Positions 1 to 64,000 of a stretch of 64,000 nt of DNA are shown here, piece by piece. This stretch comes from Candidatus Kaelpia imicola (lineage in GTDB: Bacteria; Omnitrophota; Gorgyraeia; Kaelpiales; Kaelpiaceae). The position numbers were made by a program, and so were the translations under genes. Location: positions 28,538 through 92,537 of the forward strand of contig JAVCCL010000020.1 of NCBI GenBank assembly GCA_030765505.1, read 5' to 3'. The notes under the pieces are model-generated. The model saw only the letters and a list, made by a program, of their open reading frames with translations. It did not search any database and had not been told where the DNA came from. Position 1 is the stretch's first letter; the number at the start of each line of letters is the position of its first letter.

Positions 1-1055
1 CTGCCAATATACAGCATTATGCAAGAATAGTCAAAGAGAAGTATGTTTTACGTTCCTTAATTAATAGCTCAACCAAAATAATAAAGAAATGTTATGACCC
101 GGTTGATAATGTAGATAGACTGCTAGATGAGTCAGAGCGTGCTATTTTTGAAATAGTTTCTCATAAGATGGAAGGTAAGATCTCTTCTATAAAAGATCTT
201 ATAAAATCCAGCATCACCACGATAGATAATCTTTATCAGCGTCAGAGTAGTATAACAGGGGTGCCGACAGGTTATAATGATTTCGATTCTTTAACAGCTG
301 GTCTTCAAAATTCAGACCTGATTGTTGTAGCCGGAAGACCTTCTATGGGTAAGTCTGCATTTATATGTTGCGTTGCAGAGCATGCAATACTTGAAGAGAA
401 AATTCCTGTTGCAATATTCAGTTTAGAGATGTCGAAAGAACAGCTAGTGCATAGAATACTCTGTTCTCATGCCCGTGTTAACGCACATCAGGTTAGACGC
501 GGGTTCTTAAGACCTGAAGATTGGCCTAAGCTTACATCTGCTGCAGGTAAGCTTGCAGAAGCACCTCTATTTATAGATGATACTGCAGGCTCCAGTGTTT
601 TAGAGTTAAGGGCAAAAGCAAGAAGATTAAAGGCTCGCCATGATATAAAGCTCATAATAGTAGACTACATGCAGCTTATGCGCAGCAGCTATCGTTCTGA
701 GAGCAGGCAGCAGGAGATATCTGAAATATCACGCAGTCTTAAAGATTTAGCAAAAGAATTAGGAGTTCCTCTTATTGCTGTGAGTCAGCTTTCGCGTGCG
801 GCTGAGATGAGACAGGATAAGAGACCGCAACTTTCTGATTTAAGGGAGTCCGGAGCAATAGAACAGGATGCTGATTTAGTTGTTTTACTTTTCAGGGAAG
901 AATATTATTCTCCTTCTGGAGAAGAGAATAAAGGTGTTGCGGATCTCATTATTGCCAAGCAGAGAAACGGTCCTGTAGATACTGTCAAGCTTGCGTTTAT
1001 TAAAGAATATACCAGGTTTGAGAACCTTTATAAAATGGAGGTTAATTTAAGTTGA
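1..1055 (+). CDS. dnaB: Replicative DNA helicase DnaB, C-terminal RecA-like domain. The 5' end is truncated by the window edge.
   Basis: In-frame translation from position 3 (ANIQHYARIVKEKYVLRSLI...) continues into ORF 168..1055. Walker A motif GRPSMGKSAF, and IIVDYMQLM, SQLSR and RESGAIEQDADLV motifs are typical of DnaB. Confidence 0.9.
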   Translation, partial: ANIQHYARIVKEKYVLRSLINSSTKIIKKCYDPVDNVDRLLDESERAIFEIVSHKMEGKISSIKDLIKSSITTIDNLYQRQSSITGVPTGYNDFDSLTAGLQNSDLIVVAGRPSMGKSAFICCVAEHAILEEKIPVAIFSLEMSKEQLVHRILCSHARVNAHQVRRGFLRPEDWPKLTSAAGKLAEAPLFIDDTAGSSVLELRAKARRLKARHDIKLIIVDYMQLMRSSYRSESRQQEISEISRSLKDLAKELGVPLIAVSQLSRAAEMRQDKRPQLSDLRESGAIEQDADLVVLLFREEYYSPSGEENKGVADLIIAKQRNGPVDTVKLAFIKEYTRFENLYKMEVNLS

Positions 1056-3337
1056 AAGTAACAAAACTTAGTCTATCTTTTTTCTCGTTTTTGTTTTTAA
1101 TTTCTGTATCCTGGGCTCAAGATATGCCCAATATCTTAGATCTCCAGGTTGTTGGAAACAAGAATATTAGCGAATCTGCTATAATAGCTAAAATTAAAGT
1201 TAGGCCTAACCAGCTCTTCTCTCAGCAGATGATAGATGAAGATATAAAACGGCTCTATGCTACAGGGTTTTTTACTGATGTTGTTGTTGATGCGAAAGAA
1301 GAGACTGATGGCATCATTATCATATTCTATGTGAAAGAAGCACCGTATGTTGATGGAGTTATCTTTAAGGGAAATCGTATCTTTAGAGATGATAAACTGG
1401 AGAGATTGGTTAAGACTACTGGGGGGCAGTTTTTTGACAAATGGCAGCTGAAGACAGATATGGAGGAGATCAAGTTAAAGTATCAAGAGAAAGGCTTTGC
1501 AAACGTAGCTGTAGATTATGATTTAGAGATTGATCAGAATAGTGATAAGACTACGGTGGTAATTAATATTGATGAAGGGGGAAGAGTAAGGATAAGAAAG
1601 ATTGAGTTGGTTGGAGTAGAGGCTTTCAAAAAGAAGAGAATTCTTAAACTTTTGAGGACAAGAACAAAGACTTGGTTTAGATCCGGCGCTTACAAAGAAG
1701 AGGTTTTCAAGGAAGATCTGTCCAGGATAGAGGATTTTTATAAAAGAGACGGGTATCTTGATGTAGAGGTGAGCGGCGATTCGAGCTTCGATAAAAAAGG
1801 AAAGATGATTTTAACAATAAAGGTTGATGAGGGAAAACAGTATAAAGTTGGAGAAGTGTCTCTGGAGGGTAATAATGTTTTTCCTTTAAATGAAGTTGAA
1901 AGTATTCTAAAGCTCGATAGGGATAGTGTGTTTAGTTATGACTCTTTGAAGCTTGATACTCAGAAGCTGCAGGATTTTTATTTTAACAAAGGTTATATCA
2001 AGGCTCAGATTGAAACGGTACCGGTGATTAATTCAGAGACTGGGTTTGTGGATATAAAATACTCTGTAGTAGAAAACGAAATACATTATTTAGACAGGAT
2101 AGATATAAAGGGTAATGTTAAGACTAAAGATGTTGTAATACGGAGAGAGTTAAGGATGTATCCAGGTGAGAAATTTGATGGCAGCAAGATAAAGAGATCT
2201 AGGCAGAGACTTGAAAATCTGGGTTATTTTGAAGAGATAGATTTCGACATTTTTCCGACTGATGAGGAGAACAAGGAAGATTTATTGGTACGTGTAAAAG
2301 AGTCTAAAACAGGAGAGTTTAGTTTTGGCGCCGGATATAGTTCTGTTGATGAGTTTATAGGTTTTGTCGAATTGAGTCAGAGGAATTTTGACATATCCAA
2401 TCCTCCAACGTTTACTGGAGGAGGTCAGAGAATTACGCTACGCACTGAGATGGGTACAACCAGGAATGATTATGAGTTGAGCTTTACAGAACCCTGGATA
2501 TTCGGTTATCCTTATCTTTTTGGTTTTGATATCTACCAGCATTCGAGAGAACGGGAGAGTGATATCGGTTATGATTGGGATGAGGAGCGACAGGGTATAT
2601 CTTTAAGGCTAGGCAAGGAGATATCGGAGCATAATAGCCTCTACCTGAGAACGCGATTTGATAAGGTGGATATATCTAATGTTGCTGCAGATGTTTCAAA
2701 TGCTCTTAAGAATGAGGCCGGAGAGAAGAATATCTATGCTATTAAACTTACCTTCGCTAGAGACAAAAGGGATAATATTTTCGATCCCACAAAAGGATAT
2801 TATTTTAGCAGTAGCCTTGAAAATGCAGGTGGTTTTATGAGTGGAGATGTAGATTTTTTACGTCAGACGAATCAATTTAGCTGTTACTATTCAATACGTG
2901 AAAAATGGGTTTTAAATTTTAGGCTCAATTCTGGTATAATAGATACTCAGGGCGATACATCTTCCGTGCCTCTCTATGAGAGATTATTTGCAGGAGGGGC
3001 TTATAGTATTAGAGGATATGATGAGAGAAGCGTAGGGCCTAAGGATACGGTTAAGACGAGTGATCCTATTGGAGGCGAAGCGCTCTTAATAGGAAATATC
3101 GAATTGACAGTTCCTATTTATGAAAATATAAAAGGTGCTTTCTTTTACGACGTTGGTAATGTTTGGGAGAAGAAGAGTGATTTTGCTTCAGATGGGTATA
3201 AATCTTCAGTTGGTTGTGGTCTAAGATTGAATACTCCCATTGGACCTATAAAGTTGGATTATGGTTATCCTTTGGATTCGGATGAGAATGATTCTGATAG
3301 TGGAAAAGTCCATTTTAGTATGGGACACAAATTTTAA
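1052..3337 (+). CDS. bamA: Outer membrane protein assembly factor BamA (Omp85 family, POTRA repeats plus beta-barrel).
   Basis: TTG start overlaps the dnaB stop. Clear signal peptide (MKVTKLSLSFFSFLFLISVSWAQD). 761 aa with repeated POTRA-like segments. The C-terminal barrel ends in an aromatic residue (HFSMGHKF). Sits in the conserved bamA-skp-lpxD neighbourhood. Confidence 0.9.
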   Translation: MKVTKLSLSFFSFLFLISVSWAQDMPNILDLQVVGNKNISESAIIAKIKVRPNQLFSQQMIDEDIKRLYATGFFTDVVVDAKEETDGIIIIFYVKEAPYVDGVIFKGNRIFRDDKLERLVKTTGGQFFDKWQLKTDMEEIKLKYQEKGFANVAVDYDLEIDQNSDKTTVVINIDEGGRVRIRKIELVGVEAFKKKRILKLLRTRTKTWFRSGAYKEEVFKEDLSRIEDFYKRDGYLDVEVSGDSSFDKKGKMILTIKVDEGKQYKVGEVSLEGNNVFPLNEVESILKLDRDSVFSYDSLKLDTQKLQDFYFNKGYIKAQIETVPVINSETGFVDIKYSVVENEIHYLDRIDIKGNVKTKDVVIRRELRMYPGEKFDGSKIKRSRQRLENLGYFEEIDFDIFPTDEENKEDLLVRVKESKTGEFSFGAGYSSVDEFIGFVELSQRNFDISNPPTFTGGGQRITLRTEMGTTRNDYELSFTEPWIFGYPYLFGFDIYQHSRERESDIGYDWDEERQGISLRLGKEISEHNSLYLRTRFDKVDISNVAADVSNALKNEAGEKNIYAIKLTFARDKRDNIFDPTKGYYFSSSLENAGGFMSGDVDFLRQTNQFSCYYSIREKWVLNFRLNSGIIDTQGDTSSVPLYERLFAGGAYSIRGYDERSVGPKDTVKTSDPIGGEALLIGNIELTVPIYENIKGAFFYDVGNVWEKKSDFASDGYKSSVGCGLRLNTPIGPIKLDYGYPLDSDENDSDSGKVHFSMGHKF

Positions 3338-3352
3338 AAGGAGAAAAACAAT

Positions 3353-3847
3353 ATGAAAAGAATATTTTTTACACTGTTAATATCAGCTATTCTTATCTCT
3401 GGTTTTGTTGAAGCTGCTGATAAATTTGCCTGCGTAGATTTGGAACAGGTTTTTAATGAGTATCAAAAAACAAAAGATGAAGAAGCAAAGCTTACAAAGA
3501 TAGGCGAAGAGAAACAGAAAGATATAGACTCTAAGTTAAAAGAGATAGATAGATTAAAAGAGAAGCTGGATCTACTGTCGGATAAAGAGAAAGAAAAGAT
3601 AAAGGTTGAATTAAATCAGAAAATGGAAGAACTGAGACAGTTTGACCGTCAGGCAAGAACAGACTTAATGCGTCAAAGAAACGAGATAATAGAGGGGATA
3701 CTTCAAGAGATAAATAAGGTTATTGAAGATTACGGCAAGTCAAGAAAATATACTATAATGTTTAACTCTAGAGCTCTTCTTTACAAAAATAAAGATTTAG
3801 ATATTACCCAAGAAGTGATAAAATATTTAAACAAAAAATATAAGTAA
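3353..3847 (+). CDS. skp: Periplasmic chaperone Skp/OmpH.
   Basis: 164 aa. Signal peptide followed by a K/E-rich coiled-coil body. Canonical position between bamA and lpxD. Confidence 0.8.
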   Translation: MKRIFFTLLISAILISGFVEAADKFACVDLEQVFNEYQKTKDEEAKLTKIGEEKQKDIDSKLKEIDRLKEKLDLLSDKEKEKIKVELNQKMEELRQFDRQARTDLMRQRNEIIEGILQEINKVIEDYGKSRKYTIMFNSRALLYKNKDLDITQEVIKYLNKKYK

Positions 3848-3874
3848 TTATTAAACCTAAGACAAGGAAGATAA

Positions 3875-4972
3875 GTGAAGGTAAATTCAGGTTACGATGA
3901 GAATGGTTTTCGCCCCCGTCTGGATTTAACGCTGACTCGTATAGCTAAGCTTATAGATGGTGAAGTTATAGGTGATGGCAGCATTATTATTAAAGGGCTA
4001 TCGGGGATTAAAGAGGCTCAAGAAGGCGATATTACATTTGTAGCCAACCCTAAATATTTTTCGCTTATAAATACAACCAGAGCGTCTGCCGTTATTACCT
4101 CGCAAGCTGTTGAAGGCACAGATAAGCCTATAATAAAGACGGAAAATCCTTCTCTTGCTTTTGCCAAGCTGGTTTCTCATTTTGCTCCTGACGAGAACGG
4201 AATAAAGCCGGGAGTCCATCCTACTGCAATAATTGGTAAAGATGTAAAGTTAGGGGAGAATGTCTCTATTGGGCCTTATGTGGTAGTATCAGATGGTGCC
4301 TTTATCGGAGATAACACTGTTTTACAAGCAGGTGTATATGTAGGAAGCTATAGTAAAATAGGGGCAAGTTGTACAATATATTCTCATGTTGCTGTAAGAG
4401 AGCGGGTAACTATAGGCAGCAATGTGATAATACATTCCGGTACAGTAATAGGTAGCGACGGTTTCGGTTATGCCACTGTTAAAGATGTCCATTACAAAAT
4501 TCCGCAAATAGGCACTGTATTTATAGAGGATGATGTTGAAATAGGAGCAAATGTGACTATTGACAGGGCTCGCTTCGGGAAGACTCATATAAAGAGGGGA
4601 ACAAAAATCGATAACCTTGTTCAGATTGCCCACAATGTTGAGATAGGCGAAAATTCTATTGTAGTAGCTCAGTCTGGGATATCCGGCAGCACTAATATAG
4701 GTAGAGGTGTTATATTGGCGGGGCAATCTGGAGTTGTTGGCCATATCAATATAGGTGATAATGCGCGTGTGGCAGCTCAGGCGGGAGTTACAAAATCAGT
4801 TCCAGAAGGTGAGGTAGTGTCGGGCTATCCTGCTAGGCCTCATGGCACGGCAAAGAGAATTAATGCCTGCGTACAGAAGTTACCAGAATTCTATAAATGT
4901 ATTAAGGGTCTTCAGAAAAAGATTGAGGATTTGGAATCAGAGTTAAGGGAGCTACGGGAAAAGGCGTCTTAA
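3875..4972 (+). CDS. lpxD: UDP-3-O-acylglucosamine N-acyltransferase LpxD.
   Basis: GTG start. Long run of hexapeptide (left-handed beta-helix) repeats, e.g. VEIGENVSIGPYVVV, TIGSNVIIHSGTVIGSDGFGY. C-terminal coiled-coil tail. Position in the lpx cluster. Confidence 0.9.
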   Translation: MKVNSGYDENGFRPRLDLTLTRIAKLIDGEVIGDGSIIIKGLSGIKEAQEGDITFVANPKYFSLINTTRASAVITSQAVEGTDKPIIKTENPSLAFAKLVSHFAPDENGIKPGVHPTAIIGKDVKLGENVSIGPYVVVSDGAFIGDNTVLQAGVYVGSYSKIGASCTIYSHVAVRERVTIGSNVIIHSGTVIGSDGFGYATVKDVHYKIPQIGTVFIEDDVEIGANVTIDRARFGKTHIKRGTKIDNLVQIAHNVEIGENSIVVAQSGISGSTNIGRGVILAGQSGVVGHINIGDNARVAAQAGVTKSVPEGEVVSGYPARPHGTAKRINACVQKLPEFYKCIKGLQKKIEDLESELRELREKAS

Positions 4973-4973
4973 A

Positions 4974-6290
4974 GTGGAACATCAGCATACTATTTCAAAA
5001 GATGCAGCTATCTCGGGGGTAGGTCTTCATACAGATGAGAGAGTTAATTTAAAGATTAAGCCTGGAGAGGTTGATAGCGGAATAACTTTTAGAAGAATAG
5101 ATATAGAGAGTTCTCCTCTTATACCTGCTCACATCTCGCATGTTCTAGATTTGACTTTAAGTCTTAGGCGTACGTCTATTGGCATTGATAATATAGAGAT
5201 TCATACAATAGAACATCTTATGGCTTCTTTGGCAGCCTGTAAGATAGATAATGTCTTAGTTGAGATAGATGGTGTTGAGGTTCCAGGTTTAGACGGAAGT
5301 GCTCTGCCTTTTATTGAAAAGATAAAAAATGCAGGCATAGTTAAGCAGAATGCAACAAGGAAGACTTATCGACTTAAAGAACCTATTTTAGTTGAAGATG
5401 GAGAAGCCTCCCTGATGGCTTTTCCCAGCAATAACTTAAATATCTCTTACCTTCTGAATTATGATCATCCTCAGCTTAAAACCCAATATATAAGACATGT
5501 TTTAGATGAGGGAACATTTAAAGATGAGATTGCTCCCAGCAGAACATTCTGTTTAGAGGAAGAGGCTGAAAAATTAACGGAGATGGGCTTAGGTAAGGGT
5601 GCTAATTATGACAATACGCTAGTTGTAACTGATTCAGGTGTTATAGAAAATCAATATAGAATAGAAGATGAGCCTGCAAGGCATAAGGTTCTAGATTTAA
5701 TAGGCGATCTTTATCTCGTAGGTTGTAAGTTGGAGGCTAATATAGTAGGAATAAAGAGCGGCCATCCTTTAAATATAAGGATGGTTAGAAGAATAGAACA
5801 GCAGATCAAAAGGTTTCAGCAAGCCGGGATACATAGGGGCGGATTAAAAGAGTTTGAGCTACCTTTGGGGGTGGAAGAGATAAAGCAGATACTTCCTCAT
5901 AGAGATCCTTTTCTTTTTATAGATAGTATCATAGAGATAGAAGAGGGCAAGCGTGCTGTGGGGATTAAAAAGTTGGCTTTAGACGAGTACTTCTTTAAGG
6001 GTCATTTCCCAGGGCGGCCGGTTATGCCGGGAGTGTTAATAGTTGAGGCGATGGCTCAGGTTTCAGGTGTATTGATGTTAATCCAAAAGCAACATAGAGG
6101 AAAACTTGCTTTCTTTATGGGTGTTGATAAGGTTAGATTTAGAAGGCCGGTTCTTCCTGGAGATCAATTGTATCTTGAAGCTGAAGTTGGTCGATTAAGG
6201 ACAAAGACTGGTGAGATGCATGCAAGAGCATTGGTTAACGGCAAGGTCGCGGCTGAAGCATCGCTGCTCTTTGCTTTAATTGAAAAATAG
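4974..6290 (+). CDS. lpxC/fabZ: Bifunctional LpxC/FabZ fusion: UDP-3-O-acyl-GlcNAc deacetylase (N-terminal) fused to 3-hydroxyacyl-ACP dehydratase (C-terminal).
   Basis: N-terminal roughly 285 aa are LpxC-like (SGVGLHTDERVNLKIKPGE, HKVLDLIGDLYL). C-terminal roughly 145 aa are a FabZ hot-dog domain (HRDPFLFIDSI..., FFKGHFPGRPVMPGVLIVEAMAQ). Confidence 0.85.
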   Translation: MEHQHTISKDAAISGVGLHTDERVNLKIKPGEVDSGITFRRIDIESSPLIPAHISHVLDLTLSLRRTSIGIDNIEIHTIEHLMASLAACKIDNVLVEIDGVEVPGLDGSALPFIEKIKNAGIVKQNATRKTYRLKEPILVEDGEASLMAFPSNNLNISYLLNYDHPQLKTQYIRHVLDEGTFKDEIAPSRTFCLEEEAEKLTEMGLGKGANYDNTLVVTDSGVIENQYRIEDEPARHKVLDLIGDLYLVGCKLEANIVGIKSGHPLNIRMVRRIEQQIKRFQQAGIHRGGLKEFELPLGVEEIKQILPHRDPFLFIDSIIEIEEGKRAVGIKKLALDEYFFKGHFPGRPVMPGVLIVEAMAQVSGVLMLIQKQHRGKLAFFMGVDKVRFRRPVLPGDQLYLEAEVGRLRTKTGEMHARALVNGKVAAEASLLFALIEK

Positions 6291-6295
6291 TAAAG

Positions 6296-7060
6296 ATGAT
6301 TCATCCCACCGTAATTATCAATAGCGGATCAAAGATAGCTTCTGATGTTGAGATAGGCCCTTATACCGTTATTGGTGGCGACGTTGAAATAGCATCAGGT
6401 ACAAAGATAGCATCTTTTTGCACTATTACAGGCTATACAAAGATTGGAAAAAACAATAATATCTTCTCTAATACTGTTTTAGGAAGTATTCCTCAGGATT
6501 TAAAATATAAGGGTGAGAAGAGCAATCTCATTATTGGAGATGGAAATAAAATAAGGGAGTTTGTAACTATGAACCCTGGGACTGGTGAGGGAGGTAAGAC
6601 CGAGATAGGTAATAATAATCTGATTATGGCTTATGCGCATATTGCACATGATTGTATAATAGGAAACAATGTTATTATAGCCAATGTTGGGACTCTAGCG
6701 GGGCATGTTGAGATGGAAGATGGTGCAATACTGGGTGGTCTTGCTGCGATACATCAGTTTGTCAGAGTTGGAAGATTAGCGATCATAGGAGGATGTTCTA
6801 AGGTTACTCAAGATATACCGCCTTTCTCTATGTGTGATGGTCATCCTGCCAAATTCAGAGGTTTGAACCTTGAAGGACTTAAAAGAGCAGGATATAGTGT
6901 TGAGGAGCGGATGATTTTAAAAAAGGTTTTTAAAGTCCTCTTTCTATCTAAGCACTCTCTATCAAATGCTATAGAGATTGTTTCTAAAGAGTATAAAAGC
7001 AGAGAGATAAATTCTCTGCTTGATTTTGTGGCTAAATCAAAAAGAGGTATATGCAGATAG
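6296..7060 (+). CDS. lpxA: Acyl-ACP--UDP-GlcNAc O-acyltransferase LpxA.
   Basis: 254 aa. Hexapeptide repeats followed by a C-terminal helical domain. IHPTVIINSGSKI at the N-terminus. Position after fabZ. Confidence 0.9.
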   Translation: MIHPTVIINSGSKIASDVEIGPYTVIGGDVEIASGTKIASFCTITGYTKIGKNNNIFSNTVLGSIPQDLKYKGEKSNLIIGDGNKIREFVTMNPGTGEGGKTEIGNNNLIMAYAHIAHDCIIGNNVIIANVGTLAGHVEMEDGAILGGLAAIHQFVRVGRLAIIGGCSKVTQDIPPFSMCDGHPAKFRGLNLEGLKRAGYSVEERMILKKVFKVLFLSKHSLSNAIEIVSKEYKSREINSLLDFVAKSKRGICR

Positions 7061-7857
7061 AGAGAGTTGGTCTTATAGCGGGAGGTACAGAGTATCCTCT
7101 TTTAGCGGCGAAGCAGGCTAAATTGAAGGGAGTTCAAGTCTATGCTGTTGCTATCAAAGGTTTGACGTTATCTGAGCTTGAGAGAGAAGTGGAAGATTTA
7201 ATCTGGATAGAACTTGGTCAGTTTAAACCTTTAATAGATTTTTTCAAAAAATATGAGATATCATCTGCTATTATGGCAGGCAATGTTAAAAAAGAAGATC
7301 TATTAAAACATTTTAAGCTTGGTCCTCGAGTTTTTGCCATGATGAAAGGTTTTACTAATAAATCAGATATGAATCTACTTGATATAGTTGCTAATGAGCT
7401 AAAAAAAGTAGAAATTAAATTGCTAGATGCTAGAACTTTTCTGGATGACTATATTGTCAAGAAGGGTTGTTTGACGCAGAAGCCCCCAACAGATAAAGAA
7501 TGGGAAGATATTCGTTTTGGTTGGGATTTAGCAAAGGCGGTATCTTCTTTCGATGTCGGTTTAACTGTTGTTGTTAAAGATAGAGTAGCTCTGGCAATTG
7601 AGGCTGTTGAGGGAACTAATGAGGCTATTAAGAGGGGGGCAAATCTTGGCGGAGAAGGATTTGTTGTTGTAAAAGTGGCACGGCCTAATCAAGATATGAG
7701 ATTCGAGCTTCCTGTTGTCGGACTTGATACCATAAAGTTGTTAAAGAAGCTTAAAGCATCTATTCTTGCGATCGAGGCTGATAAGACTCTGTTTTTTGAT
7801 ATCCCTGATTCAATTAAAGAGGCAGATGGAGGCTCTATCTCTATAGTAGCGTTATAG
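7051..7857 (+). CDS. lpxI: UDP-2,3-diacylglucosamine hydrolase LpxI (DUF1009 family), in the position usually taken by LpxH.
   Basis: 268 aa. DUF1009-like sequence (RVGLIAGGTEYPLLAAKQAK..., FDVGLTVVVKDRVALAIEAVEGTNEAI). Overlaps the lpxA stop and lies immediately downstream of lpxA, as in Caulobacter-type lpxA-lpxI arrangements. Confidence 0.7.
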   Translation: MQIERVGLIAGGTEYPLLAAKQAKLKGVQVYAVAIKGLTLSELEREVEDLIWIELGQFKPLIDFFKKYEISSAIMAGNVKKEDLLKHFKLGPRVFAMMKGFTNKSDMNLLDIVANELKKVEIKLLDARTFLDDYIVKKGCLTQKPPTDKEWEDIRFGWDLAKAVSSFDVGLTVVVKDRVALAIEAVEGTNEAIKRGANLGGEGFVVVKVARPNQDMRFELPVVGLDTIKLLKKLKASILAIEADKTLFFDIPDSIKEADGGSISIVAL

Positions 7858-7914
7858 CGATTACATTCCGTTATTTGATAGAAAATATTGCCTCAATCTA
7901 TTATATTATTCACT

Positions 7915-9798
7915 ATGTTAAGCTCTCAAAAATTGTACGATACTATTGTTGTCGGTGCTGGTCATGCAGGTATTGAAGCTGCTCTGGCATCTGCTCGTAT
8001 GGGTTCTGAAACACTTCTTTTAACTATGAGCATAGCAAATATTGCCCAGATGTCTTGTAATCCTGCAATAGGAGGGGTAGGCAAGGGTCAGCTTGTCAAG
8101 GAGATTGATGCCCTCGGCGGTGAGATGGCAAAAGCTATAGATGAAGCTGGAATACAGTTTAGAATCTTAAATTCTTCAAAAGGTGCAGCAGTTCGCTCTT
8201 CCCGGGCTCAGGCAGATAAGGTGAGGTATAGTCTCTATATGAGAAGAGTGCTTGAAGGACAAGATAATTTAGATATAAGAGAAGCTAAAGTAGTAAGCCT
8301 TATAGTAAAAGATAAGAGCGTTAAAGGTGTTCTAACGGAAGATTCTGTTGAGTTTAAGGCTAAGACTGTAATTTTGACTCCGGGAACATTCTTAAATGGT
8401 TTAATACATATAGGATTGGATAGCTATTTTTCAGGGAGGATGGGTGAAGGGGCAAGCTTAGCGCTCTCTGAAAATCTTAAAGAATTGGGTTTTGAGATAG
8501 GAAGATTTAAAACGGGTACACCTGCGAGAATCTATAAAAATTCAATAGATTTTTCTAAGATGCAAGTTCAACATGGCGATTATCCGATACCGTTTTTTTC
8601 ATTCTGGACTAAAAATAAAGAATTGGAGCAGATTGACTGTTTTCTGACTTATACAAATAAGGCAACTCATGAGATAATCAGGGATAATTTGGATAGATCT
8701 CCTCTATATTCAGGCCGTATTAAAGCAACAGGAGTGAGGTATTGCCCGTCTATTGAAGATAAGGTAGTCAAGTTTCCGCATCACGAGCGCCATCTGGTCT
8801 TTTTAGAACCTGAAGGTCTTCAGACAGATGAATATTACCCCAACGGAATCTCAAACTCTCTCCCTATAGATCTACAGATTAAAATGGTGAAAACTATTCC
8901 AGGTTTAGAGAGGGCTGAGTTTGCAAAGCCGGCATACGGAATAGAACATGATTATATAGATCCGACTCAGTTATATCCGACATTAGAGACAAAGCTGATT
9001 AAAAATCTTTACCTTGCCGGGCAGATTAACGGAACTACTGGCTATGAAGAAGCAGCAGCTCAGGGACTTATGGCGGGAGTGAATGCAGCTTTAAGGGTTA
9101 AAGGTAAGGCTGATTTTATCCTAGATAGGAGTCAGTCCTATATCGGGGTTTTGATAGACGAGCTTGTTACTAAGGGTACAGATGAGCCTTTCAGGATGAT
9201 GACTTCCCGGGTTGAATTTAGATTGCTATTGAGGGAGGATAATGCTGTTTTAAGGTTAAGCGAATTTGGTTATAAGTTAGATTTGCTTACCAAGGAGAAG
9301 TATAAAGATGTTTTAGGTTTTAAAGATAGAATAGCAGAGGCAGGGGAATATTTGAAAAGGAATAGAATAAGAACTGAAATATTAGGAGAGAAGATGCCTT
9401 CGTTAGGAATTTTAAACTCAAGGCAGTCTTTAAACTACGAGAGTTTACTACGGCGGCCTGAAATCGATTTTAATCATATTAAACTATTGGATGATAAGAT
9501 TGCTGGATTTGATGACAATATTTTAAATCAGATAGAGATAGAGCTAAAATATGAAGGCTATATTAAAAGACAGTTTAAGCAGGTTGAAGAGTTTAGAAAG
9601 ATTGAGAACATAAAGCTGTCATTTGATTTAAATTATAAGAATATGTCCGGATTGTCATTAGAGGCAAAAGAGAAGTTAAATAAGCTTAAACCTCTGAGTT
9701 TAGGGCAGGCATCGCGTATCCCGGGTATTACACCTGCAGCCATTGCGTGCCTTATGGTCTATTTAAAGAAAAATAAATCATGGAAGGAAAAGAATTAG
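7915..9798 (+). CDS. mnmG: tRNA uridine-5-carboxymethylaminomethyl modification enzyme MnmG (GidA).
   Basis: FAD-binding N-terminus ([23 protein letters not shown]). Roughly 625 aa. C-terminal GidA-associated region. The probable start is the ATG at 7915, not the upstream ATG at 7888 used in the ORF track. Confidence 0.9.
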
Positions 9799-10451
9799 TA
9801 AATAAATTAGAGAGTTTTATTTTGGGAGAGAGAGCAGCTGTTTTTGGAACAGCTTTTGTTGAAAGTATAAAATCCGAGTTCAAACTATCACAAGGTGAGA
9901 TGGAAGGCTTAGATCACGCTATAAGTTTTGGTTTTAAATTATCCAGCGCGGTTTTAGATGGTATTATTGAATACCCTACAAAATTATATTTTCATCACTA
10001 TAGGATGGTTAATATGTTTTTAGACCAGCTCTCCTTAAAGGTTGTTAGAATAATCGAAAAAGAGGGTTTTAGGGCTCTAGCCATACCGGCTTCACAGATT
10101 GTCGATTGGAAGAGACAGACTTCTTATCTATCGCATAAAAAGGTAGCCTATCTATCTGGTTTAGGCTGGATAGGCAGAAACAATCTCTTGGTTCACCCTG
10201 AGTTTGGTTCTCAATTGAGGTTTGCTACTGTTTTAACCAGCCTTAAACTGCCTTCTAAAGAGCCTCTAGGATTTGGCTGCGGAGATTGTAGGCTATGTAT
10301 CTCCTCTTGTCCTGTTGGAGCGATAACAGATGATCCAGAAGACTTTAATCACTTGGCCTGTTATAATAAACTAGATGAGTTTAAAAAGAAGAACTTTGTA
10401 GGTCAACATATCTGTGGAATATGTGTTAAGGTATGCAGAGTAAAGGCATAA
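9780..10451 (+). CDS. QueG-like 4Fe-4S protein (epoxyqueuosine reductase family, short form of 223 aa).
   Basis: The motif [31 protein letters not shown] resembles the QueG core. Ferredoxin-type cysteine cluster [16 protein letters not shown]. Directly downstream of the tRNA-modification gene mnmG. The protein is much shorter than canonical QueG (approximately 380 aa). Confidence 0.45.
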
Positions 10452-11389
10452 AACAGAGGGTTAAAATTTTAAAGATTCTAAGTCAATCTGACTTTGTATC
10501 AGGTCAGAGTATTGCAGATAGCTGCAATATAAGCAGGATTGCGGTCTGGAAACATATAAACTATCTGAAGAGTAAAGGGCTAAAGATAAATACTTATCTC
10601 AATAAGGGATATAGTTTCACCGGATTTGGCGATAGGTTGCTTCCTGAAGTGGTTAGACTCAATCTCCTCAAGAATAATTTTATAAAGGATATTATCTATT
10701 TTAATGAGATCGATTCTACCAATAATGCTGCTAAGAGAATACTTAAAGAAGGTTCTCTGGTTATTGCAGAGCAGCAGAAGAAAGGGAGAGGTAGGAATGG
10801 AAAGGAGTGGAAGTCTGAGAAGTACAAAGATATTCTTTTCTCTGTTACGGTCTCTCCCAAGATGCCCTATCACTATCTTCCGATTTTTAATATTGTAGGT
10901 GCATTATCTATAGCCGGAGCTTTAAATAGGTTGTTTAAGATAGATGCAAAGACCAAATGGCCAAATGATATCTTAATAGGGAATAAGAAAGTAGCTGGGG
11001 TGCTGGTCGAATTTATCGCAGAGATTGACTTAATAGATAAGCTTATTTTAGGAGTCGGCATAGATGTAAATTCTAAGCCGAAGATATCTAGAGCCTCTTC
11101 AATTTTATCTATTCTGAAGAAAGGCAAATTAGATAGGCTGGAAATTTTAATCGCAGTTGTTAACGAGCTGCATAGTTTTATAAAATTAATTGGAAATAAA
11201 AATTTCTCTAAAATCCAGGCTATCTGGAAGAGCTGTTCATTGGATTACGGTAAAGATGTAAAGGTAAAAGAGAATGGAAAAATAATTGTCGGAAAGTCAG
11301 ATGGAATAGATAGTTATGGCAATTTGATTCTTAGAGAGGGCCGTACTATCTCTATCCTCCATACTGTAAGCTCTCTTAAGATTATATAG
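10433..11389 (+). CDS. birA: Bifunctional biotin--[acetyl-CoA-carboxylase] ligase and repressor BirA.
   Basis: N-terminal winged-HTH (RVKILKILSQSDFVSGQSIADSCNISRIAVWKHINYLKSKG). Biotin-protein-ligase core (GRGRNGKEWKS). C-terminal SH3-like domain. 318 aa. Confidence 0.85.
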   Translation: MQSKGIKQRVKILKILSQSDFVSGQSIADSCNISRIAVWKHINYLKSKGLKINTYLNKGYSFTGFGDRLLPEVVRLNLLKNNFIKDIIYFNEIDSTNNAAKRILKEGSLVIAEQQKKGRGRNGKEWKSEKYKDILFSVTVSPKMPYHYLPIFNIVGALSIAGALNRLFKIDAKTKWPNDILIGNKKVAGVLVEFIAEIDLIDKLILGVGIDVNSKPKISRASSILSILKKGKLDRLEILIAVVNELHSFIKLIGNKNFSKIQAIWKSCSLDYGKDVKVKENGKIIVGKSDGIDSYGNLILREGRTISILHTVSSLKII

Positions 11390-11435
11390 TTTGAATCATA
11401 CCCAATCCACCATGGTTAATTTTTTATAACCTTTA

Positions 11436-11462
11436 TTGACATTGTTTACTTTTTTTATATAA
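11436..11462 (+). promoter_or_regulatory. Near-consensus sigma70-type promoter upstream of the SSS transporter gene.
   Basis: TTGACA at 11436-11441 and TATAAT at 11457-11462, separated by a spacer of roughly 15 nt. This leaves a 5' UTR of roughly 40 nt before the ATG at 11509. Confidence 0.4.
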
Positions 11463-11508
11463 TTGTTAACATCAAATATCAATCTTTTCAGTTTTTTGAT
11501 TAAAAACT

Positions 11509-12771
11509 ATGTATCGAAAGAATTTTTATTTAGCTGGAAGAGGTGTTGGCTTATCTCAGTTAGTATTTTCGCTTTTAGCAACAATAGTAGGTGCTTCGTC
11601 AACAATCGGTTTGATGAGCTTTGCCTATGCCGTTGGTCTGCCCGCTGCTCTATGGCTTATATTTCGTTCACTGGGATTATTTTTGCTCTCCTTGTGTTAC
11701 TCAGGATTTTTTTCAAAAGACGATAACTATACAATTTCAGAATTCCTGGGTAAGAGATACGGTATTGAAGTCAAAAAGATTGCAAGCTGGGCTATATTTC
11801 TATCTTGGATTGGGGTTATTGCTGCTCAGATTCTTGCATTAAAAGAACTAATTGGGGTATTTATTCCCGCGGCTCCTTCAGTTCCAACCGTTCTTGTAAT
11901 AACAATATTTTTAGCAGCATATACTCTAATAGGGGGGCAGAGAGCGGTAATAGTTACAGATAGAGTGCAGCTTTTGCTTTTGATATCGGGACTCTTGGCT
12001 ATAAATTTTGTTTTTATAAAAAGATTAGGATGTAATTGTATAAATATAGGTTCTGATTATATTAATTTTCCTGTCAATAGTAGATTTTCCATGTCTGAAT
12101 TATTATACCTCGGCTCTGTATTGATACCTGTATATTTTATAGGTCCGGATATACATTCCAGGATTTTCTGTTCTCGCGATAAGAGAGTTATTAAAAAAGC
12201 TCTTAAGATTACAGCTCTGATTCTTTTACCCCTTTCATTATTGATAGTATTTCCTGCTTTAATGCTTCATGGTGCTCCAGTTTTTTCTGGCCCAACCGAT
12301 GTTTTGAATCTTTTTTTTAATCAGCTTATAGATTTTAGACCTGCTTTTTACCTTTTCTTAGTTGCCTTAATATCTACGCTTCTCTCTTCAGCAGATAGTT
12401 GTCTTATGACATCAGCTACCATATTTACACACGATATATTAAACCTACATAGAGATAGAGATGTTCTTTATACCAGGATTACTATATTCTCAATAGCATT
12501 GCTGGCATTTGTTTTAAGTTTTTATTTTAAAGATATTATCAGTCTTCTTAAAGCCTCTTATTCAATCTATACATCGGGCGTATTTATTCCTTTCTTATTG
12601 ATTCCTTTTAAAGATAGATTGAAAATCAAAAATAGAGCTGTTTTTATAAGCATGCTGGTCTCAGGCTCTATCGGGATAGTATCTGTTTTTTCGGGTTTTA
12701 AGATTGGAGTAATCTGTTCATATTTAGCCTCAGGAGTTGTTATATGTATTCTCTCTTATCTAAAAAAGTGA
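11509..12771 (+). CDS. Sodium:solute symporter (SSS) family transporter, short form that starts at the conserved AGR motif. Substrate unknown.
   Basis: FYLAGRGVG, GGQRAVIVTDRVQ and roughly 11-12 predicted TM helices match the SSS (PutP/PanF/SGLT) family. An in-frame stop at 11497-11499 excludes an upstream TM1. Confidence 0.7.
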   Translation: MYRKNFYLAGRGVGLSQLVFSLLATIVGASSTIGLMSFAYAVGLPAALWLIFRSLGLFLLSLCYSGFFSKDDNYTISEFLGKRYGIEVKKIASWAIFLSWIGVIAAQILALKELIGVFIPAAPSVPTVLVITIFLAAYTLIGGQRAVIVTDRVQLLLLISGLLAINFVFIKRLGCNCINIGSDYINFPVNSRFSMSELLYLGSVLIPVYFIGPDIHSRIFCSRDKRVIKKALKITALILLPLSLLIVFPALMLHGAPVFSGPTDVLNLFFNQLIDFRPAFYLFLVALISTLLSSADSCLMTSATIFTHDILNLHRDRDVLYTRITIFSIALLAFVLSFYFKDIISLLKASYSIYTSGVFIPFLLIPFKDRLKIKNRAVFISMLVSGSIGIVSVFSGFKIGVICSYLASGVVICILSYLKK

Positions 12772-14531
12772 ATTTAGTCCTTTTTGCGTTAACTCTGATT
12801 AAAACTATAGATGCTTCTGAGATAATTAAATTGTCCCCTATAGCTCTTAGAGATGATTTTTCTTTTTTTTCAGGTCCGTCTTTTTCAAGCAGCAAATTAG
12901 TTACAAAAGAAGAGGAGAGTTTTCTCTATGGCTCCATAGATGATCTTATTGAGAGCGAATTCAATATCGATATACAGCAGCGCGGTCTGTTTGCTGTGCA
13001 ATCGGAGCTGAATATCAGGGCCAGTAGTTTTGAGCAGAGCCTTGTTGTTGTTGATGGGGTTAATCTTAGTGATCCTCAGACATCTCATTTCAGTATGGAT
13101 CTACCGCTCTCTAATTATGATTGGCAGAGTATAAAAGTGTTAAAAGGATCAAGCTCTTCTCTCTATGGTTCTCATGCTATAGGCGGGGTACTTGATATTG
13201 AGACTGTTAGCCCGCGGGAGAATAATCTAAGAGTAAGCAGTACTTTTGGGGAGAAGCAGCTGCGTGTTTTTGATATTGCCTTAGATAGGGTTAGTGAGCC
13301 ATTGAACTATCATCTAAGTATTCAGCAAAGTTCCTCTGCCTCCTACAGGGAAGAGACTGATTTTAGCTCATTCAATATATTCTCTAAGTTTATTTTTAAT
13401 GAAATATTTGGTTCACCCAAAGTCGTTCTTGCCCATAATAGCAAAAAGTTTGGCGCCAGCTCTTTTTACTCCTCCAGTTATCCTAGAGAAGAGGAGAATA
13501 TAGATACAGAGCTTTATATTGTTAATTTTGATTTTATTTGGAATAATTTTGCTTTCTCTCCGATTTTATATTTTCGTCGTCATTGGGATAAGTTTATTCT
13601 TGATAGAAGTAACCCTGATCTGTTTAAAAACGTCAGCACTAATTATATTAGAGGGATTAAATTACCCTTCAGCTTTGCAATGCTTGATACCGGTATAGAC
13701 CTATCTCTGGAAGTTAGAGAGGAAGAGATTGACAGCACAAATATGGGTAAGCATTCAAGATCTCTGTTCTCTTTGTCTACGGCAGCATCTAAAGAACTAT
13801 CGGATAGATTAAGTTGTTTGATAAGTTTTAGAATAGATAATTATAGTGGCCTTGATATTGAGGTAAGTCCGGGGCTCTATCTTGAGTATAGACTAACAGA
13901 AGATAAAGGTATCTTTTCGTCTTTTCAGAGAGCGTATCGAGTGCCGAGTTTTACAGAGCTCTATTACTCCAGCCCGGCCAACATTGGAAATCTTAGCTTG
14001 TCAGTTGAGGATTCTTTTAGCATAGAATTAGGCTACTTAAAGAAAGGTATCTTATCTTACGGGGCTTCAGTTTTTCGGCGCTTTGATTACAATTTAATTG
14101 ATTGGGCCAGAAACTCTACTTCTGATGCCTGGAGAGCTCAGAATGTCTCTTATGCTAAAACAGATGGAATCGAAGGCTGGCTCTCTTATGATGATTTTAA
14201 ATTCTCATATGCTCTGTTTGATGCAGAACATAAGAGCAGAGCATCTTATAGTAAATATATTGCTAATTATCTTCAATATAATTTTAGTGTTTCACAAAAA
14301 ATAGAAACAGATTATTTCAATATTAACTTAGGTTTAAGCTATCAGGAAAGAGTTAAAAATAGCGGATTTTTTAATTTAGACGTAGTCTTATTTAAAGAGA
14401 TTATTTTAAAAGGTAATTCCGTTGATCTTTACCTAAAGTTTATGAATTTAACCAATGCTTCGAAGTCTGATATAGGAGGCGTTCCGCTGCCCGGAAGATG
14501 GGTCTCAATGGGTATAGCAATGGCATTTTAG
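12744..14531 (+). CDS. TonB-dependent outer-membrane receptor-like beta-barrel protein.
   Basis: Signal peptide. Plug-domain motif SIKVLKGSSSSLYGSHAIGGVLDIET. Long beta-rich C-terminus ending in an aromatic residue (GIAMAF). 595 aa. Confidence 0.65.
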   Translation: MYSLLSKKVNLVLFALTLIKTIDASEIIKLSPIALRDDFSFFSGPSFSSSKLVTKEEESFLYGSIDDLIESEFNIDIQQRGLFAVQSELNIRASSFEQSLVVVDGVNLSDPQTSHFSMDLPLSNYDWQSIKVLKGSSSSLYGSHAIGGVLDIETVSPRENNLRVSSTFGEKQLRVFDIALDRVSEPLNYHLSIQQSSSASYREETDFSSFNIFSKFIFNEIFGSPKVVLAHNSKKFGASSFYSSSYPREEENIDTELYIVNFDFIWNNFAFSPILYFRRHWDKFILDRSNPDLFKNVSTNYIRGIKLPFSFAMLDTGIDLSLEVREEEIDSTNMGKHSRSLFSLSTAASKELSDRLSCLISFRIDNYSGLDIEVSPGLYLEYRLTEDKGIFSSFQRAYRVPSFTELYYSSPANIGNLSLSVEDSFSIELGYLKKGILSYGASVFRRFDYNLIDWARNSTSDAWRAQNVSYAKTDGIEGWLSYDDFKFSYALFDAEHKSRASYSKYIANYLQYNFSVSQKIETDYFNINLGLSYQERVKNSGFFNLDVVLFKEIILKGNSVDLYLKFMNLTNASKSDIGGVPLPGRWVSMGIAMAF

Positions 14532-14577
14532 CCATTTAAAACTCCAATCTTGAAGCTATTTAGAGTATAATAAACGG

Positions 14578-15558
14578 ATGGCTTGGGATAGATTTTTAGA
14601 TCAAGATAAGATAATCTCTATACTTAGGTCTTATATAGAGTTAGATCAAGTATCAGGCAGCTTTATATTTTCAGGATTAAAAGGGGTCGGCAAGTTCTCT
14701 ATCGCTAAAGAGTTCTCTAAATCTGTTAATTGTTTACAAAGTGCTGGAGATAGCTGTTCCGTTTGTCAGAACTGTGTTCAGATAGAGAGAGAATTTCATC
14801 CCGACTTTTATATTGTTCGTCCAGCAGAGAAATCCGGTGAGATAACCATTGATATGATAAGAGAGTTGCAGAGGTTCTTGAATCTCTCTCCCGCAAATGC
14901 GAGAAAGAAGTTTTTTATAATAGATCAGGCTGAGAAGATGAATATTGAGTCAGCCAATGCATTTCTTAAAAGCCTTGAAGAACCTCCTTTAGATTCTGTT
15001 ATTATCCTGGTTAGTTCAAGGCCGGGTGCTCTCATTGCTACTATAAAATCCCGCTGTAAAGAGTTGAAATTTAGACCCTTAAGTAAGAAGACTATAGGGA
15101 TACTGCTGAGAGATAAGTTTGAATTGACTATAGAGGAATCAGCAAGAATATCGGCTCTCTCTGAAGGCGGATTAGATTTCGATTTAGAGGGCATAGATTT
15201 AACCGGTATTGAGACAACTTTAAAAGAGTTTTTCCGCTTCCCGCGGTTTAAAGAGAGAGGAGATAAAAACCTTTTGCATCAGCAGAGGGAGAGGTTAAAA
15301 GATAAGATTAGAATTCTGATTCTTTATATTAGAGATATTCTGTGTATAGTCAATGAAGTCGATTCTCTATCAGTTTTTCCAAGTTTAGACAATAGAGATA
15401 AGGTTATAAATATTGAGTCCAAAGATTTAATTGAAAAAATAGATAAATTGGAGTATCTTTACAGTGCGTTAGGTTCAAACGTAAATCCGGATTTTATCTA
15501 TAAAGTAGTTAGAAATTTATATAAGGAGGTTGAGCTTAAAAGTGAAATACACAGTTAA
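14578..15558 (+). CDS. holB: DNA polymerase III delta-prime subunit HolB.
   Basis: AAA+-like N-terminus with a degenerate Walker A (FSGLKGVGKFSIAKEFSKSV). Zinc-module cysteines (CSVCQNC). Synteny with PSP1/ricT downstream, as in Firmicutes holB-yaaT. Confidence 0.8.
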   Translation: MAWDRFLDQDKIISILRSYIELDQVSGSFIFSGLKGVGKFSIAKEFSKSVNCLQSAGDSCSVCQNCVQIEREFHPDFYIVRPAEKSGEITIDMIRELQRFLNLSPANARKKFFIIDQAEKMNIESANAFLKSLEEPPLDSVIILVSSRPGALIATIKSRCKELKFRPLSKKTIGILLRDKFELTIEESARISALSEGGLDFDLEGIDLTGIETTLKEFFRFPRFKERGDKNLLHQQRERLKDKIRILILYIRDILCIVNEVDSLSVFPSLDNRDKVINIESKDLIEKIDKLEYLYSALGSNVNPDFIYKVVRNLYKEVELKSEIHS

Positions 15559-16354
15559 TGTGCGTTTAAGAGAAGCAGGCAATGCAATAAATGGCTTTTG
15601 CGAAGATATCCCTCTCTTAGCCGGAGATATCGTTATTCTTCAGGTAGAGAGAGGCTATGATTACGGTGAGGTTATTTCCGACCCCCATCAGATGAGTAGT
15701 GATAAAGATATAAAAGGAGCTTATAAGGTTATAAGAAAAGCAACCAGGGAAGACTTTCTGCAAATAAAAAGAAATGAGAGAAAATCCAGAAGTGCTGTCA
15801 GAATATTTGAAAGAAAATTACGCCAACATAAGCTGGAGATGAAACTTGTTGGAGCAGAGTATGCGTTTGACAGGACAAAGATAATTTTCTATTTTACAGC
15901 TGAGGAGAGGATAGATTTCCGCTCCCTCGTGCGTGATCTGGCCAAAATATTCAAAACCCGCATAGAGCTTAGACAGATAGGTGTTAGAGATGAAGCTAAG
16001 ATATTGGGTGGTTACGGTGTTTGCGGCAGACCGCTCTGTTGTGCTTCATTTTTAAAAATGTTTTCTCCTGTCACTGTTAAGTTTGCTAAAGAGCAAAACC
16101 TTCCCATGAATCCGAGTAAGATATCCGGTGTCTGCGGGAGGCTGATGTGTTGTTTAGGTTTTGAGAAAAAGTTCTACGATCAGGCACTAAAAACAATGCC
16201 TAAGATAGGACAGAAAATAGATTTAGAAGACGGTAAGGCCAAGGTCATAGATGTAAATTATATTACAGGATTTACCAAGGTTGAATGTGAAGACGGAAGG
16301 ATTAAGAAGATAGACTTTAGAGATAAAAAGCCTGTTTCTAAAAATGAAAAATAA
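15530..16354 (+). CDS. ricT: PSP1 C-terminal domain protein (RicT/YaaT family).
   Basis: Conserved PSP1 cysteine-rich segment GGYGVCGRPLCCASFLKMFSPVTVKFAKEQNLPMNPSKISGVCGRLMCCLGFE. Located after holB. Confidence 0.8.
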   Translation: MSLKVKYTVNVRLREAGNAINGFCEDIPLLAGDIVILQVERGYDYGEVISDPHQMSSDKDIKGAYKVIRKATREDFLQIKRNERKSRSAVRIFERKLRQHKLEMKLVGAEYAFDRTKIIFYFTAEERIDFRSLVRDLAKIFKTRIELRQIGVRDEAKILGGYGVCGRPLCCASFLKMFSPVTVKFAKEQNLPMNPSKISGVCGRLMCCLGFEKKFYDQALKTMPKIGQKIDLEDGKAKVIDVNYITGFTKVECEDGRIKKIDFRDKKPVSKNEK

Positions 16355-17903
16355 GAAATTCTGCATAACCACTCCGCTCTATTATGTAAATGGAGAGCCT
16401 CATATCGGTCACTCCTATACCAATGTAGCAGCAGATGTTTTAGCTCGTTATATGAGGATGAAGGGAGAGAGCGTATATTTTTTGACTGGCACCGATGAGC
16501 ATGGCCAGAAGATTGAGAGAGCAGCCAAAGAGTCAGGTTCGGATGATGTTAAGGTTTTCTGTGACTCAATAGTAAATAAGTTTATTGACCTCTGGGGTAT
16601 TTTAAATATATCTTACGATGATTTTATTCGTACAACAGAGTTTCGCCATGAAGAGACGGTCAAGAAAATTCTCGGCTCTCTTTATAAGGAGGGGTATATC
16701 TATGAATCAAACTACGAAGGTTGGTATTGCATGCCCTGTGAGACTTTCTGGATAGAGTCTCAGGTTGAGAACAAGCTTTGCCCTGACTGTGGAAGAGAGT
16801 TAGAATTTATAACCGAGAAAAACTATTTTTTAAAAATGTCAGAGCATAGAGATTGGCTTAAAAACTACCTGCAAGACAATAAAGGTTTTATCTTGCCTCA
16901 GTCACGTTTTAATGAGGTTATCTCTTTTCTTGAAAACCCATTGGCGGATCTATGCATCTCCCGCCCTAAAGAGAGGGTTTCATGGGGAATAGCTATCCCC
17001 TTTGATAACGATTATGTTACTTATGTCTGGTTTGAGGCTCTGCTTAACTATATAACAGCCCCAGGTTTTTTAAGAGAAGATGATAATTTCGAGAGTATTT
17101 GGCCTGCAGATGTGCAATTTATGGCAAAGGATATTTTGCGTTACCATGCTGTCTATTGGCCGATAATGCTGCATATGTTAGGGTTGGAACTTCCTAAGAT
17201 GGTATTCTCTCATGGTTGGTGGTTAGTAGAGAAGGAAAAGAGTATTGATAAGATATCTAAATCAAAGGGTAATGTGGTTGATCCCAGGGAGTTGGTCAAT
17301 AAATATAGCACTGATGCTTTGAGGTATTTTTTACTTAGAGAGGTTCCTTTTGGAATGGATGGGAACTTTTCAGAAAGCAGTTTTATAAAACGGGTCAACT
17401 CGGACTTGGCTAATGACTTCGGAAATCTTATTTTCAGAACTTTGAATATGATAGTAAAATATTATGACGGTATTATTCCGAAAAACGAGAGAGCTTTTGA
17501 TAACTGCGATGAGTCTTTCTCTTCTAAAATTGCGTCAATCTATGAAAAGATTGAAGAGTTCATGAAGAGAGTTGATTATCAGAATGTTTTAGAGACTATA
17601 TGGGAGTTAATAAGTGCAGCAAATAAATATATCGAGTTAAAAGCCCCCTGGAAGCTTAAAAAAGAAGACCCCGATGAGCTTGCCTATGTTATATATACTC
17701 TCTCTGATGTAATAAGGATTGTTTTGGTAGCACTTACTCCTTTTATTCCGGCATCTACTCAGAAGGCATGGTCTTATTTCGGGTATAAGGATAAGGTTGA
17801 AGAACATAGTTATTCTGAAATATCATTATGGGGCAAAATCCCTTTTAATCAGATTGTTGAAAAAGGAGAGCCTCTATTTCCCAGGATAGAGGTAGAAAAG
17901 TAA
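16344..17903 (+). CDS. metG: Methionine--tRNA ligase MetG (short form without the C-terminal tRNA-binding appendix).
   Basis: Class I HIGH motif (EPHIGHSYTNV), KMSKS motif (KISKSKGN) and a CPDC zinc knuckle. 519 aa. Confidence 0.9.
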   Translation: MKNKKFCITTPLYYVNGEPHIGHSYTNVAADVLARYMRMKGESVYFLTGTDEHGQKIERAAKESGSDDVKVFCDSIVNKFIDLWGILNISYDDFIRTTEFRHEETVKKILGSLYKEGYIYESNYEGWYCMPCETFWIESQVENKLCPDCGRELEFITEKNYFLKMSEHRDWLKNYLQDNKGFILPQSRFNEVISFLENPLADLCISRPKERVSWGIAIPFDNDYVTYVWFEALLNYITAPGFLREDDNFESIWPADVQFMAKDILRYHAVYWPIMLHMLGLELPKMVFSHGWWLVEKEKSIDKISKSKGNVVDPRELVNKYSTDALRYFLLREVPFGMDGNFSESSFIKRVNSDLANDFGNLIFRTLNMIVKYYDGIIPKNERAFDNCDESFSSKIASIYEKIEEFMKRVDYQNVLETIWELISAANKYIELKAPWKLKKEDPDELAYVIYTLSDVIRIVLVALTPFIPASTQKAWSYFGYKDKVEEHSYSEISLWGKIPFNQIVEKGEPLFPRIEVEK

Positions 17904-17906
17904 TAA

Positions 17907-19280
17907 ATGTATCTTGTCGATACTCATTCTCATCTCTGGCATCCGGAGTTTAAATTTGATTTAAAAAGAGTGGTCAATAGAGCTAAAGAAAAGAGTGTTG
18001 AATACATAGTTGTATTAGGCGTTGATTTAGATACCTCTCTTAAATCCCTCTCTATTGCAAGAAAGTTCAAGAATATCTATGCTGCTGTAGGGTCTCACCC
18101 GCATAATGTAAAATCTTTTAAAGATAGAGATCTGCTGATTTTAAAGAAGCTGCTCAGGAGAAAGAAGGTTGTTGCTTTTGGGGAGATAGGCCTTGATTAC
18201 TACAGGAAGAGTTCAACTTCTAAGAACCAGATATCAATGTTGGAGAGACTGCTTGGACTATGGCAGGATTTTAACCATCTTCCGCTTGTTATACATAATA
18301 GAGATGCTGATGAGGATATATTATCAGTCCTGGATAACATAAAAAGATTTTCGCCTAAGGTTATTATGCATTGTTTCTCCGGAGATATTGATTTTTTAAA
18401 AAAGTGTCTAAAGAGAGGTTTCTATATATCCTATGCTACCAATCTGACGTTTAATCGAGATTTAAAAAAACTTATTAAGCATACACCATTGGATAGACTA
18501 TTGCTTGAGACAGACTCTCCCTATCTTGCGCCTTTAACAAGGAGAGGCGGTAGAAATGAACCTGCATTTTTAAAAGATTCTTTAGATATTGTTTTAAAAG
18601 AGAGATCGGTAACTGAAGAAGATCTCAGGCGGTCTCTAGCATTAAATTCTAAGAGGGTGTTCGGTATAGGGAGCATCAAGAGAGAACCCAAGTATCTGTA
18701 TAGATATAAGGATGGTCTATATATAAACCTTACAAATAGATGCAGCAACAGGTGTTATTTTTGCAGCGGTTTGGTCAGTGATTATTTTGCGGGGCATAAT
18801 TTAAGACTTAAGAGAGAACCTAAAATAGGCGAGGTTTTAAGGGCTATTGAAAAAGAGAAAGGATTTGATGAAGTTGCTTTTTGCGGCATAGGAGAACCTT
18901 TCTTTAAGTTTAGAGAGTTAAAAGAGATAGCTAAGGGTTTAAAAAGCAAGGGTTATAGAGTCCGCGTTATTACTAATGGATGCGGTAATTTAATCTCAAA
19001 AAGAAATCTCTTGCCCGAACTTAAAGGCTGTATCGACAGCATATCTATCAGTCTGAATGTCGAGGATAAAGATAAGTATAATTCTTTCTGTAATCCCGAT
19101 TTTGGAGATGATACTTTTAACAGAGTGATAGATTTTATTAAAGAGTCAAAAAAATATATACCTTGGGTAGAAGTAAGTTTTTTAGATATAGAGGGGTTCT
19201 CCCTTGAAAAAGCCAGGAAAATAACTGATGATTTGGGAGTTAAATGCAGAGTAAGGGCCTATAATTTGATTAAAGCCTGA
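17907..19280 (+). CDS. Fusion protein: TatD-family metal-dependent hydrolase (N-terminal, approximately 260 aa) plus a compact radical SAM domain (C-terminal, approximately 195 aa).
   Basis: TatD signatures (LVDTHSHL, histidines of GSHPHNV, FGEIGLDY, ETDSPYL). The C-terminal half has a CX3CX2C radical SAM cluster motif (NRCSNRCYFCSG) and a glycine-rich SAM motif (AFCGIGEPF). Confidence 0.8.
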   Translation: MYLVDTHSHLWHPEFKFDLKRVVNRAKEKSVEYIVVLGVDLDTSLKSLSIARKFKNIYAAVGSHPHNVKSFKDRDLLILKKLLRRKKVVAFGEIGLDYYRKSSTSKNQISMLERLLGLWQDFNHLPLVIHNRDADEDILSVLDNIKRFSPKVIMHCFSGDIDFLKKCLKRGFYISYATNLTFNRDLKKLIKHTPLDRLLLETDSPYLAPLTRRGGRNEPAFLKDSLDIVLKERSVTEEDLRRSLALNSKRVFGIGSIKREPKYLYRYKDGLYINLTNRCSNRCYFCSGLVSDYFAGHNLRLKREPKIGEVLRAIEKEKGFDEVAFCGIGEPFFKFRELKEIAKGLKSKGYRVRVITNGCGNLISKRNLLPELKGCIDSISISLNVEDKDKYNSFCNPDFGDDTFNRVIDFIKESKKYIPWVEVSFLDIEGFSLEKARKITDDLGVKCRVRAYNLIKA

Positions 19281-19285
19281 TTATT

Positions 19286-20338
19286 ATGGATTTTAAGAAA
19301 GGTTTAAAAGATTTTGTCGATGAGTTTGGTTTTTATATCTTTATACTCTTCTCTACATTTGTAATATCTCTCTTTGAAGCAGCTATCCCAAGGAGAATAT
19401 GTCTTGGTCAGTTATACTCCAAGGCTTTAGCTTTAAAGCAGGTGTGGGAAGAGAGGCTGGCTTTAAACGAAGAGAAGTTTTTAAATTTAGAAACTATTTT
19501 TGGTTCTCCGCTTTTTTTGATATTTTTGATATTCGCTTTTATCTCTATGGTTATGTTCTTAATCCAAATTTATAGAGCATTGACTTTAAAACCTCTTATA
19601 AAGAGATCCAATTTCTCTCCTTCTCCTCTCTGGAGTTTAAAAGATTTTCTTAAGATATTGGTTTGGGTTATATTCTGGCTTCAGATTTTCTCTGTCTCAG
19701 ATGAGTTGCTGGGATTTTTTATGAAAATATCGACCGAAAGAGAGTATATAGTCTTTAATCTTTTTAACTCATTTGCTTTAGATGTTACAATATTCGTTCT
19801 AATTTTATACTGGCTTAAGAAGTATTTCGGGCAGGGTCTGTCTGCAGTAGGTATAGGGCTTAAAAAGATGCTTTATTCTCTTAAAATAGCACTATCAAGC
19901 TATCTTTCTTTTATCCCTCTGCTCTTTATAGTTATGGTTTTAAGTTTGGCATTTTTGGGCAAGTATGAGAAAGCAAGTTCTCCGCAGTTGATATTCTTTT
20001 TTCTTCTTTTTGAAAAGAACCCTCTTGTTCTAACTTTGACCTCTCTCTTTGTCATTTTAATCGGGCCTTTTGTTGAAGAACTGTTTTTTAGAGGTCTGCT
20101 ATACACCGTTTTAAAAAAGTCAATAGGGGGATTACAGGCGCTCGTAATCTCATCTTTATTGTTTGCGTTTCTCCATATGAATATCATAGGTTTTTTTCCC
20201 ATACTGGCTTTAGCTTTTCTATTTGTATATCTTTATGAGAAGACGGGTTCTCTATGGTGCTCTATATTCGTGCATGTTCTGCATAATGGTTTTATATTGC
20301 TATTGATATTTCTCTGGAGGAGATATGTAGGGATATGA
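19286..20338 (+). CDS. CPBP family (CAAX-protease/Abi-like) intramembrane metalloprotease.
   Basis: Multi-TM protein with CPBP motifs 1-3 (FVEELFFRGLL, FAFLHMN, HVLHNGF). Confidence 0.75.
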   Translation: MDFKKGLKDFVDEFGFYIFILFSTFVISLFEAAIPRRICLGQLYSKALALKQVWEERLALNEEKFLNLETIFGSPLFLIFLIFAFISMVMFLIQIYRALTLKPLIKRSNFSPSPLWSLKDFLKILVWVIFWLQIFSVSDELLGFFMKISTEREYIVFNLFNSFALDVTIFVLILYWLKKYFGQGLSAVGIGLKKMLYSLKIALSSYLSFIPLLFIVMVLSLAFLGKYEKASSPQLIFFFLLFEKNPLVLTLTSLFVILIGPFVEELFFRGLLYTVLKKSIGGLQALVISSLLFAFLHMNIIGFFPILALAFLFVYLYEKTGSLWCSIFVHVLHNGFILLLIFLWRRYVGI

Positions 20339-21408
20339 TGGATTTTAAAGATTTCTACGGTAAGAGTTTTCATATAGAACATTTAAAATGGGATGGAAGC
20401 TGTCTTGAGGTTTTAGATCAGAGGCTGCTTCCTGATAAGATATTTTGGGTGAGCGCAAATAACATAGAGGATGTCTTTAATCTAATTAGAAAGATGTATA
20501 TTAGAGGTGCACCTCTAATAGGGATTGTTGCTGCTTTCGGGGTAGTTCTAAAGATAAAGTCTGACATGCCCAGAGATATTGCAGGGCTAGAGAGGCAGAT
20601 TGATAGTGCAATAGAGATATTATCTAAATCTCGGCCCACAGCGGTAAATCTACACTGGGCGTTAAGAAGAATTAAAGAAGTTTTCAATAAGAATAGAGAT
20701 AGAAATTTAATTGAATTGATAGATATTATAGAGAATGATGCACTATCTATATGGAAAGAGGATCTAGAGCAATCTTACAGAATAGGAGATTTAGGTTCTG
20801 AGCTAATAGAAGATGAGGATAACGTTCTAACGCATTGTAATGCTGGTGGACTTGCAACAGGGGGCTATGGTACGGCTCTGGCTGTATTCTTCAGCGCTAA
20901 AGAGAGAGGAAAGAATTTTTCCGTCTATGTAGATGAGACAAGGCCTCTGCTTCAAGGCGGGAGGTTGACTTGCTGGGAATTAAAAGAGGCAGGTATAGAT
21001 TATAAATTAATTACCGATAGCATGGCCGGGTTTTTAATGAAAGAGAAGAAGATAGACAAAGTGTTTGTCGGAGCCGACAGAATAGTTAAGAACGGTGATT
21101 TTGCCAATAAGATCGGTACTTATTCTTTAGCCAGACTTGCAGGGATACATAAATTACCTTTCTATGTTGTTGCTCCTTCAACCAGTTTCGACTTATCTCT
21201 GGATAGAGGAGAGGATATTCCCATTGAAAGAAGAGGTTCTGATGAGGTTCTTAAGATATCCGGGGTTAGAGTTGCGCCTTCCGGTACTAGAGTTGAAAAT
21301 CCGGCTTTCGATATAACCGAGTCTGAATTTATAACTGCCATAATAACTGAGAAAGGAATAATAGAGAGACCTTTTAAAGAGAGAATCAAGAAGGTGCTAA
21401 ATGGATGA
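20335..21408 (+). CDS. mtnA: S-methyl-5-thioribose-1-phosphate isomerase MtnA (eIF-2B alpha/beta/delta-like family).
   Basis: LEVLDQRLLP, IRGAPLIGIVAAFG and CNAGGLATGGYGTAL motifs of the MtnA/e2B2 family. 357 aa. Confidence 0.75.
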   Translation: MMDFKDFYGKSFHIEHLKWDGSCLEVLDQRLLPDKIFWVSANNIEDVFNLIRKMYIRGAPLIGIVAAFGVVLKIKSDMPRDIAGLERQIDSAIEILSKSRPTAVNLHWALRRIKEVFNKNRDRNLIELIDIIENDALSIWKEDLEQSYRIGDLGSELIEDEDNVLTHCNAGGLATGGYGTALAVFFSAKERGKNFSVYVDETRPLLQGGRLTCWELKEAGIDYKLITDSMAGFLMKEKKIDKVFVGADRIVKNGDFANKIGTYSLARLAGIHKLPFYVVAPSTSFDLSLDRGEDIPIERRGSDEVLKISGVRVAPSGTRVENPAFDITESEFITAIITEKGIIERPFKERIKKVLNG

Positions 21409-22285
21409 GGATAGATTGGTAACCTTATTAACTTCATTGTTTAAAGATGATAGAGGTTTAATAGGTATAGGAGATGATGCTGCGGTATTACCATATAAGG
21501 AGGGTGAGAATCTTCTCTTTACAACCGATACCATTATTGAAGGCAGACATTTTGTAAAGGATAGATTAAGCCCGTATTATATAGGCCGTAAGGCTATGGC
21601 GGTTAATATATCAGATATAGCTGCTATGGGAGGGGAGCCTCTCTATGCGGTGGTCAATCTTGGAATTAAAAGACTGGATAAAAGTTTTGTATCCAACATC
21701 TATAAGGGTATTAAGAATATAGCCGAAAGGTATGGCATAAAAATAGTGGGCGGTGATACGGTTAAGAGCAGCTCTCTTTTTTTGGCTGTTGCTATGATAG
21801 GCAAGGTTAAGAGTGGTCGTCTATTGACTCGATCCGGGGCTAAGACTGGCGATACTATCTATGTTACAGGTACTATTGGCGGAGCTACCTCTTCTTCTAA
21901 GCATTATAAATTTAATCCAAGATTGAAAGAGGCTCAATGGTTGAGTCGTAATTTCAAGATAAATTCTATGATAGATGTAACAGATGGCTTGATTTTAGAT
22001 CTTAGTAGATTATGCAGGGCTTCTAATAAAGGTGCTATCTTAGATAAAAGATTGATTCCTTTGTCAACAGGAGCAGCCAGCTTTAGCAGTGCAGTCAAAG
22101 AGGGGGAAGATTTCGAATTATTGTTTACCGCTTCAAAGAAGAGTAATATTCCAGGCTCTATTCCAGGTTGCGGTCTTAAAGTCAGGTCTATAGGCAATAT
22201 TATAGGAAAGAGAGATAGAATCCTTATTCAGGAGGCAGGACGGGTGAGAGAGGTTAAAGTAGGGGGTTATGACCATTTCAAGTAA
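21401..22285 (+). CDS. thiL: Thiamine-monophosphate kinase ThiL.
   Basis: PurM-like fold motifs (IGIGDDAAVL, AVNISDIAAMGGEP, KIVGGDT). Confidence 0.85.
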   Translation: MDEDRLVTLLTSLFKDDRGLIGIGDDAAVLPYKEGENLLFTTDTIIEGRHFVKDRLSPYYIGRKAMAVNISDIAAMGGEPLYAVVNLGIKRLDKSFVSNIYKGIKNIAERYGIKIVGGDTVKSSSLFLAVAMIGKVKSGRLLTRSGAKTGDTIYVTGTIGGATSSSKHYKFNPRLKEAQWLSRNFKINSMIDVTDGLILDLSRLCRASNKGAILDKRLIPLSTGAASFSSAVKEGEDFELLFTASKKSNIPGSIPGCGLKVRSIGNIIGKRDRILIQEAGRVREVKVGGYDHFK

Positions 22286-22730
22286 AAAGATTTATACTAA
22301 TTCTGAGCAGGAGACTTTTAATTTAGGCAAGAATATGGCGAACTCTATCTCTCCTGGGGTAGTGGTCGGTTTTGAGGGAGAGCTGGGTGCGGGTAAGACC
22401 GTTCTTGTAAAAGGTATTCTGGCAGGATTAGGATATGAGCCCAAAAATGTAGTTAGCGCTTCTTTTGTTTTAGCCCAGGAATATAAAGCCAGGTTCCCTG
22501 TTGTTCATATGGATCTTTATAGATTGACCAATAAAGCTGAAATATTTGAAATTGATTGGGATGATTACATTTCCAGAGAGAATGTCGTTCTTGTAGAATG
22601 GGCGGAAAAAACCAAAGGCGTTTTAATTCTGGATGTTTCGGTAAAGATAGTTCTTCTATCCGAAGATAGGCAGCGGTTAGTAGAGGTTGATACAGATAAC
22701 GTAAAATTTTTAAAGGAGATAACTTTTTAA
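22269..22730 (+). CDS. tsaE: tRNA threonylcarbamoyladenosine (t6A) biosynthesis ATPase TsaE (YjeE).
   Basis: P-loop GELGAGKTVLVKGI. 153 aa. Followed by tsaB. Confidence 0.85.
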   Translation: MTISSKKIYTNSEQETFNLGKNMANSISPGVVVGFEGELGAGKTVLVKGILAGLGYEPKNVVSASFVLAQEYKARFPVVHMDLYRLTNKAEIFEIDWDDYISRENVVLVEWAEKTKGVLILDVSVKIVLLSEDRQRLVEVDTDNVKFLKEITF

Positions 22731-22735
22731 TTAAG

Positions 22736-23413
22736 ATGTTTATTCTTGGGATAGATGCTTCTTCAGATCGGTTGAATATCGGATTGGGTAAAGATGGCGA
22801 GCTGGTCTCCAGCCTATCACTGGAAAATCCTCGTAAGCATACAGCCTTGTTATATAAATATATTAATGCGGTATTAGAGAAGAGAGGGATAGCAGTTGAA
22901 GATCTAAGTTGTTTTGCTGCTGTTGTAGGTCCAGGTTCCTTTACTGGAATAAGGATAGCTGTTACAGCAGTTAAGGCTCTTGCTTATGCTTTAGATAAAG
23001 ACGTGGTGGCTTTAAACTCTTTGGATCTATTAGCCTTGAACGCATCTCCTTTTAAAGGCGATACTGTTGCTTCTTTAATGGACGGCAAGAGAGGCAATAT
23101 CTATTTTTCTAAGTATAAAAGAAGTGGGGATGGCTTTAAAAGAGTTAGTGAATATGCTCTAATATCTGCAGAAGAAGCTGGAGATAGATTAAAAGATCTG
23201 GATATTGTTTTGGGAGATGGAGTTGATATGTTAAGAGAAGTTTATCCTCATATAGAGAATAACTTAAATATTCCAGATAAAGAGAGCTGGTCTATAAAGC
23301 CTGAATATATGATAAGTTCAGCTTTTCACAATTGGAATAATGGAGAGAGGGAGAATATATTTGATTTAAAGCCCGTTTATATTTATCCTAAAGAGTGTAC
23401 GATAAGGAGATAG
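22736..23413 (+). CDS. tsaB: tRNA t6A biosynthesis protein TsaB (YeaZ).
   Basis: ASKHA-fold N-terminus (ILGIDASSDRLNIGL, GPGSFTGIRIAV). 225 aa. Adjacent to tsaE. Confidence 0.8.
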   Translation: MFILGIDASSDRLNIGLGKDGELVSSLSLENPRKHTALLYKYINAVLEKRGIAVEDLSCFAAVVGPGSFTGIRIAVTAVKALAYALDKDVVALNSLDLLALNASPFKGDTVASLMDGKRGNIYFSKYKRSGDGFKRVSEYALISAEEAGDRLKDLDIVLGDGVDMLREVYPHIENNLNIPDKESWSIKPEYMISSAFHNWNNGERENIFDLKPVYIYPKECTIRR

Positions 23414-23434
23414 TATAATTAAAAAAGGTGTAAT

Positions 23435-24562
23435 ATGCAGATAGACCTAAGAAATAGAATATCCTCCAGATGCTGGTTAGAGATAGATTTAAATATTTTA
23501 AGGTCTAATCTCCTAAATTTAAGAAAGTTTTTAAAATCAGAAGTCGGCATTATTGCTGTTGTAAAGAGTGATGCCTATGAGCATGGAATAAAAGAGGTTG
23601 TAGAAACCCTGGCAGATCTGGTCGATATCTTTGCAGTCTCCAGCCTTAATAAAGCCTATGAGATTAAAGAATGCGGCATAGATAAACCCATTCTCTTCCT
23701 CTCTAATCCTTTAGGGGCTGATGATCTAAATTTTATAATAGAGAAGGATATAATTCCGGTTATAAATAGCATTGAGTTTTTAGATTCTTTTCAAAGAAGA
23801 GCCGTACAGGCTGGTATTAAAATTCCGGTACATATCAAAATTGATACTGGTATGTCTAGATTAGGTGTAGGGTGGGAGGAGAGCAATAGACTGATAAAGG
23901 CTCTTCTTAAAGCCAGCCATCTTGATGTTCAAGGCTGCTTTACTCATTTTGCACATGCTGAAGATATAGATTTTACGAGGTTGCAGGCAGAGAGATTTCA
24001 ACATTCAAGAACTCTTCTTAAGTCCCATGGTTATAATTTTATATCTCATGCGGCCAATAGTTCTGCAACTTTACGCATGCCTTCTCTCTGGTATGATTTT
24101 GTAAGACCGGGGCTGATTCTTTATGGGGTATACCCTGATTCTGGAGTAAAAAATAGAATTAGGATAACCCAGGCTATGAGCTTTAAAACCCGCCTTATAG
24201 AGATAAAGACTGTAAGAAGGGGGAGTTTTATAGGATATTGCTGTACCTATAAAGCTTCTTTGGATATGAAGATAGGCATTATTCCTGTAGGTTATAATCA
24301 GGGTATTCCTTGGAGTTCTTCAAATAGAGGTTCAGTTCTTCTGAGGTCCAAAAGAGTGCCTATTTTAGGTAGAATTTCTATGGATCAGATAATCGTTGAT
24401 TTAAGGGAGGTCGAAGAGGCTCAGATAGGTGATGAGATTGTAATTACAGGAAAACAGGGGACTGAAGAGATAAGAATTGAAGAGCTGGCTGAGTTATCCA
24501 ATACAATCCCTTATGAAGTTTTATGTAGTTTGGGCAAAGCTAAAGACAGAGTCTATCTTTAA
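23435..24562 (+). CDS. alr: Alanine racemase.
   Basis: PLP-lysine motif (AVVKSDAYEHG) and overall alanine-racemase architecture. 375 aa. Confidence 0.85.
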   Translation: MQIDLRNRISSRCWLEIDLNILRSNLLNLRKFLKSEVGIIAVVKSDAYEHGIKEVVETLADLVDIFAVSSLNKAYEIKECGIDKPILFLSNPLGADDLNFIIEKDIIPVINSIEFLDSFQRRAVQAGIKIPVHIKIDTGMSRLGVGWEESNRLIKALLKASHLDVQGCFTHFAHAEDIDFTRLQAERFQHSRTLLKSHGYNFISHAANSSATLRMPSLWYDFVRPGLILYGVYPDSGVKNRIRITQAMSFKTRLIEIKTVRRGSFIGYCCTYKASLDMKIGIIPVGYNQGIPWSSSNRGSVLLRSKRVPILGRISMDQIIVDLREVEEAQIGDEIVITGKQGTEEIRIEELAELSNTIPYEVLCSLGKAKDRVYL

Positions 24563-24652
24563 CTTGTTTAATTTATTAAATTATTTTTTTGTTGTCTATA
24601 ATTTTAGAGCTGTTGTTATTTTTAGATAATAGATTTGCAAAAGGAGGTAGGA

Positions 24653-26305
24653 ATGCGTAGTGATAAAATAAAGAGAGGAGTGGAGCGGGTTCCGCATAGG
24701 GCGTTGCTCTATGCAACAGGAGTATCTAAGACTGCCTGGAGAAAACCTTTTATAGGGATGGTTTCAAGTTTTACTGATCTTGTGCCGGGACATGTTAATA
24801 TGCGTGTTTTAGAGCGTGCAATTGAGCAGGGTGTGTTCTCTGGAGGCGGTGTGGGTTTTTATTTTAGTGTACCCGGTATCTGTGATGGTGTTGCAATGGG
24901 GCATAGCGGTATGAGGTATTCTTTACCGTCGCGTGAATTGATAGCAGATATGATCGAGAGCACTGCTAATGCTCATCAGCTTGATGGTCTTGTCTGTCTC
25001 ACTGATTGCGATAAGATTACTCCGGGTATGCTGATGGCTGTTGCCAGAATTAATATACCTGCGATTATTGTTACGGCCGGGCCCATGCTTGCCGGTAATT
25101 ATAAAGGTAAGAGGCTCTCTTTAGTCCGTGATACTTTTGAAGCCATAGGTCAATATAGAGCAGGTAATATATCAAGAGATGAACTTACTGAATTAGAGTG
25201 CCGTGCTTGTCCTGGAGCTGGTTCATGCCAGGGAATGTATACAGCAAATACAATGGCCTGTTTAACGGAGGCATTAGGAATGAGCCTTCCTCTCTGTGCC
25301 ACCTCTCCGGCTGTGTCTGCTGAGGCGGTAAGAATTGCAAGAGATAGCGGCGAAAGGGTTGTGGAGCTTGTAAAGAAAGATATAAAGCCAAGAGATATAA
25401 TGAATAATAAATCGTTTGATAATGCTATAGCAGTTGATATGGCTTTGGGTGGTTCGACAAATACTGTCTTACACCTTAAAGCTGTTGCGCATGAAGCAGG
25501 AGTAGAATTATCACTGGATAGGTTTGATCAGATAAGCAAGAAGACTCCTAATATTTGTAAGCTCAGGCCGGCTGGAGATTACATGATGGAGGATCTACAT
25601 AGAGCAGGGGGTATACCGGCTGTTCTTAAGAGGCTTAAAAAATTAATCAAAAACAATATTACTACCTCAGGTCATATGGTTCATAAAATCTTAGATAATG
25701 CAGAGATATTTGATGATGATATTATAAGGTCAACAGATAGAGCCTATTCTAAAGAGGGTGGTATTGCGATATTAAAGGGTAATATTGCTCAAGATGGTGC
25801 GGTTGTTAAACAGTCGGCGGTATCTAAGGAAATGCTTAAATTCAAAGGTAAGGCCAGGGTTTTTAATTCTGAAGAGGCTGCAAATAAGGCTATTTTAGAC
25901 GGTAAGATAAAGAAGGGGTCGGTTGTTGTTATAAGATATGAAGGACCTAAGGGCGGTCCCGGTATGCGTGAGATGCTGGCTCCGACTTCAGCCGTATATG
26001 GTATGGGTTTAGCTAATGATGTTGCCTTGATAACTGATGGCAGGTTTTCAGGAGGTACCCGTGGGCCCTGTATCGGACATATCTCTCCAGAGGCCCAAGA
26101 AGGGGGTGCTATTGCTTTAATTCAGGAGGGAGATGTTATTAAGGTTGATATTCCTAAAGGAAAGTTAAATCTTTTGATCTCCGAGAAAGAGTTAAAAGAG
26201 AGAAAAAAGAGATGGCGTAGTCCAGAGTTAAAAGTAAAAGAGGGCTGGCTCTCCCGCTACGCGAAGCTGGTTAGCTCTGCCAGTACAGGGGCTGTTTTTA
26301 AATAA
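24653..26305 (+). CDS. ilvD: Dihydroxy-acid dehydratase IlvD.
   Basis: IlvD/EDD family motifs ([26 protein letters not shown]). The ATG at 24653 is preceded by the RBS AAGGAGG and is preferred over the upstream ATG at 24635. Confidence 0.9.
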
Positions 26306-26314
26306 GCTTTTGCA

Positions 26315-27766
26315 ATGATAACTTCTCAGATAGAGAAAATAGATAATTATAGGTGGCGTATACCGAGAGATTATCAGAAAGGTATGAGAGTTCCGGGGAT
26401 AGTCTACGCCACTGAGGATATGTTTGATAAAGCTATAGACAGTCAGGCCTTTAAGCAGGTTGCCAATGTTGCCCATCTTCCTGGGATAGTTAAATACTCT
26501 CTGGCCATGCCCGATATCCACTGGGGTTATGGTTTTCCAATAGGAGGGGTTGCAGCAACCGATCCTGACAATGGCGGTGTTATCTCACCCGGTGGAGTTG
26601 GGTATGATATAAACTGCGGCTTAAGGCTTTTACGTTCGGATATAGAGTATAAGGATATTGAAAAAGAGGTTATCAATTTGGTTTCATCTATCTATTCCTC
26701 TGTTCCTGCAGGAGTTGGCTCAAAAGGTGATGTCAGATTGTCCAGAAAAGAGGAGAGGAGTCTTTTATTAAAGGGTGCAAGGTGGACTGTTGAGAAAGGA
26801 TTTGGAGTAAAAGAAGATCTAACATACTGCGAAGAGAATGGTCAGATAGAGGGAGCAGATCCTGATAAAGTAAGCGATAGAGCATATGAGAGAGGTAGAG
26901 ACCAGTGTGGAACTCTTGGTTCCGGGAATCATTTCTTAGAGATTCAGGTGATAGATGAGATATACGATGAGTATTCTGCTGATAGGTTAGGACTAAAGAG
27001 AGGTGCTGTCACAGTAATGATCCATACCGGTTCTCGCGGGTTTGGTTACCAGGTCTGCGATGATTATTTAAAGACCATGGTTAAAGCAGTCAGTAAATAC
27101 GATATAAGCATTCCAGATAGACAGCTCGCTTCCGCTCCCATTAATTCTAGGGAAGCGAAAGATTATATCGGGGCTATGAGATCTGCTGCTAACTATGCCT
27201 GGGCTAATCGGCAATATATTACTTATTTAATAAGGACTGTTTTTGAAAAGGTCTTTGCTCAGAGCTGGGACTCTTTGGGACTCAATTTAGTATATGATGT
27301 TGCTCATAATATTGCAAAATTCGAAAAACATATTGTAGATGGAAAGAAGAAAATATTATGTGTTCACAGAAAAGGTGCGACACGTGCATTCGGACCTGAT
27401 CATCCTGAGATACCGGAAAAATATAAAGATATAGGTCAACCTGTGATTATACCCGGAGATATGGGTACGGCCTCCTATCTTCTGCTTGGAACTGAATCTG
27501 CAATGAGAGAGAGTTTTGGTTCAACCTGCCATGGGGCAGGCAGGGTTATGTCCAGAACGGAAGCGATTAAAAAAGGCAGGAATAGATCTATTAGTAAAGA
27601 GCTTAAAGATAGAGGAATATTTGTTTTATCTAGAGGCAAGAAGACATTGATTGAAGAGATGCCTGATGCATATAAAGATATAGACCAGGTGGTTGATGTT
27701 GTTGTGTCGGCGGGAATATCAAAAAAAGTTTGTAGAATGAGACCGGTTGGTGTTGTTAAAGGGTAG
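26315..27766 (+). CDS. rtcB: RNA-splicing ligase RtcB.
   Basis: GYDINCGLRL, GSGNHFLEIQ and HTGSRGFG motifs of RtcB. 483 aa. Confidence 0.9.
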   Translation: MITSQIEKIDNYRWRIPRDYQKGMRVPGIVYATEDMFDKAIDSQAFKQVANVAHLPGIVKYSLAMPDIHWGYGFPIGGVAATDPDNGGVISPGGVGYDINCGLRLLRSDIEYKDIEKEVINLVSSIYSSVPAGVGSKGDVRLSRKEERSLLLKGARWTVEKGFGVKEDLTYCEENGQIEGADPDKVSDRAYERGRDQCGTLGSGNHFLEIQVIDEIYDEYSADRLGLKRGAVTVMIHTGSRGFGYQVCDDYLKTMVKAVSKYDISIPDRQLASAPINSREAKDYIGAMRSAANYAWANRQYITYLIRTVFEKVFAQSWDSLGLNLVYDVAHNIAKFEKHIVDGKKKILCVHRKGATRAFGPDHPEIPEKYKDIGQPVIIPGDMGTASYLLLGTESAMRESFGSTCHGAGRVMSRTEAIKKGRNRSISKELKDRGIFVLSRGKKTLIEEMPDAYKDIDQVVDVVVSAGISKKVCRMRPVGVVKG

Positions 27767-27794
27767 TTAGTTGCGATAAAAACAGGGAGGATAT

Positions 27795-29048
27795 ATGTTG
27801 GATCCAAAATTTATTCGTGAAAATAGTAATTTAATAAGAGAGTCTTTAAAGAATCGTAATATGGATTTCGATATAAGCAATTTTTTAGATTTAGATGAAA
27901 AGAGAAGAGTTTTTATAAAAGAGATAGATGATTTAAGGTCTGAGCATAACAGGGAGAACAAGAAGATTCCGGAATTAAAGAAGAGAGGTGAAAATATTAA
28001 TGTTAAGTTAGAAGAGTTAAAAAAGCTCTCCGATAAAATAAGTTCTAAAGAACAAGATTTAAAAGATAGGGAAGATAAATTAAAAGTTTTACTTCTGAAT
28101 ATTCCTAATATTCCGCATCAATCTGTTCCTGTTGGCCCTGATGCTTCTTTTAATAAAATAGTTAGAGAATGGGGTGGAGACAAGAAGTTTGATTTTAAGC
28201 CTCTAACTCATATTGAATTAGCCGAACATTTAGATATTATTGATTTTTCAAGAGCAGCTAAGATAACAGGATCTAATTTTATTCTATTTAAAGGTTTTGG
28301 GGCAAAGCTTGTCAGGGTGTTAATGAATTTTATGTTAGATTTACATACTCAAAAGCATGGCTATTGCGAAGTATGGCCTCCATTATTAGTCAATAGGGAT
28401 AGTATGATTAGCACAGGTCAACTGCCTAAGTTAGAAGAGGATATGTATAAACTGAACGGCGAAGATTACTTCTTAATTCCTACGGCTGAAGTACCTCTAA
28501 CCAATATTCACAGAGATGAGATTTTGAATGAAGACGACCTGCCTATCTATTATACGGCTTATACTCCCTGCTTTAGAAAAGAGGCAGGCTCTTACGGTAA
28601 AGATACTAAAGGTTTAATTAGAGTACATCAGTTTGATAAGGTCGAGATGGTTAAGTTTACTACCCCTGAATCTTCTTGGGATGAACATGAGAAGTTAACT
28701 CAAGATGCGGAAGAGGTTTTACAGCTTCTGGGTTTAAGATATAGAGTTGTTGCACTCTCAACAGGTGATCTATCGTTTGCGGCTTCTAAGTGCTATGATT
28801 TAGAAGCTTGGACATCGGGATTAGAGAGGTGGCTTGAGGTCTCAAGCTGCTCTAATTTTACTGATTTTCAGGCCAGGCGGGCTAATATAAAAATGAGAAG
28901 AAAGGATGGCTCTTTAACTTATGTACATACTCTCAACGGTTCCGGACTTGCTTTCGCCAGGATTATAATATGCCTTCTAGAGGTTTACCAGCAGAAAGAC
29001 GGTTCTATCTCTATTCCTGATGTTTTACGTCCTTATATGGAAAAATAG
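27795..29048 (+). CDS. serS: Serine--tRNA ligase SerS.
   Basis: N-terminal coiled-coil arm and a class II catalytic core (FRKEAGSYGKDTKGLIRVHQFDKVEM, GSGLAFARI). Confidence 0.9.
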   Translation: MLDPKFIRENSNLIRESLKNRNMDFDISNFLDLDEKRRVFIKEIDDLRSEHNRENKKIPELKKRGENINVKLEELKKLSDKISSKEQDLKDREDKLKVLLLNIPNIPHQSVPVGPDASFNKIVREWGGDKKFDFKPLTHIELAEHLDIIDFSRAAKITGSNFILFKGFGAKLVRVLMNFMLDLHTQKHGYCEVWPPLLVNRDSMISTGQLPKLEEDMYKLNGEDYFLIPTAEVPLTNIHRDEILNEDDLPIYYTAYTPCFRKEAGSYGKDTKGLIRVHQFDKVEMVKFTTPESSWDEHEKLTQDAEEVLQLLGLRYRVVALSTGDLSFAASKCYDLEAWTSGLERWLEVSSCSNFTDFQARRANIKMRRKDGSLTYVHTLNGSGLAFARIIICLLEVYQQKDGSISIPDVLRPYMEK

Positions 29049-29156
29049 GTAAAATAACATTTTAATAATATTTAAAGATAGATACTTTAGTTTTAGATGT
29101 CTTTTCCATTGCATAATCCTCTATTTCTATTACAATTTAACAATAGCTTTTAGTCC

Positions 29157-29244
29157 GGAGGCGTGGCAGAGCGGACTAATGCGGCGGTCTTGAAAACCGT
29201 TGTCCTTTACGGGACCAGGGGTTCAAATCCTCTCGCCTCCGCCA
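29157..29244 (+). tRNA. tRNA-Ser (anticodon UGA), class II with a long variable arm.
   Basis: Manual fold: acceptor GGAGGCG/CGCCTCC, 3-bp D stem, anticodon stem GCGGT/ACCGT, loop CTTGAAA (anticodon TGA), 16-nt variable arm, T arm AGGGG-TTCAAAT-CCTCT, 3' CCA encoded. Immediately downstream of serS. Confidence 0.85.
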
Positions 29245-29303
29245 TTTCTTGTATTGTGAATGTAATATATTACTGTTAGTGTATAACTTAGGAGGTTAAA
29301 TCA

Positions 29304-30125
29304 ATGGTTAAGTTTAGTAGCATATCTGAGGCAAAAATAAGTCGAGCTATAGTTAAGGAATTCAACGAATTTTTATCTAATTATATAGAGTCTGATGTCA
29401 TTATAGTTGGCGGTGGTCCATCTGGATTAATGGCTGGCAAGAGGTTGGCTGAAAATGGTTTTAAAACTCTTTTAATAGAGGCTAACAATTATCTTGGAGG
29501 AGGATTCTGGATGGGTGGATTCTTCATGAATACTGTCACTTTCCGTGATCCTTCTCAGAGAATTTTAAAAGAGATTGGGGTTCCTTATAAAGAGGCAGAG
29601 GCTGGTCTATTTACTGTAGATGGGCCGCATGTTTGTTCACGCTTGATTGCCAGTGCTTGTGACGCTGGATTAAAAATATTAAATCTTGTCAGGTTTGATG
29701 ATCTTGTATTAAAGAAGAATAACAAAGTTGGCGGTGTAGTTATAAACTGGGCCGCAGTAGAAAGTCTACCCAAGCAAGTACGTTGTATAGACCCTATTGC
29801 AATAGAGTCTAGGTTGGTAATAGATTCTACTGGTCATGATGCATGTGTAGCAAATCAATTGGCAAAACTTGGGTTATTAGAGATGAAAGGTGAAAAATCT
29901 ATGTGGGTTGAGAAATCTGAGGATTTAATTGTTGAGCAGACCGGCGAAGTTCATCCGGGTTTGATTGTTACAGGTATGGCCGTAGCTTCAGTCTATGGTG
30001 TCCCCAGAATGGGGCCTACTTTTGGAGCTATGCTTTATTCTGGAATAAAAGGTGCTGATGAGGCTAAAAGAATTTTGAGTTCTTCTAGTCCTAATATATC
30101 GGATAGAGAAGAAATACTGAGCTAA
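29304..30125 (+). CDS. thi4: Thi4-family thiazole synthase (putative thiamine thiazole moiety synthase).
   Basis: FAD-binding IIVGGGPSGLMAGKRLAE. Thi4 core (EANNYLGGGFWMGGFFMN, DSTGHDACV). 273 aa. Confidence 0.85.
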   Translation: MVKFSSISEAKISRAIVKEFNEFLSNYIESDVIIVGGGPSGLMAGKRLAENGFKTLLIEANNYLGGGFWMGGFFMNTVTFRDPSQRILKEIGVPYKEAEAGLFTVDGPHVCSRLIASACDAGLKILNLVRFDDLVLKKNNKVGGVVINWAAVESLPKQVRCIDPIAIESRLVIDSTGHDACVANQLAKLGLLEMKGEKSMWVEKSEDLIVEQTGEVHPGLIVTGMAVASVYGVPRMGPTFGAMLYSGIKGADEAKRILSSSSPNISDREEILS

Positions 30126-30284
30126 TATTCTAAATTTATTTTTATAAGTTTTGATATTTATGATTGAAAATGTTATTTCTATTTAAAAGTGAGAATTTTA
30201 TTGCTCCAAGATGTCTATGCTTTATCTTAGCCGTTATCCGAAAAAATAGCCACCAGACTTATCTCTGGGCGAATTAAAATCCAC

Positions 30285-30312
30285 TTGCCCAAATCCTCTT
30301 TTATGCTATAAT
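30285..30312 (+). promoter_or_regulatory. Sigma70-type promoter driving tRNA-Phe.
   Basis: TTGCCC at 30285-30290, a 16-nt spacer, then TATAAT at 30307-30312. The predicted transcription start is a few nucleotides before the tRNA 5' end at 30323. Confidence 0.45.
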
Positions 30313-30322
30313 TCAAATTTAT

Positions 30323-30395
30323 GCCGAGATAGCTCAGTAGGTAGAGCGCAGGACTGAAAATCCTGGCGTCCCCAGTTCGATTCTGGGTCTCGGCA
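30323..30395 (+). tRNA. tRNA-Phe (anticodon GAA).
   Basis: Cloverleaf GCCGAGA-TA-GCTC-AGTAGGTA-GAGC-G-CAGGA-CTGAAAA-TCCTG-GCGTC-CCCAG-TTCGATT-CTGGG-TCTCGGC-A. CCA is not encoded. Followed by a T-run. Confidence 0.9.
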
Positions 30396-30500
30396 TTTTT
30401 TATTTTTTACTCTTTTGTAAACCTCTCTTTATATAATTCAATAACCGTTTTCTTTCTAAAGCTATATAGTATTCAAATTCTTATTTTATAAGTGTTTTTA

Positions 30501-30509
30501 TGTTATAAT
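30501..30509 (+). promoter_or_regulatory. Extended -10 element (TGnTATAAT) upstream of tRNA-Thr.
   Basis: tgtTATAAT at 30501-30509, roughly 18 nt upstream of the tRNA 5' end. The -35 region is weak (TTATTT). Confidence 0.35.
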
Positions 30510-30527
30510 TCATAACTGTTAAATTAT

Positions 30528-30600
30528 GCCGGGGTAGCTCAGTTGGTAGAGCAGGGCTTTCGTAAAGCTCAGGTCAAGGGTTCGAATCCCTTCTCCGGCT
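30528..30600 (+). tRNA. tRNA-Thr (anticodon CGU).
   Basis: Cloverleaf GCCGGGG-TA-GCTC-AGTTGGTA-GAGC-A-GGGCT-TTCGTAA-AGCTC-AGGTC-AAGGG-TTCGAAT-CCCTT-CTCCGGC-T. Followed by a T-run. Confidence 0.85.
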
Positions 30601-30621
30601 TTTTATTTAGGTTATTTTTGA

Positions 30622-31107
30622 TTAATTTTTGCTTGGAGAGATAATCTCTGTTTTAGAAAGATAGTTCCAGCGCCAGGCTTCTTGGGCGATAGATTTAAGA
30701 TGAGATATCGAGCCAGGTTGATATTCTATCTTCCAGTCTCTAATTGTCCCTTCTTCACTAAGTTCACCGATTGGAGTATATGGAGAGTTTAAAATATTGC
30801 GTAAGTTTTCGTCTTTGATATCAATTGTTAAATTACCTCTTTTTAATAAAGCAGAGCCAATATATTTACCCTGCTCTAGGCTGTCGGGTTCTAATTCCCA
30901 GAAATCTATCTTTATAATCCTATAATTATCAAATTTCTCTACTATTGAATGAAGATTTTTCTGTATCTCGATTTTATTTTCAGCTAAGCTTGCTAAAATA
31001 TTAGCAACTTTGACCCGTTCAGCAGATATTAAGTCTATAAAATTAAGAAGAGCTATATATACTGCTAAAAGGAATGCTATCGACAATATGTTGAATTTTC
31101 GTACCAT
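30622..31107 (-). CDS. Hypothetical membrane-anchored protein (161 aa) with one N-terminal TM helix.
   Basis: ORF on the opposite strand to its neighbours. N-terminal hydrophobic helix (ILSIAFLLAVYIALLNFIDLI). No recognisable motifs. Confidence 0.45.
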   Translation of the reverse strand: MVRKFNILSIAFLLAVYIALLNFIDLISAERVKVANILASLAENKIEIQKNLHSIVEKFDNYRIIKIDFWELEPDSLEQGKYIGSALLKRGNLTIDIKDENLRNILNSPYTPIGELSEEGTIRDWKIEYQPGSISHLKSIAQEAWRWNYLSKTEIISPSKN

Positions 31108-31173
31108 TTACTTTATATTAAATTCATTGTTTGTTCTTGTCAACTTAGATTTTATTTTATAATATCTTAAATC

Positions 31174-31821
31174 ATGCAATATATTGTTGTAATTGACTAT
31201 AATATGGGTAATCTACACAGCGTATCTAAGGCTTTAGAGAGAGTTGCTGAACCAGAAGGTTTTAGAGTTAAGGTAAGCAATGATAGGGGGGTTATATCTA
31301 GAGCTTCTGCGATTGTCTTTCCGGGTGTAGGTGCTTTTGGAAAAGGAATGGAGAATCTTAAAAGTTTTGGCTTAGCGGATGTTCTAAAAGAGAGAGTTAA
31401 AGAAAGAGTGCCTTTTCTTGGAATATGCTTAGGGCTTCAGCTTCTTTTTACAGAGAGCGAAGAGCACGGAAGCTTTAAAGGGCTTGATATTTTAGCTGGA
31501 GAGGTTATTGGATTCTCTAAAGGGGTTAAGGTTCCTCATATGGGATGGAATAGAGTGGAGCATATAGAGGAGGAGGAAATAAATAAAGGCTCGGGGTTGT
31601 TTAGAAATATTTTAGATAGAGATTATTTTTACTTTGTCCATTCCTATTTTGTCTTACCTGATGATAAAGATATTATTATTGCAAAAGTTGATTATGGAAA
31701 CAGTATTGCTGCAGCTGTAAATAAAGATAATATCTATGGTGTTCAGTTTCATCCCGAGAAAAGCGGAGATTCCGGAATAGCTCTATTTTCAAACTTTGTT
31801 GAAATAGTTAAAGGAGGTTGA
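31174..31821 (+). CDS. hisH: Imidazole glycerol phosphate synthase glutamine amidotransferase subunit HisH (or HisH-like amidotransferase).
   Basis: Class I GATase triad context ([17 protein letters not shown]). 215 aa. Followed by hisF. Confidence 0.8.
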
Positions 31822-31822
31822 G

Positions 31823-32584
31823 ATGCTTACGAAGAGAATAATACCCTGTCTTGATGTCAAAGACGGGCGGGTGGTTAAAGGTATCAACTTTGTTAATCTA
31901 AAAGACGCTGGAGACCCAGTAGAGCAGGCCAAAGTTTATAATAGTCAAGGTGCAGATGAATTAGTATTTCTTGATATTGCTGCCTCTTTTGAAAATAGAG
32001 GTCCTATGCTTGAGGTCATAACAAAAACAGCCGAACAGGTCTTTATCCCTTTGACGGTTGGAGGCGGAGTTAGAAGTATTGATGATATTAGAGAACTTCT
32101 TAGAGCCGGAGCCGATAAGGTCTCTATTAATACAGCAGCTGTTAAAGATCCAGGATTAGTTAAGGAGTCAGCCATTGAGTTTGGCAGCCAGTGTGTAGTT
32201 GTGGCTATAGATGCTAAAAAAGAGAAAGAGGGTAAATGGGAAGTCTATACCACCGGAGGAAGAACATCGTCTGGGCTGGATGCTATAGGATGGGCGAAGG
32301 AGATTGAAGAGTTGGGGGCAGGTGAAATTCTTTTAACCAGCATGGATAGAGACGGGACTAAAGACGGGTATGATTTAGAGTTGACTAAAAGAGTGGTGAC
32401 TGCGGTTAATATTCCTGTTATTGCCTCAGGAGGTGCTGGTAGTCTTGAACATCTCTATCAGGCGTTTAATGATACAGATTGCGATGCCGTTCTTGCAGCT
32501 TCAATATTTCATTATGGTGAATATACAATCAAAGAGGCTAAAAAATATCTCGAAGAGAAGGGGATTTCAATAAGATCTAATTAG
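31823..32584 (+). CDS. hisF: Imidazole glycerol phosphate synthase cyclase subunit HisF (or HisF-like).
   Basis: [16 protein letters not shown] and (beta/alpha)8 barrel glycine motifs (VGGGVRS, ASGGAGS). 253 aa. Confidence 0.8.
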
Positions 32585-33695
32585 AGATACAATTCAATAT
32601 TGAACTTACTGCCTTAACCACAGCTCCTTTATCTCCCAACTTGATCTTGAAGTCGTTAAGTTTTTCTTTTAAGCTAAAATAATAATCTTCGTTTAGTAAT
32701 ATCTTTTCAAGATGTTTTGTTAGATTTTTGGGTCTTAACTTGTATTGAATAAGTTCAGGCATTGCCTCTTCTTTTAATATTAAATTGACCATTCCAACAT
32801 GCTTTACTCTAATCATTGGTTTAAGAATCAGATAGTTGATGAGCGATGTTTTGTATATTACAAGGAATGGATTACCTATAATCGCAGCTTCAAGAGTTGC
32901 GGTTCCTGAAGCTACTATCCCTAAATGGGAGTGGTATATTGCATTGTAGGTATCATCCGTGATTATTTTGAAAGAATTATTGATATCCTGGTCTAAATAT
33001 TTTTTTAAGTGTTTTGAAATTAGCAGCAAAGTATCTAATTCGTATTTCTTTGAAATTTCAGCTATAGATTTTTTTATTACAGATATATGTTTTTTAAACT
33101 CATTCTCTCTTGAACCTGGCATAAGAAATATTCTTCTTCTATTTTTATCTAATTGATATTTTTCTAAAAATGCGTCTTCTGTTAATTTGGGTTTTATTAT
33201 ATCTAGAAAAGGATGGCCTATAAACTCAACTTCAACTCCGAATCTATTGTAGAATTTTTTCTCGAATTCAAAAAATACAAACATCTTGTCGACATATCTT
33301 TTTATAATTTCTACTCTCTTTTCTCCCCAGGCCCAGAGTTGAGGGCTGATGTAATATATTGTCTTTATATTGAGTTTCTTGACCTCCTTAACAAGTTTAA
33401 GATTGAACCCTGGGTAATCTATGAATATAACAGCCTCTGGTTGCTCCTCTTTGATTTTGGTTAATATCTCATGAAATAGTTTTTTAAAGAAAGAGATATG
33501 CTTAATAACATCAAAAAAACCGACTACCGCGCTGGATGCTAAGTCATAATATATATTTACTCCAGCAGAGCGCATCTTCTCTCCGCCTAATCCATAGAAT
33601 TGAATCTCAGAGTCTCTATTCTTTATCTCATTAACTAAGAGGCTGCCGTGGAAATCCCCTGAGGGCTCACCTGCTACAATAAATATTTTCTTCAT
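32577..33695 (-). CDS. lpxB: Lipid-A-disaccharide synthase LpxB.
   Basis: N-terminus [20 protein letters not shown] is typical of LpxB (GT19). 372 aa. Its 3' end overlaps hisF by 8 nt in convergent orientation. Confidence 0.85.
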
Positions 33696-33697
33696 AA

Positions 33698-34615
33698 TTA
33701 GCTGCGGGAGATTATTCGTTCTATTTTTAACGCTGTCTTTAAGGCTAGTCTTGCATCTTCTCCGGATACTTCTGGTTGATTTCTCTTTTTGACCGCATCC
33801 ATAAAGCTCTTGATTTCAAGCTGTAAGGGTTGCTCTTTTTCTATCTCTATCTGTTTTTTTATGATCTCTCCATTAACCTTACGGTAGATGTTAACTTCTT
33901 GATGCCTGTAATCTAAAGATATGTAGCAGTTCTCTTTGAAAATTCTTATTTTGCGTAGACTATCATCGGATATGCGGGAGGATGTTATATTACAGACAGT
34001 CTTATTTTTAAAGGTTATCCTGGCGTTTGCTATATCAGGATGGTCGGTCACTACTTTTAGCCCTGTTGCTTCAATCTTCTTTATCTTAGAAGAAACAAAC
34101 TGAAGAATTATATCAAGATCATGTATCATAAGATCAAGAACAACGCTAACATCCATCGATCTTTTACTGAAAGGACCTATCCTGTGGCATTCAATAAATT
34201 TAATCTCACCCGGAATATTCTCTATTGCAGTCAGCGCTTTATTAAATCTCTCTACATGACCAACCTGTAATATCCGTGATTTTTTTTTGGCGATTGCGAT
34301 TAAGTTCTCTGCTTCTTTTAGTTTTATTGTAATAGGTTTTTCTACCAATACGTCTACTCCGTTACTCAGAAATTCTTTTGCTATTGAGTAGTGTGTCGAG
34401 GTGGGGGTGGCTATGCTTACTGCGTCTACTTTAAAGAGCCCATCTCTAAAATTGTCTGAATACTCAGCTTTCAATTCAGATGCTAGATTTTTTGCTCTTG
34501 CCTCTACAACATCAGAAAGGAATTTTACTTCTACGTCGGGAAGCTGGGAATATATCTTACTATGAAACGTCCCCAGATGTCCTATACCTATAATACCAAC
34601 TCTTATTTTTTTCAT
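33698..34615 (-). CDS. Gfo/Idh/MocA-family NAD(P)-dependent oxidoreductase.
   Basis: Rossmann N-terminus (IRVGIIGIGHLGTFH), EKP motif (VLVEKP) and a C-terminal alpha/beta domain. Translationally coupled upstream of lpxB (2-nt gap). Confidence 0.8.
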   Translation of the reverse strand: MKKIRVGIIGIGHLGTFHSKIYSQLPDVEVKFLSDVVEARAKNLASELKAEYSDNFRDGLFKVDAVSIATPTSTHYSIAKEFLSNGVDVLVEKPITIKLKEAENLIAIAKKKSRILQVGHVERFNKALTAIENIPGEIKFIECHRIGPFSKRSMDVSVVLDLMIHDLDIILQFVSSKIKKIEATGLKVVTDHPDIANARITFKNKTVCNITSSRISDDSLRKIRIFKENCYISLDYRHQEVNIYRKVNGEIIKKQIEIEKEQPLQLEIKSFMDAVKKRNQPEVSGEDARLALKTALKIERIISRS

Positions 34616-34721
34616 CTAAAGAATTATAACCAACTTATGAAGAGCTGGTCAATCTGTTTATCTTTTCGGCAGCTTTTAATTCTCTTGTATTGGAATAGGT
34701 GGTTATTTTAAAATTATAAAG

Positions 34722-35486
34722 ATGAAAAACATTTATCTTAAAAGCATTGTCATAATATCTACTCTCTTTGTTCTATTTCAATATTTTAATCAACGGATTA
34801 ATTATCCTAGAGTAGCTCTTGTTGAAGAGGTTATAGATGGAGATACTATTTTGCTTGAGAGCGGGAGATTGCTCAGGCTTCTTGGCTTAAATACACCGGA
34901 GACCAAAATCAATATAGCCGGGGAATGGAAAGAGAAGAAGAGCATCTGGGGTGAGAGAGCCTATCTTTTCAGTGAGAACAGTCTCAAGAATAAGAATATC
35001 AGAATAGAGTATGACAGAGAGAAAAAGGATATATACGGAAGATTGCTAGGTTATGTTTTTTTAGAAGATAATTTTATAAATCAGGCTTTATTGAGCGAAG
35101 GGTTAGCTGTTATAGATATAAGGTACCCCAATTTTAAATACTTGGACCAGCTATCTTTGGTCTTTAAAGAGGCTAAAGAGCGCGGGAAGGGTCTTTGGTC
35201 CGATTTTAAAATAATAGGACCTAAAGATGTATCTGAATATGAAGGGGAGGTAATTGCTGTTGAAGGGAGAGTGATCGATGTTTATAATAGCGAGAAGCTT
35301 CTGTTCTTTCTTTTGCCTTCTGAGTTTAAATTTGTTATATTCAAAGAGGGTTCACCTTTTTTTAAAAATAAGGAATTAGTTGTTTTAAAAGGTGAGATCA
35401 TAAGAGTATCCGGCATGGTTAAAAGATATAAGGGGTCTTATCAGATGGTAATACACCATCCTTACCAATTGGAGGTTTTAAGATGA
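34722..35486 (+). CDS. Staphylococcal-nuclease-like (thermonuclease / SNase domain) protein with an extra C-terminal domain.
   Basis: Signal/TM N-terminus. SNase motifs (VIDGDTILLESG..LRLLGLNTPE and IYGRLLGYVFLED). 254 aa. Confidence 0.7.
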   Translation: MKNIYLKSIVIISTLFVLFQYFNQRINYPRVALVEEVIDGDTILLESGRLLRLLGLNTPETKINIAGEWKEKKSIWGERAYLFSENSLKNKNIRIEYDREKKDIYGRLLGYVFLEDNFINQALLSEGLAVIDIRYPNFKYLDQLSLVFKEAKERGKGLWSDFKIIGPKDVSEYEGEVIAVEGRVIDVYNSEKLLFFLLPSEFKFVIFKEGSPFFKNKELVVLKGEIIRVSGMVKRYKGSYQMVIHHPYQLEVLR

Positions 35487-36409
35487 GGGATGTTGCGGTT
35501 ATTGGTTTAGGTCCTAGCGGTATGACAGCAGCTCTTTATCTCACTCGTTCTAAGTTGGATATTCTATGTTTTGAAAAGACATCTCCTGGCGGGCAGATTG
35601 TTATGACTGATAATATAGAGAACTATCCCGGTTTTCCTAAAGGTATATCCGGATATGAACTAGCTGAACTTTTCAAGAAACAACTTCAGATTTACCCCGT
35701 TGAAATAAAGAGCGAAGAGGTTATCGCTATTGAAAGAAAAGGTAATCTTATTATTAAAACTCTTTCTTCTGATTATGAGGTACTGAGTGTTATAGTTGCA
35801 GCAGGGGCCTATCCTAGAAGGTTAAGTATCAAGGGGGAGGATATCTTTACCGGTCGCGGTGTCTCATATTGTGCCACATGTGATGCTAATTTCTTTAAAG
35901 GTAAGAGAGTAGCTGTATTAGGCGGGGGTGACTCTGCTGTTGAGGAGGCTATATTTCTTTCCAAGTTTGTAGAGAAGTTATATCTCATACATCGCAGAGA
36001 GAGGTTGAGAGCTGTGGGCGTACTTCAGGATAAGATGGCAGCTCTTACTAATGTGGAGTTTGTTTTAGACAGTGTCATAGAAGAGATAGGCGGCGATTCT
36101 AAGGTAGGTTTTATTCAGATAAAGAATTTAAAGACCGCAAATAGTAAAAGAATAAATTTAGACGGTGTTTTTATCTTTGCAGGCTATACTCCAAATACCC
36201 AGTTTTTGAAAGAGTTTTTGCAATTAGATTCAGAAGGTTATATAATCGCTGTAGATAATTTCAAAACTTCGATAGAGGGAGTCTTTACTGCAGGCGATGT
36301 GAGGAGCGGTTCTCTTAAGCAGGTTATCTCTGCTTCCGGGGAAGGTGCTCATGCGGCGGTTAAAGTTTCAAAGTATTTAGATAAGATAAAAGGAGTCTCT
36401 TATGATTAA
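35483..36409 (+). CDS. trxB: Thioredoxin reductase TrxB.
   Basis: FAD and NADPH Rossmann motifs. Redox-active CATCD motif (CATCDANFF..GGGDSAVEEA). Confidence 0.9.
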   Translation: MRDVAVIGLGPSGMTAALYLTRSKLDILCFEKTSPGGQIVMTDNIENYPGFPKGISGYELAELFKKQLQIYPVEIKSEEVIAIERKGNLIIKTLSSDYEVLSVIVAAGAYPRRLSIKGEDIFTGRGVSYCATCDANFFKGKRVAVLGGGDSAVEEAIFLSKFVEKLYLIHRRERLRAVGVLQDKMAALTNVEFVLDSVIEEIGGDSKVGFIQIKNLKTANSKRINLDGVFIFAGYTPNTQFLKEFLQLDSEGYIIAVDNFKTSIEGVFTAGDVRSGSLKQVISASGEGAHAAVKVSKYLDKIKGVSYD

Positions 36410-36430
36410 ACATTTTAAAGGAGGATTAAT

Positions 36431-36745
36431 ATGCAAGAAGTAAATGCGGACAACTTTAAAAATGAAGTTTTAGAATCACCAGTTCCTGTTTTGGTCGATT
36501 TCTGGGCTCCCTGGTGTGGGCCCTGTAAAATGATCAGCCCTATACTTGATGAAGTGGCTGCTGATTTTGAAGGTAGGGTTAAATTTTCAAAACTCAATGT
36601 TGATGAGAATACTCAAGCAGCTGCTGATTATGGAATTATGAGTATACCGGCGTTAATTCTTTTTAAAGAGGGAAGACCGGCTGCCCAGATTGTAGGTGTT
36701 CAATCGAAAGAAGGAATAGCAAAATTCCTTAAAACCAATGCTTAA
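36431..36745 (+). CDS. trxA: Thioredoxin TrxA.
   Basis: WCGPC active site (DFWAPWCGPCKMISP). 104 aa. RBS AAAGGAGG upstream. Confidence 0.9.
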   Translation: MQEVNADNFKNEVLESPVPVLVDFWAPWCGPCKMISPILDEVAADFEGRVKFSKLNVDENTQAAADYGIMSIPALILFKEGRPAAQIVGVQSKEGIAKFLKTNA

Positions 36746-37161
36746 GGGATATCTCTTAAAAGTTTTTTCAAGATAGAACATGGTTCTACTATCTACATGA
36801 CTTGCGCCTATATTCTCTTTATACAACCAACTGTTATATCTGGATTTCGGAGCTGTCATAGTTGCAGCTGCGATATCTTCTTTTCTTGCAACTCTCTTTG
36901 TGAGGTTCTTGCTAATCACTCGATAGCGATAGATCCTGCTATAGACAATATGTATTAATATAGGAATTTTCTGATAGATTGCACTTGGTGCCGATCTTAT
37001 ATTAGGATGTATCTTTCTTCTGCTCTCTCTTTTTCTATTTACGAGATTCTTTATCGATATAGTCCCTGATTTAAAAACCCCCTTCTTTAGTTTTCTCCTT
37101 GACAGGGTACCTTGTAGTTCATAGAATACACTTAGTGGCATAAAGTGGAGCAAAGTGGAAT

Positions 37162-37599
37162 ATGTTTTACGGAGAATATGAACACAATCTGGATGAAAAG
37201 GGTAGAGTGGTCTTGCCGGCCAAATTCAGGCAGTTAGCCAAGAAAAAAATAATTAAAAAGTTTTACCTTACGCGTGGTATGGAGAGGTGTCTCTTCCTTT
37301 TCTCCGAAAGTGAATGGAGGGGGCAGGAGGATAAGTTTAAAGCTCTCTCTATTATGAAAAAAGACGCCCGGAGTTTTAACAGAATATATTTCTCCGGAGC
37401 AACTGAGATAACACCTGATTCTCAGGGCAGGTTTTTAATACCGTCTTATCTTAAGAATTATTCTGGGATTAAGAGAGAACTTGTTGTTATAGGAGTCTCA
37501 AGCAGGATAGAGATATGGGCTAAGTCTAAGTGGGATGAATTCTGCAGAACAGAGCTTAAGAATTTTGAAGATATAGCCGAAGAGCTTATTGAGGAATGA
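37162..37599 (+). CDS. mraZ: Division/cell-wall cluster transcriptional regulator MraZ.
   Basis: Duplicated MraZ half-domains (LDEKGRVVLPAKFR and DSQGRFLIPSYLKNY). First gene of the dcw cluster. Confidence 0.85.
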   Translation: MFYGEYEHNLDEKGRVVLPAKFRQLAKKKIIKKFYLTRGMERCLFLFSESEWRGQEDKFKALSIMKKDARSFNRIYFSGATEITPDSQGRFLIPSYLKNYSGIKRELVVIGVSSRIEIWAKSKWDEFCRTELKNFEDIAEELIEE

Positions 37600-38564
37600 A
37601 TACTTTATTAAAAGAGGTAATTATGGATGAGAGAAACAGAACCGAGCATACCCCTGTCATGCTGAATGAGTCTATAGATTTCATGAATCTTAAAGCGGGT
37701 GATGTCGTAGTAGATTGTACGGTTGGTATGGGTGGACATTCAGAGAGAATACTGGAATCTATATTACCCGGAGGGAAGCTTATTGCAATAGATAGAGACT
37801 CTGAAAGCTTGAAGATGGCCCAGGAGAGGCTTTCTCGCTTTAAAGGCAGCTTCTATATTTTTAATGACAATTTTACAAATATAAAACAGATACTTCGTTC
37901 TTTAAATATAGAGAAGGTGGATGCTGTTTTGTTTGACCTGGGAATATCCTCTTACCAGCTTGAAGGCAATAGAGGGTTTAGTTTTAAAAGAGATGCATTT
38001 TTAGATATGCGCATGGATACCGGGAGTAAGTTGACCGCTTATGATATAGTCAACTACTATTCCGAAAGGGAGATTTCAAGGATTCTGAAAGTTTTTGGAG
38101 AAGAGAGGTATCATCAGCGTATTGCACATGGGATTATTTTAGCCAGAAAAGAGAAGGCGATAGAGACTACCAAAGAGCTTTCAGGGATAGTCTTAAAAGC
38201 AGTCCCGTATTCCTATGTAAATAGAAGGATTAACCCTGCTACACGGACTTTTCAAGCATTGCGTATAGCCGTTAATAGAGAACTGGAGAGCATTTTTACG
38301 GCAGTTAAAGATGCGATAGATCTTTTGCTTCCAGAGGGAAGGATAGTTGTAATAAGTTTCCATTCCCTAGAGGATAGAATCATAAAACGTACTTTCAGGG
38401 ATTTTCAGAAAGATGGACATTTACAACCCCTTATCTCCAAACCGCTGATTCCTTCTCCTCTGGAGGTTGATATTAACCCCAGGTCAAGAAGTGCTAAATT
38501 GCGTGCAGGCAAAAAATGTAAAAATTCAGATCTAAATTTATTTTTGAAAATATTTATGTTATGA
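37596..38564 (+). CDS. rsmH: 16S rRNA (cytosine1402-N4)-methyltransferase RsmH (MraW).
   Basis: HTPVMLNE, DCTVGMGGHS and SAM-methyltransferase fold motifs. 322 aa. Confidence 0.9.
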   Translation: MNTLLKEVIMDERNRTEHTPVMLNESIDFMNLKAGDVVVDCTVGMGGHSERILESILPGGKLIAIDRDSESLKMAQERLSRFKGSFYIFNDNFTNIKQILRSLNIEKVDAVLFDLGISSYQLEGNRGFSFKRDAFLDMRMDTGSKLTAYDIVNYYSEREISRILKVFGEERYHQRIAHGIILARKEKAIETTKELSGIVLKAVPYSYVNRRINPATRTFQALRIAVNRELESIFTAVKDAIDLLLPEGRIVVISFHSLEDRIIKRTFRDFQKDGHLQPLISKPLIPSPLEVDINPRSRSAKLRAGKKCKNSDLNLFLKIFML

Positions 38565-38911
38565 ACAGAAGCGATATTTTTTATCTAAAAAATATTTTCG
38601 CAGTGTTTGTTCTGACTTTAATGAGTTTTTTTTATTTAGAACAGAGAATGTCTTTAATCAAAGAGAATTATTGGGAAGCAAGGTTTCAGAACATATTAAG
38701 AGAAGAGGTGGTAAAGAATGAAGAGCTTACATATAAGGTTGCGGGATTGGAGACCCCTTCTATGCTGGAGGAGAGACTTTTGGTTTTAAAGCCCGACTTT
38801 AGTTTTGCCAAGTCGGTAAGAGTGGTTAGAATTCCTTATCAGAGAATAGATGGAGATAAAGAGGAATACAATGTAAGCGGTAGAATATCTTTTGCCGGTG
38901 AAATTCCCTAA
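38561..38911 (+). CDS. ftsL: Cell division protein FtsL-like (small bitopic membrane protein).
   Basis: 116 aa. A single N-terminal TM helix followed by a coiled-coil-like region. Located between rsmH and ftsI. Called mainly on position. Confidence 0.5.
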   Translation: MNRSDIFYLKNIFAVFVLTLMSFFYLEQRMSLIKENYWEARFQNILREEVVKNEELTYKVAGLETPSMLEERLLVLKPDFSFAKSVRVVRIPYQRIDGDKEEYNVSGRISFAGEIP

Positions 38912-38928
38912 AAAATTTTAAGACTAAA

Positions 38929-40647
38929 TTGCTTGATGTCAAAGTTTTAAAACTAAGATTTTTCCTCTTTTTACTTTTTGTTTTAATACTCGGAAAATTG
39001 GTTTACCTGCAGTTAATAAAAGGAGATCAGTTTTACCAGATAGCTCTGCAGCAACAGGAGAAATATTTGATAGTCAGAGGGGAGAGAGGTAAGATTTTCG
39101 ATTCTTGCGGCAGAGTTTTTGCTATGGATAGAAACATTTATTCAATATTTGCTGATCCAAACAGGGTATCTGATAAAAAAGCGGCTGCTATTAAAATAGC
39201 AGCTGTGCTTGGTATGGATTTTGAGTTAGTTTCAGAAAGATTGAATAAGGACTGCATGTTTATATGGCTTAAGAGGGGTTTAGAACATGGTAAGGCTCAA
39301 GAGTATCTTAAGGAGATTGACTTAAGCGGCTTGGGAATTAAAGTTGAGAGAAAAAGAGTATATCCTCACAATACTCTTGCTTCCCAGGTGTTGGGTGCAG
39401 TTGATATTGATAATAGAGGTATATCCGGTCTGGAGTTTCATTATAATGATATCTTAGAAGGGGCTGAAGGGTATAGGCTTACTTTAGGTGACGGGAAAAA
39501 TTTGATTCTAAGTGGGTTTACGACGACTTATATACCTCCTAAAAACGGTAATGCATTAGTACTTACAATAGATCAAGTCTTACAGCATTATGCCCAGGAA
39601 GAAGCCAGACAGATTTATGAGAAATATAAAGCCAAGAGGGTCTCTATTGTTATTATGGACCCTTACAAAGGAGATATACTCTCTCTTGTAAATATTCCAA
39701 CTTTTAACCCTAATAAGATAACCGATGCTGATTTAAGCAATATGAGAAATTTTGCTATTTCAGATCTTTTTGAGCCTGGTTCGGTTTTTAAAGTTATTAC
39801 AGCTGCTGCTCTTTTAGATCAAGGACTCCTAAGATTAGAGGATAGGGTTTATTGCGAGAATGGAAGTTATAAAATTGGTAGAAGAATATTACATGATTAT
39901 CATGCCTACGGAGATTTAGATTTTAAATCTGTAATAGTTTACTCAAGTAATATTGGGGTGGCAAAATCGGTAATAAAGATGGATAGATATGAATTCTATA
40001 AATATCTGAAGATTTTTGGTATCGGTGAACCTACAGGTATAGATCTGCCTGGGGAGTCTGGGGGTATATTGAGAGAGCCTGGCAGTTGGTCTGATTATAG
40101 CCAAGTATCTATTGCAATGGGTCAAGAGGTAGCTGTTAATTGTTTGCATCTTGGTAAGATTATGAGCATAATAGCTAATGGAGGCTATTCCGTGGAACCT
40201 CACATAGTCAAAGAGGTGAGGGATGAGAATGGGTTTAAAGTAAGAAGCATAAATCCTTCCAAGGGTGAGAGAATATTAAGTCCGGAGGTTGCAAAGGAGA
40301 TGCAGCTTCTATTGCAGGAAGCGGTTGAGAGTGGTACCGGCAGATATGCCAAAAGCAGCCTTTATAGTATAGCTGGTAAGACAGGCACAGCCCAAAAGGC
40401 TAACCTGAAAGACGGGGGATATTATAAGAATAGATATGTTGCTACATTCATGGGTTTTATTCCGGTTGAAGAGCCTAAGATTGTAATCGTGGTAACAGTG
40501 GATGAGCCTCAGCCTTTACATTTTGGAGGCGTAGTATCTGCTCCGGTGTTTAAAAATATAGCAGAGAAGGCAATGTTGTATTTAATGGTTTCTGAAAACA
40601 AGAGAGAGGTTTCTGATGCAGTTAAGCAGGGTTTTATCTGGAATTGA
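38929..40647 (+). CDS. ftsI: Peptidoglycan D,D-transpeptidase FtsI (class B PBP).
   Basis: N-terminal TM. PBP dimerisation domain. Transpeptidase motifs SVFK (GSVFKVIT), SSN (YSSNIG) and KTG (GKTGTAQ). Confidence 0.85.
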   Translation: MLDVKVLKLRFFLFLLFVLILGKLVYLQLIKGDQFYQIALQQQEKYLIVRGERGKIFDSCGRVFAMDRNIYSIFADPNRVSDKKAAAIKIAAVLGMDFELVSERLNKDCMFIWLKRGLEHGKAQEYLKEIDLSGLGIKVERKRVYPHNTLASQVLGAVDIDNRGISGLEFHYNDILEGAEGYRLTLGDGKNLILSGFTTTYIPPKNGNALVLTIDQVLQHYAQEEARQIYEKYKAKRVSIVIMDPYKGDILSLVNIPTFNPNKITDADLSNMRNFAISDLFEPGSVFKVITAAALLDQGLLRLEDRVYCENGSYKIGRRILHDYHAYGDLDFKSVIVYSSNIGVAKSVIKMDRYEFYKYLKIFGIGEPTGIDLPGESGGILREPGSWSDYSQVSIAMGQEVAVNCLHLGKIMSIIANGGYSVEPHIVKEVRDENGFKVRSINPSKGERILSPEVAKEMQLLLQEAVESGTGRYAKSSLYSIAGKTGTAQKANLKDGGYYKNRYVATFMGFIPVEEPKIVIVVTVDEPQPLHFGGVVSAPVFKNIAEKAMLYLMVSENKREVSDAVKQGFIWN

Positions 40648-42106
40648 TTTTCAATCCAGGAATTTTCAAGATTTAGATTTAAAAGGTATAAGTATTGATT
40701 CCAACAAAATTCAAAGAGATTTTATGTTTCTGGCTATTAAAGGTGAGGATAGAGATGGACATGATTTTATTTATCATGCTGTAGAGCGCGGGGCTTCGGT
40801 TATATTTGCAGAGGAAGGCAGGTTCAATGAGGTTGTTTTTTCCGGAAGAGTTATACTTGTCGAGGTAAAGGAGCCGAAGGCTGTTTTGGCAAAGGTAAGC
40901 TCTAATTTTTACCAGACTCCCGAAGGTTCGCTGTATATGGTAGGCATAACAGGGACAAACGGTAAAACCACTATAAGTTTTATCTTGGAACATATTTTTA
41001 AAAGAGCAGGATTAACTACTGGATTAATAGGTACTATCTGTTATAGGGTCGGCAATAGAGAGATTCCTGCTTTTAATACTACCCCCGATGCAATTACCGT
41101 TAGGAGGTATATCAGAGAGGTTGTGGATATATCGGGAGATGCGATATTTATGGAAACATCTTCTCATGGCCTTATTCAGGGTAGGCTTAAAGGGATAGGT
41201 TTTGATAGCGCTGTATTTACAAATTTAGATAAAGATCATCTTGATTACCATAGAGATATGGATAGTTATTACCAGGCTAAGAAGATTCTCTTTGAAGAAC
41301 TTTTAAAAAAAGATGGTTTTGGAGTTATAAATTTGGACGACCCTTACGGTAGGCGGTTATATAAAGATATTTCTCAGGAAAAAGTGAGTTATGGATTTTC
41401 TGAAGATGCAGATATATCAGTTTTAGATTATAAGTTGGATATTAAAGGCAGCTCTCTTAGAATTAAAATCTTTGGAGAAATATTTAATTTCAGTACCTCT
41501 ATGATTGGTATCCACAGCATATACAATATTCTAGCAGCTATTGGTATAGCCGTAAGGTATGGATTGGATAGAGATTCGGTTATCAATGCGATAGAATCTT
41601 TTAAAGGTGTCAGGGGAAGGATAGAAAGGGTGTTTGGGTCTTCCGAGGTCAAGGTCTTTATCGATTATGCCCATACTCCTAAAGCTTTAGAGGAGATGCT
41701 CAAGCTGTTTAAGGGTTTAAAGAAAAACAATCTCTGGGTTGTCTTTGGTTGCGGTGGAGATAGATATAAAGATAAAAGGTATCAGATGGGGCGTATTGCC
41801 TCTAGCCTAGCAGATAAGGTTATAGTTACAACTGATAATCCCAGAGGTGAGAACCCGTTTAATATTATAGAAGATATAAAAAAAGGATTAGGTCAATTGG
41901 GTTCTGATTGCTGCATAGTTCCCGACAGGAGAGAGGCTATAGAGAAAGCTATATATGGAGCGCAGAGAGACGACATAGTACTTATAGCTGGTAAGGGTCA
42001 CGAGAAGTATCAGTTGGTAGATAATCTGGTTATTCCTTTTGACGATAAGGAGGTAGCTCGAAAAGCTTTAGCCAGAAGGACTATGGAAAGAACGGCAAAT
42101 GTCTGA
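40616..42106 (+). CDS. murE: UDP-N-acetylmuramoyl-L-alanyl-D-glutamate--2,6-diaminopimelate ligase MurE.
   Basis: Mur ligase P-loop GITGTNGKTT. N-terminal IDSNKIQRDFMFLAIKGEDRDGHDF. C-terminal domain ending in DDKEVARKAL. 496 aa. Confidence 0.85.
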   Translation: MQLSRVLSGIDFQSRNFQDLDLKGISIDSNKIQRDFMFLAIKGEDRDGHDFIYHAVERGASVIFAEEGRFNEVVFSGRVILVEVKEPKAVLAKVSSNFYQTPEGSLYMVGITGTNGKTTISFILEHIFKRAGLTTGLIGTICYRVGNREIPAFNTTPDAITVRRYIREVVDISGDAIFMETSSHGLIQGRLKGIGFDSAVFTNLDKDHLDYHRDMDSYYQAKKILFEELLKKDGFGVINLDDPYGRRLYKDISQEKVSYGFSEDADISVLDYKLDIKGSSLRIKIFGEIFNFSTSMIGIHSIYNILAAIGIAVRYGLDRDSVINAIESFKGVRGRIERVFGSSEVKVFIDYAHTPKALEEMLKLFKGLKKNNLWVVFGCGGDRYKDKRYQMGRIASSLADKVIVTTDNPRGENPFNIIEDIKKGLGQLGSDCCIVPDRREAIEKAIYGAQRDDIVLIAGKGHEKYQLVDNLVIPFDDKEVARKALARRTMERTANV

Positions 42107-43499
42107 ACTATCCTATCCGGAGATTAGAGAGTATTTAAGTACCTTTCTATCGGATGCGAATAGAGAGAGATTTCCTGCCGCCGGTTTTTCAATCGATAGC
42201 AGGACTATTCAGCCAGGTGAAATATTCATTACACTTAAGGGTGCAAGCTTTGATGGTCACGACTTTATAGAAGAGGCTGTTTTAAAAGGAGCTCGGGGGG
42301 TAGTATATCAAGACAATAGCGCTATCGGTGATCTAAGAAAAAATGATAGATTATCTTTTTTTAAGGTCAATGATTCTTATAATTTTATATATCAACTGGC
42401 AAGGTATAAAAGAATCAAGTTTAAGTTTCCTATAATTGCAGTTACAGGCAGTAATGGTAAAACAACAGTCAAAGAGCTTACAGCTGCGTTTTTAAATTCC
42501 AAATTTTCTACTTACAGAAATTATCTTAATCAGAATAATCTTTTAGGTCTCTCTCTGAATATTCTCAACTGTAATTTTGATTATGATTATGCGATTTTTG
42601 AAATAGGGATTTCAAAAAAGGGTGAGATGGATATACTCTTAGATATATTGAAACCTGATCATGGACTGATTACCAATATATCTTCAGCCCATCTTGAATT
42701 TTTACGAAATGAAGAGAATGTTTTTAACGAGAAGGTGAAGCTATTTGAATTTTTGAAAAAAGGCGGGTTTGCTTTTTATTCTAAAGATCAGGATTGTTTT
42801 AAAAGTTTAGATAATAGGATAGAGGCTGGTCTTAGGTTTAAGACATTTGGTTTAAAAGAAGATAACGATTGCTGGCTAAGAGTAGATAAGGTAAATATAG
42901 ATGGTCTTAAGTTGAACTACAGAGATAGTTTTAGTTTAAATTCAAATTTGCTGGGATATAAAAACGGTTTCAATATATCTGCGGCAATCTCAGTTGCAAC
43001 GGAGCTTGGTATAGATTTAGATTCTATTGCCGGAGTTCTGTCTGAATTCAAACCTTTAAACGGTAGAATGAACTATGAAAAGTTTTCCAATATCGACATC
43101 ATAGATGATAGTTATAATTCTAACCCTCAGGCTTTGGCTGTAGCTTTAGAGTTTATTTCAAGCTTAGATTATAGCGGGTTAAAGATTGCAGTTTTATCTG
43201 ATATGTCAGAGTTAGGTAGAGTCTCAGATAAAAAACATTTAGAGGCAGGAATTTTTGCGGCTAATTTAGATATTGATTATTACTTCTGTTGCGGTTCTAA
43301 TATAAAACATTTTGTTCAGGGACTTAAGAGCAGAGGTTTTCCTGAGGAGCGGATTTTGTTTTTGGACCAACAAAGCTTAGTGAAAAATCTTGCGACGATT
43401 ATTAAAAATTCTAAAGAAAGCTCTATGTTATTTTTTAAAGCTTCTCATGGTATGCATATTGATGATATTATTAAAAAAGTCAAAGAGAGGATTATTTAA
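42099..43499 (+). CDS. murF: UDP-MurNAc-tripeptide--D-alanyl-D-alanine ligase MurF.
   Basis: Mur ligase P-loop AVTGSNGKTT. Three-domain architecture. 466 aa. Confidence 0.8.
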   Translation: MSELSYPEIREYLSTFLSDANRERFPAAGFSIDSRTIQPGEIFITLKGASFDGHDFIEEAVLKGARGVVYQDNSAIGDLRKNDRLSFFKVNDSYNFIYQLARYKRIKFKFPIIAVTGSNGKTTVKELTAAFLNSKFSTYRNYLNQNNLLGLSLNILNCNFDYDYAIFEIGISKKGEMDILLDILKPDHGLITNISSAHLEFLRNEENVFNEKVKLFEFLKKGGFAFYSKDQDCFKSLDNRIEAGLRFKTFGLKEDNDCWLRVDKVNIDGLKLNYRDSFSLNSNLLGYKNGFNISAAISVATELGIDLDSIAGVLSEFKPLNGRMNYEKFSNIDIIDDSYNSNPQALAVALEFISSLDYSGLKIAVLSDMSELGRVSDKKHLEAGIFAANLDIDYYFCCGSNIKHFVQGLKSRGFPEERILFLDQQSLVKNLATIIKNSKESSMLFFKASHGMHIDDIIKKVKERII

Positions 43500-43501
43500 A
43501 A

Positions 43502-44587
43502 ATGTTCTATAGGATAATTTACCCTTTAAAAGATATTTTTTTTGGTTTTAACCTTTTTAAATACATTACTTTTCGTTCAATCGTTGCATCAGGATGTTCT
43601 TTTTTTATCTTCATCCTCTTCTATCCAAAGTTTGTACAGTATCTAATTAAAAGAGGTTTGATTGAAAATGTGAAAAGGGAGAAATGCGAGAAGCTCTATA
43701 AGTACCATGTTCACAAAGAAGGTGTTCCCACCTCAGGCGGTATCCTGATAATATTCTCAACTATTATTGCTACCCTGGTTTTTGGGGATGTTTTAAATCA
43801 TTATGTACAGATTGCCTTGTTGGCTTTTCTCTCTCTGGGGGCTTTGGGTTACTGGGATGATATATCTAAAATTAAGAATCAGAAGAGAGGAATATCGAGA
43901 AGATCTAAGATATTAGTTCAATCTCTGGTAGGCGTTATTGTCGGAGGCTATCTCTATTTAAGACCGGATTACAGTCCGGCGTTAGAAGTTCCTTTTTTAA
44001 AAGATTTTATTTTTAACATCGGTATTCTCTATATCCTTTTTGTAGTACTTGTTATTGTAGCTACCTCTAACGCTGTAAACCTCACCGATGGTCTGGACGG
44101 TTTGGCTGTCGGTTCTGTCATAATAGCAGCAATTGCTTTTGCGGTAATGGCATATCTTGCCGGCCATTTTAAGCTGAGCCACTATCTTTTGATCTCTTAT
44201 GTAGAAGGATCTGGGGAGCTCGCTGTATTTCTATCTGCATTGGTAGGAGCTTGCTTTGGTTTTCTTTGGTATAATGCCTATCCGGCTGATATTTTTATGG
44301 GTGATAGCGGCTCTATGGCCTTAGGAGGTGCTATAGCCACTGTTGCAGTGGTTATAAAAAAAGAGCTTCTTCTGTTGATAATAGGAGGTCTCTTTGTAAT
44401 TGAAACCATCTCTGTTTTAATTCAGGTTTTAAGTTTTAAAACGCGGGGTAAGAGGGTTTTTTATTTTGCTCCAATACATCATCATTTTCAGATTAAAGGT
44501 TGGGCGGAGCCTAAAATAATAGTTCGCTTCTGGATTATAGCTATTCTTTTTGCTCTTTTGAGTTTACTTACTTTGAAGTTGAGATGA
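43502..44587 (+). CDS. mraY: Phospho-N-acetylmuramoyl-pentapeptide transferase MraY.
   Basis: PNPT superfamily motifs (NAVNLTDGLDGLA, MGDSGSMALGG, HHHF). 10 TM helices. 361 aa. Confidence 0.9.
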   Translation: MFYRIIYPLKDIFFGFNLFKYITFRSIVASGCSFFIFILFYPKFVQYLIKRGLIENVKREKCEKLYKYHVHKEGVPTSGGILIIFSTIIATLVFGDVLNHYVQIALLAFLSLGALGYWDDISKIKNQKRGISRRSKILVQSLVGVIVGGYLYLRPDYSPALEVPFLKDFIFNIGILYILFVVLVIVATSNAVNLTDGLDGLAVGSVIIAAIAFAVMAYLAGHFKLSHYLLISYVEGSGELAVFLSALVGACFGFLWYNAYPADIFMGDSGSMALGGAIATVAVVIKKELLLLIIGGLFVIETISVLIQVLSFKTRGKRVFYFAPIHHHFQIKGWAEPKIIVRFWIIAILFALLSLLTLKLR

Positions 44588-45846
44588 AATCGGAGAATAT
44601 TTTCTGTGTAGTAGGTCTGGGCAGGAGCGGGTATGCTGCCGCTCAGCTATTAAAGAGGAAAGGTTTTCGTGTTAAGGTAACTGAATCTTCAAATAGCAGG
44701 GAGCTAAAAAAAAAGGCTTCCTCTCTCCTGGAGTTTGATATTGACGTAGAACTTGGGGCGCATAATGAGGATTTTTATAGAGATGCTGCGCTATATATAC
44801 TCTCACCTTCTATCGACAATAGTAATCCGGTTTTAAAGTATGCCAAGAGTCATAATATTTCTGCGATATCAGAGATAGAGCTTGCTTGGATGTACTCTCC
44901 GGCCAAGGTTATTGCAATAACCGGAACAAACGGCAAAACATCAGTTTCGACCTACATTCACAGAGTTTTAAATAAAATGGGCTATTCAGCTGTTCTGGCA
45001 GGTAATGTAGGTATTCCATTCTCTTCTCTGGTATTAGATCTGAACAAAAATGATTTGGTTGTTTTGGAGCTCAGTTCTTTTCAGCTTGAATATACGGTTA
45101 ACTTCCATCCTTATATAGCTGTTCTTTTAAATATTTCCCAGGACCATTTAGATAGACATAAGAGCATGGATGATTATTCAGGAGCAAAGTTTAAGATTTT
45201 TTCTAACCAGAGTCCGGGTGATATTGCAATAGTTGATCTGTCTCAGAGAATGATTAAGGAGAGAGAGGATTCTATTTTGGCAAAGCTTGTGGATATTTCA
45301 GTTTTTAAATCTCCTGAGATGAGTCAGAATCAAAAAGCAGTCTATCTTATAGCTAAAGCTCTTGGGTTAGAAGATAGACGGCTACTCTCTGAGATTAAGA
45401 AACTTAAAAATTTAAATCACAGGGAAGAGAGTCTTGGTTATATAGCCGGAGTAAGTTTTATAAACGATTCTAAGGCTACAAACCCTGATGCTACTAAGTG
45501 GGCTTTGAGCAATATTGATTCCGATGTGGTTCTTATTGCAGGTGGAAGAGATAAGGATATTGATTTTAGAATAATTAAAGATGAAATCTCAAGCAAGGTT
45601 AAAGCTCTAATATTAATAGGCGAGACAAAAGAGAAGATAGCCAATACAATAGGTGTTTTTGTCGAAGTCGTAAAATTTGCCGACAATTTAAAGGATGCTG
45701 TTAATATATCACTGGAGGAGGCTTCTTCCGGCGATACGGTTTTGCTCTCCCCAATGTGTTCGAGTTTTGACATGTTTAAGAGCTACATAGAGAGAGGCAA
45801 TCTATTTAAAAGAATAGTAAGAGATTTACAGAGATGCAAAAATTAA
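44584..45846 (+). CDS. murD: UDP-N-acetylmuramoylalanine--D-glutamate ligase MurD.
   Basis: Rossmann N-terminus (VVGLGRSGYAAA). Mur ligase P-loop ITGTNGKTS. 420 aa. Confidence 0.85.
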   Translation: MKSENIFCVVGLGRSGYAAAQLLKRKGFRVKVTESSNSRELKKKASSLLEFDIDVELGAHNEDFYRDAALYILSPSIDNSNPVLKYAKSHNISAISEIELAWMYSPAKVIAITGTNGKTSVSTYIHRVLNKMGYSAVLAGNVGIPFSSLVLDLNKNDLVVLELSSFQLEYTVNFHPYIAVLLNISQDHLDRHKSMDDYSGAKFKIFSNQSPGDIAIVDLSQRMIKEREDSILAKLVDISVFKSPEMSQNQKAVYLIAKALGLEDRRLLSEIKKLKNLNHREESLGYIAGVSFINDSKATNPDATKWALSNIDSDVVLIAGGRDKDIDFRIIKDEISSKVKALILIGETKEKIANTIGVFVEVVKFADNLKDAVNISLEEASSGDTVLLSPMCSSFDMFKSYIERGNLFKRIVRDLQRCKN

Positions 45847-46925
45847 AATGGAGAGTTATTCTTTTAAGTTTTATTTTAATATCTGCTGGGGTTATATTCC
45901 TTTATAGTTCTTCAGGTATATATTCTGAGATGGTCTTTGGGGATAGTTTCTATTACCTGAAACGTCAATTGCTGTTTATATTTCTAGGCCTAATAGCTGC
46001 TATAGTTGCTTACAAGGTAGATCTTAATAAAGTTGCAAGCCATAGCAGGGGACTTCTTTTTTTTGGATTAGCGATTCTTCTCTCTGTTCTTTTTTTTGGC
46101 ATACGTGCTGGCGGTGCTAAGAGGTGGTTTAGGCTGGGTGGTTTTGGTGTTCAGCCTATAGAGTTTGTGAGGATAATATATATAGTCTATTTGGCAGCAT
46201 TTTTAGAGAGGAGAAGGTATCTTTACAAAAATTTTAGCAGAGTATGCTTTCCGGTCTACTCTATTACCGCTATTTTAATGTTGCTTCTGATACTACAGCC
46301 GGATTTCGGTAATGCTATCTTCATAGCTTTGATCAGCATCTCTTTGCTTTATTTTACGGGAATTCCTTTTAAATTTTTGTTTTACACCCTCATAGGAATT
46401 ATTCCTTTTATCTCTATAGCATTTTGGAAACTACCCTATTTAAAACTAAGGGTCTTGGGTTTTCTATCTCCCTGGCGTCATTCTGAGAGCATAGGTTTTC
46501 AGTTAATACAGTCTTTTATAGCTATAGGCTCAGGTAGATTATTTGGTCATGGACTGGGTCTATCGCGACAGAAACTATTCTATCTTCCTCAAGCACATAA
46601 TGATTTTATATTTTCAATAGTCGCAGAAGAACTTGGTTTTTTAGGAGCATTCTCTTTGCTTTTGGTTTATATTTTTTTGATTTGGAACTTTATCTCTATT
46701 TTAAGTAGAATAGAAGGGTTATTTAAAAGATTGCTGCTTACAGGATTGATTATCTCTTTTAGTTATCAGATAGTTATTAATGTTGGGGTCTGTTTAGGGT
46801 TGTTGCCGACCAAAGGTTTGCCCCTTCCTTTTATAAGCTATGGCGGCTCTTCTATGATAGCGAATATGATTCTAATTGGATTGATTTTAAATATAGCTAA
46901 GAGAGGGGGCAGTCTTAGTGAATAA
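45834..46925 (+). CDS. ftsW: SEDS-family peptidoglycan polymerase FtsW.
   Basis: 10-TM SEDS protein with conserved motifs (PDFGNA, LPLPFISYGGSS). 363 aa. Confidence 0.85.
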   Translation: MQKLKWRVILLSFILISAGVIFLYSSSGIYSEMVFGDSFYYLKRQLLFIFLGLIAAIVAYKVDLNKVASHSRGLLFFGLAILLSVLFFGIRAGGAKRWFRLGGFGVQPIEFVRIIYIVYLAAFLERRRYLYKNFSRVCFPVYSITAILMLLLILQPDFGNAIFIALISISLLYFTGIPFKFLFYTLIGIIPFISIAFWKLPYLKLRVLGFLSPWRHSESIGFQLIQSFIAIGSGRLFGHGLGLSRQKLFYLPQAHNDFIFSIVAEELGFLGAFSLLLVYIFLIWNFISILSRIEGLFKRLLLTGLIISFSYQIVINVGVCLGLLPTKGLPLPFISYGGSSMIANMILIGLILNIAKRGGSLSE

Positions 46926-46968
46926 TATTCTGTATTATTTGTTTTAAGCGGTAGATTGGAATTTATTT

Positions 46969-48009
46969 ATGAACAGAGAGAGTATTTTTCTATTTGCGGG
47001 AGGTAGCGGCGGGCATGTCCACCCAGCTTTAGTCTTAAAAAAAGATTTAGAGTCCCGGGGTCATAAAGCGATTTTATTTATAAGCAACTTTTCTCATTTC
47101 GAGGCGGAATCGGGAATTAGAAGTTTTAAAATATCTAGACTGAAACTATTGGCTTTGATTCAATCTCTCTATATGTTTAATTATCTCTTGGTATTCTTTA
47201 TTTTAAAGAATACCAGTGTTGCCGTAGGGTTTGGCGGATATTATTCATTGGCGGGAATAGTAGCCGCAAAGATTCTTGGGAAGAAGACTTTTATATATGA
47301 ACCCAACATGGCGCTGGGGCGGTCCAATAGAATATTAGCTTATTTTGTAGATAGGATTTTAGTTTTATGGCCAGAGATATCTTTAAAATCTAAGTTAGGG
47401 TTCAAGATTAGAAGAATCAGGCCTTTAATAAGAAGAGAGAGCAGCTTAGTTGTAAAAGATAAGAGATGGCCATTCTCTATTCTGTTTGCAGGCGGGAGTT
47501 CTGGCTCAATGTTTTTAAACAATCTTTTTACAGAGATTATTCAAGGTGGCTTTTTAAGAGGCCAAGACTTAAGGCTTGTTCTCATAACGGGAGATAAGTT
47601 TTACCGCAAAGTCAAAGAGAGAATTGACGGTTTGAATATTAACAACAATCTTAATGTAGAGGTTTATAGTTTTCGCAATGATATGGAAATTTTTCTTGAT
47701 GATTTTGATTTTCTTATTTCCCGTGCCGGAGCTCAGATTATAGTTGAATCAATCTTCTCTGAGCTTCCGACGCTCTATATTCCTTATCCTTACGCTAAAG
47801 AGCATCAGCTTGAGAATGCGAGAAATATGCTGAGTAAGAGAGGTTCTTTTCTTATCAGGCAGGAACTGGCAGATGTAGAAGTTGTTGCTGGTTTTACGAA
47901 ATATATAGCAAGAGATAGAGAGGGTCTGAATCGGGTAAAAGTTAAATTGAGGCAGCTTAAGGGCAATTTCGAAAAAGCGGACAGGTCTATCGATATTATT
48001 TTAAAATGA
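46969..48009 (+). CDS. murG: Undecaprenyldiphospho-muramoylpentapeptide beta-N-acetylglucosaminyltransferase MurG.
   Basis: GT28 N-terminal glycine loop (FAGGSGGHVHPAL). C-terminal ENARNML-type motif (HQLENARNM). 346 aa. Confidence 0.85.
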   Translation: MNRESIFLFAGGSGGHVHPALVLKKDLESRGHKAILFISNFSHFEAESGIRSFKISRLKLLALIQSLYMFNYLLVFFILKNTSVAVGFGGYYSLAGIVAAKILGKKTFIYEPNMALGRSNRILAYFVDRILVLWPEISLKSKLGFKIRRIRPLIRRESSLVVKDKRWPFSILFAGGSSGSMFLNNLFTEIIQGGFLRGQDLRLVLITGDKFYRKVKERIDGLNINNNLNVEVYSFRNDMEIFLDDFDFLISRAGAQIIVESIFSELPTLYIPYPYAKEHQLENARNMLSKRGSFLIRQELADVEVVAGFTKYIARDREGLNRVKVKLRQLKGNFEKADRSIDIILK

Positions 48010-49364
48010 ACAGGAAGACCTCGTATTATTTAATTGGTATCTGTGGTATAGGTATGAGTTCGCTGGCTCAGCTTATTCAAAGCAGAGGTTTTAAAGTTAG
48101 AGGTTCGGATGCAAGTCCTGATGTTTTAATAGAAAGAAAACTGAGCTCTTTAGGTATTGAAGTATATTTTTCCCATGAAGCTGGAAGAATCAGAGAGAGC
48201 GATATAGTTGTCTATTCGACGGCTGTAGGGAAGAGTAATCCTGAATATATCGAAGCTAAAGGGAAGAACTGCGTTCTACTGCACAGGACATCTGCTCTGG
48301 TTGAAATGCTAAAGGACAGAAAATCCATTGCTGTTACGGGGACTCATGGTAAGACTACAATGACATATCTTCTTGCCTCTGTTCTAAGAAACTATGGTTT
48401 TGACTCGGGAATGATTTTAGGAGGCATATCAAAAGAGATAAACAATAATTTTATTCCCTCTAATTCAAATTATATTTTGGAATTGGATGAGAGTGACAGA
48501 AGTTTTCAGATTTTAGATTCTGATTTAAAGGTATTTACCAGTTTAGGTAATGACCATCTTGAATTTTACAATAATGATTTCTCTGAATTAAAGAGAGAGT
48601 TCAGGTGTTATATGCAAAAAGAAGGAGTTAATATTATATCCGCAGATGATAATTATCTGGTAGAGCTGGCAGAGGCAAGCTCTCTAAAGTATCTTAGTTT
48701 CGGATTTGGACCTAAAGCTGATTATAGGGGTGAATTAGTGGATAAAGGAGATTTTTTCTCAAAGATAAAGCTTTATAAGAACGGTAGTTTTATAACTGAA
48801 TATACTTTGCCCCTTATAGGCTATAAGAATGCATCTAATAGTTTAGCAGTATTTGCTCTTGCTGATATCTTAAAATTAGACCTTTTAAAGATTGCAGAAT
48901 CTTTTTCGGGTCTCTCTGGTATTGAGAGAAGGTATGATCTGAAGTTTTGTTCTAAAGCTGTAACTCTTATGGAAGATTATGCCCATCACCCCAGAGAGAT
49001 AGAGGAAGCGATAAGGACAGTTAAGGAATATTTAAAACCGCCAAGGATTTTGGTCGTTTTTCAGCCTCATAGGTATACAAGAACAGAGATGCTCTGGGAT
49101 GATTATAAAACCTGTTTTAAGGGCGGAGATAAGATCTATATTAGCGATATCTATTCAGCTTTTGAAGAGGTTATCCCCAGCATAAATTCCGAGATGCTGG
49201 TTGAGAATATAGGGTCTTCTAATGTTAAGTATGCTAAGATAGATGAGATTGCAGACTTACTGTTAAATGAAGTTAGGGAGGGTGATATGATCCTTCTCTT
49301 AGGCGCCGGCGATATAAACAAGATTTCAAAGAGATTAAGCGAAGGGTTATCAAGCATTGAATAG
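48006..49364 (+). CDS. murC: UDP-N-acetylmuramate--L-alanine ligase MurC.
   Basis: YLIGICGIGMSSLA N-terminus. Mur ligase P-loop VTGTHGKTTMT. 452 aa. Confidence 0.85.
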   Translation: MNRKTSYYLIGICGIGMSSLAQLIQSRGFKVRGSDASPDVLIERKLSSLGIEVYFSHEAGRIRESDIVVYSTAVGKSNPEYIEAKGKNCVLLHRTSALVEMLKDRKSIAVTGTHGKTTMTYLLASVLRNYGFDSGMILGGISKEINNNFIPSNSNYILELDESDRSFQILDSDLKVFTSLGNDHLEFYNNDFSELKREFRCYMQKEGVNIISADDNYLVELAEASSLKYLSFGFGPKADYRGELVDKGDFFSKIKLYKNGSFITEYTLPLIGYKNASNSLAVFALADILKLDLLKIAESFSGLSGIERRYDLKFCSKAVTLMEDYAHHPREIEEAIRTVKEYLKPPRILVVFQPHRYTRTEMLWDDYKTCFKGGDKIYISDIYSAFEEVIPSINSEMLVENIGSSNVKYAKIDEIADLLLNEVREGDMILLLGAGDINKISKRLSEGLSSIE

Positions 49365-50196
49365 CACTATCTTTGATGGCTACGGGTATTCGTTAAATCC
49401 TCTCTTTTTGCTTGAGATTTCAACGTTAGAGGAACTAAGGGGTACCGTTATTGATTTAAATAGCAAGTATCTAAGATATATGGTCTTTGGGAGATTAAAG
49501 AATATACTCTTCGCTAATCAGCGGAGCGATATTGTTGTTTTGAAGTTAAACGGCAGCATTTTTAAAAAGATTAAAAGAGAGGGAGATATTTTAGATGTTG
49601 GGGCAGGGGTAGAGGTTTCTGAATTGATGAGATTCTCTATAGATAATTCAATTGAAGGATTAGAGTATATGGTCGGCATCCCTTCTACTATAGCTGGGGC
49701 AGCCGTTGGAAATTCGGGGGCTTTTGGAAAAGAGATTTCCGAGAATATAGTTGAGGTTGAATGTCTAAATACTAAAGGAGAGCTGTTGATTTTAAATCGG
49801 GAAAAAATAGATTTTAAATATCGAGATTCCAATCTGGGAAATTTTATTCTGACCAAGGTGTTTTTGAAAATTGCTCTGGGGTCCAGGGCAGAGATAAAGA
49901 AAAATATGAAAGCTTATATAGAGAGGCGGTTCTATACTCAAGATCTAAGAGAGTCTTCCTGCGGTTGTTTTTTTAAAAACCATCTAGAACATAGAGCGGC
50001 TATTTTGATAGACTCTCTGGGTCTTAAGGGTTACAAAAGGGGCGGAGCCGTTGTTTCTGATAAGCACGCCAATTTTTTAATCAGTCTGGATAATAGTTCT
50101 TCTGAAGATATTCTGTCATTAAAAGATGTCTTGCAGAGGAGAGTTTGGAAAGATAAGAAGTTTTGGCTAGAGCCTGAAGTTAAACTAATATGGTAG
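49357..50196 (+). CDS. murB: UDP-N-acetylenolpyruvoylglucosamine reductase MurB.
   Basis: FAD-binding PCMH-type domain motifs (VGIPSTIAGAAVGNSGAFG). 279 aa. Position in the dcw cluster. Confidence 0.8.
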   Translation: MNSTIFDGYGYSLNPLFLLEISTLEELRGTVIDLNSKYLRYMVFGRLKNILFANQRSDIVVLKLNGSIFKKIKREGDILDVGAGVEVSELMRFSIDNSIEGLEYMVGIPSTIAGAAVGNSGAFGKEISENIVEVECLNTKGELLILNREKIDFKYRDSNLGNFILTKVFLKIALGSRAEIKKNMKAYIERRFYTQDLRESSCGCFFKNHLEHRAAILIDSLGLKGYKRGGAVVSDKHANFLISLDNSSSEDILSLKDVLQRRVWKDKKFWLEPEVKLIW

Positions 50197-51152
50197 CAGA
50201 TTTAAAAAAATATAGGATTGGAGTTTTAAGAGGAGGACCCTCTTCGGAGCGGGAGATATCTTTGCTTTCAGGAGAGTCAGTTTTAGAGATTTTGGAAAAG
50301 AGAGGTTTTGAAGTTAGAGATATTATAGTTCCGGAGAGAAAAGATAGGAAATATTTAAAAAGCTGGATTTTAAAAGTTTTAAAAGAAGAGAAGATAGACC
50401 TCTGCTTTATAGCGTTGCATGGATGGTTTGGTGAAGATGGAAATATTCAGAAAATATTGGACGAATCCAATTATCTTTATACAGGCTCTAATAAGCATGC
50501 CTGCAAAATATCTATGGATAAGATAGCCTCGAAAGATGTTTTTGAAAAGAATCTTATACCAACACCCCGCTATTTTATAGTTGATGCTGAGAGTAAAGTA
50601 AATTGGTCATTGCTTAAATTCCCGGCTATCCTGAAACCTTCTTCTCAGGGTTCAAGTATAGGGATTTATAAGATCAAAGATAGCATCGAAGCAGAATATC
50701 TTATACCTGAGGTTCTCAATTACGATGGAAGAGTTTTGGTCGAGGATTTTATAGAAGGAATAGAACTTACCGTTGGAATAGTGGAAGATAAGCCTCTTGC
50801 TGTAATCAAAATATCTTCCTCCAGTGATATTTATAATTATGAAGTTAAATATACTGATGGCTTAAGCAGCTACTCAATTCCGGCTGATATAGATAAAAGA
50901 TTGACTGAGAGAGTTCAAGGATTAGCTCTTAAGGCTCACCGGGCGATAGGATGCAATATGTTTTCTAGAGTAGATATACTATATTCAACGGTTAGAGATG
51001 AGGTTTTTGTTTTGGAGGTCAATACTATTCCCGGACTTACGAAAATTAGCCTTTTACCCAAAGCTGCCAAAGTTTGCGGGATTGAATTTGACGAACTAGT
51101 ATTAAAAATGTTAGAATCTGCCTTCAAGGGAGAGAGATGTTTAAGAAGATAG
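50190..51152 (+). CDS. ddl: D-alanine--D-alanine ligase Ddl.
   Basis: ATP-grasp motifs (IALHGWFGEDG, ILKPSSQGSSIGI, LEVNTIPGLT). 320 aa. Confidence 0.85.
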   Translation: MVADLKKYRIGVLRGGPSSEREISLLSGESVLEILEKRGFEVRDIIVPERKDRKYLKSWILKVLKEEKIDLCFIALHGWFGEDGNIQKILDESNYLYTGSNKHACKISMDKIASKDVFEKNLIPTPRYFIVDAESKVNWSLLKFPAILKPSSQGSSIGIYKIKDSIEAEYLIPEVLNYDGRVLVEDFIEGIELTVGIVEDKPLAVIKISSSSDIYNYEVKYTDGLSSYSIPADIDKRLTERVQGLALKAHRAIGCNMFSRVDILYSTVRDEVFVLEVNTIPGLTKISLLPKAAKVCGIEFDELVLKMLESAFKGERCLRR

Positions 51153-51895
51153 ATTACGAAAAAATAAAAATCGCGTTCTTTTTTCTAAACTGGGCTGTTT
51201 TAATTCTACTTTTGGTTTGGTTCTTCAATATTATGCAAAATTATAAGGTCTCTTCGTCTAGTTTTAGCATAAAAGAGGCCAAGGTTATTTTTAGCGATGG
51301 TTCAGGATTAGATAAGAGTAATGCGTTTAGATATTTAAATATCAAAAAAGGCGACTCTATTTTTAAGATAGACCCAATTGTAAAAATTAAAGAGATTTTC
51401 AAAAAGCATCCCGAGATACTTAAGCTCAGTCTTTATAAGCAGATGCCTAATAAGATTATGGCTATTGTTACAAATAGAATTCCCGTGGCTCAGATTCATT
51501 TAGGGCGCTATTATCCGCTGGATGCAGAAGGCTTTGTGTTGCCATTCCCCAGCAATTTCCGCATTGAGTCTCTACCTCTCGTTAAAGGGGTCAATCCGGG
51601 GGAAGTTGCGGTGGCTAGCGATGCTGACAATGCTAAGATAGACTCAGCTTTAGAGCTGTTGAATTTGATAGAGTCTGTTTTGGGTGAAAGAGGCATCAAT
51701 TTTGATATTGATGTTAATAGTGTCGAAGATATCAATCTTATACTTACTAATGATATTAAGGTCAAGTTGGGTAGAGGCGGCTTCAAGGATAAGCTGATAC
51801 GTTTAAAGGTAGTCTTAATCGATATGGAAGCCAAGAAGTTAAATCCGGCTATCATAGATTTAAGATTCGATAAGGTTGTTTTAATACCACGTTGA
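51137..51895 (+). CDS. ftsQ: Cell division protein FtsQ (POTRA domain).
   Basis: N-terminal TM helix, POTRA-like segment, beta-rich C-terminal domain. 252 aa. Between ddl and ftsA. Confidence 0.6.
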   Translation: MFKKIDYEKIKIAFFFLNWAVLILLLVWFFNIMQNYKVSSSSFSIKEAKVIFSDGSGLDKSNAFRYLNIKKGDSIFKIDPIVKIKEIFKKHPEILKLSLYKQMPNKIMAIVTNRIPVAQIHLGRYYPLDAEGFVLPFPSNFRIESLPLVKGVNPGEVAVASDADNAKIDSALELLNLIESVLGERGINFDIDVNSVEDINLILTNDIKVKLGRGGFKDKLIRLKVVLIDMEAKKLNPAIIDLRFDKVVLIPR

Positions 51896-51923
51896 AATTA
51901 AAAGCCAGGAGAAGTTTTTAGGT

Positions 51924-53102
51924 ATGCTCAAGTATGCTCTAGATATTGGCTCTACAAAATTGAGATTTGCTGCTGCAGGTTCGACAGATAGTGAATTGAA
52001 AATTTTGGGATATTTAACATCCAAAGTAGAGGGTTATTCAGGAGGAGTAATAACTGACTATAAGAAGTTGTTTTTTTCTATTTTAAAAATTATAAAAGAG
52101 TTCGAAAAACAATATAATAGTAAACCTAAAAAGATTTTGCTTAACTGTTCTCATCCGGATAGTAAGTTTTATCATTTGCGAGAGGTTTTCCAAAGAGATA
52201 TTTCTGAGCGGCCGATTTCGAATAAAGAGTTAAGGCGTTTAAGGAGCCAAGTCTTGCAGGATAAGATCGGCCTTGAAGAGGAAAAGATATTAATTCAGAT
52301 CGAAGAGTATATTATAGACGGGCAGAGAGGAGTTATAAGCCCAGAGAGGATGGTTGCCAGAAGCATAGAGGTTCTACTCAATGTGATCACTGTCCCAGTT
52401 AATTTTTTTAATAATATTCTTTCTATTTTTTCAGAGATAGGGATAGAGTTGGAAGCTATTATTCCAGAGGCTATAGCCAAGGCTAGTCTCTATTTGGATC
52501 CAGAAGATAAGAAGGCAGGCGTAATGCTTTTGGATATTGGATGGTCTAAAGCTAAGATGGTTCTCTTTGAAGGCAGCGTATTAAAAAATAGCATTGTTTT
52601 TGAAAGTGGTTTTAATGATATTTTCAAAAGATTAAAAGGGATATATCATTTAGATGATCTAGAAGCAGACAAGGTTTTAAATGAAGCTTTGGTTACAGAG
52701 AAAGAGAGTATAATGCTTCAAAGCGAAGAAGGCATAAAAGAGGTCTCTGTTGAAAATGTATGCCAGATTATAGAGAGGGGTTTTAGGAAGAACCTCTATT
52801 TTATTAAAAAGGCTATGGACTCAAAAGATATCTCTCATCTTCTTGCAGGAGGAATATTTATAACAGGAGGTTCTATTTTAAAATATCCAAACTTAAAGGA
52901 GATTGCGGCGGAAATTTTAAAACAACCAGTTATTGTCAAACAGAATAAAATATTTTCTCTGTCACCAGATTATGCAACTGTGATTGGAATGTTGAGTTAT
53001 TCATTTCAAGAGGAGAAAAAGTTTAATGAAAGAGATAAGTGTTGTAGTCTCGTAAAAAAAGGTTTAGGTAAGATTTATCAAATCTTCGATAAGTATTTTT
53101 AG
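51924..53102 (+). CDS. ftsA: Cell division protein FtsA (actin-like ATPase).
   Basis: N-terminal phosphate-1 motif (ALDIGSTKLRFA). Second ASKHA motif (MLLDIGWSKAKMVLF). Glycine-rich adenosine motif (FITGGSIL). 392 aa. Confidence 0.8.
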   Translation: MLKYALDIGSTKLRFAAAGSTDSELKILGYLTSKVEGYSGGVITDYKKLFFSILKIIKEFEKQYNSKPKKILLNCSHPDSKFYHLREVFQRDISERPISNKELRRLRSQVLQDKIGLEEEKILIQIEEYIIDGQRGVISPERMVARSIEVLLNVITVPVNFFNNILSIFSEIGIELEAIIPEAIAKASLYLDPEDKKAGVMLLDIGWSKAKMVLFEGSVLKNSIVFESGFNDIFKRLKGIYHLDDLEADKVLNEALVTEKESIMLQSEEGIKEVSVENVCQIIERGFRKNLYFIKKAMDSKDISHLLAGGIFITGGSILKYPNLKEIAAEILKQPVIVKQNKIFSLSPDYATVIGMLSYSFQEEKKFNERDKCCSLVKKGLGKIYQIFDKYF

Positions 53103-53105
53103 TCT

Positions 53106-54215
53106 GTGAAAATACTTCAAATAATTACTCACCTGGAGATAGGCGGTGCTCAAAAAGCAACTCTTCTTTTATCTCAAGAACTTATAAATAGAGGCCACGA
53201 GGTTGTTGTTTTATCTTCTGCCCAAGGCGGATTATTAAAAGAGTTTAAAGAAAAATTAGGTCCAAATTTTAGAAGTTTATGTTTTTTAAAAAGAGGTATA
53301 AATCCTATTTTTGACCTTTTAGCTTTTTTCTCAGTTTTCATCTATGTAAAAGAACTCAGTTTTGATCTGATCCATACGCACTCTTCTAAAGCCGGCATTT
53401 TAGGGCGCTGGGCTGCTCTCTTCTCATCTGTCAATTCTGTCCATACTGTCCATGGTTTTGCTTTTCATGATTATCAAAATTTTATTTTGAGATACTGTTT
53501 TATTTTGATTGAAAGAGTTACAGCTTTTATATCGGGTAAGATCATATTTGTATCCGAAGAGGTTAAAAAAAAGGCGTTTAAGAATTTTATAGTAACTACC
53601 GAAGAGAAAACAGAGGTTATCTATGAGCTTGTCAAGATTGATCCGCCTGAGCATAGAATAAAAAATAAAGATTTTTTTACAATAGGTATGGTTGCCCCGT
53701 TGAAAGAGCAGAAGAGGCCCGAGGATTTTCTGAAATTTGCGGTATCTTTAAGCAGAATACGCAAAGATGTAAGGTTTGTTTTAGTGGGGGATGGTAAATT
53801 GAGGCCAAAGCTGGAGATAGACGCGAAGAGATCTGGCATTCTATGTAAAGTTGAATTTAAGGGTTGGAGAGATGATGCTTATACCATAATGCAATCTTTT
53901 GATATCTTTGTGCTTACCAGCATCTTCGAGGGTCAACCGCACGTAATAATAGAAGCAATGTCGTTATCAATTCCGGTAATTGCTACTGCGGTTGATGGAG
54001 TAAGGGATTTGGTTTCTCAAGGTGAGAATGGATTTTTAGTCGAGCCTTGTAAGCCCCATGATATAGTATGCTTGGCTAATAGGCTATTAGATGATAAAGT
54101 ATTGAGAGAGTCTATTGGATCTAAAGGACGTAGCTATTTTGAGACTGAGAAAAGGTTTAACTACATTGAAAACATTAGTAAAATCGAAAAGCTGTATGAG
54201 TCTACAATGAAATGA
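53106..54215 (+). CDS. GT4-family (GT-B fold) glycosyltransferase.
   Basis: GTG start 3 nt after the ftsA stop. MKILQIITHLEIGGAQK N-terminus. C-terminal EGQPHVIIEAMSLSIPVIAT (E-X7-E motif region). 369 aa. Confidence 0.8.
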   Translation: MKILQIITHLEIGGAQKATLLLSQELINRGHEVVVLSSAQGGLLKEFKEKLGPNFRSLCFLKRGINPIFDLLAFFSVFIYVKELSFDLIHTHSSKAGILGRWAALFSSVNSVHTVHGFAFHDYQNFILRYCFILIERVTAFISGKIIFVSEEVKKKAFKNFIVTTEEKTEVIYELVKIDPPEHRIKNKDFFTIGMVAPLKEQKRPEDFLKFAVSLSRIRKDVRFVLVGDGKLRPKLEIDAKRSGILCKVEFKGWRDDAYTIMQSFDIFVLTSIFEGQPHVIIEAMSLSIPVIATAVDGVRDLVSQGENGFLVEPCKPHDIVCLANRLLDDKVLRESIGSKGRSYFETEKRFNYIENISKIEKLYESTMK

Positions 54216-55168
54216 ACAGAGTAGAAGTTTTCAACATAATGCTCATCTGTTTCGCGTTCTCTTTTTTCCTTTCTAAGTTTTTCTATAAAAAGAAAATCAA
54301 AGTAGGCAAAAAAGAGCAATCTACGCACGGTGGAGTTATAATTTTAGCGACAGTTTTTTTGGGAATATTAATATCTCCTTTAAGAGATACGTATTATGTC
54401 TGGAAGCTGTTCCTGCCTTTCTTTTTAATGTTTCTTTTAGGTTTTATCGATGATTATAAGCATCTCTCTCCTTATCCAAAGCTGATTGCCGAAATATTTA
54501 TAATACTTCTCGCGCTCTTTATGGGTTTTAAGACTGAAATCATGTACTTTCCTAGTTATCTTAATTATCTCGTCTCTTTGGTTTGGATTTTGATTTTAAG
54601 CAATGAATTTAATTTTTTAGATATAATGGATGGCCTCTCTTTGGGCAGCATCATAGCCGTGGCTTTGACGTTTACAATAATCGGTTTGATAAACTTTCAA
54701 CCTTTCAATCTTCTTTTTGCGGCAGTTGTTCTGGCCTCCTGCCTGGGTTTCTTTCCTTACAATTACCGTAAAGCATCTGCTTATCTTGGAGATAGCGGCA
54801 GTCTATCGCTGGGCTTGCTTATGGCTATTTTAGCTATATCGTTTAGTTATACGAGAGAAAATAGACCTATGGTCCTATTGACCCCTGTTATTATATTCGG
54901 GCTTCCTATTTTTGATTTTTTATATCTTACGATAAGAAGGGTCTGGCAACGGAAGTCTATTTTGAGAAAAAGTCCTGACCATCTTGCAATACTTATGCAT
55001 ATTAATGGAGCCTCTAGGAAAAGAGTAATATATAAGTTCTGGCTTATATCAGCAGGTTTTGCTTCTACAGCACTATTGCTTCAGTTCGGTTCGAGACTTT
55101 TAGGTGTTGTTGCATTGATTATCTCTATATTCCTTTTCTTTGAAGTTGCTTTACGATGCTATAAATGA
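54212..55168 (+). CDS. Polyprenyl-phosphate N-acetylhexosamine-1-phosphate transferase (MraY/WecA/WbpL PNPT family), a second PNPT paralog inside the dcw cluster.
   Basis: Multi-TM protein with a DD motif (GFIDDYK), NFLDIMDGL and LGDSGSLSLG. Short form of 318 aa. Overlaps the GT4 stop by 4 nt. Confidence 0.75.
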   Translation: MNRVEVFNIMLICFAFSFFLSKFFYKKKIKVGKKEQSTHGGVIILATVFLGILISPLRDTYYVWKLFLPFFLMFLLGFIDDYKHLSPYPKLIAEIFIILLALFMGFKTEIMYFPSYLNYLVSLVWILILSNEFNFLDIMDGLSLGSIIAVALTFTIIGLINFQPFNLLFAAVVLASCLGFFPYNYRKASAYLGDSGSLSLGLLMAILAISFSYTRENRPMVLLTPVIIFGLPIFDFLYLTIRRVWQRKSILRKSPDHLAILMHINGASRKRVIYKFWLISAGFASTALLLQFGSRLLGVVALIISIFLFFEVALRCYK

Positions 55169-56490
55169 AAAAGAGTGTAAATAATTTAATCCTTGGTTCA
55201 GGTATAACAGGGTTGAGCTGCGGCCTACATTTAGGAAATTTAAGTAATAAAAAAGGTGGATTTTCATCAGACTATTTAATCCTTGAAAAAGAGAAGGGTG
55301 TTGGAGGTTTAGCCCGATCTATCAAAAAGAAAGGTTTTGTATTTGACTATAGTGCTCATCTCCTGCATTGCAGGGATCCCTATTTTTCAAAATGGGTGGA
55401 GAATAATCTTAAAAAAAGTCTCAAGTTTCATAAAAGAAATGCCTGGGTCTACTCGCATGGGGTATTTACCAAATATCCTTTTCAGGCAAATCTCTATGGT
55501 TTGCCTAGAGATGTAATAAAGGATTGTCTTTTGGGCCTTTTGAGTTTGAATGGTTTTAGTGATAGTAAGCCCAATAATTTTGAAGAGTGGTGTTATAACA
55601 AATTCGGCAGCGGAATTTCTAAACACTTTATGCTTCCCTACAATGAAAAGTTTTGGAATATAGCAGCTAAAAAAATTACGCTAGAATGGATAGATGGTTT
55701 TATACCTCAGCCGCAGCTTAGGGATATGGTTAAAGGGGGATTTGAATATTCCCATAAAGAGTTTGGCTACCATAGCAAATTTTACTATCCTATTAATGAA
55801 GGGATAGAGCTTATAGTTAAGAAAATCAGTTCAAAATGCAGCAATATAGTACTCAAAGAAAAAGCAGAAAAGATAAACTTAAAAGAGAGATGGGTTTTAA
55901 CCTCTAGAGGCAGAAAGATTTATTACAATAATTTAGTCTCTACTCTTCCTATGGTGGATTTAAACGACATGATTATCGGAATCGATAGCAATATCAGTAA
56001 TCTTTTTCGCAAGTTAAAGTATATCTCTGTTATTAATGTAAATATGGGCATAAAACGGCCGAATATATCCGATAAAGACTGGGTCTATTTTCCGGAAGAC
56101 AACTTCTCTTTTTATCGTATTGGGTTTCCGATGAACTTTGCTCCTTCTTCTACACCTAGCGGTTTTAGCTCAATATATATAGATATCTCTTATTCAGGTT
56201 CTTTGGCTATCAACAAGAGAAAAGAGAGTATTATTGAACGGGTAAAAGCTGATTTGATCAAACTGGGTATTATTGGTGAAGAAGAGAGCATCCCGGTCGT
56301 GGACTATAATGATATTAAGTATGCTTATATACTCTATGATAAAAATTGGTCTCATGCTCGAGGTGGAATTATTGATTATCTTTTAAAAAATTCCGTATAT
56401 TCTGCTGGGAGATTTGGTTCCTGGAGCTATCTCTCTATGGAGGGGTGTTTTTTAGAGGGCAGGAGAATAGCCAATATATTAAAGAGATGA
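55165..56490 (+). CDS. FAD-dependent oxidoreductase, UDP-galactopyranose mutase / amine-oxidase-like.
   Basis: N-terminal dinucleotide-binding loop (ILGSGITGLSCGLHL...EKEKGVGGLARS). 441 aa. Overlaps the previous stop by 4 nt. Confidence 0.55.
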   Translation: MKKSVNNLILGSGITGLSCGLHLGNLSNKKGGFSSDYLILEKEKGVGGLARSIKKKGFVFDYSAHLLHCRDPYFSKWVENNLKKSLKFHKRNAWVYSHGVFTKYPFQANLYGLPRDVIKDCLLGLLSLNGFSDSKPNNFEEWCYNKFGSGISKHFMLPYNEKFWNIAAKKITLEWIDGFIPQPQLRDMVKGGFEYSHKEFGYHSKFYYPINEGIELIVKKISSKCSNIVLKEKAEKINLKERWVLTSRGRKIYYNNLVSTLPMVDLNDMIIGIDSNISNLFRKLKYISVINVNMGIKRPNISDKDWVYFPEDNFSFYRIGFPMNFAPSSTPSGFSSIYIDISYSGSLAINKRKESIIERVKADLIKLGIIGEEESIPVVDYNDIKYAYILYDKNWSHARGGIIDYLLKNSVYSAGRFGSWSYLSMEGCFLEGRRIANILKR

Positions 56491-56511
56491 AACATTTGAC
56501 AGCTTTTTATT

Positions 56512-57570
56512 ATGATCTTTGACGACCTATGTCTCTACCTAAGGCTCTATCCTGAAATTTTAAATCTTAGATTTGCGAGAGAGATGATATACTATCTCTT
56601 AAAAGGTGTTAGCAGGCATCCAATATCAATTAATTTTCTAATAACTTCTAAATGTAATTTTAAGTGCAAGATCTGTAGTTATTACGGTAATTCAGGGACT
56701 CATTTTTCAGAGCTGAGCTTTCAGGAATTTGTAGATTTCTTAGATCAGGTTCAAGCTTTTAAACCCTTGATTTTTTTAGGCGGCGGAGAGCCTTTTATAA
56801 GAGAAGATATATATTCCATGTTGGAGGAGATAGAGAAGAGAGAGCTTAAAGTGATAGTGTCGACAAATGGTTATTTGTTAGATTTAGATAGAATATCTTC
56901 TTTAAACTTAGATTCGCTCATCCTCTCTCTATATGGACCTGAGTCGATTCATGATAGTATTACTGGAGTTCCTGGTTCTTATTCTGTAGTTGTTAAAAAA
57001 ATAAAAAAGATAACAGCTGATAATATGGTTAAAAATTTAGTTGTATCTACAATCCTATTGCCTTCAAATTTCAAACATCTCTCTGAGTTCAGTGATTCTG
57101 TTTTTGCTTTAGGAGTTGATTCAATTAAAATTGAAAACCTTAATTATCTAACAGAAGAAGAGTTTGGGAGTTCTACTGAAGAGATGGCCGACCTTATTTT
57201 AAAACCCCATACTCTTGTTTTAGACAAGCATTGCTTCAGCAGAACCGATTTAGAGTATGCTTGGAACAGCATCAATGTTTTAAGAAGAAGATATAAAGGT
57301 AGATTATTTTTGAAGCCAGCTCTAAACAAGAGAGATTTTTTAAAATGGTATTGCGAGGGCAAAACTTTTAAGGGTTGTCATTTTATAAGACATTCTATCT
57401 TTGTCTCATCTTCCGGAGATATTATACCTTGTCAGTTTTTAAGTAAAACTAAGCTTGGAAAAATAGACAAAAATGTTGTAAAATACATATGGAACTCGAA
57501 GAGATATAATGATTTTAGAGAGTTTGTGCAAAGGACTGGCTTAGAAGTTTGTAAACGTTGTTGTAAATAA
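56512..57570 (+). CDS. Radical SAM enzyme with a C-terminal SPASM/twitch-like cysteine cluster.
   Basis: CX3CX2C motif (SKCNFKCKICSY). SAM-binding glycine motif (IFLGGGEPF). C-terminal cysteines (C...CQF...CKRCCK). 352 aa. Confidence 0.75.
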   Translation: MIFDDLCLYLRLYPEILNLRFAREMIYYLLKGVSRHPISINFLITSKCNFKCKICSYYGNSGTHFSELSFQEFVDFLDQVQAFKPLIFLGGGEPFIREDIYSMLEEIEKRELKVIVSTNGYLLDLDRISSLNLDSLILSLYGPESIHDSITGVPGSYSVVVKKIKKITADNMVKNLVVSTILLPSNFKHLSEFSDSVFALGVDSIKIENLNYLTEEEFGSSTEEMADLILKPHTLVLDKHCFSRTDLEYAWNSINVLRRRYKGRLFLKPALNKRDFLKWYCEGKTFKGCHFIRHSIFVSSSGDIIPCQFLSKTKLGKIDKNVVKYIWNSKRYNDFREFVQRTGLEVCKRCCK

Positions 57571-57583
57571 AAGGTTTTAAGTT

Positions 57584-58120
57584 ATGGATTTTGAACAAAA
57601 ATGGAAGAGGGCTGTAAAGAATACTGAAATAGAGAAAGGCTGGGTGGGCTATCTAAATACCAATTCGAGCACAACGCTCTCTTATATAATGCTCTCTGAA
57701 TCGATGCTTGATAATTCAGATACTGTTATCAGAAAAGGCAAGGTCGAAGTAACGCGACCCTTAATATACTTACCGGATAACAACCCTGTATTTGAAGGTT
57801 TTGAATTATCGAGTCAGAATCTATTTAATAGTTCTGTTTTGACTTTTCTTCTGTTGAGAGGAGTAAGTTTTCCTTCTTTAAAATACCAGAATAGTGTTTA
57901 CTCTCTGGATATTGACAATCTCTCTTTGACTGAGGCGGTTAAAAAGCATAAAAGAGAGCTTCAAAGATTGGAGGATGTTAAGACCGGTCTCATAGTAGGG
58001 TCTGATGACTGCTGGCATTACTCTCTTGCTATCTATGTTGCAGCTCTGACCTCTAAATCTGCCTCTAATGACATAGAGAGGTATCTTAAAGATTTAAAGA
58101 GTAGGTTTGAAGATAGGTAG
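57584..58120 (+). CDS. Hypothetical protein (178 aa) with no recognisable domain.
   Basis: ORF immediately downstream of the radical SAM gene (13-nt gap). No signal peptide or TM helix is apparent. Confidence 0.45.
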   Translation: MDFEQKWKRAVKNTEIEKGWVGYLNTNSSTTLSYIMLSESMLDNSDTVIRKGKVEVTRPLIYLPDNNPVFEGFELSSQNLFNSSVLTFLLLRGVSFPSLKYQNSVYSLDIDNLSLTEAVKKHKRELQRLEDVKTGLIVGSDDCWHYSLAIYVAALTSKSASNDIERYLKDLKSRFEDR

Positions 58121-58171
58121 CCTTTATCAAAAACGAGAGATGGATATTTAACTATATAAAAGGAGGTTAAG

Positions 58172-59116
58172 ATGGAAGAGAGAGAAGTTTTTGCAAAAGT
58201 TAACAGTTTAATAGAGAACATCGAAAAAGTTATACTGGGAAAGCACGATGCCGTTCAACTGGCAGTAGCTGTATTTCTATCCGAGGGTCATCTATTGATG
58301 GAGGATGTTCCCGGAGTAGGTAAAACTGTACTTGCTAAGTCTATGGCTAAATCATTTTCGGCAAGCTTTAGGAGAATACAATTTACACCCGACCTTCTTC
58401 CTTCAGATGTTACGGGCAGCTATATATTTAACCAGAAAAATTCCGAATTTGAATTTAGGTCCGGTCCGGTCTTTGCTAATATAGTTATAGCTGATGAGAT
58501 TAACCGCGGTACTCCTAGGACGCAGAGCGCTCTTCTGGAGCCTATGGAGGAGTATCAGGTTACTGCGGATGGTAATACTTTTCAACTTGATAGGCCATTT
58601 TTCTTGATAGCTACTCAGAATCCCGTTGAGAGGGAAGGCACCTATTTTCTTCCTATCTCACAGCTGGACAGATTTCTGGTCAAGATGGGTATGGGGTATC
58701 CCGAAAAAGCTGAAGAGATTCAGATTCTTTTAGACAGAGAGAGAGAGGATCCTCTAAATAAAATTGAGGCTGTAATTACCAAAGAAGAAATTCTTGAGAT
58801 TCAAAAATTTGTAAAAGCTATTAAGGTGGATGCTAAGATATACGAATATGTTATCAGCATAACACAGACGACTCGTGAGACTGATAAACTTATTCTGGGA
58901 GCGAGCCCCAGGGCATCTCTTGATCTATTTAGGTTATCTCAGGCTCTGGCACTAATGGAGGAGAGAACATATTGTATTCCTGACGATGTTAAGAAAGCTG
59001 CTCCACTGGTTCTTGCTCATAGGGTTATACCGTCTTCACCTGCAAAGACAGAGATTGGTAATACTCAGGAGATAATTAAAAAACTAGTAAATGAAATCTC
59101 CGTTCCTATCCAATAA
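58172..59116 (+). CDS. MoxR-family AAA+ ATPase.
   Basis: Walker A motif (GVGKTVLAKSMAKSF). Walker B motif (VIADEINR). MoxR-type C-terminal helical domain. RBS AAAGGAGG upstream. 314 aa. Confidence 0.9.
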   Translation: MEEREVFAKVNSLIENIEKVILGKHDAVQLAVAVFLSEGHLLMEDVPGVGKTVLAKSMAKSFSASFRRIQFTPDLLPSDVTGSYIFNQKNSEFEFRSGPVFANIVIADEINRGTPRTQSALLEPMEEYQVTADGNTFQLDRPFFLIATQNPVEREGTYFLPISQLDRFLVKMGMGYPEKAEEIQILLDREREDPLNKIEAVITKEEILEIQKFVKAIKVDAKIYEYVISITQTTRETDKLILGASPRASLDLFRLSQALALMEERTYCIPDDVKKAAPLVLAHRVIPSSPAKTEIGNTQEIIKKLVNEISVPIQ

Positions 59117-60386
59117 TAAGGGTTGCTGTGTTTTAACAGAGTTTGGCTTATATGCTCTGATTGTAGCGGTATTTTTAACTTCTCTTGGTTTTATACTGCA
59201 GTCCAATCTTATCTATCTTGTAGCATCAGGACTCTGGGGGCTTGTTTTGACTGACTTTTTATTTTCTTTTCTCTCCTTGAGAGGAATAAGGGTTACAAGA
59301 TTTGCTCCGACTCATGCAGTTAGAGGTGAGGATTTTAAAATAAGAATAAGATTAGAGAATAGAGGGTTCTCTAAGTACTTAATAAGATTGACTGATAGTA
59401 GTTTTACTGAAAATATATCCGGGGTAGAGCTTCCTATTGTACGTAGTTTAAAAAACAGTGAGATTTTAGAGCTGGATTATATTATGAAAATTAAAGCAAG
59501 GGGTGTTCATAATCTTGAGTCTGTTCAGGCAGAGAGCAGTTTTCCTCTTGGTCTTTGGAGGAGGGTTATAAATTTTCCCTCCAGATCCAAAATTACCATA
59601 TACCCTGAATTTTACGAGGTGCCTCAATTTGCGGTATCTTATAGGGGTATGAGATCGGAGTTTGCAAATACATCTTCTAATAGGCCTGGTATGGGCGGTA
59701 ACTTTTTGCAGATACGAGAGTATCAATACGGGGATAGTTTAAAGAATATTCATTGGAGAGCAACGGCTAGAACAGGAAAGCTTATGGTCAAAGAGCTAGA
59801 GAAATTTACTCTTTCAAACCTTTCTATAGTATTAGATAGTTCCTCTAATATGGTTTTAGGATTGCTTGAAGAGTCCAATTTTGAATATGCAGTTAAAACA
59901 GCTGCAACTATAGCCAACAAAGCTTTGAGTACTCGCTATCATGTAAAGCTTATATACTACAATCAGATTAAAAAGAAGATCGAGTTTAAGAAGGCTTACG
60001 GCCGAATGACTCCAATATTAGACAGCCTTTCTAAGATAGGTACGACGGAGAGGATAAATGTCAAAGATCTCGTAGATGCTTCTATACCTGAGATTGAGAA
60101 GGAGTCTGTTGCGGTTTTTGTCTTACTCTCCCTTAACTCTGATGTTACTCAAAAAATCATACAACTTGCAAATCAGGGTATTGATTCTGTGCTTGTCGTA
60201 TTTGATCCCAGGTCTTTTGCCGCTGTTCTGGATAAGAAGATTGGGAATTTTTATAATGTCTTCTCCCAACTTATGAGCGGAGAAGCGTTCTATTTAACTG
60301 GTGAAGGTATAAGGGTGTATATGGTAAAACATGGCGATCGTATACCTGATGCGTTAAGTAGACCGCATATGTTTTTATCTTCTTAA
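59091..60386 (+). CDS. DUF58-family protein (vWA-like), the usual partner of MoxR ATPases.
   Basis: Two N-terminal TM helices. DUF58 signature (FLQIREYQYGDSLKNIHWRATARTGKLMVKELE). 431 aa. Confidence 0.85.
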   Translation: MKSPFLSNNKGCCVLTEFGLYALIVAVFLTSLGFILQSNLIYLVASGLWGLVLTDFLFSFLSLRGIRVTRFAPTHAVRGEDFKIRIRLENRGFSKYLIRLTDSSFTENISGVELPIVRSLKNSEILELDYIMKIKARGVHNLESVQAESSFPLGLWRRVINFPSRSKITIYPEFYEVPQFAVSYRGMRSEFANTSSNRPGMGGNFLQIREYQYGDSLKNIHWRATARTGKLMVKELEKFTLSNLSIVLDSSSNMVLGLLEESNFEYAVKTAATIANKALSTRYHVKLIYYNQIKKKIEFKKAYGRMTPILDSLSKIGTTERINVKDLVDASIPEIEKESVAVFVLLSLNSDVTQKIIQLANQGIDSVLVVFDPRSFAAVLDKKIGNFYNVFSQLMSGEAFYLTGEGIRVYMVKHGDRIPDALSRPHMFLSS

Positions 60387-60387
60387 A

Positions 60388-63300
60388 ATGTTTTATATTA
60401 TTTCATTTTTACTGGTAAGCATTGGCATAACAGCTCTTCCGCTTATTGAAGGAGTGGGCTCCAGCCTGATTCTTGCAGGTTCTATTTTTACTTTTGGTTT
60501 CGTGTTGACGCAGCTGATTAAAAAATTCCACTTTTCAAAAAATGTTGCCAGAGCGTTACTCTTTATTGCCTTAATTATTGGGGTTGGAGCATTCTTTACT
60601 TCAGGTAATTCCGGAGAGTGGGCAATTGTATGGCTGATATGGTATCTTATCCTCTCTTTTCAGGTTATAAGCATCTTTAGCTCTAAAGATGTTAAGGGTT
60701 GGTTTAGCTCTTATCTTTTGAGTTTTATTCAGCTTTCTCTGGGCGGCATTTTTACAGAGAAGCTACTTTTCTTGGTCATCTTCTCTCTTTACCTGGCTTT
60801 ATCAGTATTCGGTTTCATTTTTTTGCTTCCTAAAATAGAGATACGGGACAAAATTTTAAAATTGATAAAACCCCGCTTAGATTTAGCAAAATGGGGTGCC
60901 TTAACAACCGTCAATGTCTTTTTTATAACAGGGTTAGTTTTTCTCATCTTGCCGAGGACTCAAAGCCCACTCTTTGCAGTTAAAAAAGAGATACATCTTG
61001 TTGAGAAGTTAAAAAAAGAAGTTGATTTTACAGAGGAGATGACAGAAGAAGAAGCTGTGAGCCTACCTGAGGAGATTGAGCTGGGAACTATATCCGAATT
61101 AAAAAATGAAAATAAGATGTTGATGTTGATAGAGACGGAGAGACCGTTTCTTTTTAGAGCCCAGGCTTTCAATTATTACGATGGCAGCAGTTGGATTAAA
61201 TACGGCAGTAAGTCCGTAACCATCAAAGTAAAAGATAATAAGATTAATTTTAAACCGCTCTATCTGAGAAAAGAACTCTTTGTTAAAACGACACCTGACA
61301 AGTTTTACCATCAAAAGTTTTATATTAAGAACTATTCTCAAAATCTTATTCTAAGCTCTTACCCTATTATAGGTCTATCTGGTTCAGATGTAGAAAAGAT
61401 TAAGATAGACCATTTTGAAAATATTTATTTACAGAGAAAACTTAAGTTTGGAGATGAATATGAGGTAATCTCTGTTGATAAGAGCTATCCTTCTAATTAT
61501 CTGAGGTCGCTGCCGAGGAAGTACCCCAGAGAGATTATGGATCTATACCTTCAGCTTCCGCCCAATATAGATAAAAGATTGATGGATTTGACTTCTAAGA
61601 TTTTAAAATATACACCCACCAATATTTACGATGAATTGATAACTCTTAGGAAATATTTGAAAGAGCATTGTATCTATAGTCGGTTAAATACCGGCAAAAG
61701 CCCGACGCTGTATGAATTCCTCTTTGATAAAAAGCCTGGTGATTGCGAGTATTTTGCAACAGCTTTGGCTTTAATGCTGCGTTATCGTAATATTCCTACG
61801 CGTTTTGTCATAGGGTTCTCAGGGGGGGAGTTTGATTCTCAGAAGAGAACCTCTATTATTTATGCAAAGAATGCTCATGCTTGGATAGAGGTTTTCTTCC
61901 CTACTATAGGATGGTTGCCCTGCGATGCAACCCCTAAGGCTCTTCTTCAAGAGCAGTGGGAAGAAGCCCCTAAGATGTTAGCCTTAAAACCTCAAGATTA
62001 TCCAGAGGATAGAGGATTTGCTGGCGAAAGCGGCAGCGGTGAGACGGCTGATTCAAAGCAGAGCTTAGAGAGGCAGGAGATTGCCGGGGAGGGTATTCCC
62101 GAGGAAGAGCTCTTGCCGCAGGATTATTATTTCAAAGATAGGTTATCTCAACATGGTTTTACTAAAGAGGAGATTGTTTTTTCAGAAGAATTTTTTGAAG
62201 AGGCGGCTACTCCTGCTGAATTAGCTGCCGAAGAAGAGGATCTATCCGGTCAAGGTTATACTGGAGATAAAGAGATAGCTACATTTGAAGAAGAGAGAGC
62301 CGAAGGCCTTTTAAGAGAGGATGAAGTAACCGAGGAGATTTTTACAGAAGAGGAGGCAGAGGAGTGGTTCTATAGAGAAGAAGGAGCGTTTAAAGAAGAG
62401 GAAGTAGAAGCAGAGACTGAATCAATAAGTGAGGATGATGTTTTTGAAGAAGTCGCTTTTTCAGAAGAAAGGGTAGAGACTGCTGTTAAAATAGAAAAGG
62501 AGCCGGCTGAAGGTGAGACTCTTGAAGAAGATTTAGCATCTTTTTATCAAGATAGTGAGGATTTAGGATTTACCGAAATAGCATCCGGGCTTGAACAGGA
62601 AGAAAAAGTTGTTGAAGAAGAAGTTTTGGAAGAAAAAAAATTAGCATCTCTGCCTAAAGAGCTTGAAGAAGGTTCAGTAAGAGTCGATTTAGAAGATGAA
62701 TTTAAAAAAGAAGATTTTGGCAAAGAGGAGGATCCTGCTGACTCTTCTTCTATTACGGAAGCTTCTTTAGAAGAAGGGATATCTGAACAAGAGTATCTTT
62801 CTGAAGAACTGTTATCTTCTGGTGATGTTGAGGTAGCGGAAAAAGACGTGCTCTCTGATGAAGGATTGACAATGGAAGACAGTGTTCCTTTGGAGCAAGA
62901 AGTGCTTCTGGATCAAGAGATTCAAGACCAAGAGATTGCTTCAGATCTATATCTGGATTCTTCTGTGTCGCCTGGAATTCCTATAACGGCTATGGACGAG
63001 GAAGAAGAGGGAGAGATTACAGAATTAATAGATGAAGAAGATGATATTATCCCTGATTTAGATATTGTCGAAGAGGAGGTTGCTTTAGAAGAGGATGTAA
63101 TATTAGAAGAACTGCCCGCTGAAGATCTGGTATCAGAAGAAGAATCATTAGAAGAGAGTGAAGAAGTTGCTTTTGAAGAAGATACAACATTGGAAGAGGA
63201 GATGGTTCAAGAGGATGATGTTTTTGAAGAAGTTTTAGAAGAGAGTGCGGAGACTATTATTAAAGAGGATGTGGTTGAGGGAGAGGTATCTGAAGAAGAG

Positions 63301-64000
63301 GATGTTTTGGGTGAAGTTGAGGTTGATAGCGAGAAAGAAGATTTAAAAATTGTTGAAGATATTGTACTAGAAGAGATAGGGGAGGCGGAAGAGTTTTTAA
63401 TTGAGGATATAGATGTTGCCCAAGAATTTACTCAAGCCGAAGAAATAATAGAAAATGATCTTCCTGAAAGAGAGATAGCTGCTTTAGATATCGGTACTGA
63501 AGTTAAAGAAGAAAAGCTCTTTGATGATATTCCCGAGATAGTTGAAGAGGAGTCTGTTCCAGAGGTATTATTGCCTGAAGATATTGAAGATAAGTTAGAA
63601 GATTCTCTGGGTAAGAATATTCTTTTTAAAGATGATTTTGAATTGATTGTTGAAGAAGATCTATCAAGGATTGAGGATGTTGCAGGAGAAGAGTTTGAGG
63701 CTGAAGATGTTTCAGTTGAAGATATGATCCCAGAAGAGGATTCAATTTCAGGTGAATTAGGCTTCTTGTTTAACATTTTAAAAGATAAGCTCAAAGAGTG
63801 GATTTTTGGATTCTCTTACTATACTCAAGCTCTAATAGTAGATTTTATTAAAGGTATATTTGTAGGTATTAAGAGTTTCATTTACGGAATAGGTGCTATC
63901 ATTTATAGTCATCTTAAAAATAATAAGACACCGTATTCTTTATCTATTGTTACATTCTTTGTGGCGTTTTTACTCTGGGCGCTGTTTAAAGAATTAATCA
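60388..64000 (+). CDS. Transglutaminase-like (TgpA-type) polytopic membrane protein with a very long acidic low-complexity insertion. 3' truncated by the window edge.
   Basis: ATG at 60388, one nucleotide after the DUF58 stop. Seven N-terminal TM helices (DUF3488-like). Transglutaminase Cys-His-Asp core (GDCEYFATALALMLRY...AHAWIEVFFPTIGWLPCDATP). Then a glutamate-rich stretch of roughly 590 aa and at least two C-terminal TM helices. The ORF is still open at 64000. Confidence 0.8.
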   Translation, partial: MFYIISFLLVSIGITALPLIEGVGSSLILAGSIFTFGFVLTQLIKKFHFSKNVARALLFIALIIGVGAFFTSGNSGEWAIVWLIWYLILSFQVISIFSSKDVKGWFSSYLLSFIQLSLGGIFTEKLLFLVIFSLYLALSVFGFIFLLPKIEIRDKILKLIKPRLDLAKWGALTTVNVFFITGLVFLILPRTQSPLFAVKKEIHLVEKLKKEVDFTEEMTEEEAVSLPEEIELGTISELKNENKMLMLIETERPFLFRAQAFNYYDGSSWIKYGSKSVTIKVKDNKINFKPLYLRKELFVKTTPDKFYHQKFYIKNYSQNLILSSYPIIGLSGSDVEKIKIDHFENIYLQRKLKFGDEYEVISVDKSYPSNYLRSLPRKYPREIMDLYLQLPPNIDKRLMDLTSKILKYTPTNIYDELITLRKYLKEHCIYSRLNTGKSPTLYEFLFDKKPGDCEYFATALALMLRYRNIPTRFVIGFSGGEFDSQKRTSIIYAKNAHAWIEVFFPTIGWLPCDATPKALLQEQWEEAPKMLALKPQDYPEDRGFAGESGSGETADSKQSLERQEIAGEGIPEEELLPQDYYFKDRLSQHGFTKEEIVFSEEFFEEAATPAELAAEEEDLSGQGYTGDKEIATFEEERAEGLLREDEVTEEIFTEEEAEEWFYREEGAFKEEEVEAETESISEDDVFEEVAFSEERVETAVKIEKEPAEGETLEEDLASFYQDSEDLGFTEIASGLEQEEKVVEEEVLEEKKLASLPKELEEGSVRVDLEDEFKKEDFGKEEDPADSSSITEASLEEGISEQEYLSEELLSSGDVEVAEKDVLSDEGLTMEDSVPLEQEVLLDQEIQDQEIASDLYLDSSVSPGIPITAMDEEEEGEITELIDEEDDIIPDLDIVEEEVALEEDVILEELPAEDLVSEEESLEESEEVAFEEDTTLEEEMVQEDDVFEEVLEESAETIIKEDVVEGEVSEEEDVLGEVEVDSEKEDLKIVEDIVLEEIGEAEEFLIEDIDVAQEFTQAEEIIENDLPEREIAALDIGTEVKEEKLFDDIPEIVEEESVPEVLLPEDIEDKLEDSLGKNILFKDDFELIVEEDLSRIEDVAGEEFEAEDVSVEDMIPEEDSISGELGFLFNILKDKLKEWIFGFSYYTQALIVDFIKGIFVGIKSFIYGIGAIIYSHLKNNKTPYSLSIVTFFVAFLLWALFKELI
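62000..63760 (+). repeat. GAA/GAG-rich coding low-complexity region (poly-acidic, glutamate-rich) with internal imperfect repeats.
   Basis: Hundreds of Glu/Asp codons. The exact 23-mer gaggatgatgtttttgaagaagt occurs twice (62431-62453 and 63211-63233), each encoding EDDVFEEV. Confidence 0.7.

Follow-up and report, generated by a model that had tools for sequence, protein, structure and literature searches.

Two adjacent genes of Candidatus Kaelpia imicola, located within a stretch of 64,000 nucleotides (the window), raise the question of whether a radical SAM enzyme and the protein encoded immediately downstream constitute a functional pair. The original prediction placed a radical SAM/SPASM enzyme at the end of a division operon, assigned it to the peptide- or protein-modifying maturases (AnSME, PqqE, sactisynthases) and proposed the second protein as its possible substrate or partner. 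Both open reading frames are found as announced, the first coding for a protein of 352 aa (56512-57570, plus strand; rSAM below) and the second for a soluble protein of 178 aa (57584-58120, plus strand; p178 below), and both are conserved. The answer developed here is that rSAM most likely forms part of the set of genes for cell-surface sugars located upstream, and that p178 is probably not its general substrate or partner.

Domain architecture of the radical SAM protein

rSAM combines two Pfam domains that score above their cut-offs, Radical_SAM (62.5 bits for a cut-off of 29.5) and SPASM (45.1 bits for 21.5, residues 289-350). The canonical CX3CX2C motif, CNFKCKIC, is read from the sequence at residues 48-55 (56653-56676, plus strand), the predicted site of the SAM-cleaving [4Fe-4S] cluster, and is accompanied by the core TIM-barrel profile of the radical SAM superfamily (PF04055). 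In an alignment of 23 family members this motif is invariant (C48, C52 and C55), and so are GGGEPF (residues 90-95) and five C-terminal cysteines (C289, C307, C347, C350 and C351). The gene is a conserved one, its family counting about 50 clusters with scores above 140 bits. No NCBIfam equivalog is matched at its cut-off, the best score being 88 bits where 380 are required. The family is uncharacterised, and on sequence grounds its subfamily is recognisable by the five C-terminal cysteines and by an invariant ...C-x-R-C-C-K terminus.

The cysteine-rich tail that had been noticed originally is indeed present at the end of the protein. It reads ...IIPCQF...VCKRCCK up to the final residue, and all 23 aligned members share the C-x-R-C-C-K(x) ending. 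The corresponding domain (residues 289-352; 57376-57567, plus strand) was delimited from the Pfam SPASM match and from an alignment with BtrN, and follows the pattern C289-x12-G-x4-C307 ... C347-x2-C350-C351-K-stop. Twitch domains are truncated SPASM domains with one auxiliary cluster, as known from BtrN, MoaA and SkfB. Cysteines on either side of a beta-hairpin, with a further cysteine past helix alpha-2', were taken as sufficient for a single cluster, and this arrangement is found in rSAM. When the last 83 aa were compared with the PDB, the BtrN twitch domain was the best match, a marginal one (E 0.017), and C289, C307, C347 and C350 paired one-to-one with the BtrN auxiliary-cluster ligands C169, C187, C232 and C235. 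The hairpin GDIIPCQ also aligns with the hairpins of SkfB and CteB.

The complete SPASM motif comprises seven cysteines (CX9-15GX4C-gap-CX2CX5CX3C-gap-C), holds two auxiliary clusters and is found in AnSME, PqqE and many sactisynthases (PMC6231123). Its CX5CX3C...C half is absent from the rSAM family, all members of which end one or two residues past C-x2-C-C, and the second auxiliary cluster is therefore expected to be missing as well. The Pfam SPASM model still matches because its 67-position profile spans only the first part of the motif. Since four cysteines of rSAM fall on the four auxiliary-cluster cysteines of BtrN, rSAM is most likely a one-cluster, BtrN-like twitch enzyme. The SPASM/twitch-type Fe-S domain of the original prediction can be retained in this reduced form, on the strength of the Pfam match and the four twitch positions, but not in its seven-cysteine version.

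Gene order around rSAM

A canonical mraW...ftsQ-ftsA cluster lies upstream of rSAM, and the final gene of this dcw cluster encodes a divergent FtsA (51924-53102, plus strand; Pfam, NCBIfam). Three glycan genes separate ftsA from rSAM, with junctions that overlap or measure 21 bp. They encode a GT4-family (Glycos_transf_1) glycosyltransferase (53106-54215, plus strand; Pfam, NCBIfam), a second MraY/WecA-type polyprenyl-phosphate sugar-phosphate transferase, or glycosyltransferase family 4 paralogue (54212-55168, plus strand; Pfam Glycos_transf_4, 100 bits), and a eukaryote-type homologue of the FAD enzyme UDP-galactopyranose mutase, UGM (55165-56490, plus strand; Pfam Amino_oxidase and NAD_binding_8). 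The transferase scores well under the NCBIfam equivalog cut-offs for mraY and WecA, and the true mraY is located at 43502-44587. The UGM homologue matches the Aspergillus and Trypanosoma enzymes in the PDB (phmmer, E 1.4e-39 to 3UKA/3UTE) and aligns over nearly its full length with 4DSG, while its best NCBIfam models, all under cut-off, are the unnamed PRK07208 ones. The order GT4, Glycos_transf_4, UGM homologue and rSAM is also observed at loci L001 and L013-L016, where the UGM homologue again adjoins rSAM.

Past p178, the co-directional run goes on into a MoxR-type AAA+ ATPase (58172-59116, plus strand; Pfam AAA_3, 202 bits), its partner, a DUF58 protein (59091-60386, plus strand; Pfam DUF58), and TgpA. 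The placement at the end of a division operon thus holds only loosely, as the glycan genes intervene after ftsA and the run extends beyond the pair. A promoter and terminator scan predicted no terminator-like site in the relevant spacers and found promoter-like sites at chance level (27 for 26.7 expected). The spacers ahead of rSAM and of the p178 gene measure only 21 bp and 13 bp respectively and leave no room for a precursor-peptide ORF, in agreement with the absence of such an ORF reported originally.

The p178 family

p178 is a real and conserved protein, with 25 close cluster representatives and 253 representatives at 50% identity. Its family extends across the Omnitrophota, and a 227-aa form is present in Kiritimatiellota and Verrucomicrobiota. 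The protein has a pI of 6.2, no transmembrane segment and a single cysteine, which is not conserved. The lack of any recognisable domain was borne out: Pfam and NCBIfam assigned no family to p178 or to 10 distant relatives, a scan of all 80 family members gave only scattered matches with E > 0.002, and the family profile found no match in the PDB at E up to 10. The mean confidence of the AF2 model was pLDDT 65.5 with a 23-sequence alignment and 80.4 with an 80-sequence alignment. A Foldseek comparison of the model revealed no significant fold in the PDB (best E 0.18) or among the viral structures of BFVD (best E 0.015, TM 0.32), and no likeness to the RRE or PqqD folds.

Eight residues are invariant throughout the family (T14, Y34, R50, G52, F73, Y101, W144 and S159) and are kept both with and without an rSAM gene nearby. 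Residues 60-103 form a strongly conserved loop (PxFEGF...RGxxFPSLKY) that is modelled with low confidence. p178 can be described as a widespread, housekeeping-type, soluble cytoplasmic protein of an unnamed family.

Several weak resemblances were considered. One distant relative gave a match to the C-terminal part of FbiB (E 0.003), and locus L005 has nitroreductase neighbours; an FbiB/nitroreductase identity was rejected because the match was not reproduced in other relatives. Ribonuclease_3 matches in 9 of the 80 members (best E 0.019) were judged to be noise arising in the C-terminal helices. The non-significant Foldseek matches repeatedly include RNase H-like folds, and the predicted order of strands and helices fits; with TM values of at most 0.35 and no invariant catalytic acidic set in p178, this resemblance is a lead only.

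Distribution of the rSAM-p178 adjacency

A total of 172 relatives of p178 were found among GTDB species genomes; 80 loci were examined, and the 63 with at least 1.2 kb of upstream sequence were assessable. An rSAM gene is found upstream of p178 in five of these 63 species loci and is absent in 58. The neighbours at the remaining loci include MalQ (12), GlmS (10), GyrA (9), an M16 peptidase (7), Mrp (6) and RlmN (4), and the 227-aa relatives of Tichowtungia and of a JGI contig are found in unrelated gene contexts. The paired set comprises the window and eight further loci, representing seven lineages. When 87 sequences of p178 were placed in a neighbour-joining tree, the eight paired ones constituted one exclusive clade, from which it follows that the adjacency arose once. 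This situation indicates a single change of gene order in the ancestry of the Kaelpia/Saelkia/4484_49 clade, and the nine paired loci therefore count as one observation. The association between the two genes is thus confirmed for one monophyletic clade and lacking at the great majority of the assessable species loci.

Within this clade, rSAM and p178 adjoin at all nine loci, with spacers of 13-81 bp. The UGM-like gene precedes rSAM at just six of the nine and is therefore more loosely linked than p178. At three loci (L002, L003 and L019) the two genes form an isolated co-directional pair flanked by a divergent homoserine dehydrogenase gene and a convergent GGDEF/HD gene, and no glycosyltransferase is present within 8 kb. 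MoxR and DUF58 follow p178 in the window and at the eight other loci, with TgpA after DUF58 in the window, L001 and L013.

The rSAM family was also considered outside the paired clade. A metagenome scan with the generic pattern GGEPFx[RK][EKQ]D[IF] returned mostly unrelated rSAM/SPASM proteins, with only L093-L095 as true family members. Among the eight outside loci of the family, six to seven show nucleotide-sugar and glycosyltransferase surroundings, with GT2, GT4, GT9 or PMT_2 glycosyltransferases, NAD-epimerase/dehydratase and UDP-glucose dehydrogenase, as well as carbamoyltransferases, AsnB, EamA pairs and B12-rSAMs; p178 is present at none of the eight. The subfamily recurs in this way in envelope-glycan clusters of Omnitrophota and of MAGs labelled Spirochaetes and Deltaproteobacteria. 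These glycan-embedded relatives are only 31-39% identical to rSAM and could be functionally different paralogues, while p178 accompanies every orthologue of 41% identity or more for which the gene context was inspected. A literature search found no paper on this rSAM family, or on rSAM enzymes with UGM or in envelope-glycan clusters.

Proposed function and competing explanations

The explanation favored here, which is considered moderately probable, is that rSAM and p178 are two separate neighbors: rSAM would be a sugar-tailoring twitch enzyme of the upstream glycan cassette, whereas p178 would be adjacent by inherited gene order, through the one ancestral event described above. The enzyme would carry one SAM-cleaving [4Fe-4S] cluster and one auxiliary cluster ligated entirely by cysteines, and would serve the co-directional cassette made up of the GT4 glycosyltransferase, the second MraY/WecA-type transferase and the UGM-like flavoenzyme. 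A 5'-deoxyadenosyl radical would take a hydrogen off a sugar carbon of a nucleotide- or polyprenyl-linked sugar, and the resulting substrate radical could then be oxidised, epimerised or rearranged, with an auxiliary cluster that would accept or relay the electron, a role proposed in the case of BtrN. The tailored sugar would finally be incorporated into a lipid-linked envelope glycan. The idea of an enzyme plus its partner is weakened by the fact that p178 is widespread and lies beside rSAM in only one small lineage.

The assignment to the SPASM maturases, acting on a nearby peptide or protein in the manner of AnSME, PqqE or a sactisynthase, is extremely unlikely. It draws on the Pfam SPASM match, on the presence of ScmE, an ACGX-system rSAM, PqqE and PapB among the best full-length NCBIfam alignments, all far under their cut-offs, and on the PDB, where the family profile has its top matches in SkfB and CteB. 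Against these stand the truncated cysteine motif with its one-cluster BtrN pattern, the nucleotide-sugar and glycosyltransferase genes that surround the family, and the lack of the features expected of such enzymes. No RRE or PqqD domain was matched by Pfam in rSAM, in which CX3CX2C is preceded by only 43 residues, too few for an RRE, and neither an RRE/PqqD-like protein nor an adjacent precursor peptide gene accompanies it. As for AnSME, it is absent among the 25 NCBIfam matches listed for rSAM, and the expected combination of a two-cluster SPASM domain with a Cys/Ser-type sulfatase is not found: the signature C/S-x-P-x-R occurs neither in p178 nor in any of the window's open frames of 150 aa or more.

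More credit, but still well short of an even chance, can be given to a pair specific to the Kaelpia/Saelkia/4484_49 clade, in which a twitch enzyme would have been recruited to modify p178, or p178 would serve as an accessory or substrate-presenting subunit. The constant adjacency within the clade and the survival of the bicistron at three loci devoid of glycan genes argue for such a pair; the conserved loop 60-103 might serve for docking or be the target, and p178 shows clade-specific substitutions such as N-x-G to D-N-S near residues 43-45. None of these substitutions affects an invariant position, so that they were rejected as modification sites, and p178 offers neither a conserved cysteine nor a sulfatase-type motif. 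The protein is, moreover, present in at least 58 species in which no rSAM gene adjoins it and is no less conserved there, the rSAM family does without p178 at eight of eight other loci, and MoxR-DUF58 is just as co-conserved downstream, as inherited synteny would give. The maturase-plus-substrate proposal finds only partial support. A more far-reaching version of the clade-specific pair, a dedicated two-gene module in which a glycan-type radical enzyme was re-purposed onto or through an orphan-fold protein, is quite improbable; such a module would represent a new protein-directed rSAM system devoid of RRE and of peptide precursor. A very improbable alternative links p178 instead to the downstream MoxR-DUF58-TgpA genes, where it might, for instance, be a client of the AAA+ chaperone or an adaptor for it. 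The presence of MoxR and DUF58 at all nine clade loci favors this link, but both genes are absent within 10 kb of p178 at all 75 loci that fall outside the clade, and the convergent GGDEF/HD gene of L002, L003 and L019 is inserted between p178 and MoxR.

Significance

The sugar-tailoring interpretation would move rSAM from the RiPP/protein-maturase category to a small and poorly explored group of twitch-type enzymes. To our knowledge, there has been little characterisation of radical chemistry in the biosynthesis of cell-surface glycans, which makes this family a reasonable biochemical target. p178 represents a conserved, unannotated family shared by Omnitrophota, Kiritimatiellota and Verrucomicrobiota; its model is confident and matches no fold in the PDB or BFVD, and a 228-aa member carried by the cultured Tichowtungia aerotolerans (CP047593) makes a genetic study possible. 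Neither point would greatly surprise a specialist.

Comparison with known systems

MoxR-DUF58-TgpA (BatA-type) operons are well known, and the same trio is found downstream of p178; p178 is no described component of these operons, and its association with them is confined to one clade. Like the canonical SPASM maturases (AnSME, PqqE, CteB, SuiB and MftC), rSAM is matched by the Pfam SPASM model. It differs from them by the absence of the CX5CX3C...C half, of an RRE and of a PqqD-like partner, and its vicinity contains no gene for a peptide or sulfatase substrate.

Compared with the PDB, the family profile retrieves SkfB, BlsE and BtrN, which are twitch or sugar-acting enzymes, along with the SPASM enzymes CteB and PqqE, mainly through the core. 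BlsE (cytosylglucuronate decarboxylase, 7VOB; E 1.5e-18) and DesII (8HZV; E 2e-10) are among the better matches. Their substrates are nucleoside-linked or nucleotide-linked sugars, the very class suggested by the neighborhoods of the rSAM family, although their pathways lead to antibiotics and not to an envelope glycan, and the similarity is confined to the radical SAM core.

The closest parallel is BtrN, the twitch-domain 2-deoxy-scyllo-inosamine dehydrogenase of the butirosin pathway (4M7T/4M7S), a sugar dehydrogenase whose auxiliary cluster is ligated entirely by cysteines and is a proposed electron acceptor (PMC9012708, PMC6231123). The likeness is remote, the profile E value of 2e-17 coming mostly from the core and the twitch domain alone giving the marginal value quoted above. 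rSAM is also longer (352 aa against about 250), with an insertion of 80 residues that separates core and twitch domain; it has no aminoglycoside genes in its vicinity and possesses a fifth invariant cysteine (C351) and an invariant R-C-C-K terminus that are specific to its family. What the two enzymes share is a radical SAM core with a short domain appended at the C-terminus, four cysteines of this domain in register (C-x17-C ... C-x2-C) and a carbohydrate-type gene context.

Organization of the locus

The radical SAM protein (rSAM; 352 aa, 56512-57570, + strand) and its neighbour p178 (178 aa, 57584-58120, + strand) lie exactly where the original prediction had placed them, and both are genuine conserved genes with numerous homologues. 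For each protein, the nearest database entry belongs to a Candidatus Kaelpia imicola MAG (Omnitrophota) and is 100% identical. The spacers upstream of the rSAM gene and of p178 measure only 21 and 13 bp, so that a precursor-peptide ORF cannot fit, in agreement with the absence of such an ORF remarked at first reading. The pair had been described as the end of the division operon. The complete mraW-ftsI-murE...murG-murC-murB-ddl-ftsQ-ftsA cluster is indeed found upstream, but not directly: the interval from ftsA to rSAM holds three genes, encoding a glycosyltransferase of the GT4 family, a divergent second transferase of the MraY/WecA type (the true mraY occupies 43502-44587) and an FAD enzyme, and the co-directional run goes on beyond p178 with MoxR, DUF58 and a TgpA-like gene.

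Several other features of this region can be recorded. The division/cell-wall (dcw) cluster, at 37596-53102, extends from mraW to ftsQ-ftsA and is followed by glycan genes in place of ftsZ; the GGGTG[ST]G tubulin signature is absent from every frame of the 64-kb window, and FtsA is divergent (124 bits vs a 176-bit equivalog cut-off). An ORF open at the window end (60388-64000, + strand) encodes at least 1204 aa of a TgpA_N plus Transglut_core membrane protein, in which a long, acidic stretch of low complexity (about 26% Glu) explains the GC-skew jump at 62-64 kb; its homologue in the related locus L013 has about 1299 aa. Finally, a 457-aa protein (17907-19280, + strand) has an unusual architecture: a complete TatD_DNase domain (236.8 bits) is followed at the C-terminal end by Radical_SAM (47.8 bits), with its CSNRCYFC motif at nt 18741.

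Cysteine pattern of the rSAM family

With 62.5 bits for Radical_SAM and 45.1 bits for SPASM, the rSAM passes both curated Pfam cut-offs, and the expected CX3CX2C cluster (CNFKCKIC, residues 48-55) and cysteine-rich tail (IIPCQF...VCKRCCK, ending the protein) are both present. None of 61 NCBIfam radical SAM models reached its own cut-off, the top score being 88 bits against the 380 needed. In an alignment of 23 family members (31-81% identity), C48, C52 and C55 are invariant, as are the C-terminal C289, C307, C347, C350 and C351, and all these proteins terminate one or two residues past C-x-R-C-C-K. The seven-cysteine SPASM motif (CX9-15GX4C-gap-CX2CX5CX3C-gap-C) binds two auxiliary clusters, and the twitch domain is a shortened SPASM that binds one (PMC6231123, PMC9012708). 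The family displays C289-x12-G-x4-C307 and C347-x2-C350, followed by the chain end, that is, the first four SPASM cysteines only. The tail proposed as SPASM or twitch is retained in its twitch form, and the full seven-cysteine form is excluded by the end of the protein after C-x-R-C-C-K. Judged from this register, the rSAM is a predicted one-auxiliary-cluster twitch enzyme and not a two-cluster SPASM maturase.

Glycan neighbourhoods

The FAD enzyme adjoining rSAM upstream is clearly homologous to UDP-galactopyranose mutases (UGM) of the eukaryote type: it matches that of Aspergillus at E 1.4e-39 and aligns with that of Trypanosoma over nearly the full length. The resulting cassette (GT4, polyprenyl-phosphate sugar-phosphate transferase, UGM-like enzyme, rSAM) keeps its order in Ca. 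Saelkia (locus L001) and in loci L013-L016. Outside the lineage carrying the rSAM-p178 pair (Kaelpia/Saelkia/4484_49, the paired clade), family members retain 31-39% identity and the C-x-R-C-C-K ending. Their neighbourhoods contain GT2, PMT_2, GT4 and multi-domain rSAM/SPASM proteins (L008 and L174); GT4, a GT1-rSAM fusion, carbamoyltransferases and an NAD-epimerase (L009); two GT2, one GT9, AsnB and a B12-rSAM fused to YdjC (L010); AsnB (L093); a GDP-mannose-dehydratase-like gene, two small EamA genes, GT2, B12-rSAM and UDP-glucose dehydrogenase (L094); an epimerase, UDP-glucose dehydrogenase and B12-rSAMs (L095); and a B12-rSAM only (L173). By association, the pattern is a consistent one and places the family in nucleotide-sugar and lipid-linked glycan pathways. 

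Giant multi-domain proteins are also encoded in these glycan clusters of other bacteria (L008 2848-7086 and 9108-13103; L174 1042-5295; L009 1318-3648), with examples such as three tandem rSAM/SPASM modules in 1412 aa, rSAM/SPASM joined to a B12-rSAM in 1331 aa, and GT1 joined to rSAM/SPASM in 776 aa.

The p178 family and its association with rSAM

p178 represents an unannotated conserved family. With a GRAVY of -0.38 and no hydrophobic segment, the protein is soluble; its pI of 6.2 is mildly acidic, its single Cys is not conserved, and it lacks a sulfatase-type motif. As anticipated, it has no recognisable domain: Pfam and NCBIfam gave zero matches with p178 and none convincing with its family members, the family profile matched nothing in the PDB up to E 10, and every Foldseek match of the predicted model was non-significant, leaving no fold match in the libraries searched. 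RNase H-like folds (EndoV, RNase H/HII/HIII, Cas12 RuvC, phage large-terminase nuclease) recur among these non-significant matches and the predicted order b1-b2-b3-a-b4-a-b5-a is RNase H-like; p178 did not show an invariant set of acidic catalytic residues. The 25 close clusters retrieved by a word-indexed search came without exception from Omnitrophota-type MAGs, and an exhaustive profile search gave 253 representatives at 50% identity. A profile search started from distant members extended the family to relatives of about 227 aa in the cultured Tichowtungia aerotolerans, in Kiritimatiellales and in MAGs of Verrucomicrobia; all are annotated hypothetical, and they stand in unrelated contexts.

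A GTDB scan with one genome per species yielded 172 p178 relatives; the best 80 loci were taken with flanks of up to 10 kb on each side, and every ORF was searched with the rSAM family HMM. Among the 63 of these 80 loci with at least 1.2 kb upstream, rSAM directly precedes p178 in five (404-457 bits) and no family member occurs anywhere in the other 58. Conversely, none of the eight rSAM loci outside the paired clade contains a p178 homologue. The neighbours of p178 elsewhere are diverse and lineage-specific (MalQ, GlmS, GyrA/GyrB/DnaN, M16 peptidase, T2SS-type ATPase, Mrp/ApbC, RlmN, an RRM protein, Dtd). In other Omnitrophota (L017-L092), p178 repeatedly comes directly after dnaN-DUF721-like-gyrB-gyrA and ahead of glmS or malQ, and in a few lineages it adjoins an RlmN-type rSAM (four loci) or an Mrp/ApbC Fe-S carrier (six loci). 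MoxR-DUF58 lies downstream in every paired locus and in 0 of 75 unpaired ones. When 87 p178 sequences were placed in a neighbour-joining tree, the eight from paired loci grouped in a clade of their own, so that the adjacency counts as one event, an ancestral gene order passed down within one lineage, and not as a repeated independent association. The co-occurrence of the two families is confined to this clade, and the original proposal of p178 as substrate or partner is weak.

Interpretation

We lean, by a modest degree, towards a two-part reading in which the rSAM is a BtrN-like sugar-tailoring twitch enzyme and p178 an independent conserved protein that would stand beside it by descent. A functional coupling specific to the paired clade is rather unlikely, even if the pair is never broken there and every rSAM orthologue with 41% identity or more and a visible context is paired with p178. 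Indeed, the 4484_49-like lineage (L002, L003, L019) lacks the glycan genes and keeps rSAM and p178 as an isolated pair, with a divergent homoserine dehydrogenase on one side and a convergent GGDEF/HD gene on the other. Against such a coupling, the family-wide invariant residues of p178 are identical with or without rSAM, clade-specific substitutions spare these positions, and p178 has no obvious radical target motif. The GGDEF + HD gene (8524-10035, - strand, in L002/L003; 2846-4384, - strand, in L019) sits between p178 and MoxR, with about 14 nt of overlap at the stop codon of p178.

The AnSME, PqqE or sactisynthase-type maturase first envisaged, acting on a peptide or protein, deserves hardly any credence despite the SPASM match. 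The cysteine pattern makes no provision for a second auxiliary cluster, the mere 43 residues before the CX3CX2C motif leave no space for a RiPP recognition domain (RRE), no precursor ORF lies beside rSAM, and the window contains no sulfatase signature.

As a sugar-tailoring enzyme, the rSAM would act on a sugar of the envelope glycan made by the GT4/WecA-like/UGM-like cassette. The 5'-deoxyadenosyl radical would take a hydrogen from a sugar carbon, and oxidation, epimerisation or rearrangement could follow, with the single auxiliary cluster as putative electron acceptor.

Comparison with known radical SAM enzymes

The best PDB matches of the rSAM family profile were SkfB (twitch), CteB, BlsE, BtrN, GDGT-MAS and PqqE, all remote and chiefly in the core. 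When the last 83 residues alone were searched against all PDB sequences, the top match was the BtrN twitch domain (E 0.017); C289, C307, C347 and C350 align on BtrN C169, C187, C232 and C235, presumably the four auxiliary-cluster ligands of that enzyme. The BtrN auxiliary cluster is fully ligated by four cysteines (PMC6231123, PMC10337720). Neither this subfamily nor the p178 family would much surprise a specialist; the rSAM is in effect an unnamed subfamily within the known twitch/SPASM radical SAM enzymes.

Follow-up and report, generated by a model that had tools for sequence, protein, structure and literature searches.

Results

Genes of the locus

The window analysed here is a stretch of 64,000 nucleotides from Candidatus Kaelpia imicola (GCA_030765505.1 JAVCCL010000020.1:28538-92537), and at its 3' end, from 58172 to 64000 on the + strand, three co-directional genes encode a MoxR ATPase, a DUF58 protein and a TgpA-type transglutaminase (Table 1). 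The genes overlap or abut, as the original prediction had it: the 3' end of MoxR and the start of DUF58 share 26 nt, and the ATG of the TgpA-like gene at 60388 lies 1 base past the DUF58 stop. The TgpA-like frame is open as far as base 63999, that is, for 1204 codons, so the protein does exceed 1200 aa at the window end as had been stated; the remaining two + frames across the same stretch contain 99 and 128 stops.

The identity of the triad, proposed earlier from the sequence, was confirmed by Pfam, by a PDB sequence match and by Foldseek. Its family assignments all lie above the curated Pfam cut-offs. Synteny of the three genes was found in six loci, the closest TgpA homologs are from Omnitrophota, and in orthologous loci the genes next after TgpA are hom, thrC and recA. 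The locus is a canonical MoxR (AAA_3) / DUF58 / TgpA operon of an Omnitrophota bacterium. Two other assignments were rejected. A Bat or aerotolerance-type operon (BatA-E) does not fit a locus in which the gene after DUF58 is TgpA and whose orthologs continue with hom and thrC, and a MoxR-vWA-beta-propeller ternary conflict system is not indicated by the bpMoxR score (19.5 bits, below the cut-off of 27) or by any adjacent beta-propeller gene.

Table 1. Features of the MoxR / DUF58 / TgpA locus, in window coordinates.
Feature	Position	Strand	Description and evidence
178-aa protein	57584..58120	+	syntenic with the triad; apparently Omnitrophota only
MoxR gene	58172..59116	+	314 aa; AAA_3 and AAA_lid_2
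DUF58 gene	59091..60386	+	431 aa; PF01882
TgpA-type transglutaminase gene	60388..64000	+	open frame; TgpA_N and Transglut_core; 3' end beyond the window
N-terminal membrane domain, aa 1-190	60388..60957	+	seven TM helices; hydropathy, AlphaFold (pLDDT about 80), loop charges
Ectodomain with papain-like transglutaminase core, aa 191-519	60958..61944	+	Transglut_core, 6g49 match
Catalytic residues	Cys453 61744-61746; His497 61876-61878; Asp513 61924-61926	+	
Acidic tract, aa ~520-1125	61945..63762	+	about 605 aa; predicted disordered, non-repetitive
Conserved island in the tract, aa 566-605	62083..62202	+	EG.PEEELLP.DYYFKDRLS....KEE..FSEEFFEE; candidate short linear motif
Amphipathic juxtamembrane helix, aa 1126-1177	63763..63918	+	motif LKEW..FSYYTQ...DFIK; AlphaFold helix 1122-1177
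TM8, aa 1183-1203	63934..63996	+	hydropathy, AlphaFold

MoxR matches AAA_3 with 202.4 bits (cut-off 27, E 2.7e-60) and AAA_lid_2 with 75.4 bits (cut-off 22.7, E 2.9e-21). The Walker A motif already quoted for it (GVGKT at aa 48) and Walker B (ADE at aa 107-109) are both intact, ATQNP (aa 147) and GASPRA (aa 243) are also present, and the start is preceded by an AAGGAGG ribosome-binding site. The DUF58 protein matches PF01882 with 52.4 bits (cut-off 23.4, E 5e-14) and has two hydrophobic helices at its N-terminus and a predicted cytoplasmic body. Compared with the relative L001, dN/dS is 0.03 for MoxR and 0.08 for DUF58. MoxR is followed by DUF58 also in L001, L004, L009, L010 and L011, and in these same loci the triad is syntenic with the gene for a 178-aa protein. 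The latter has 25 homologs of about 178 aa, and a protein of Ca. Kaelpia imicola is 100% identical to it; a Pfam profile search gave no match, nor did a PDB fold search with its AlphaFold model (pLDDT 71). It is a possible fourth component of the system.

Domains and topology of the TgpA protein

Pfam recognised TgpA_N (50.0 bits, cut-off 30, E 2.9e-13) and, at aa 410-514, Transglut_core (69.3 bits, cut-off 23, E 4e-19). The seven N-terminal TM helices of the original prediction were recovered both by hydropathy and in the AlphaFold model. The prediction had also staked itself on a Cys-His-Asp core, and this is conserved on alignment: C453 (in GDCEYFA) and H497 (in AHAWIEV) are each present in 38/38 sequences, and D513 (in CDATP) in 34/38, the remaining 4 having E. 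The ectodomain sequence matches PDB 6g49 with E 1e-13, and its AlphaFold model matches the same structure in Foldseek with E 1.3e-18 and a target-normalised TM score of 0.77, at ~19% identity over the fold alignment; pLDDT is above 90 in the ectodomain and 80-97 in the domains overall. By the precedent of P. aeruginosa, the Kaelpia protein has a putative transglutaminase-like activity.

At the C-terminus, where several TM helices had been described, a single true TM helix follows an amphipathic juxtamembrane helix. The juxtamembrane helix has a hydrophobic moment of 0.49, compared with 0.10-0.15 in TM helices, and is kept across the clade, P0002 and P0045 included. The segment is fairly hydrophobic in the window protein (mean 0.62) and, read from sequence alone, may be a ninth TM helix. 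Orthologs are 1299 and 1319 aa at full length; past TM8 they carry a Lys/Arg cluster and then DUF4129, and the window stops just before these. DUF4129 scores are above the cut-off of 24.8 in P0043 (26.3) and P0045 (32.2) and just below it in L007 (21.6).

In seven sequences the loops after TM2, TM4 and TM6 hold 4, 2 and 7 Lys and Arg residues and those after TM1, TM3 and TM5 hold 0-1, and the cluster after TM8 in clade sequences is of the RKKRKK type. The Lys/Arg-rich loops place the N-terminus inside, and with seven TM helices to follow the enzyme domain would face out; by the positive-inside rule, the single line of evidence used here, we infer that the domain and the tract that follows it are periplasmic. 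This placement agrees with the work on Pseudomonas, in which TgpA of P. aeruginosa is described as periplasmic and the 6g49 entry is titled 'periplasmic domain', and conflicts with one published prediction, that of Zhang et al. 2012 (PMC3495828), who put the TGL domain of MoxR-vWA-linked proteins in the cytoplasm. Since both its ends are tethered, the tract would form a loop and not a stalk.

The acidic tract

The insertion separates, as proposed, the catalytic core from the C-terminal membrane anchor, and its measured length of about 605 aa is close to the ~590 residues first given. Its size and strong negative charge bear out the earlier description as giant and poly-acidic in part, but the second word overstates the case: no unbroken run of D/E is longer than 5 residues, and L/I/V/F/M make up 28% of the tract. 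It is composed of 27.9% E and 9.6% D (D+E 37.5%) against 5.8% K+R, which amounts to about 227 carboxylates and a net charge of -192, and includes ~18 Gln and ~25 Lys. Peak D+E content per 100 aa reaches 50 in the TgpA-like ORF and at most 27 in every other ORF of the window. Neither tandem repeats nor self-similarity were found in the tract, nor repeats at the DNA level. AlphaFold pLDDT is below 50 across most of aa 519-1124, in line with the disorder that had been presumed. The hydrophobic residues are spaced non-randomly (period ~5.3 aa, z ~8.7), and the island at aa 566-605 aligns in the window protein, P0043, L002, P0044, P0046 and P0001.

Expansion of the linker in relatives

The search found 30,523 TgpA-family cluster representatives. 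The spacing between the catalytic Asp and the TM helix that follows it was measured in 99 complete TgpA-like proteins: the median is 76 aa (IQR 62-85), and outside the Kaelpia-type clade the largest value is 112; inside the clade the spacing is 530-666 aa, and in the window protein 670 aa, so the linker is indeed unusual for the family. An acidic 100-aa stretch occurs in 9/189 collected homologs, seven of which belong to this clade. At least six other Omnitrophota contigs, from independent assemblies (L001, L002, L007, P0044, P0045 and P0046), carry a long acidic tract in frame at the same position, 479-651 aa in length where both ends are assembled, and a 1019-aa partial ORF in L008 has a length consistent with a tract. 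Length and composition are retained in six lineages down to 45% core identity, with the charge diluted in P0045 by up to 11% Lys. The expansion is inherited within a clade of Omnitrophota.

A sequencing or assembly artefact, for example from collapsed repeats, was one of two outcomes named in advance that would undo the original prediction; chimeric repeats or a frameshift that opens a pseudo-ORF would be other forms of it. The tract of L002 does contain a 100-N scaffold gap, and several relatives' contigs end within the tract or within PPEEE repeats. Homologous in-frame tracts from independent assemblies and different projects nevertheless lead us to reject this explanation as virtually impossible; the tract has no DNA repeats, a frame of 1204 codons stays open in a genome of 37% GC, and substitutions follow the pattern of coding sequence under purifying selection.

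Between the window protein and an 81%-identical ortholog the tract is 52% identical, compared with 81% in the domains, and 94 and 81 residues are left unaligned. The dN/dS of this pair is 0.30 for the tract, compared with 0.08-0.11 for the domains, the tract value being approximate because dS is ~1.1, near saturation, and the alignment of low-complexity sequence is uncertain. Local recent duplications are seen in P0001 and P0046. These comparisons indicate that tract sequence and indels turn over fast and that length and composition are kept under weakened but real purifying selection.

A sister subclade (P0002, P0003, P0004 and L010) has a PPEEE repeat at the same insertion site, from ~150 to at least 190 aa long with 20% Pro. 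Such an insert resembles rigid Glu-Pro spacers, for example that of TonB. It differs in sequence from the Kaelpia-type tract yet is likewise extended and anionic, which argues that a physical property is what has been selected.

Discussion

Proposed function of the tract

Our preferred reading, which we hold to be somewhat better than even, is that of a canonical operon in which the TgpA linker has expanded to a disordered, polyanionic periplasmic loop serving as a spacer or electrostatic element. The tract would act entropically and electrostatically beside the active site, repelling the membrane surface and anionic polymers of the envelope and concentrating cationic partners such as divalent cations, polyamines, and basic protein or peptide-stem substrates. 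It would also set the spacing and mobility between the catalytic domain and the juxtamembrane helix, and the aromatic-acidic island at aa 566-605 could be a docking motif. Other MoxR-vWA pairs suggest by analogy that MoxR and the DUF58 protein, the latter anchored in the membrane, may act from the cytoplasmic side on the basic loops and DUF4129 tail of TgpA.

The same charge could instead make the tract a sink for cations, a periplasmic element that, like acidic biomineralisation proteins or those of the calsequestrin type, would bind Ca2+, Mg2+, Fe or other cations and buffer them, or would nucleate mineral. The number of carboxylates and the predicted extracytoplasmic site would suit such a role, as would the origin of two relatives (L007 and L008) in the saline, anoxic water of Ace Lake (PMC8542988). 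We consider it unlikely, however: the tract has no recurring Ca-binding motif or repeat unit, D/E runs are short, charge is diluted in some clade members, and biomineralisation genes were not noticed among the Pfam-annotated ORFs at 38.9-51.1 kb and 54.2-64.0 kb. In addition, the activity of P. aeruginosa TgpA is Ca2+-independent and unaffected by EDTA (PMC3507681), which removes one rationale for cation binding. A near-neutral runaway expansion, in which a permissive linker gathers duplications and slippage and the acidic bias only keeps junk soluble and exportable, would account for the low tract identity, the large indels, the recent duplications, the contigs that break in PPEEE repeats and a tract dN/dS three to four times the domain value. 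That value is nonetheless well below 1, length is held within 479-651 aa across six lineages, and both the conserved islands and the hydrophobic period are out of place in junk; moreover, Omnitrophota genomes are small, and carrying some 1.8 kb of junk would be a cost to them. This explanation seems to us distinctly unlikely.

A cytoplasmic tract would reverse the topology. The TGL domain and the tract would then lie inside the cell, as in the membrane-proximal MoxR-vWA-TGL degradation machine of Zhang and Aravind, and the tract could serve the MoxR unfoldase as a tail to engage or as a regulatory pseudo-substrate, or could mimic nucleic acid. Disordered tails are a common point of engagement for AAA+ unfoldases, and with MoxR and the DUF58 body in the cytoplasm direct contact is simplest there; a published prediction also has the TGL loop from TM7 to TM8 on the cytoplasmic side (PMC3495828). 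The loop charges combined with seven TM helices put the domain outside, however, the Lys/Arg cluster after TM8 fits an outside domain, and work on P. aeruginosa takes TgpA to be periplasmic, including the crystal structure of its domain, so that we find this arrangement improbable. Equally speculative, and given little weight here, is the suggestion that the tract is an active, selected machine part, either a periplasm-spanning polyanionic tether or a self-substrate crosslinked (through its Gln and Lys) or cleaved by the adjacent transglutaminase domain under MoxR/DUF58 control. If it were true, the system would provide ATP-regulated attachment, release or remodelling of a charged envelope layer in Omnitrophota, and the island and the hydrophobic spacing would be functional features.

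Operons of the MoxR-DUF58-TgpA kind occur widely, and tgpA is an essential gene in P. aeruginosa; the topology of the system is in dispute between periplasm and cytoplasm. An eight-fold growth of the linker to a 600-residue polyanion is a natural experiment on this system, and any binding partner of the tract could give a clue to what the system acts on. To our knowledge, the tract is among the longer acidic disordered regions known in a bacterial membrane enzyme, and its host phylum is uncultured and poorly understood.

Comparison with known systems

The PFNA cluster of Bifidobacterium (pkb2, fn3, aaa-atp, duf58, tgm) has a MoxR-type ATPase, DUF58 and a transglutaminase core in common with the Kaelpia locus, but also includes a Ser/Thr kinase and an FN3 adhesin and belongs to another phylum and envelope type; it is not known to carry an acidic tract. 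The actinobacterial Esr pathway and the MoxR-vWA-beta-propeller conflict systems likewise couple a MoxR and vWA pair to an envelope-facing transglutaminase, and for the EsrD enzyme covalent attachment of a surface filament has been suggested (bioRxiv 10.64898/2026.09.08.750141). Unlike these, the Kaelpia locus has no beta-propeller, kinase or FHA gene.

The YebA-like MoxR-vWA-TGL operons (PMC3495828) share with the Kaelpia locus eight TM helices, a TGL domain between TM7 and TM8 and strict linkage to MoxR and to a protein of the vWA/DUF58 type. Their TGL domain was proposed to be a peptidase, with MoxR as unfoldase, and was predicted to be cytoplasmic, whereas the charge bias in Kaelpia suggests a periplasmic one; a giant linker is not described in that account.

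In P. aeruginosa, PA2875 (MoxR), PA2874 (DUF58) and PA2873 (TgpA) stand in the same gene order and are co-transcribed (PMC3507681), and it is for Pseudomonas only that tgpA essentiality and transglutaminase activity have been shown. TgpA of P. aeruginosa (PDB 6g49, 6g4h) has TgpA_N, Transglut_core, a C-terminal TM helix and catalytic residues as in Kaelpia, and a tail as in the Kaelpia-type orthologs, but its product is 668 or 688 aa (PMC3507681); in the Kaelpia protein the tract lengthens the linker from core to last TM helix over the family-typical value. The TgpA proteins of the sister Omnitrophota, members of the same clade (42-45% identity), share the operon and the insertion site, and their insert is also anionic and non-globular; theirs is a Pro-rich tandem repeat, whereas the Kaelpia-type tract is non-repetitive, Pro-poor and 480-650 aa long. 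Kaelpia-type TgpA is a known system with an expanded linker, and by itself no new kind of system.

Organization of the MoxR-DUF58-TgpA locus

Three tightly packed genes, all read in the same direction on the plus strand, occupy positions 58172-64000 and encode a MoxR ATPase, a DUF58 protein and a TgpA-type transglutaminase, with every Pfam match exceeding its curated cut-off (see the table of features). An AAGGAGG ribosome-binding site lies 5' of the MoxR gene, the MoxR and DUF58 genes overlap by 26 nt, and the TgpA ATG stands one base past the DUF58 stop; the remaining two plus-strand frames of the TgpA stretch hold 99 and 128 stops. The motifs read in the original prediction were all recovered, namely GVGKT (Walker A, residue 48) in MoxR and GDCEYFA (with Cys453), AHAWIEV (with His497) and CDATP (with Asp513) in TgpA, and MoxR also carries a Walker B ADE at residues 107-109. 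A search of NCBIfam returned no equivalog for DUF58 or TgpA. Promoter and terminator scans of the locus performed no better than shuffled sequence, and the limits of the operon are therefore drawn from spacing and synteny. The operon is of the standard MoxR-DUF58-TgpA kind; what sets it apart is the lineage-specific expansion of one linker, which is disordered and polyanionic.

Features of the window and of homologous loci from relatives (L numbers)
Feature	Position	Strand	Details
dcw cluster, complete-looking	38902-51149	+	PBP/ftsI-like, murE, murF, mraY, murD, ftsW, murG, murC, murB, ddl
GT4 (MraY/WecA-like) glycosyltransferase, amine-oxidase-like flavoprotein, radical-SAM/SPASM enzyme	54212-57570	+	between dcw cluster and 178-aa gene
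178-aa protein gene	57584-58120	+	no Pfam match
178-aa gene in relatives	L001 1926-2462; L004 3150-3686; L009 3267-3803; L010 and L011 9001-9537		
MoxR, 314 aa	58172-59116	+	AAA_3 2.7e-60; AAA_lid_2 2.9e-21
DUF58 protein, 431 aa	59091-60386	+	DUF58 5e-14
TgpA gene	ATG 60388 to window end	+	1204 codons open; TgpA_N aa 8-364, 2.9e-13
Transglut_core in TgpA	aa 410-514	+	Pfam 4e-19
Acidic tract of TgpA	aa ~520-1125, nt 61945-63762	+	27.9% Glu, 9.6% Asp, 5.8% Lys+Arg
GGDEF + HD-GYP (c-di-GMP turnover) gene	L010 9524-11035; L011 9524-11065	-	inserted between 178-aa gene and MoxR
L010 TgpA	13459-15477		PPEEE(V/A)T-type tandem repeats in linker

The GT4, flavoprotein and radical-SAM/SPASM genes are kept beside MoxR-DUF58-TgpA in several Omnitrophota loci and could together make up a module for glycan or peptide modification. 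The gene for the 178-aa protein holds a constant position between the radical-SAM/SPASM gene and MoxR-DUF58-TgpA. All 25 homologs of its product are about 178 aa long, with 28 invariant residues, and those that bear names are all from Omnitrophota/Omnitrophica or an unclassified 'bacterium' MAG. Its AlphaFold model, of moderate confidence (pLDDT 71), gave no significant fold match in the PDB. This protein is a possible fourth member of the MoxR-DUF58-TgpA system. The block from the radical-SAM gene to TgpA recurs in L004, L009, L010 and L011 with rearranged flanks. In locus L003 the DUF58-TgpA pair adjoins ftsA, ftsQ and ddl, and these division-gene neighbours, together with the dcw cluster upstream in the window, point weakly to an envelope-related role.

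The transglutaminase ectodomain

Among solved structures, sequence comparison matched only 6g49, the periplasmic domain of Pseudomonas aeruginosa TgpA (E 1e-13). An AlphaFold2 model of the window TgpA, built from a 38-sequence alignment, reached a pLDDT of about 80 in the seven helices at the N-terminus and exceeded 90 over residues ~220-515, and a Foldseek comparison of the modelled ectodomain (aa 191-519) with 6g49 and 6g4h, both of the P. aeruginosa domain, gave E 1.3e-18 and a TM score of 0.77. Cys453 and His497 are invariant (38/38), and at position 513 there are 34 sequences with Asp and four with Glu. The predicted Cys-His-Asp triad is thus retained across the alignment, which answers the doubt that these residues might not be conserved. 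Sequence match, fold and triad mark the enzyme domain as a genuine TgpA ectodomain.

Composition and disorder of the acidic tract

The tract has a net charge of -192 and the remainder of the protein one of +14. The insertion had been called poly-acidic; it is strongly acidic, and it is not homopolymeric, for its longest run of D/E is five residues and about 28% of it is L/I/V/F/M. The presumption that it is disordered agrees with the AlphaFold model, in which most of residues 519-1124 have a pLDDT below 50 and are mainly coil. The acidity belongs to TgpA and not to the proteome: the tract reaches 50 D+E per 100 aa, and among all remaining ORFs of 150 aa or longer in the 64 kb none has more than 27. 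The other proteins of the window are neutral to basic, with ORF net charges that run from -18 to +29, so that a generally acidic "salt-in" proteome was rejected.

Tandem or collapsed repeats were likewise rejected, as the arrays reported by Tandem Repeats Finder were all trivial (53 nt or less) and self-BLAST of the tract returned the identity match alone. Hydrophobic residues of the tract (aa 521-1125, nt 61948-63762) show a significant periodicity of about 5.3 residues (power 7.7 vs 3.7 ± 0.47 in shuffles, z ~8.7), which may be the trace of an ancient short repeat; an amphipathic alpha or beta signal is absent, and no repeat unit is detectable. Ser-rich ORFs lie antisense to the tract on the minus strand (window 63432-63794, L001 6667-7032); they arise because the coding strand is rich in GAA/GAG codons and are not genes. 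A further antisense ORF (61099-61341, minus strand) lies upstream of the tract.

The tract as a clade trait

The 178-aa protein of the window matches a Candidatus Kaelpia imicola protein at 100% identity, and the nearest TgpA homologs are labelled Omnitrophota or Ca. Saelkia tenebricola; Kaelpia and Saelkia were both described from Ace Lake, Antarctica (PMC8542988). Seven relatives from independent assemblies carry the gene, and in all except the partial L008 an in-frame tract was read at the same position (see the table of relatives). Among the window protein, L007 and P0043-P0046, net charge per residue lies between -0.19 and -0.30. An assembly or sequencing artefact, such as collapsed repeats, is rejected by these in-frame tracts in independent assemblies and by the repeat-free tract of the window.

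TgpA of the window and of relatives (L, loci or contigs; P, proteins)
TgpA	Core identity	Length	Core end to juxtamembrane motif (aa)
Window			621
L001 (= P0043)	81%	1299 aa	608
L002	76%	contig stops within tract	
L007	88%	1319 aa	629
L008	89%	partial, 1019-aa ORF	
P0044	66%	1170 aa	479
P0045	45%	1337 aa	645
P0046	61%	partial, at least 1114 aa	651

In L002 a 100-N scaffold gap (4121-4220) lies inside the acidic tract, flanked by a duplicated stretch coding for ADSSGSSD, and this region is evidently difficult for short-read assemblers. L001 and L002, the nearest relatives in the genome collection, are labelled "uncultured Planctomycetia bacterium". This label is probably imprecise, as protein-level neighbours and the 100%-identical 178-aa protein indicate Omnitrophota (Ca. 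Kaelpia).

Between the window and L001, for which a dS of about 1.1 makes all ratios approximate, identity and dN/dS were 82% and 0.11 for the TM region, 81% and 0.08 for the ectodomain, and 52% (with 94 and 81 unaligned residues) and 0.30 for the tract; dN/dS was 0.03 for MoxR and 0.08 for DUF58. On this comparison the tract is clearly evolving as coding sequence, under constraint that is relaxed but real. Three islands are kept across the clade: QWE..PK directly after the core, EG.PEEELLP.DYYFKDRLS…EE..FSEEFFEE at aa 566-605, and EDMIPE(E/D)D on the N-terminal side of a juxtamembrane helix, LKEW..FSYYTQ…DFIK.

Rarity within the TgpA family

An exhaustive HMMER search at E ≤ 1e-3 brought up 30,523 members of the family (cluster representatives). 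Linker lengths were compared in 99 complete single-core TgpA-like proteins out of 189 collected homologs, and were measured between the catalytic motif and the TM helix that follows it; the 38-sequence global alignment had misplaced C-termini inside the tract. Counted from the catalytic Asp, the following TM helix lay a median of 76 aa away (IQR 62-85), with a maximum of 112 outside the clade; the distance was 530-666 aa within the clade and 670 in the window, and 198 in a form with PPEEE repeats. The comparison of homolog lengths thus bears out the view that the insertion is exceptional. Only nine of the 189 homologs contain a 100-aa stretch with at least 33% D+E. Seven are from this clade, and the remaining two are unrelated multi-core surface proteins in which every core is followed by a short acidic linker.

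The PPEEE-type tandem repeats, ~150 to at least 190 aa long, stand at the same linker site in a sister subclade (P0002, P0003, P0004 and L010), and the lengths are lower bounds where contigs stop inside the repeat, as several do. A search of the published literature found no description of an acidic-tract TgpA variant. What is new is a TgpA whose acidic and disordered linker is expanded eight-fold, a trait common to an Omnitrophota clade; the system itself is not of a new type.

Membrane topology and the C-terminus

The seven N-terminal TM helices of the original prediction are supported by both hydropathy and the AlphaFold model. In seven clade members Lys/Arg counts are about +4, +2 and +7 after TM2, TM4 and TM6 and 0-1 after TM1, TM3 and TM5, and the segment past TM8 (aa 1183-1203) is a Lys/Arg cluster. 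For the helix before TM8 (aa 1138-1172) the hydrophobic moment is 0.49, vs 0.10-0.15 for TM helices, and its counterpart in P0044 and P0046 is too polar to cross the membrane. Under the positive-inside rule these features predict an inside N-terminus, 7+1 TM helices, and a transglutaminase domain and tract that are quite probably periplasmic.

In full-length orthologs TM8 is followed by an RKKRKK-type cluster and a DUF4129 domain, which scores above the 24.8-bit cut-off in P0043 (26.3) and P0045 (32.2) and just below it in L007 (21.6). Judged from L001 and L007, the window TgpA is without ~95-115 C-terminal residues that would comprise the Lys/Arg cluster and DUF4129. None of the metagenome contigs matched an exact 47-mer taken from the end of the window, the window MoxR and DUF58 products had no exact database record, and records matching the window 178-aa protein lie only on contigs of ~1 kb.

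Discussion

The tract would be tethered at both ends, by the ectodomain (~50 residues from TM7) and by the juxtamembrane helix with TM8, and such anchoring implies a loop rather than a stalk. Its contour length is ~218 nm and its rough expanded-coil size ~25 nm. We propose that, placed beside the active site, it may be an entropic and electrostatic element that could exclude anionic envelope polymers, attract cationic partners, or fix how far the domain lies from the juxtamembrane helix. Analogy with other MoxR-vWA pairs suggests that MoxR and DUF58 act on TgpA's basic loops and DUF4129 tail from the cytoplasmic side. In DUF58, two hydrophobic helices at the N-terminus and a basic stretch precede the body, which is therefore likely cytoplasmic.

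Other readings of the tract have to be weighed against a periplasmic loop. Were it a near-neutral expansion of a linker, neither its length and charge nor its islands need have been retained, and its dN/dS of 0.3 also argues against drift. Engagement of a cytoplasmic tract by MoxR is opposed by the loop charges. Binding of cations or mineral by so acidic a sequence is possible; the tract is without a binding motif, however, and Pseudomonas TgpA is Ca2+-independent (PMC3507681).

The loop as an entropic and electrostatic element also has a counterpart in the sister clade, where the PPEEE repeat, although chemically different, is likewise extended and anionic at the same site, which we read as selection on a physical property. 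The chief value of the acidic-linker TgpA is as a way into the topology and substrate of MoxR-DUF58-TgpA, a widespread module. In P. aeruginosa TgpA a periplasmic domain was predicted at aa 180-544 and tryptic 'shaving' of this region was reported (PMC3507681), in agreement with the topology proposed here. Zhang et al. 2012, in contrast, predicted that the TGL domain of MoxR-vWA-linked YebA-like proteins, between TM7 and TM8, is cytoplasmic (PMC3495828), which contradicts a periplasmic placement of the window TgpA.
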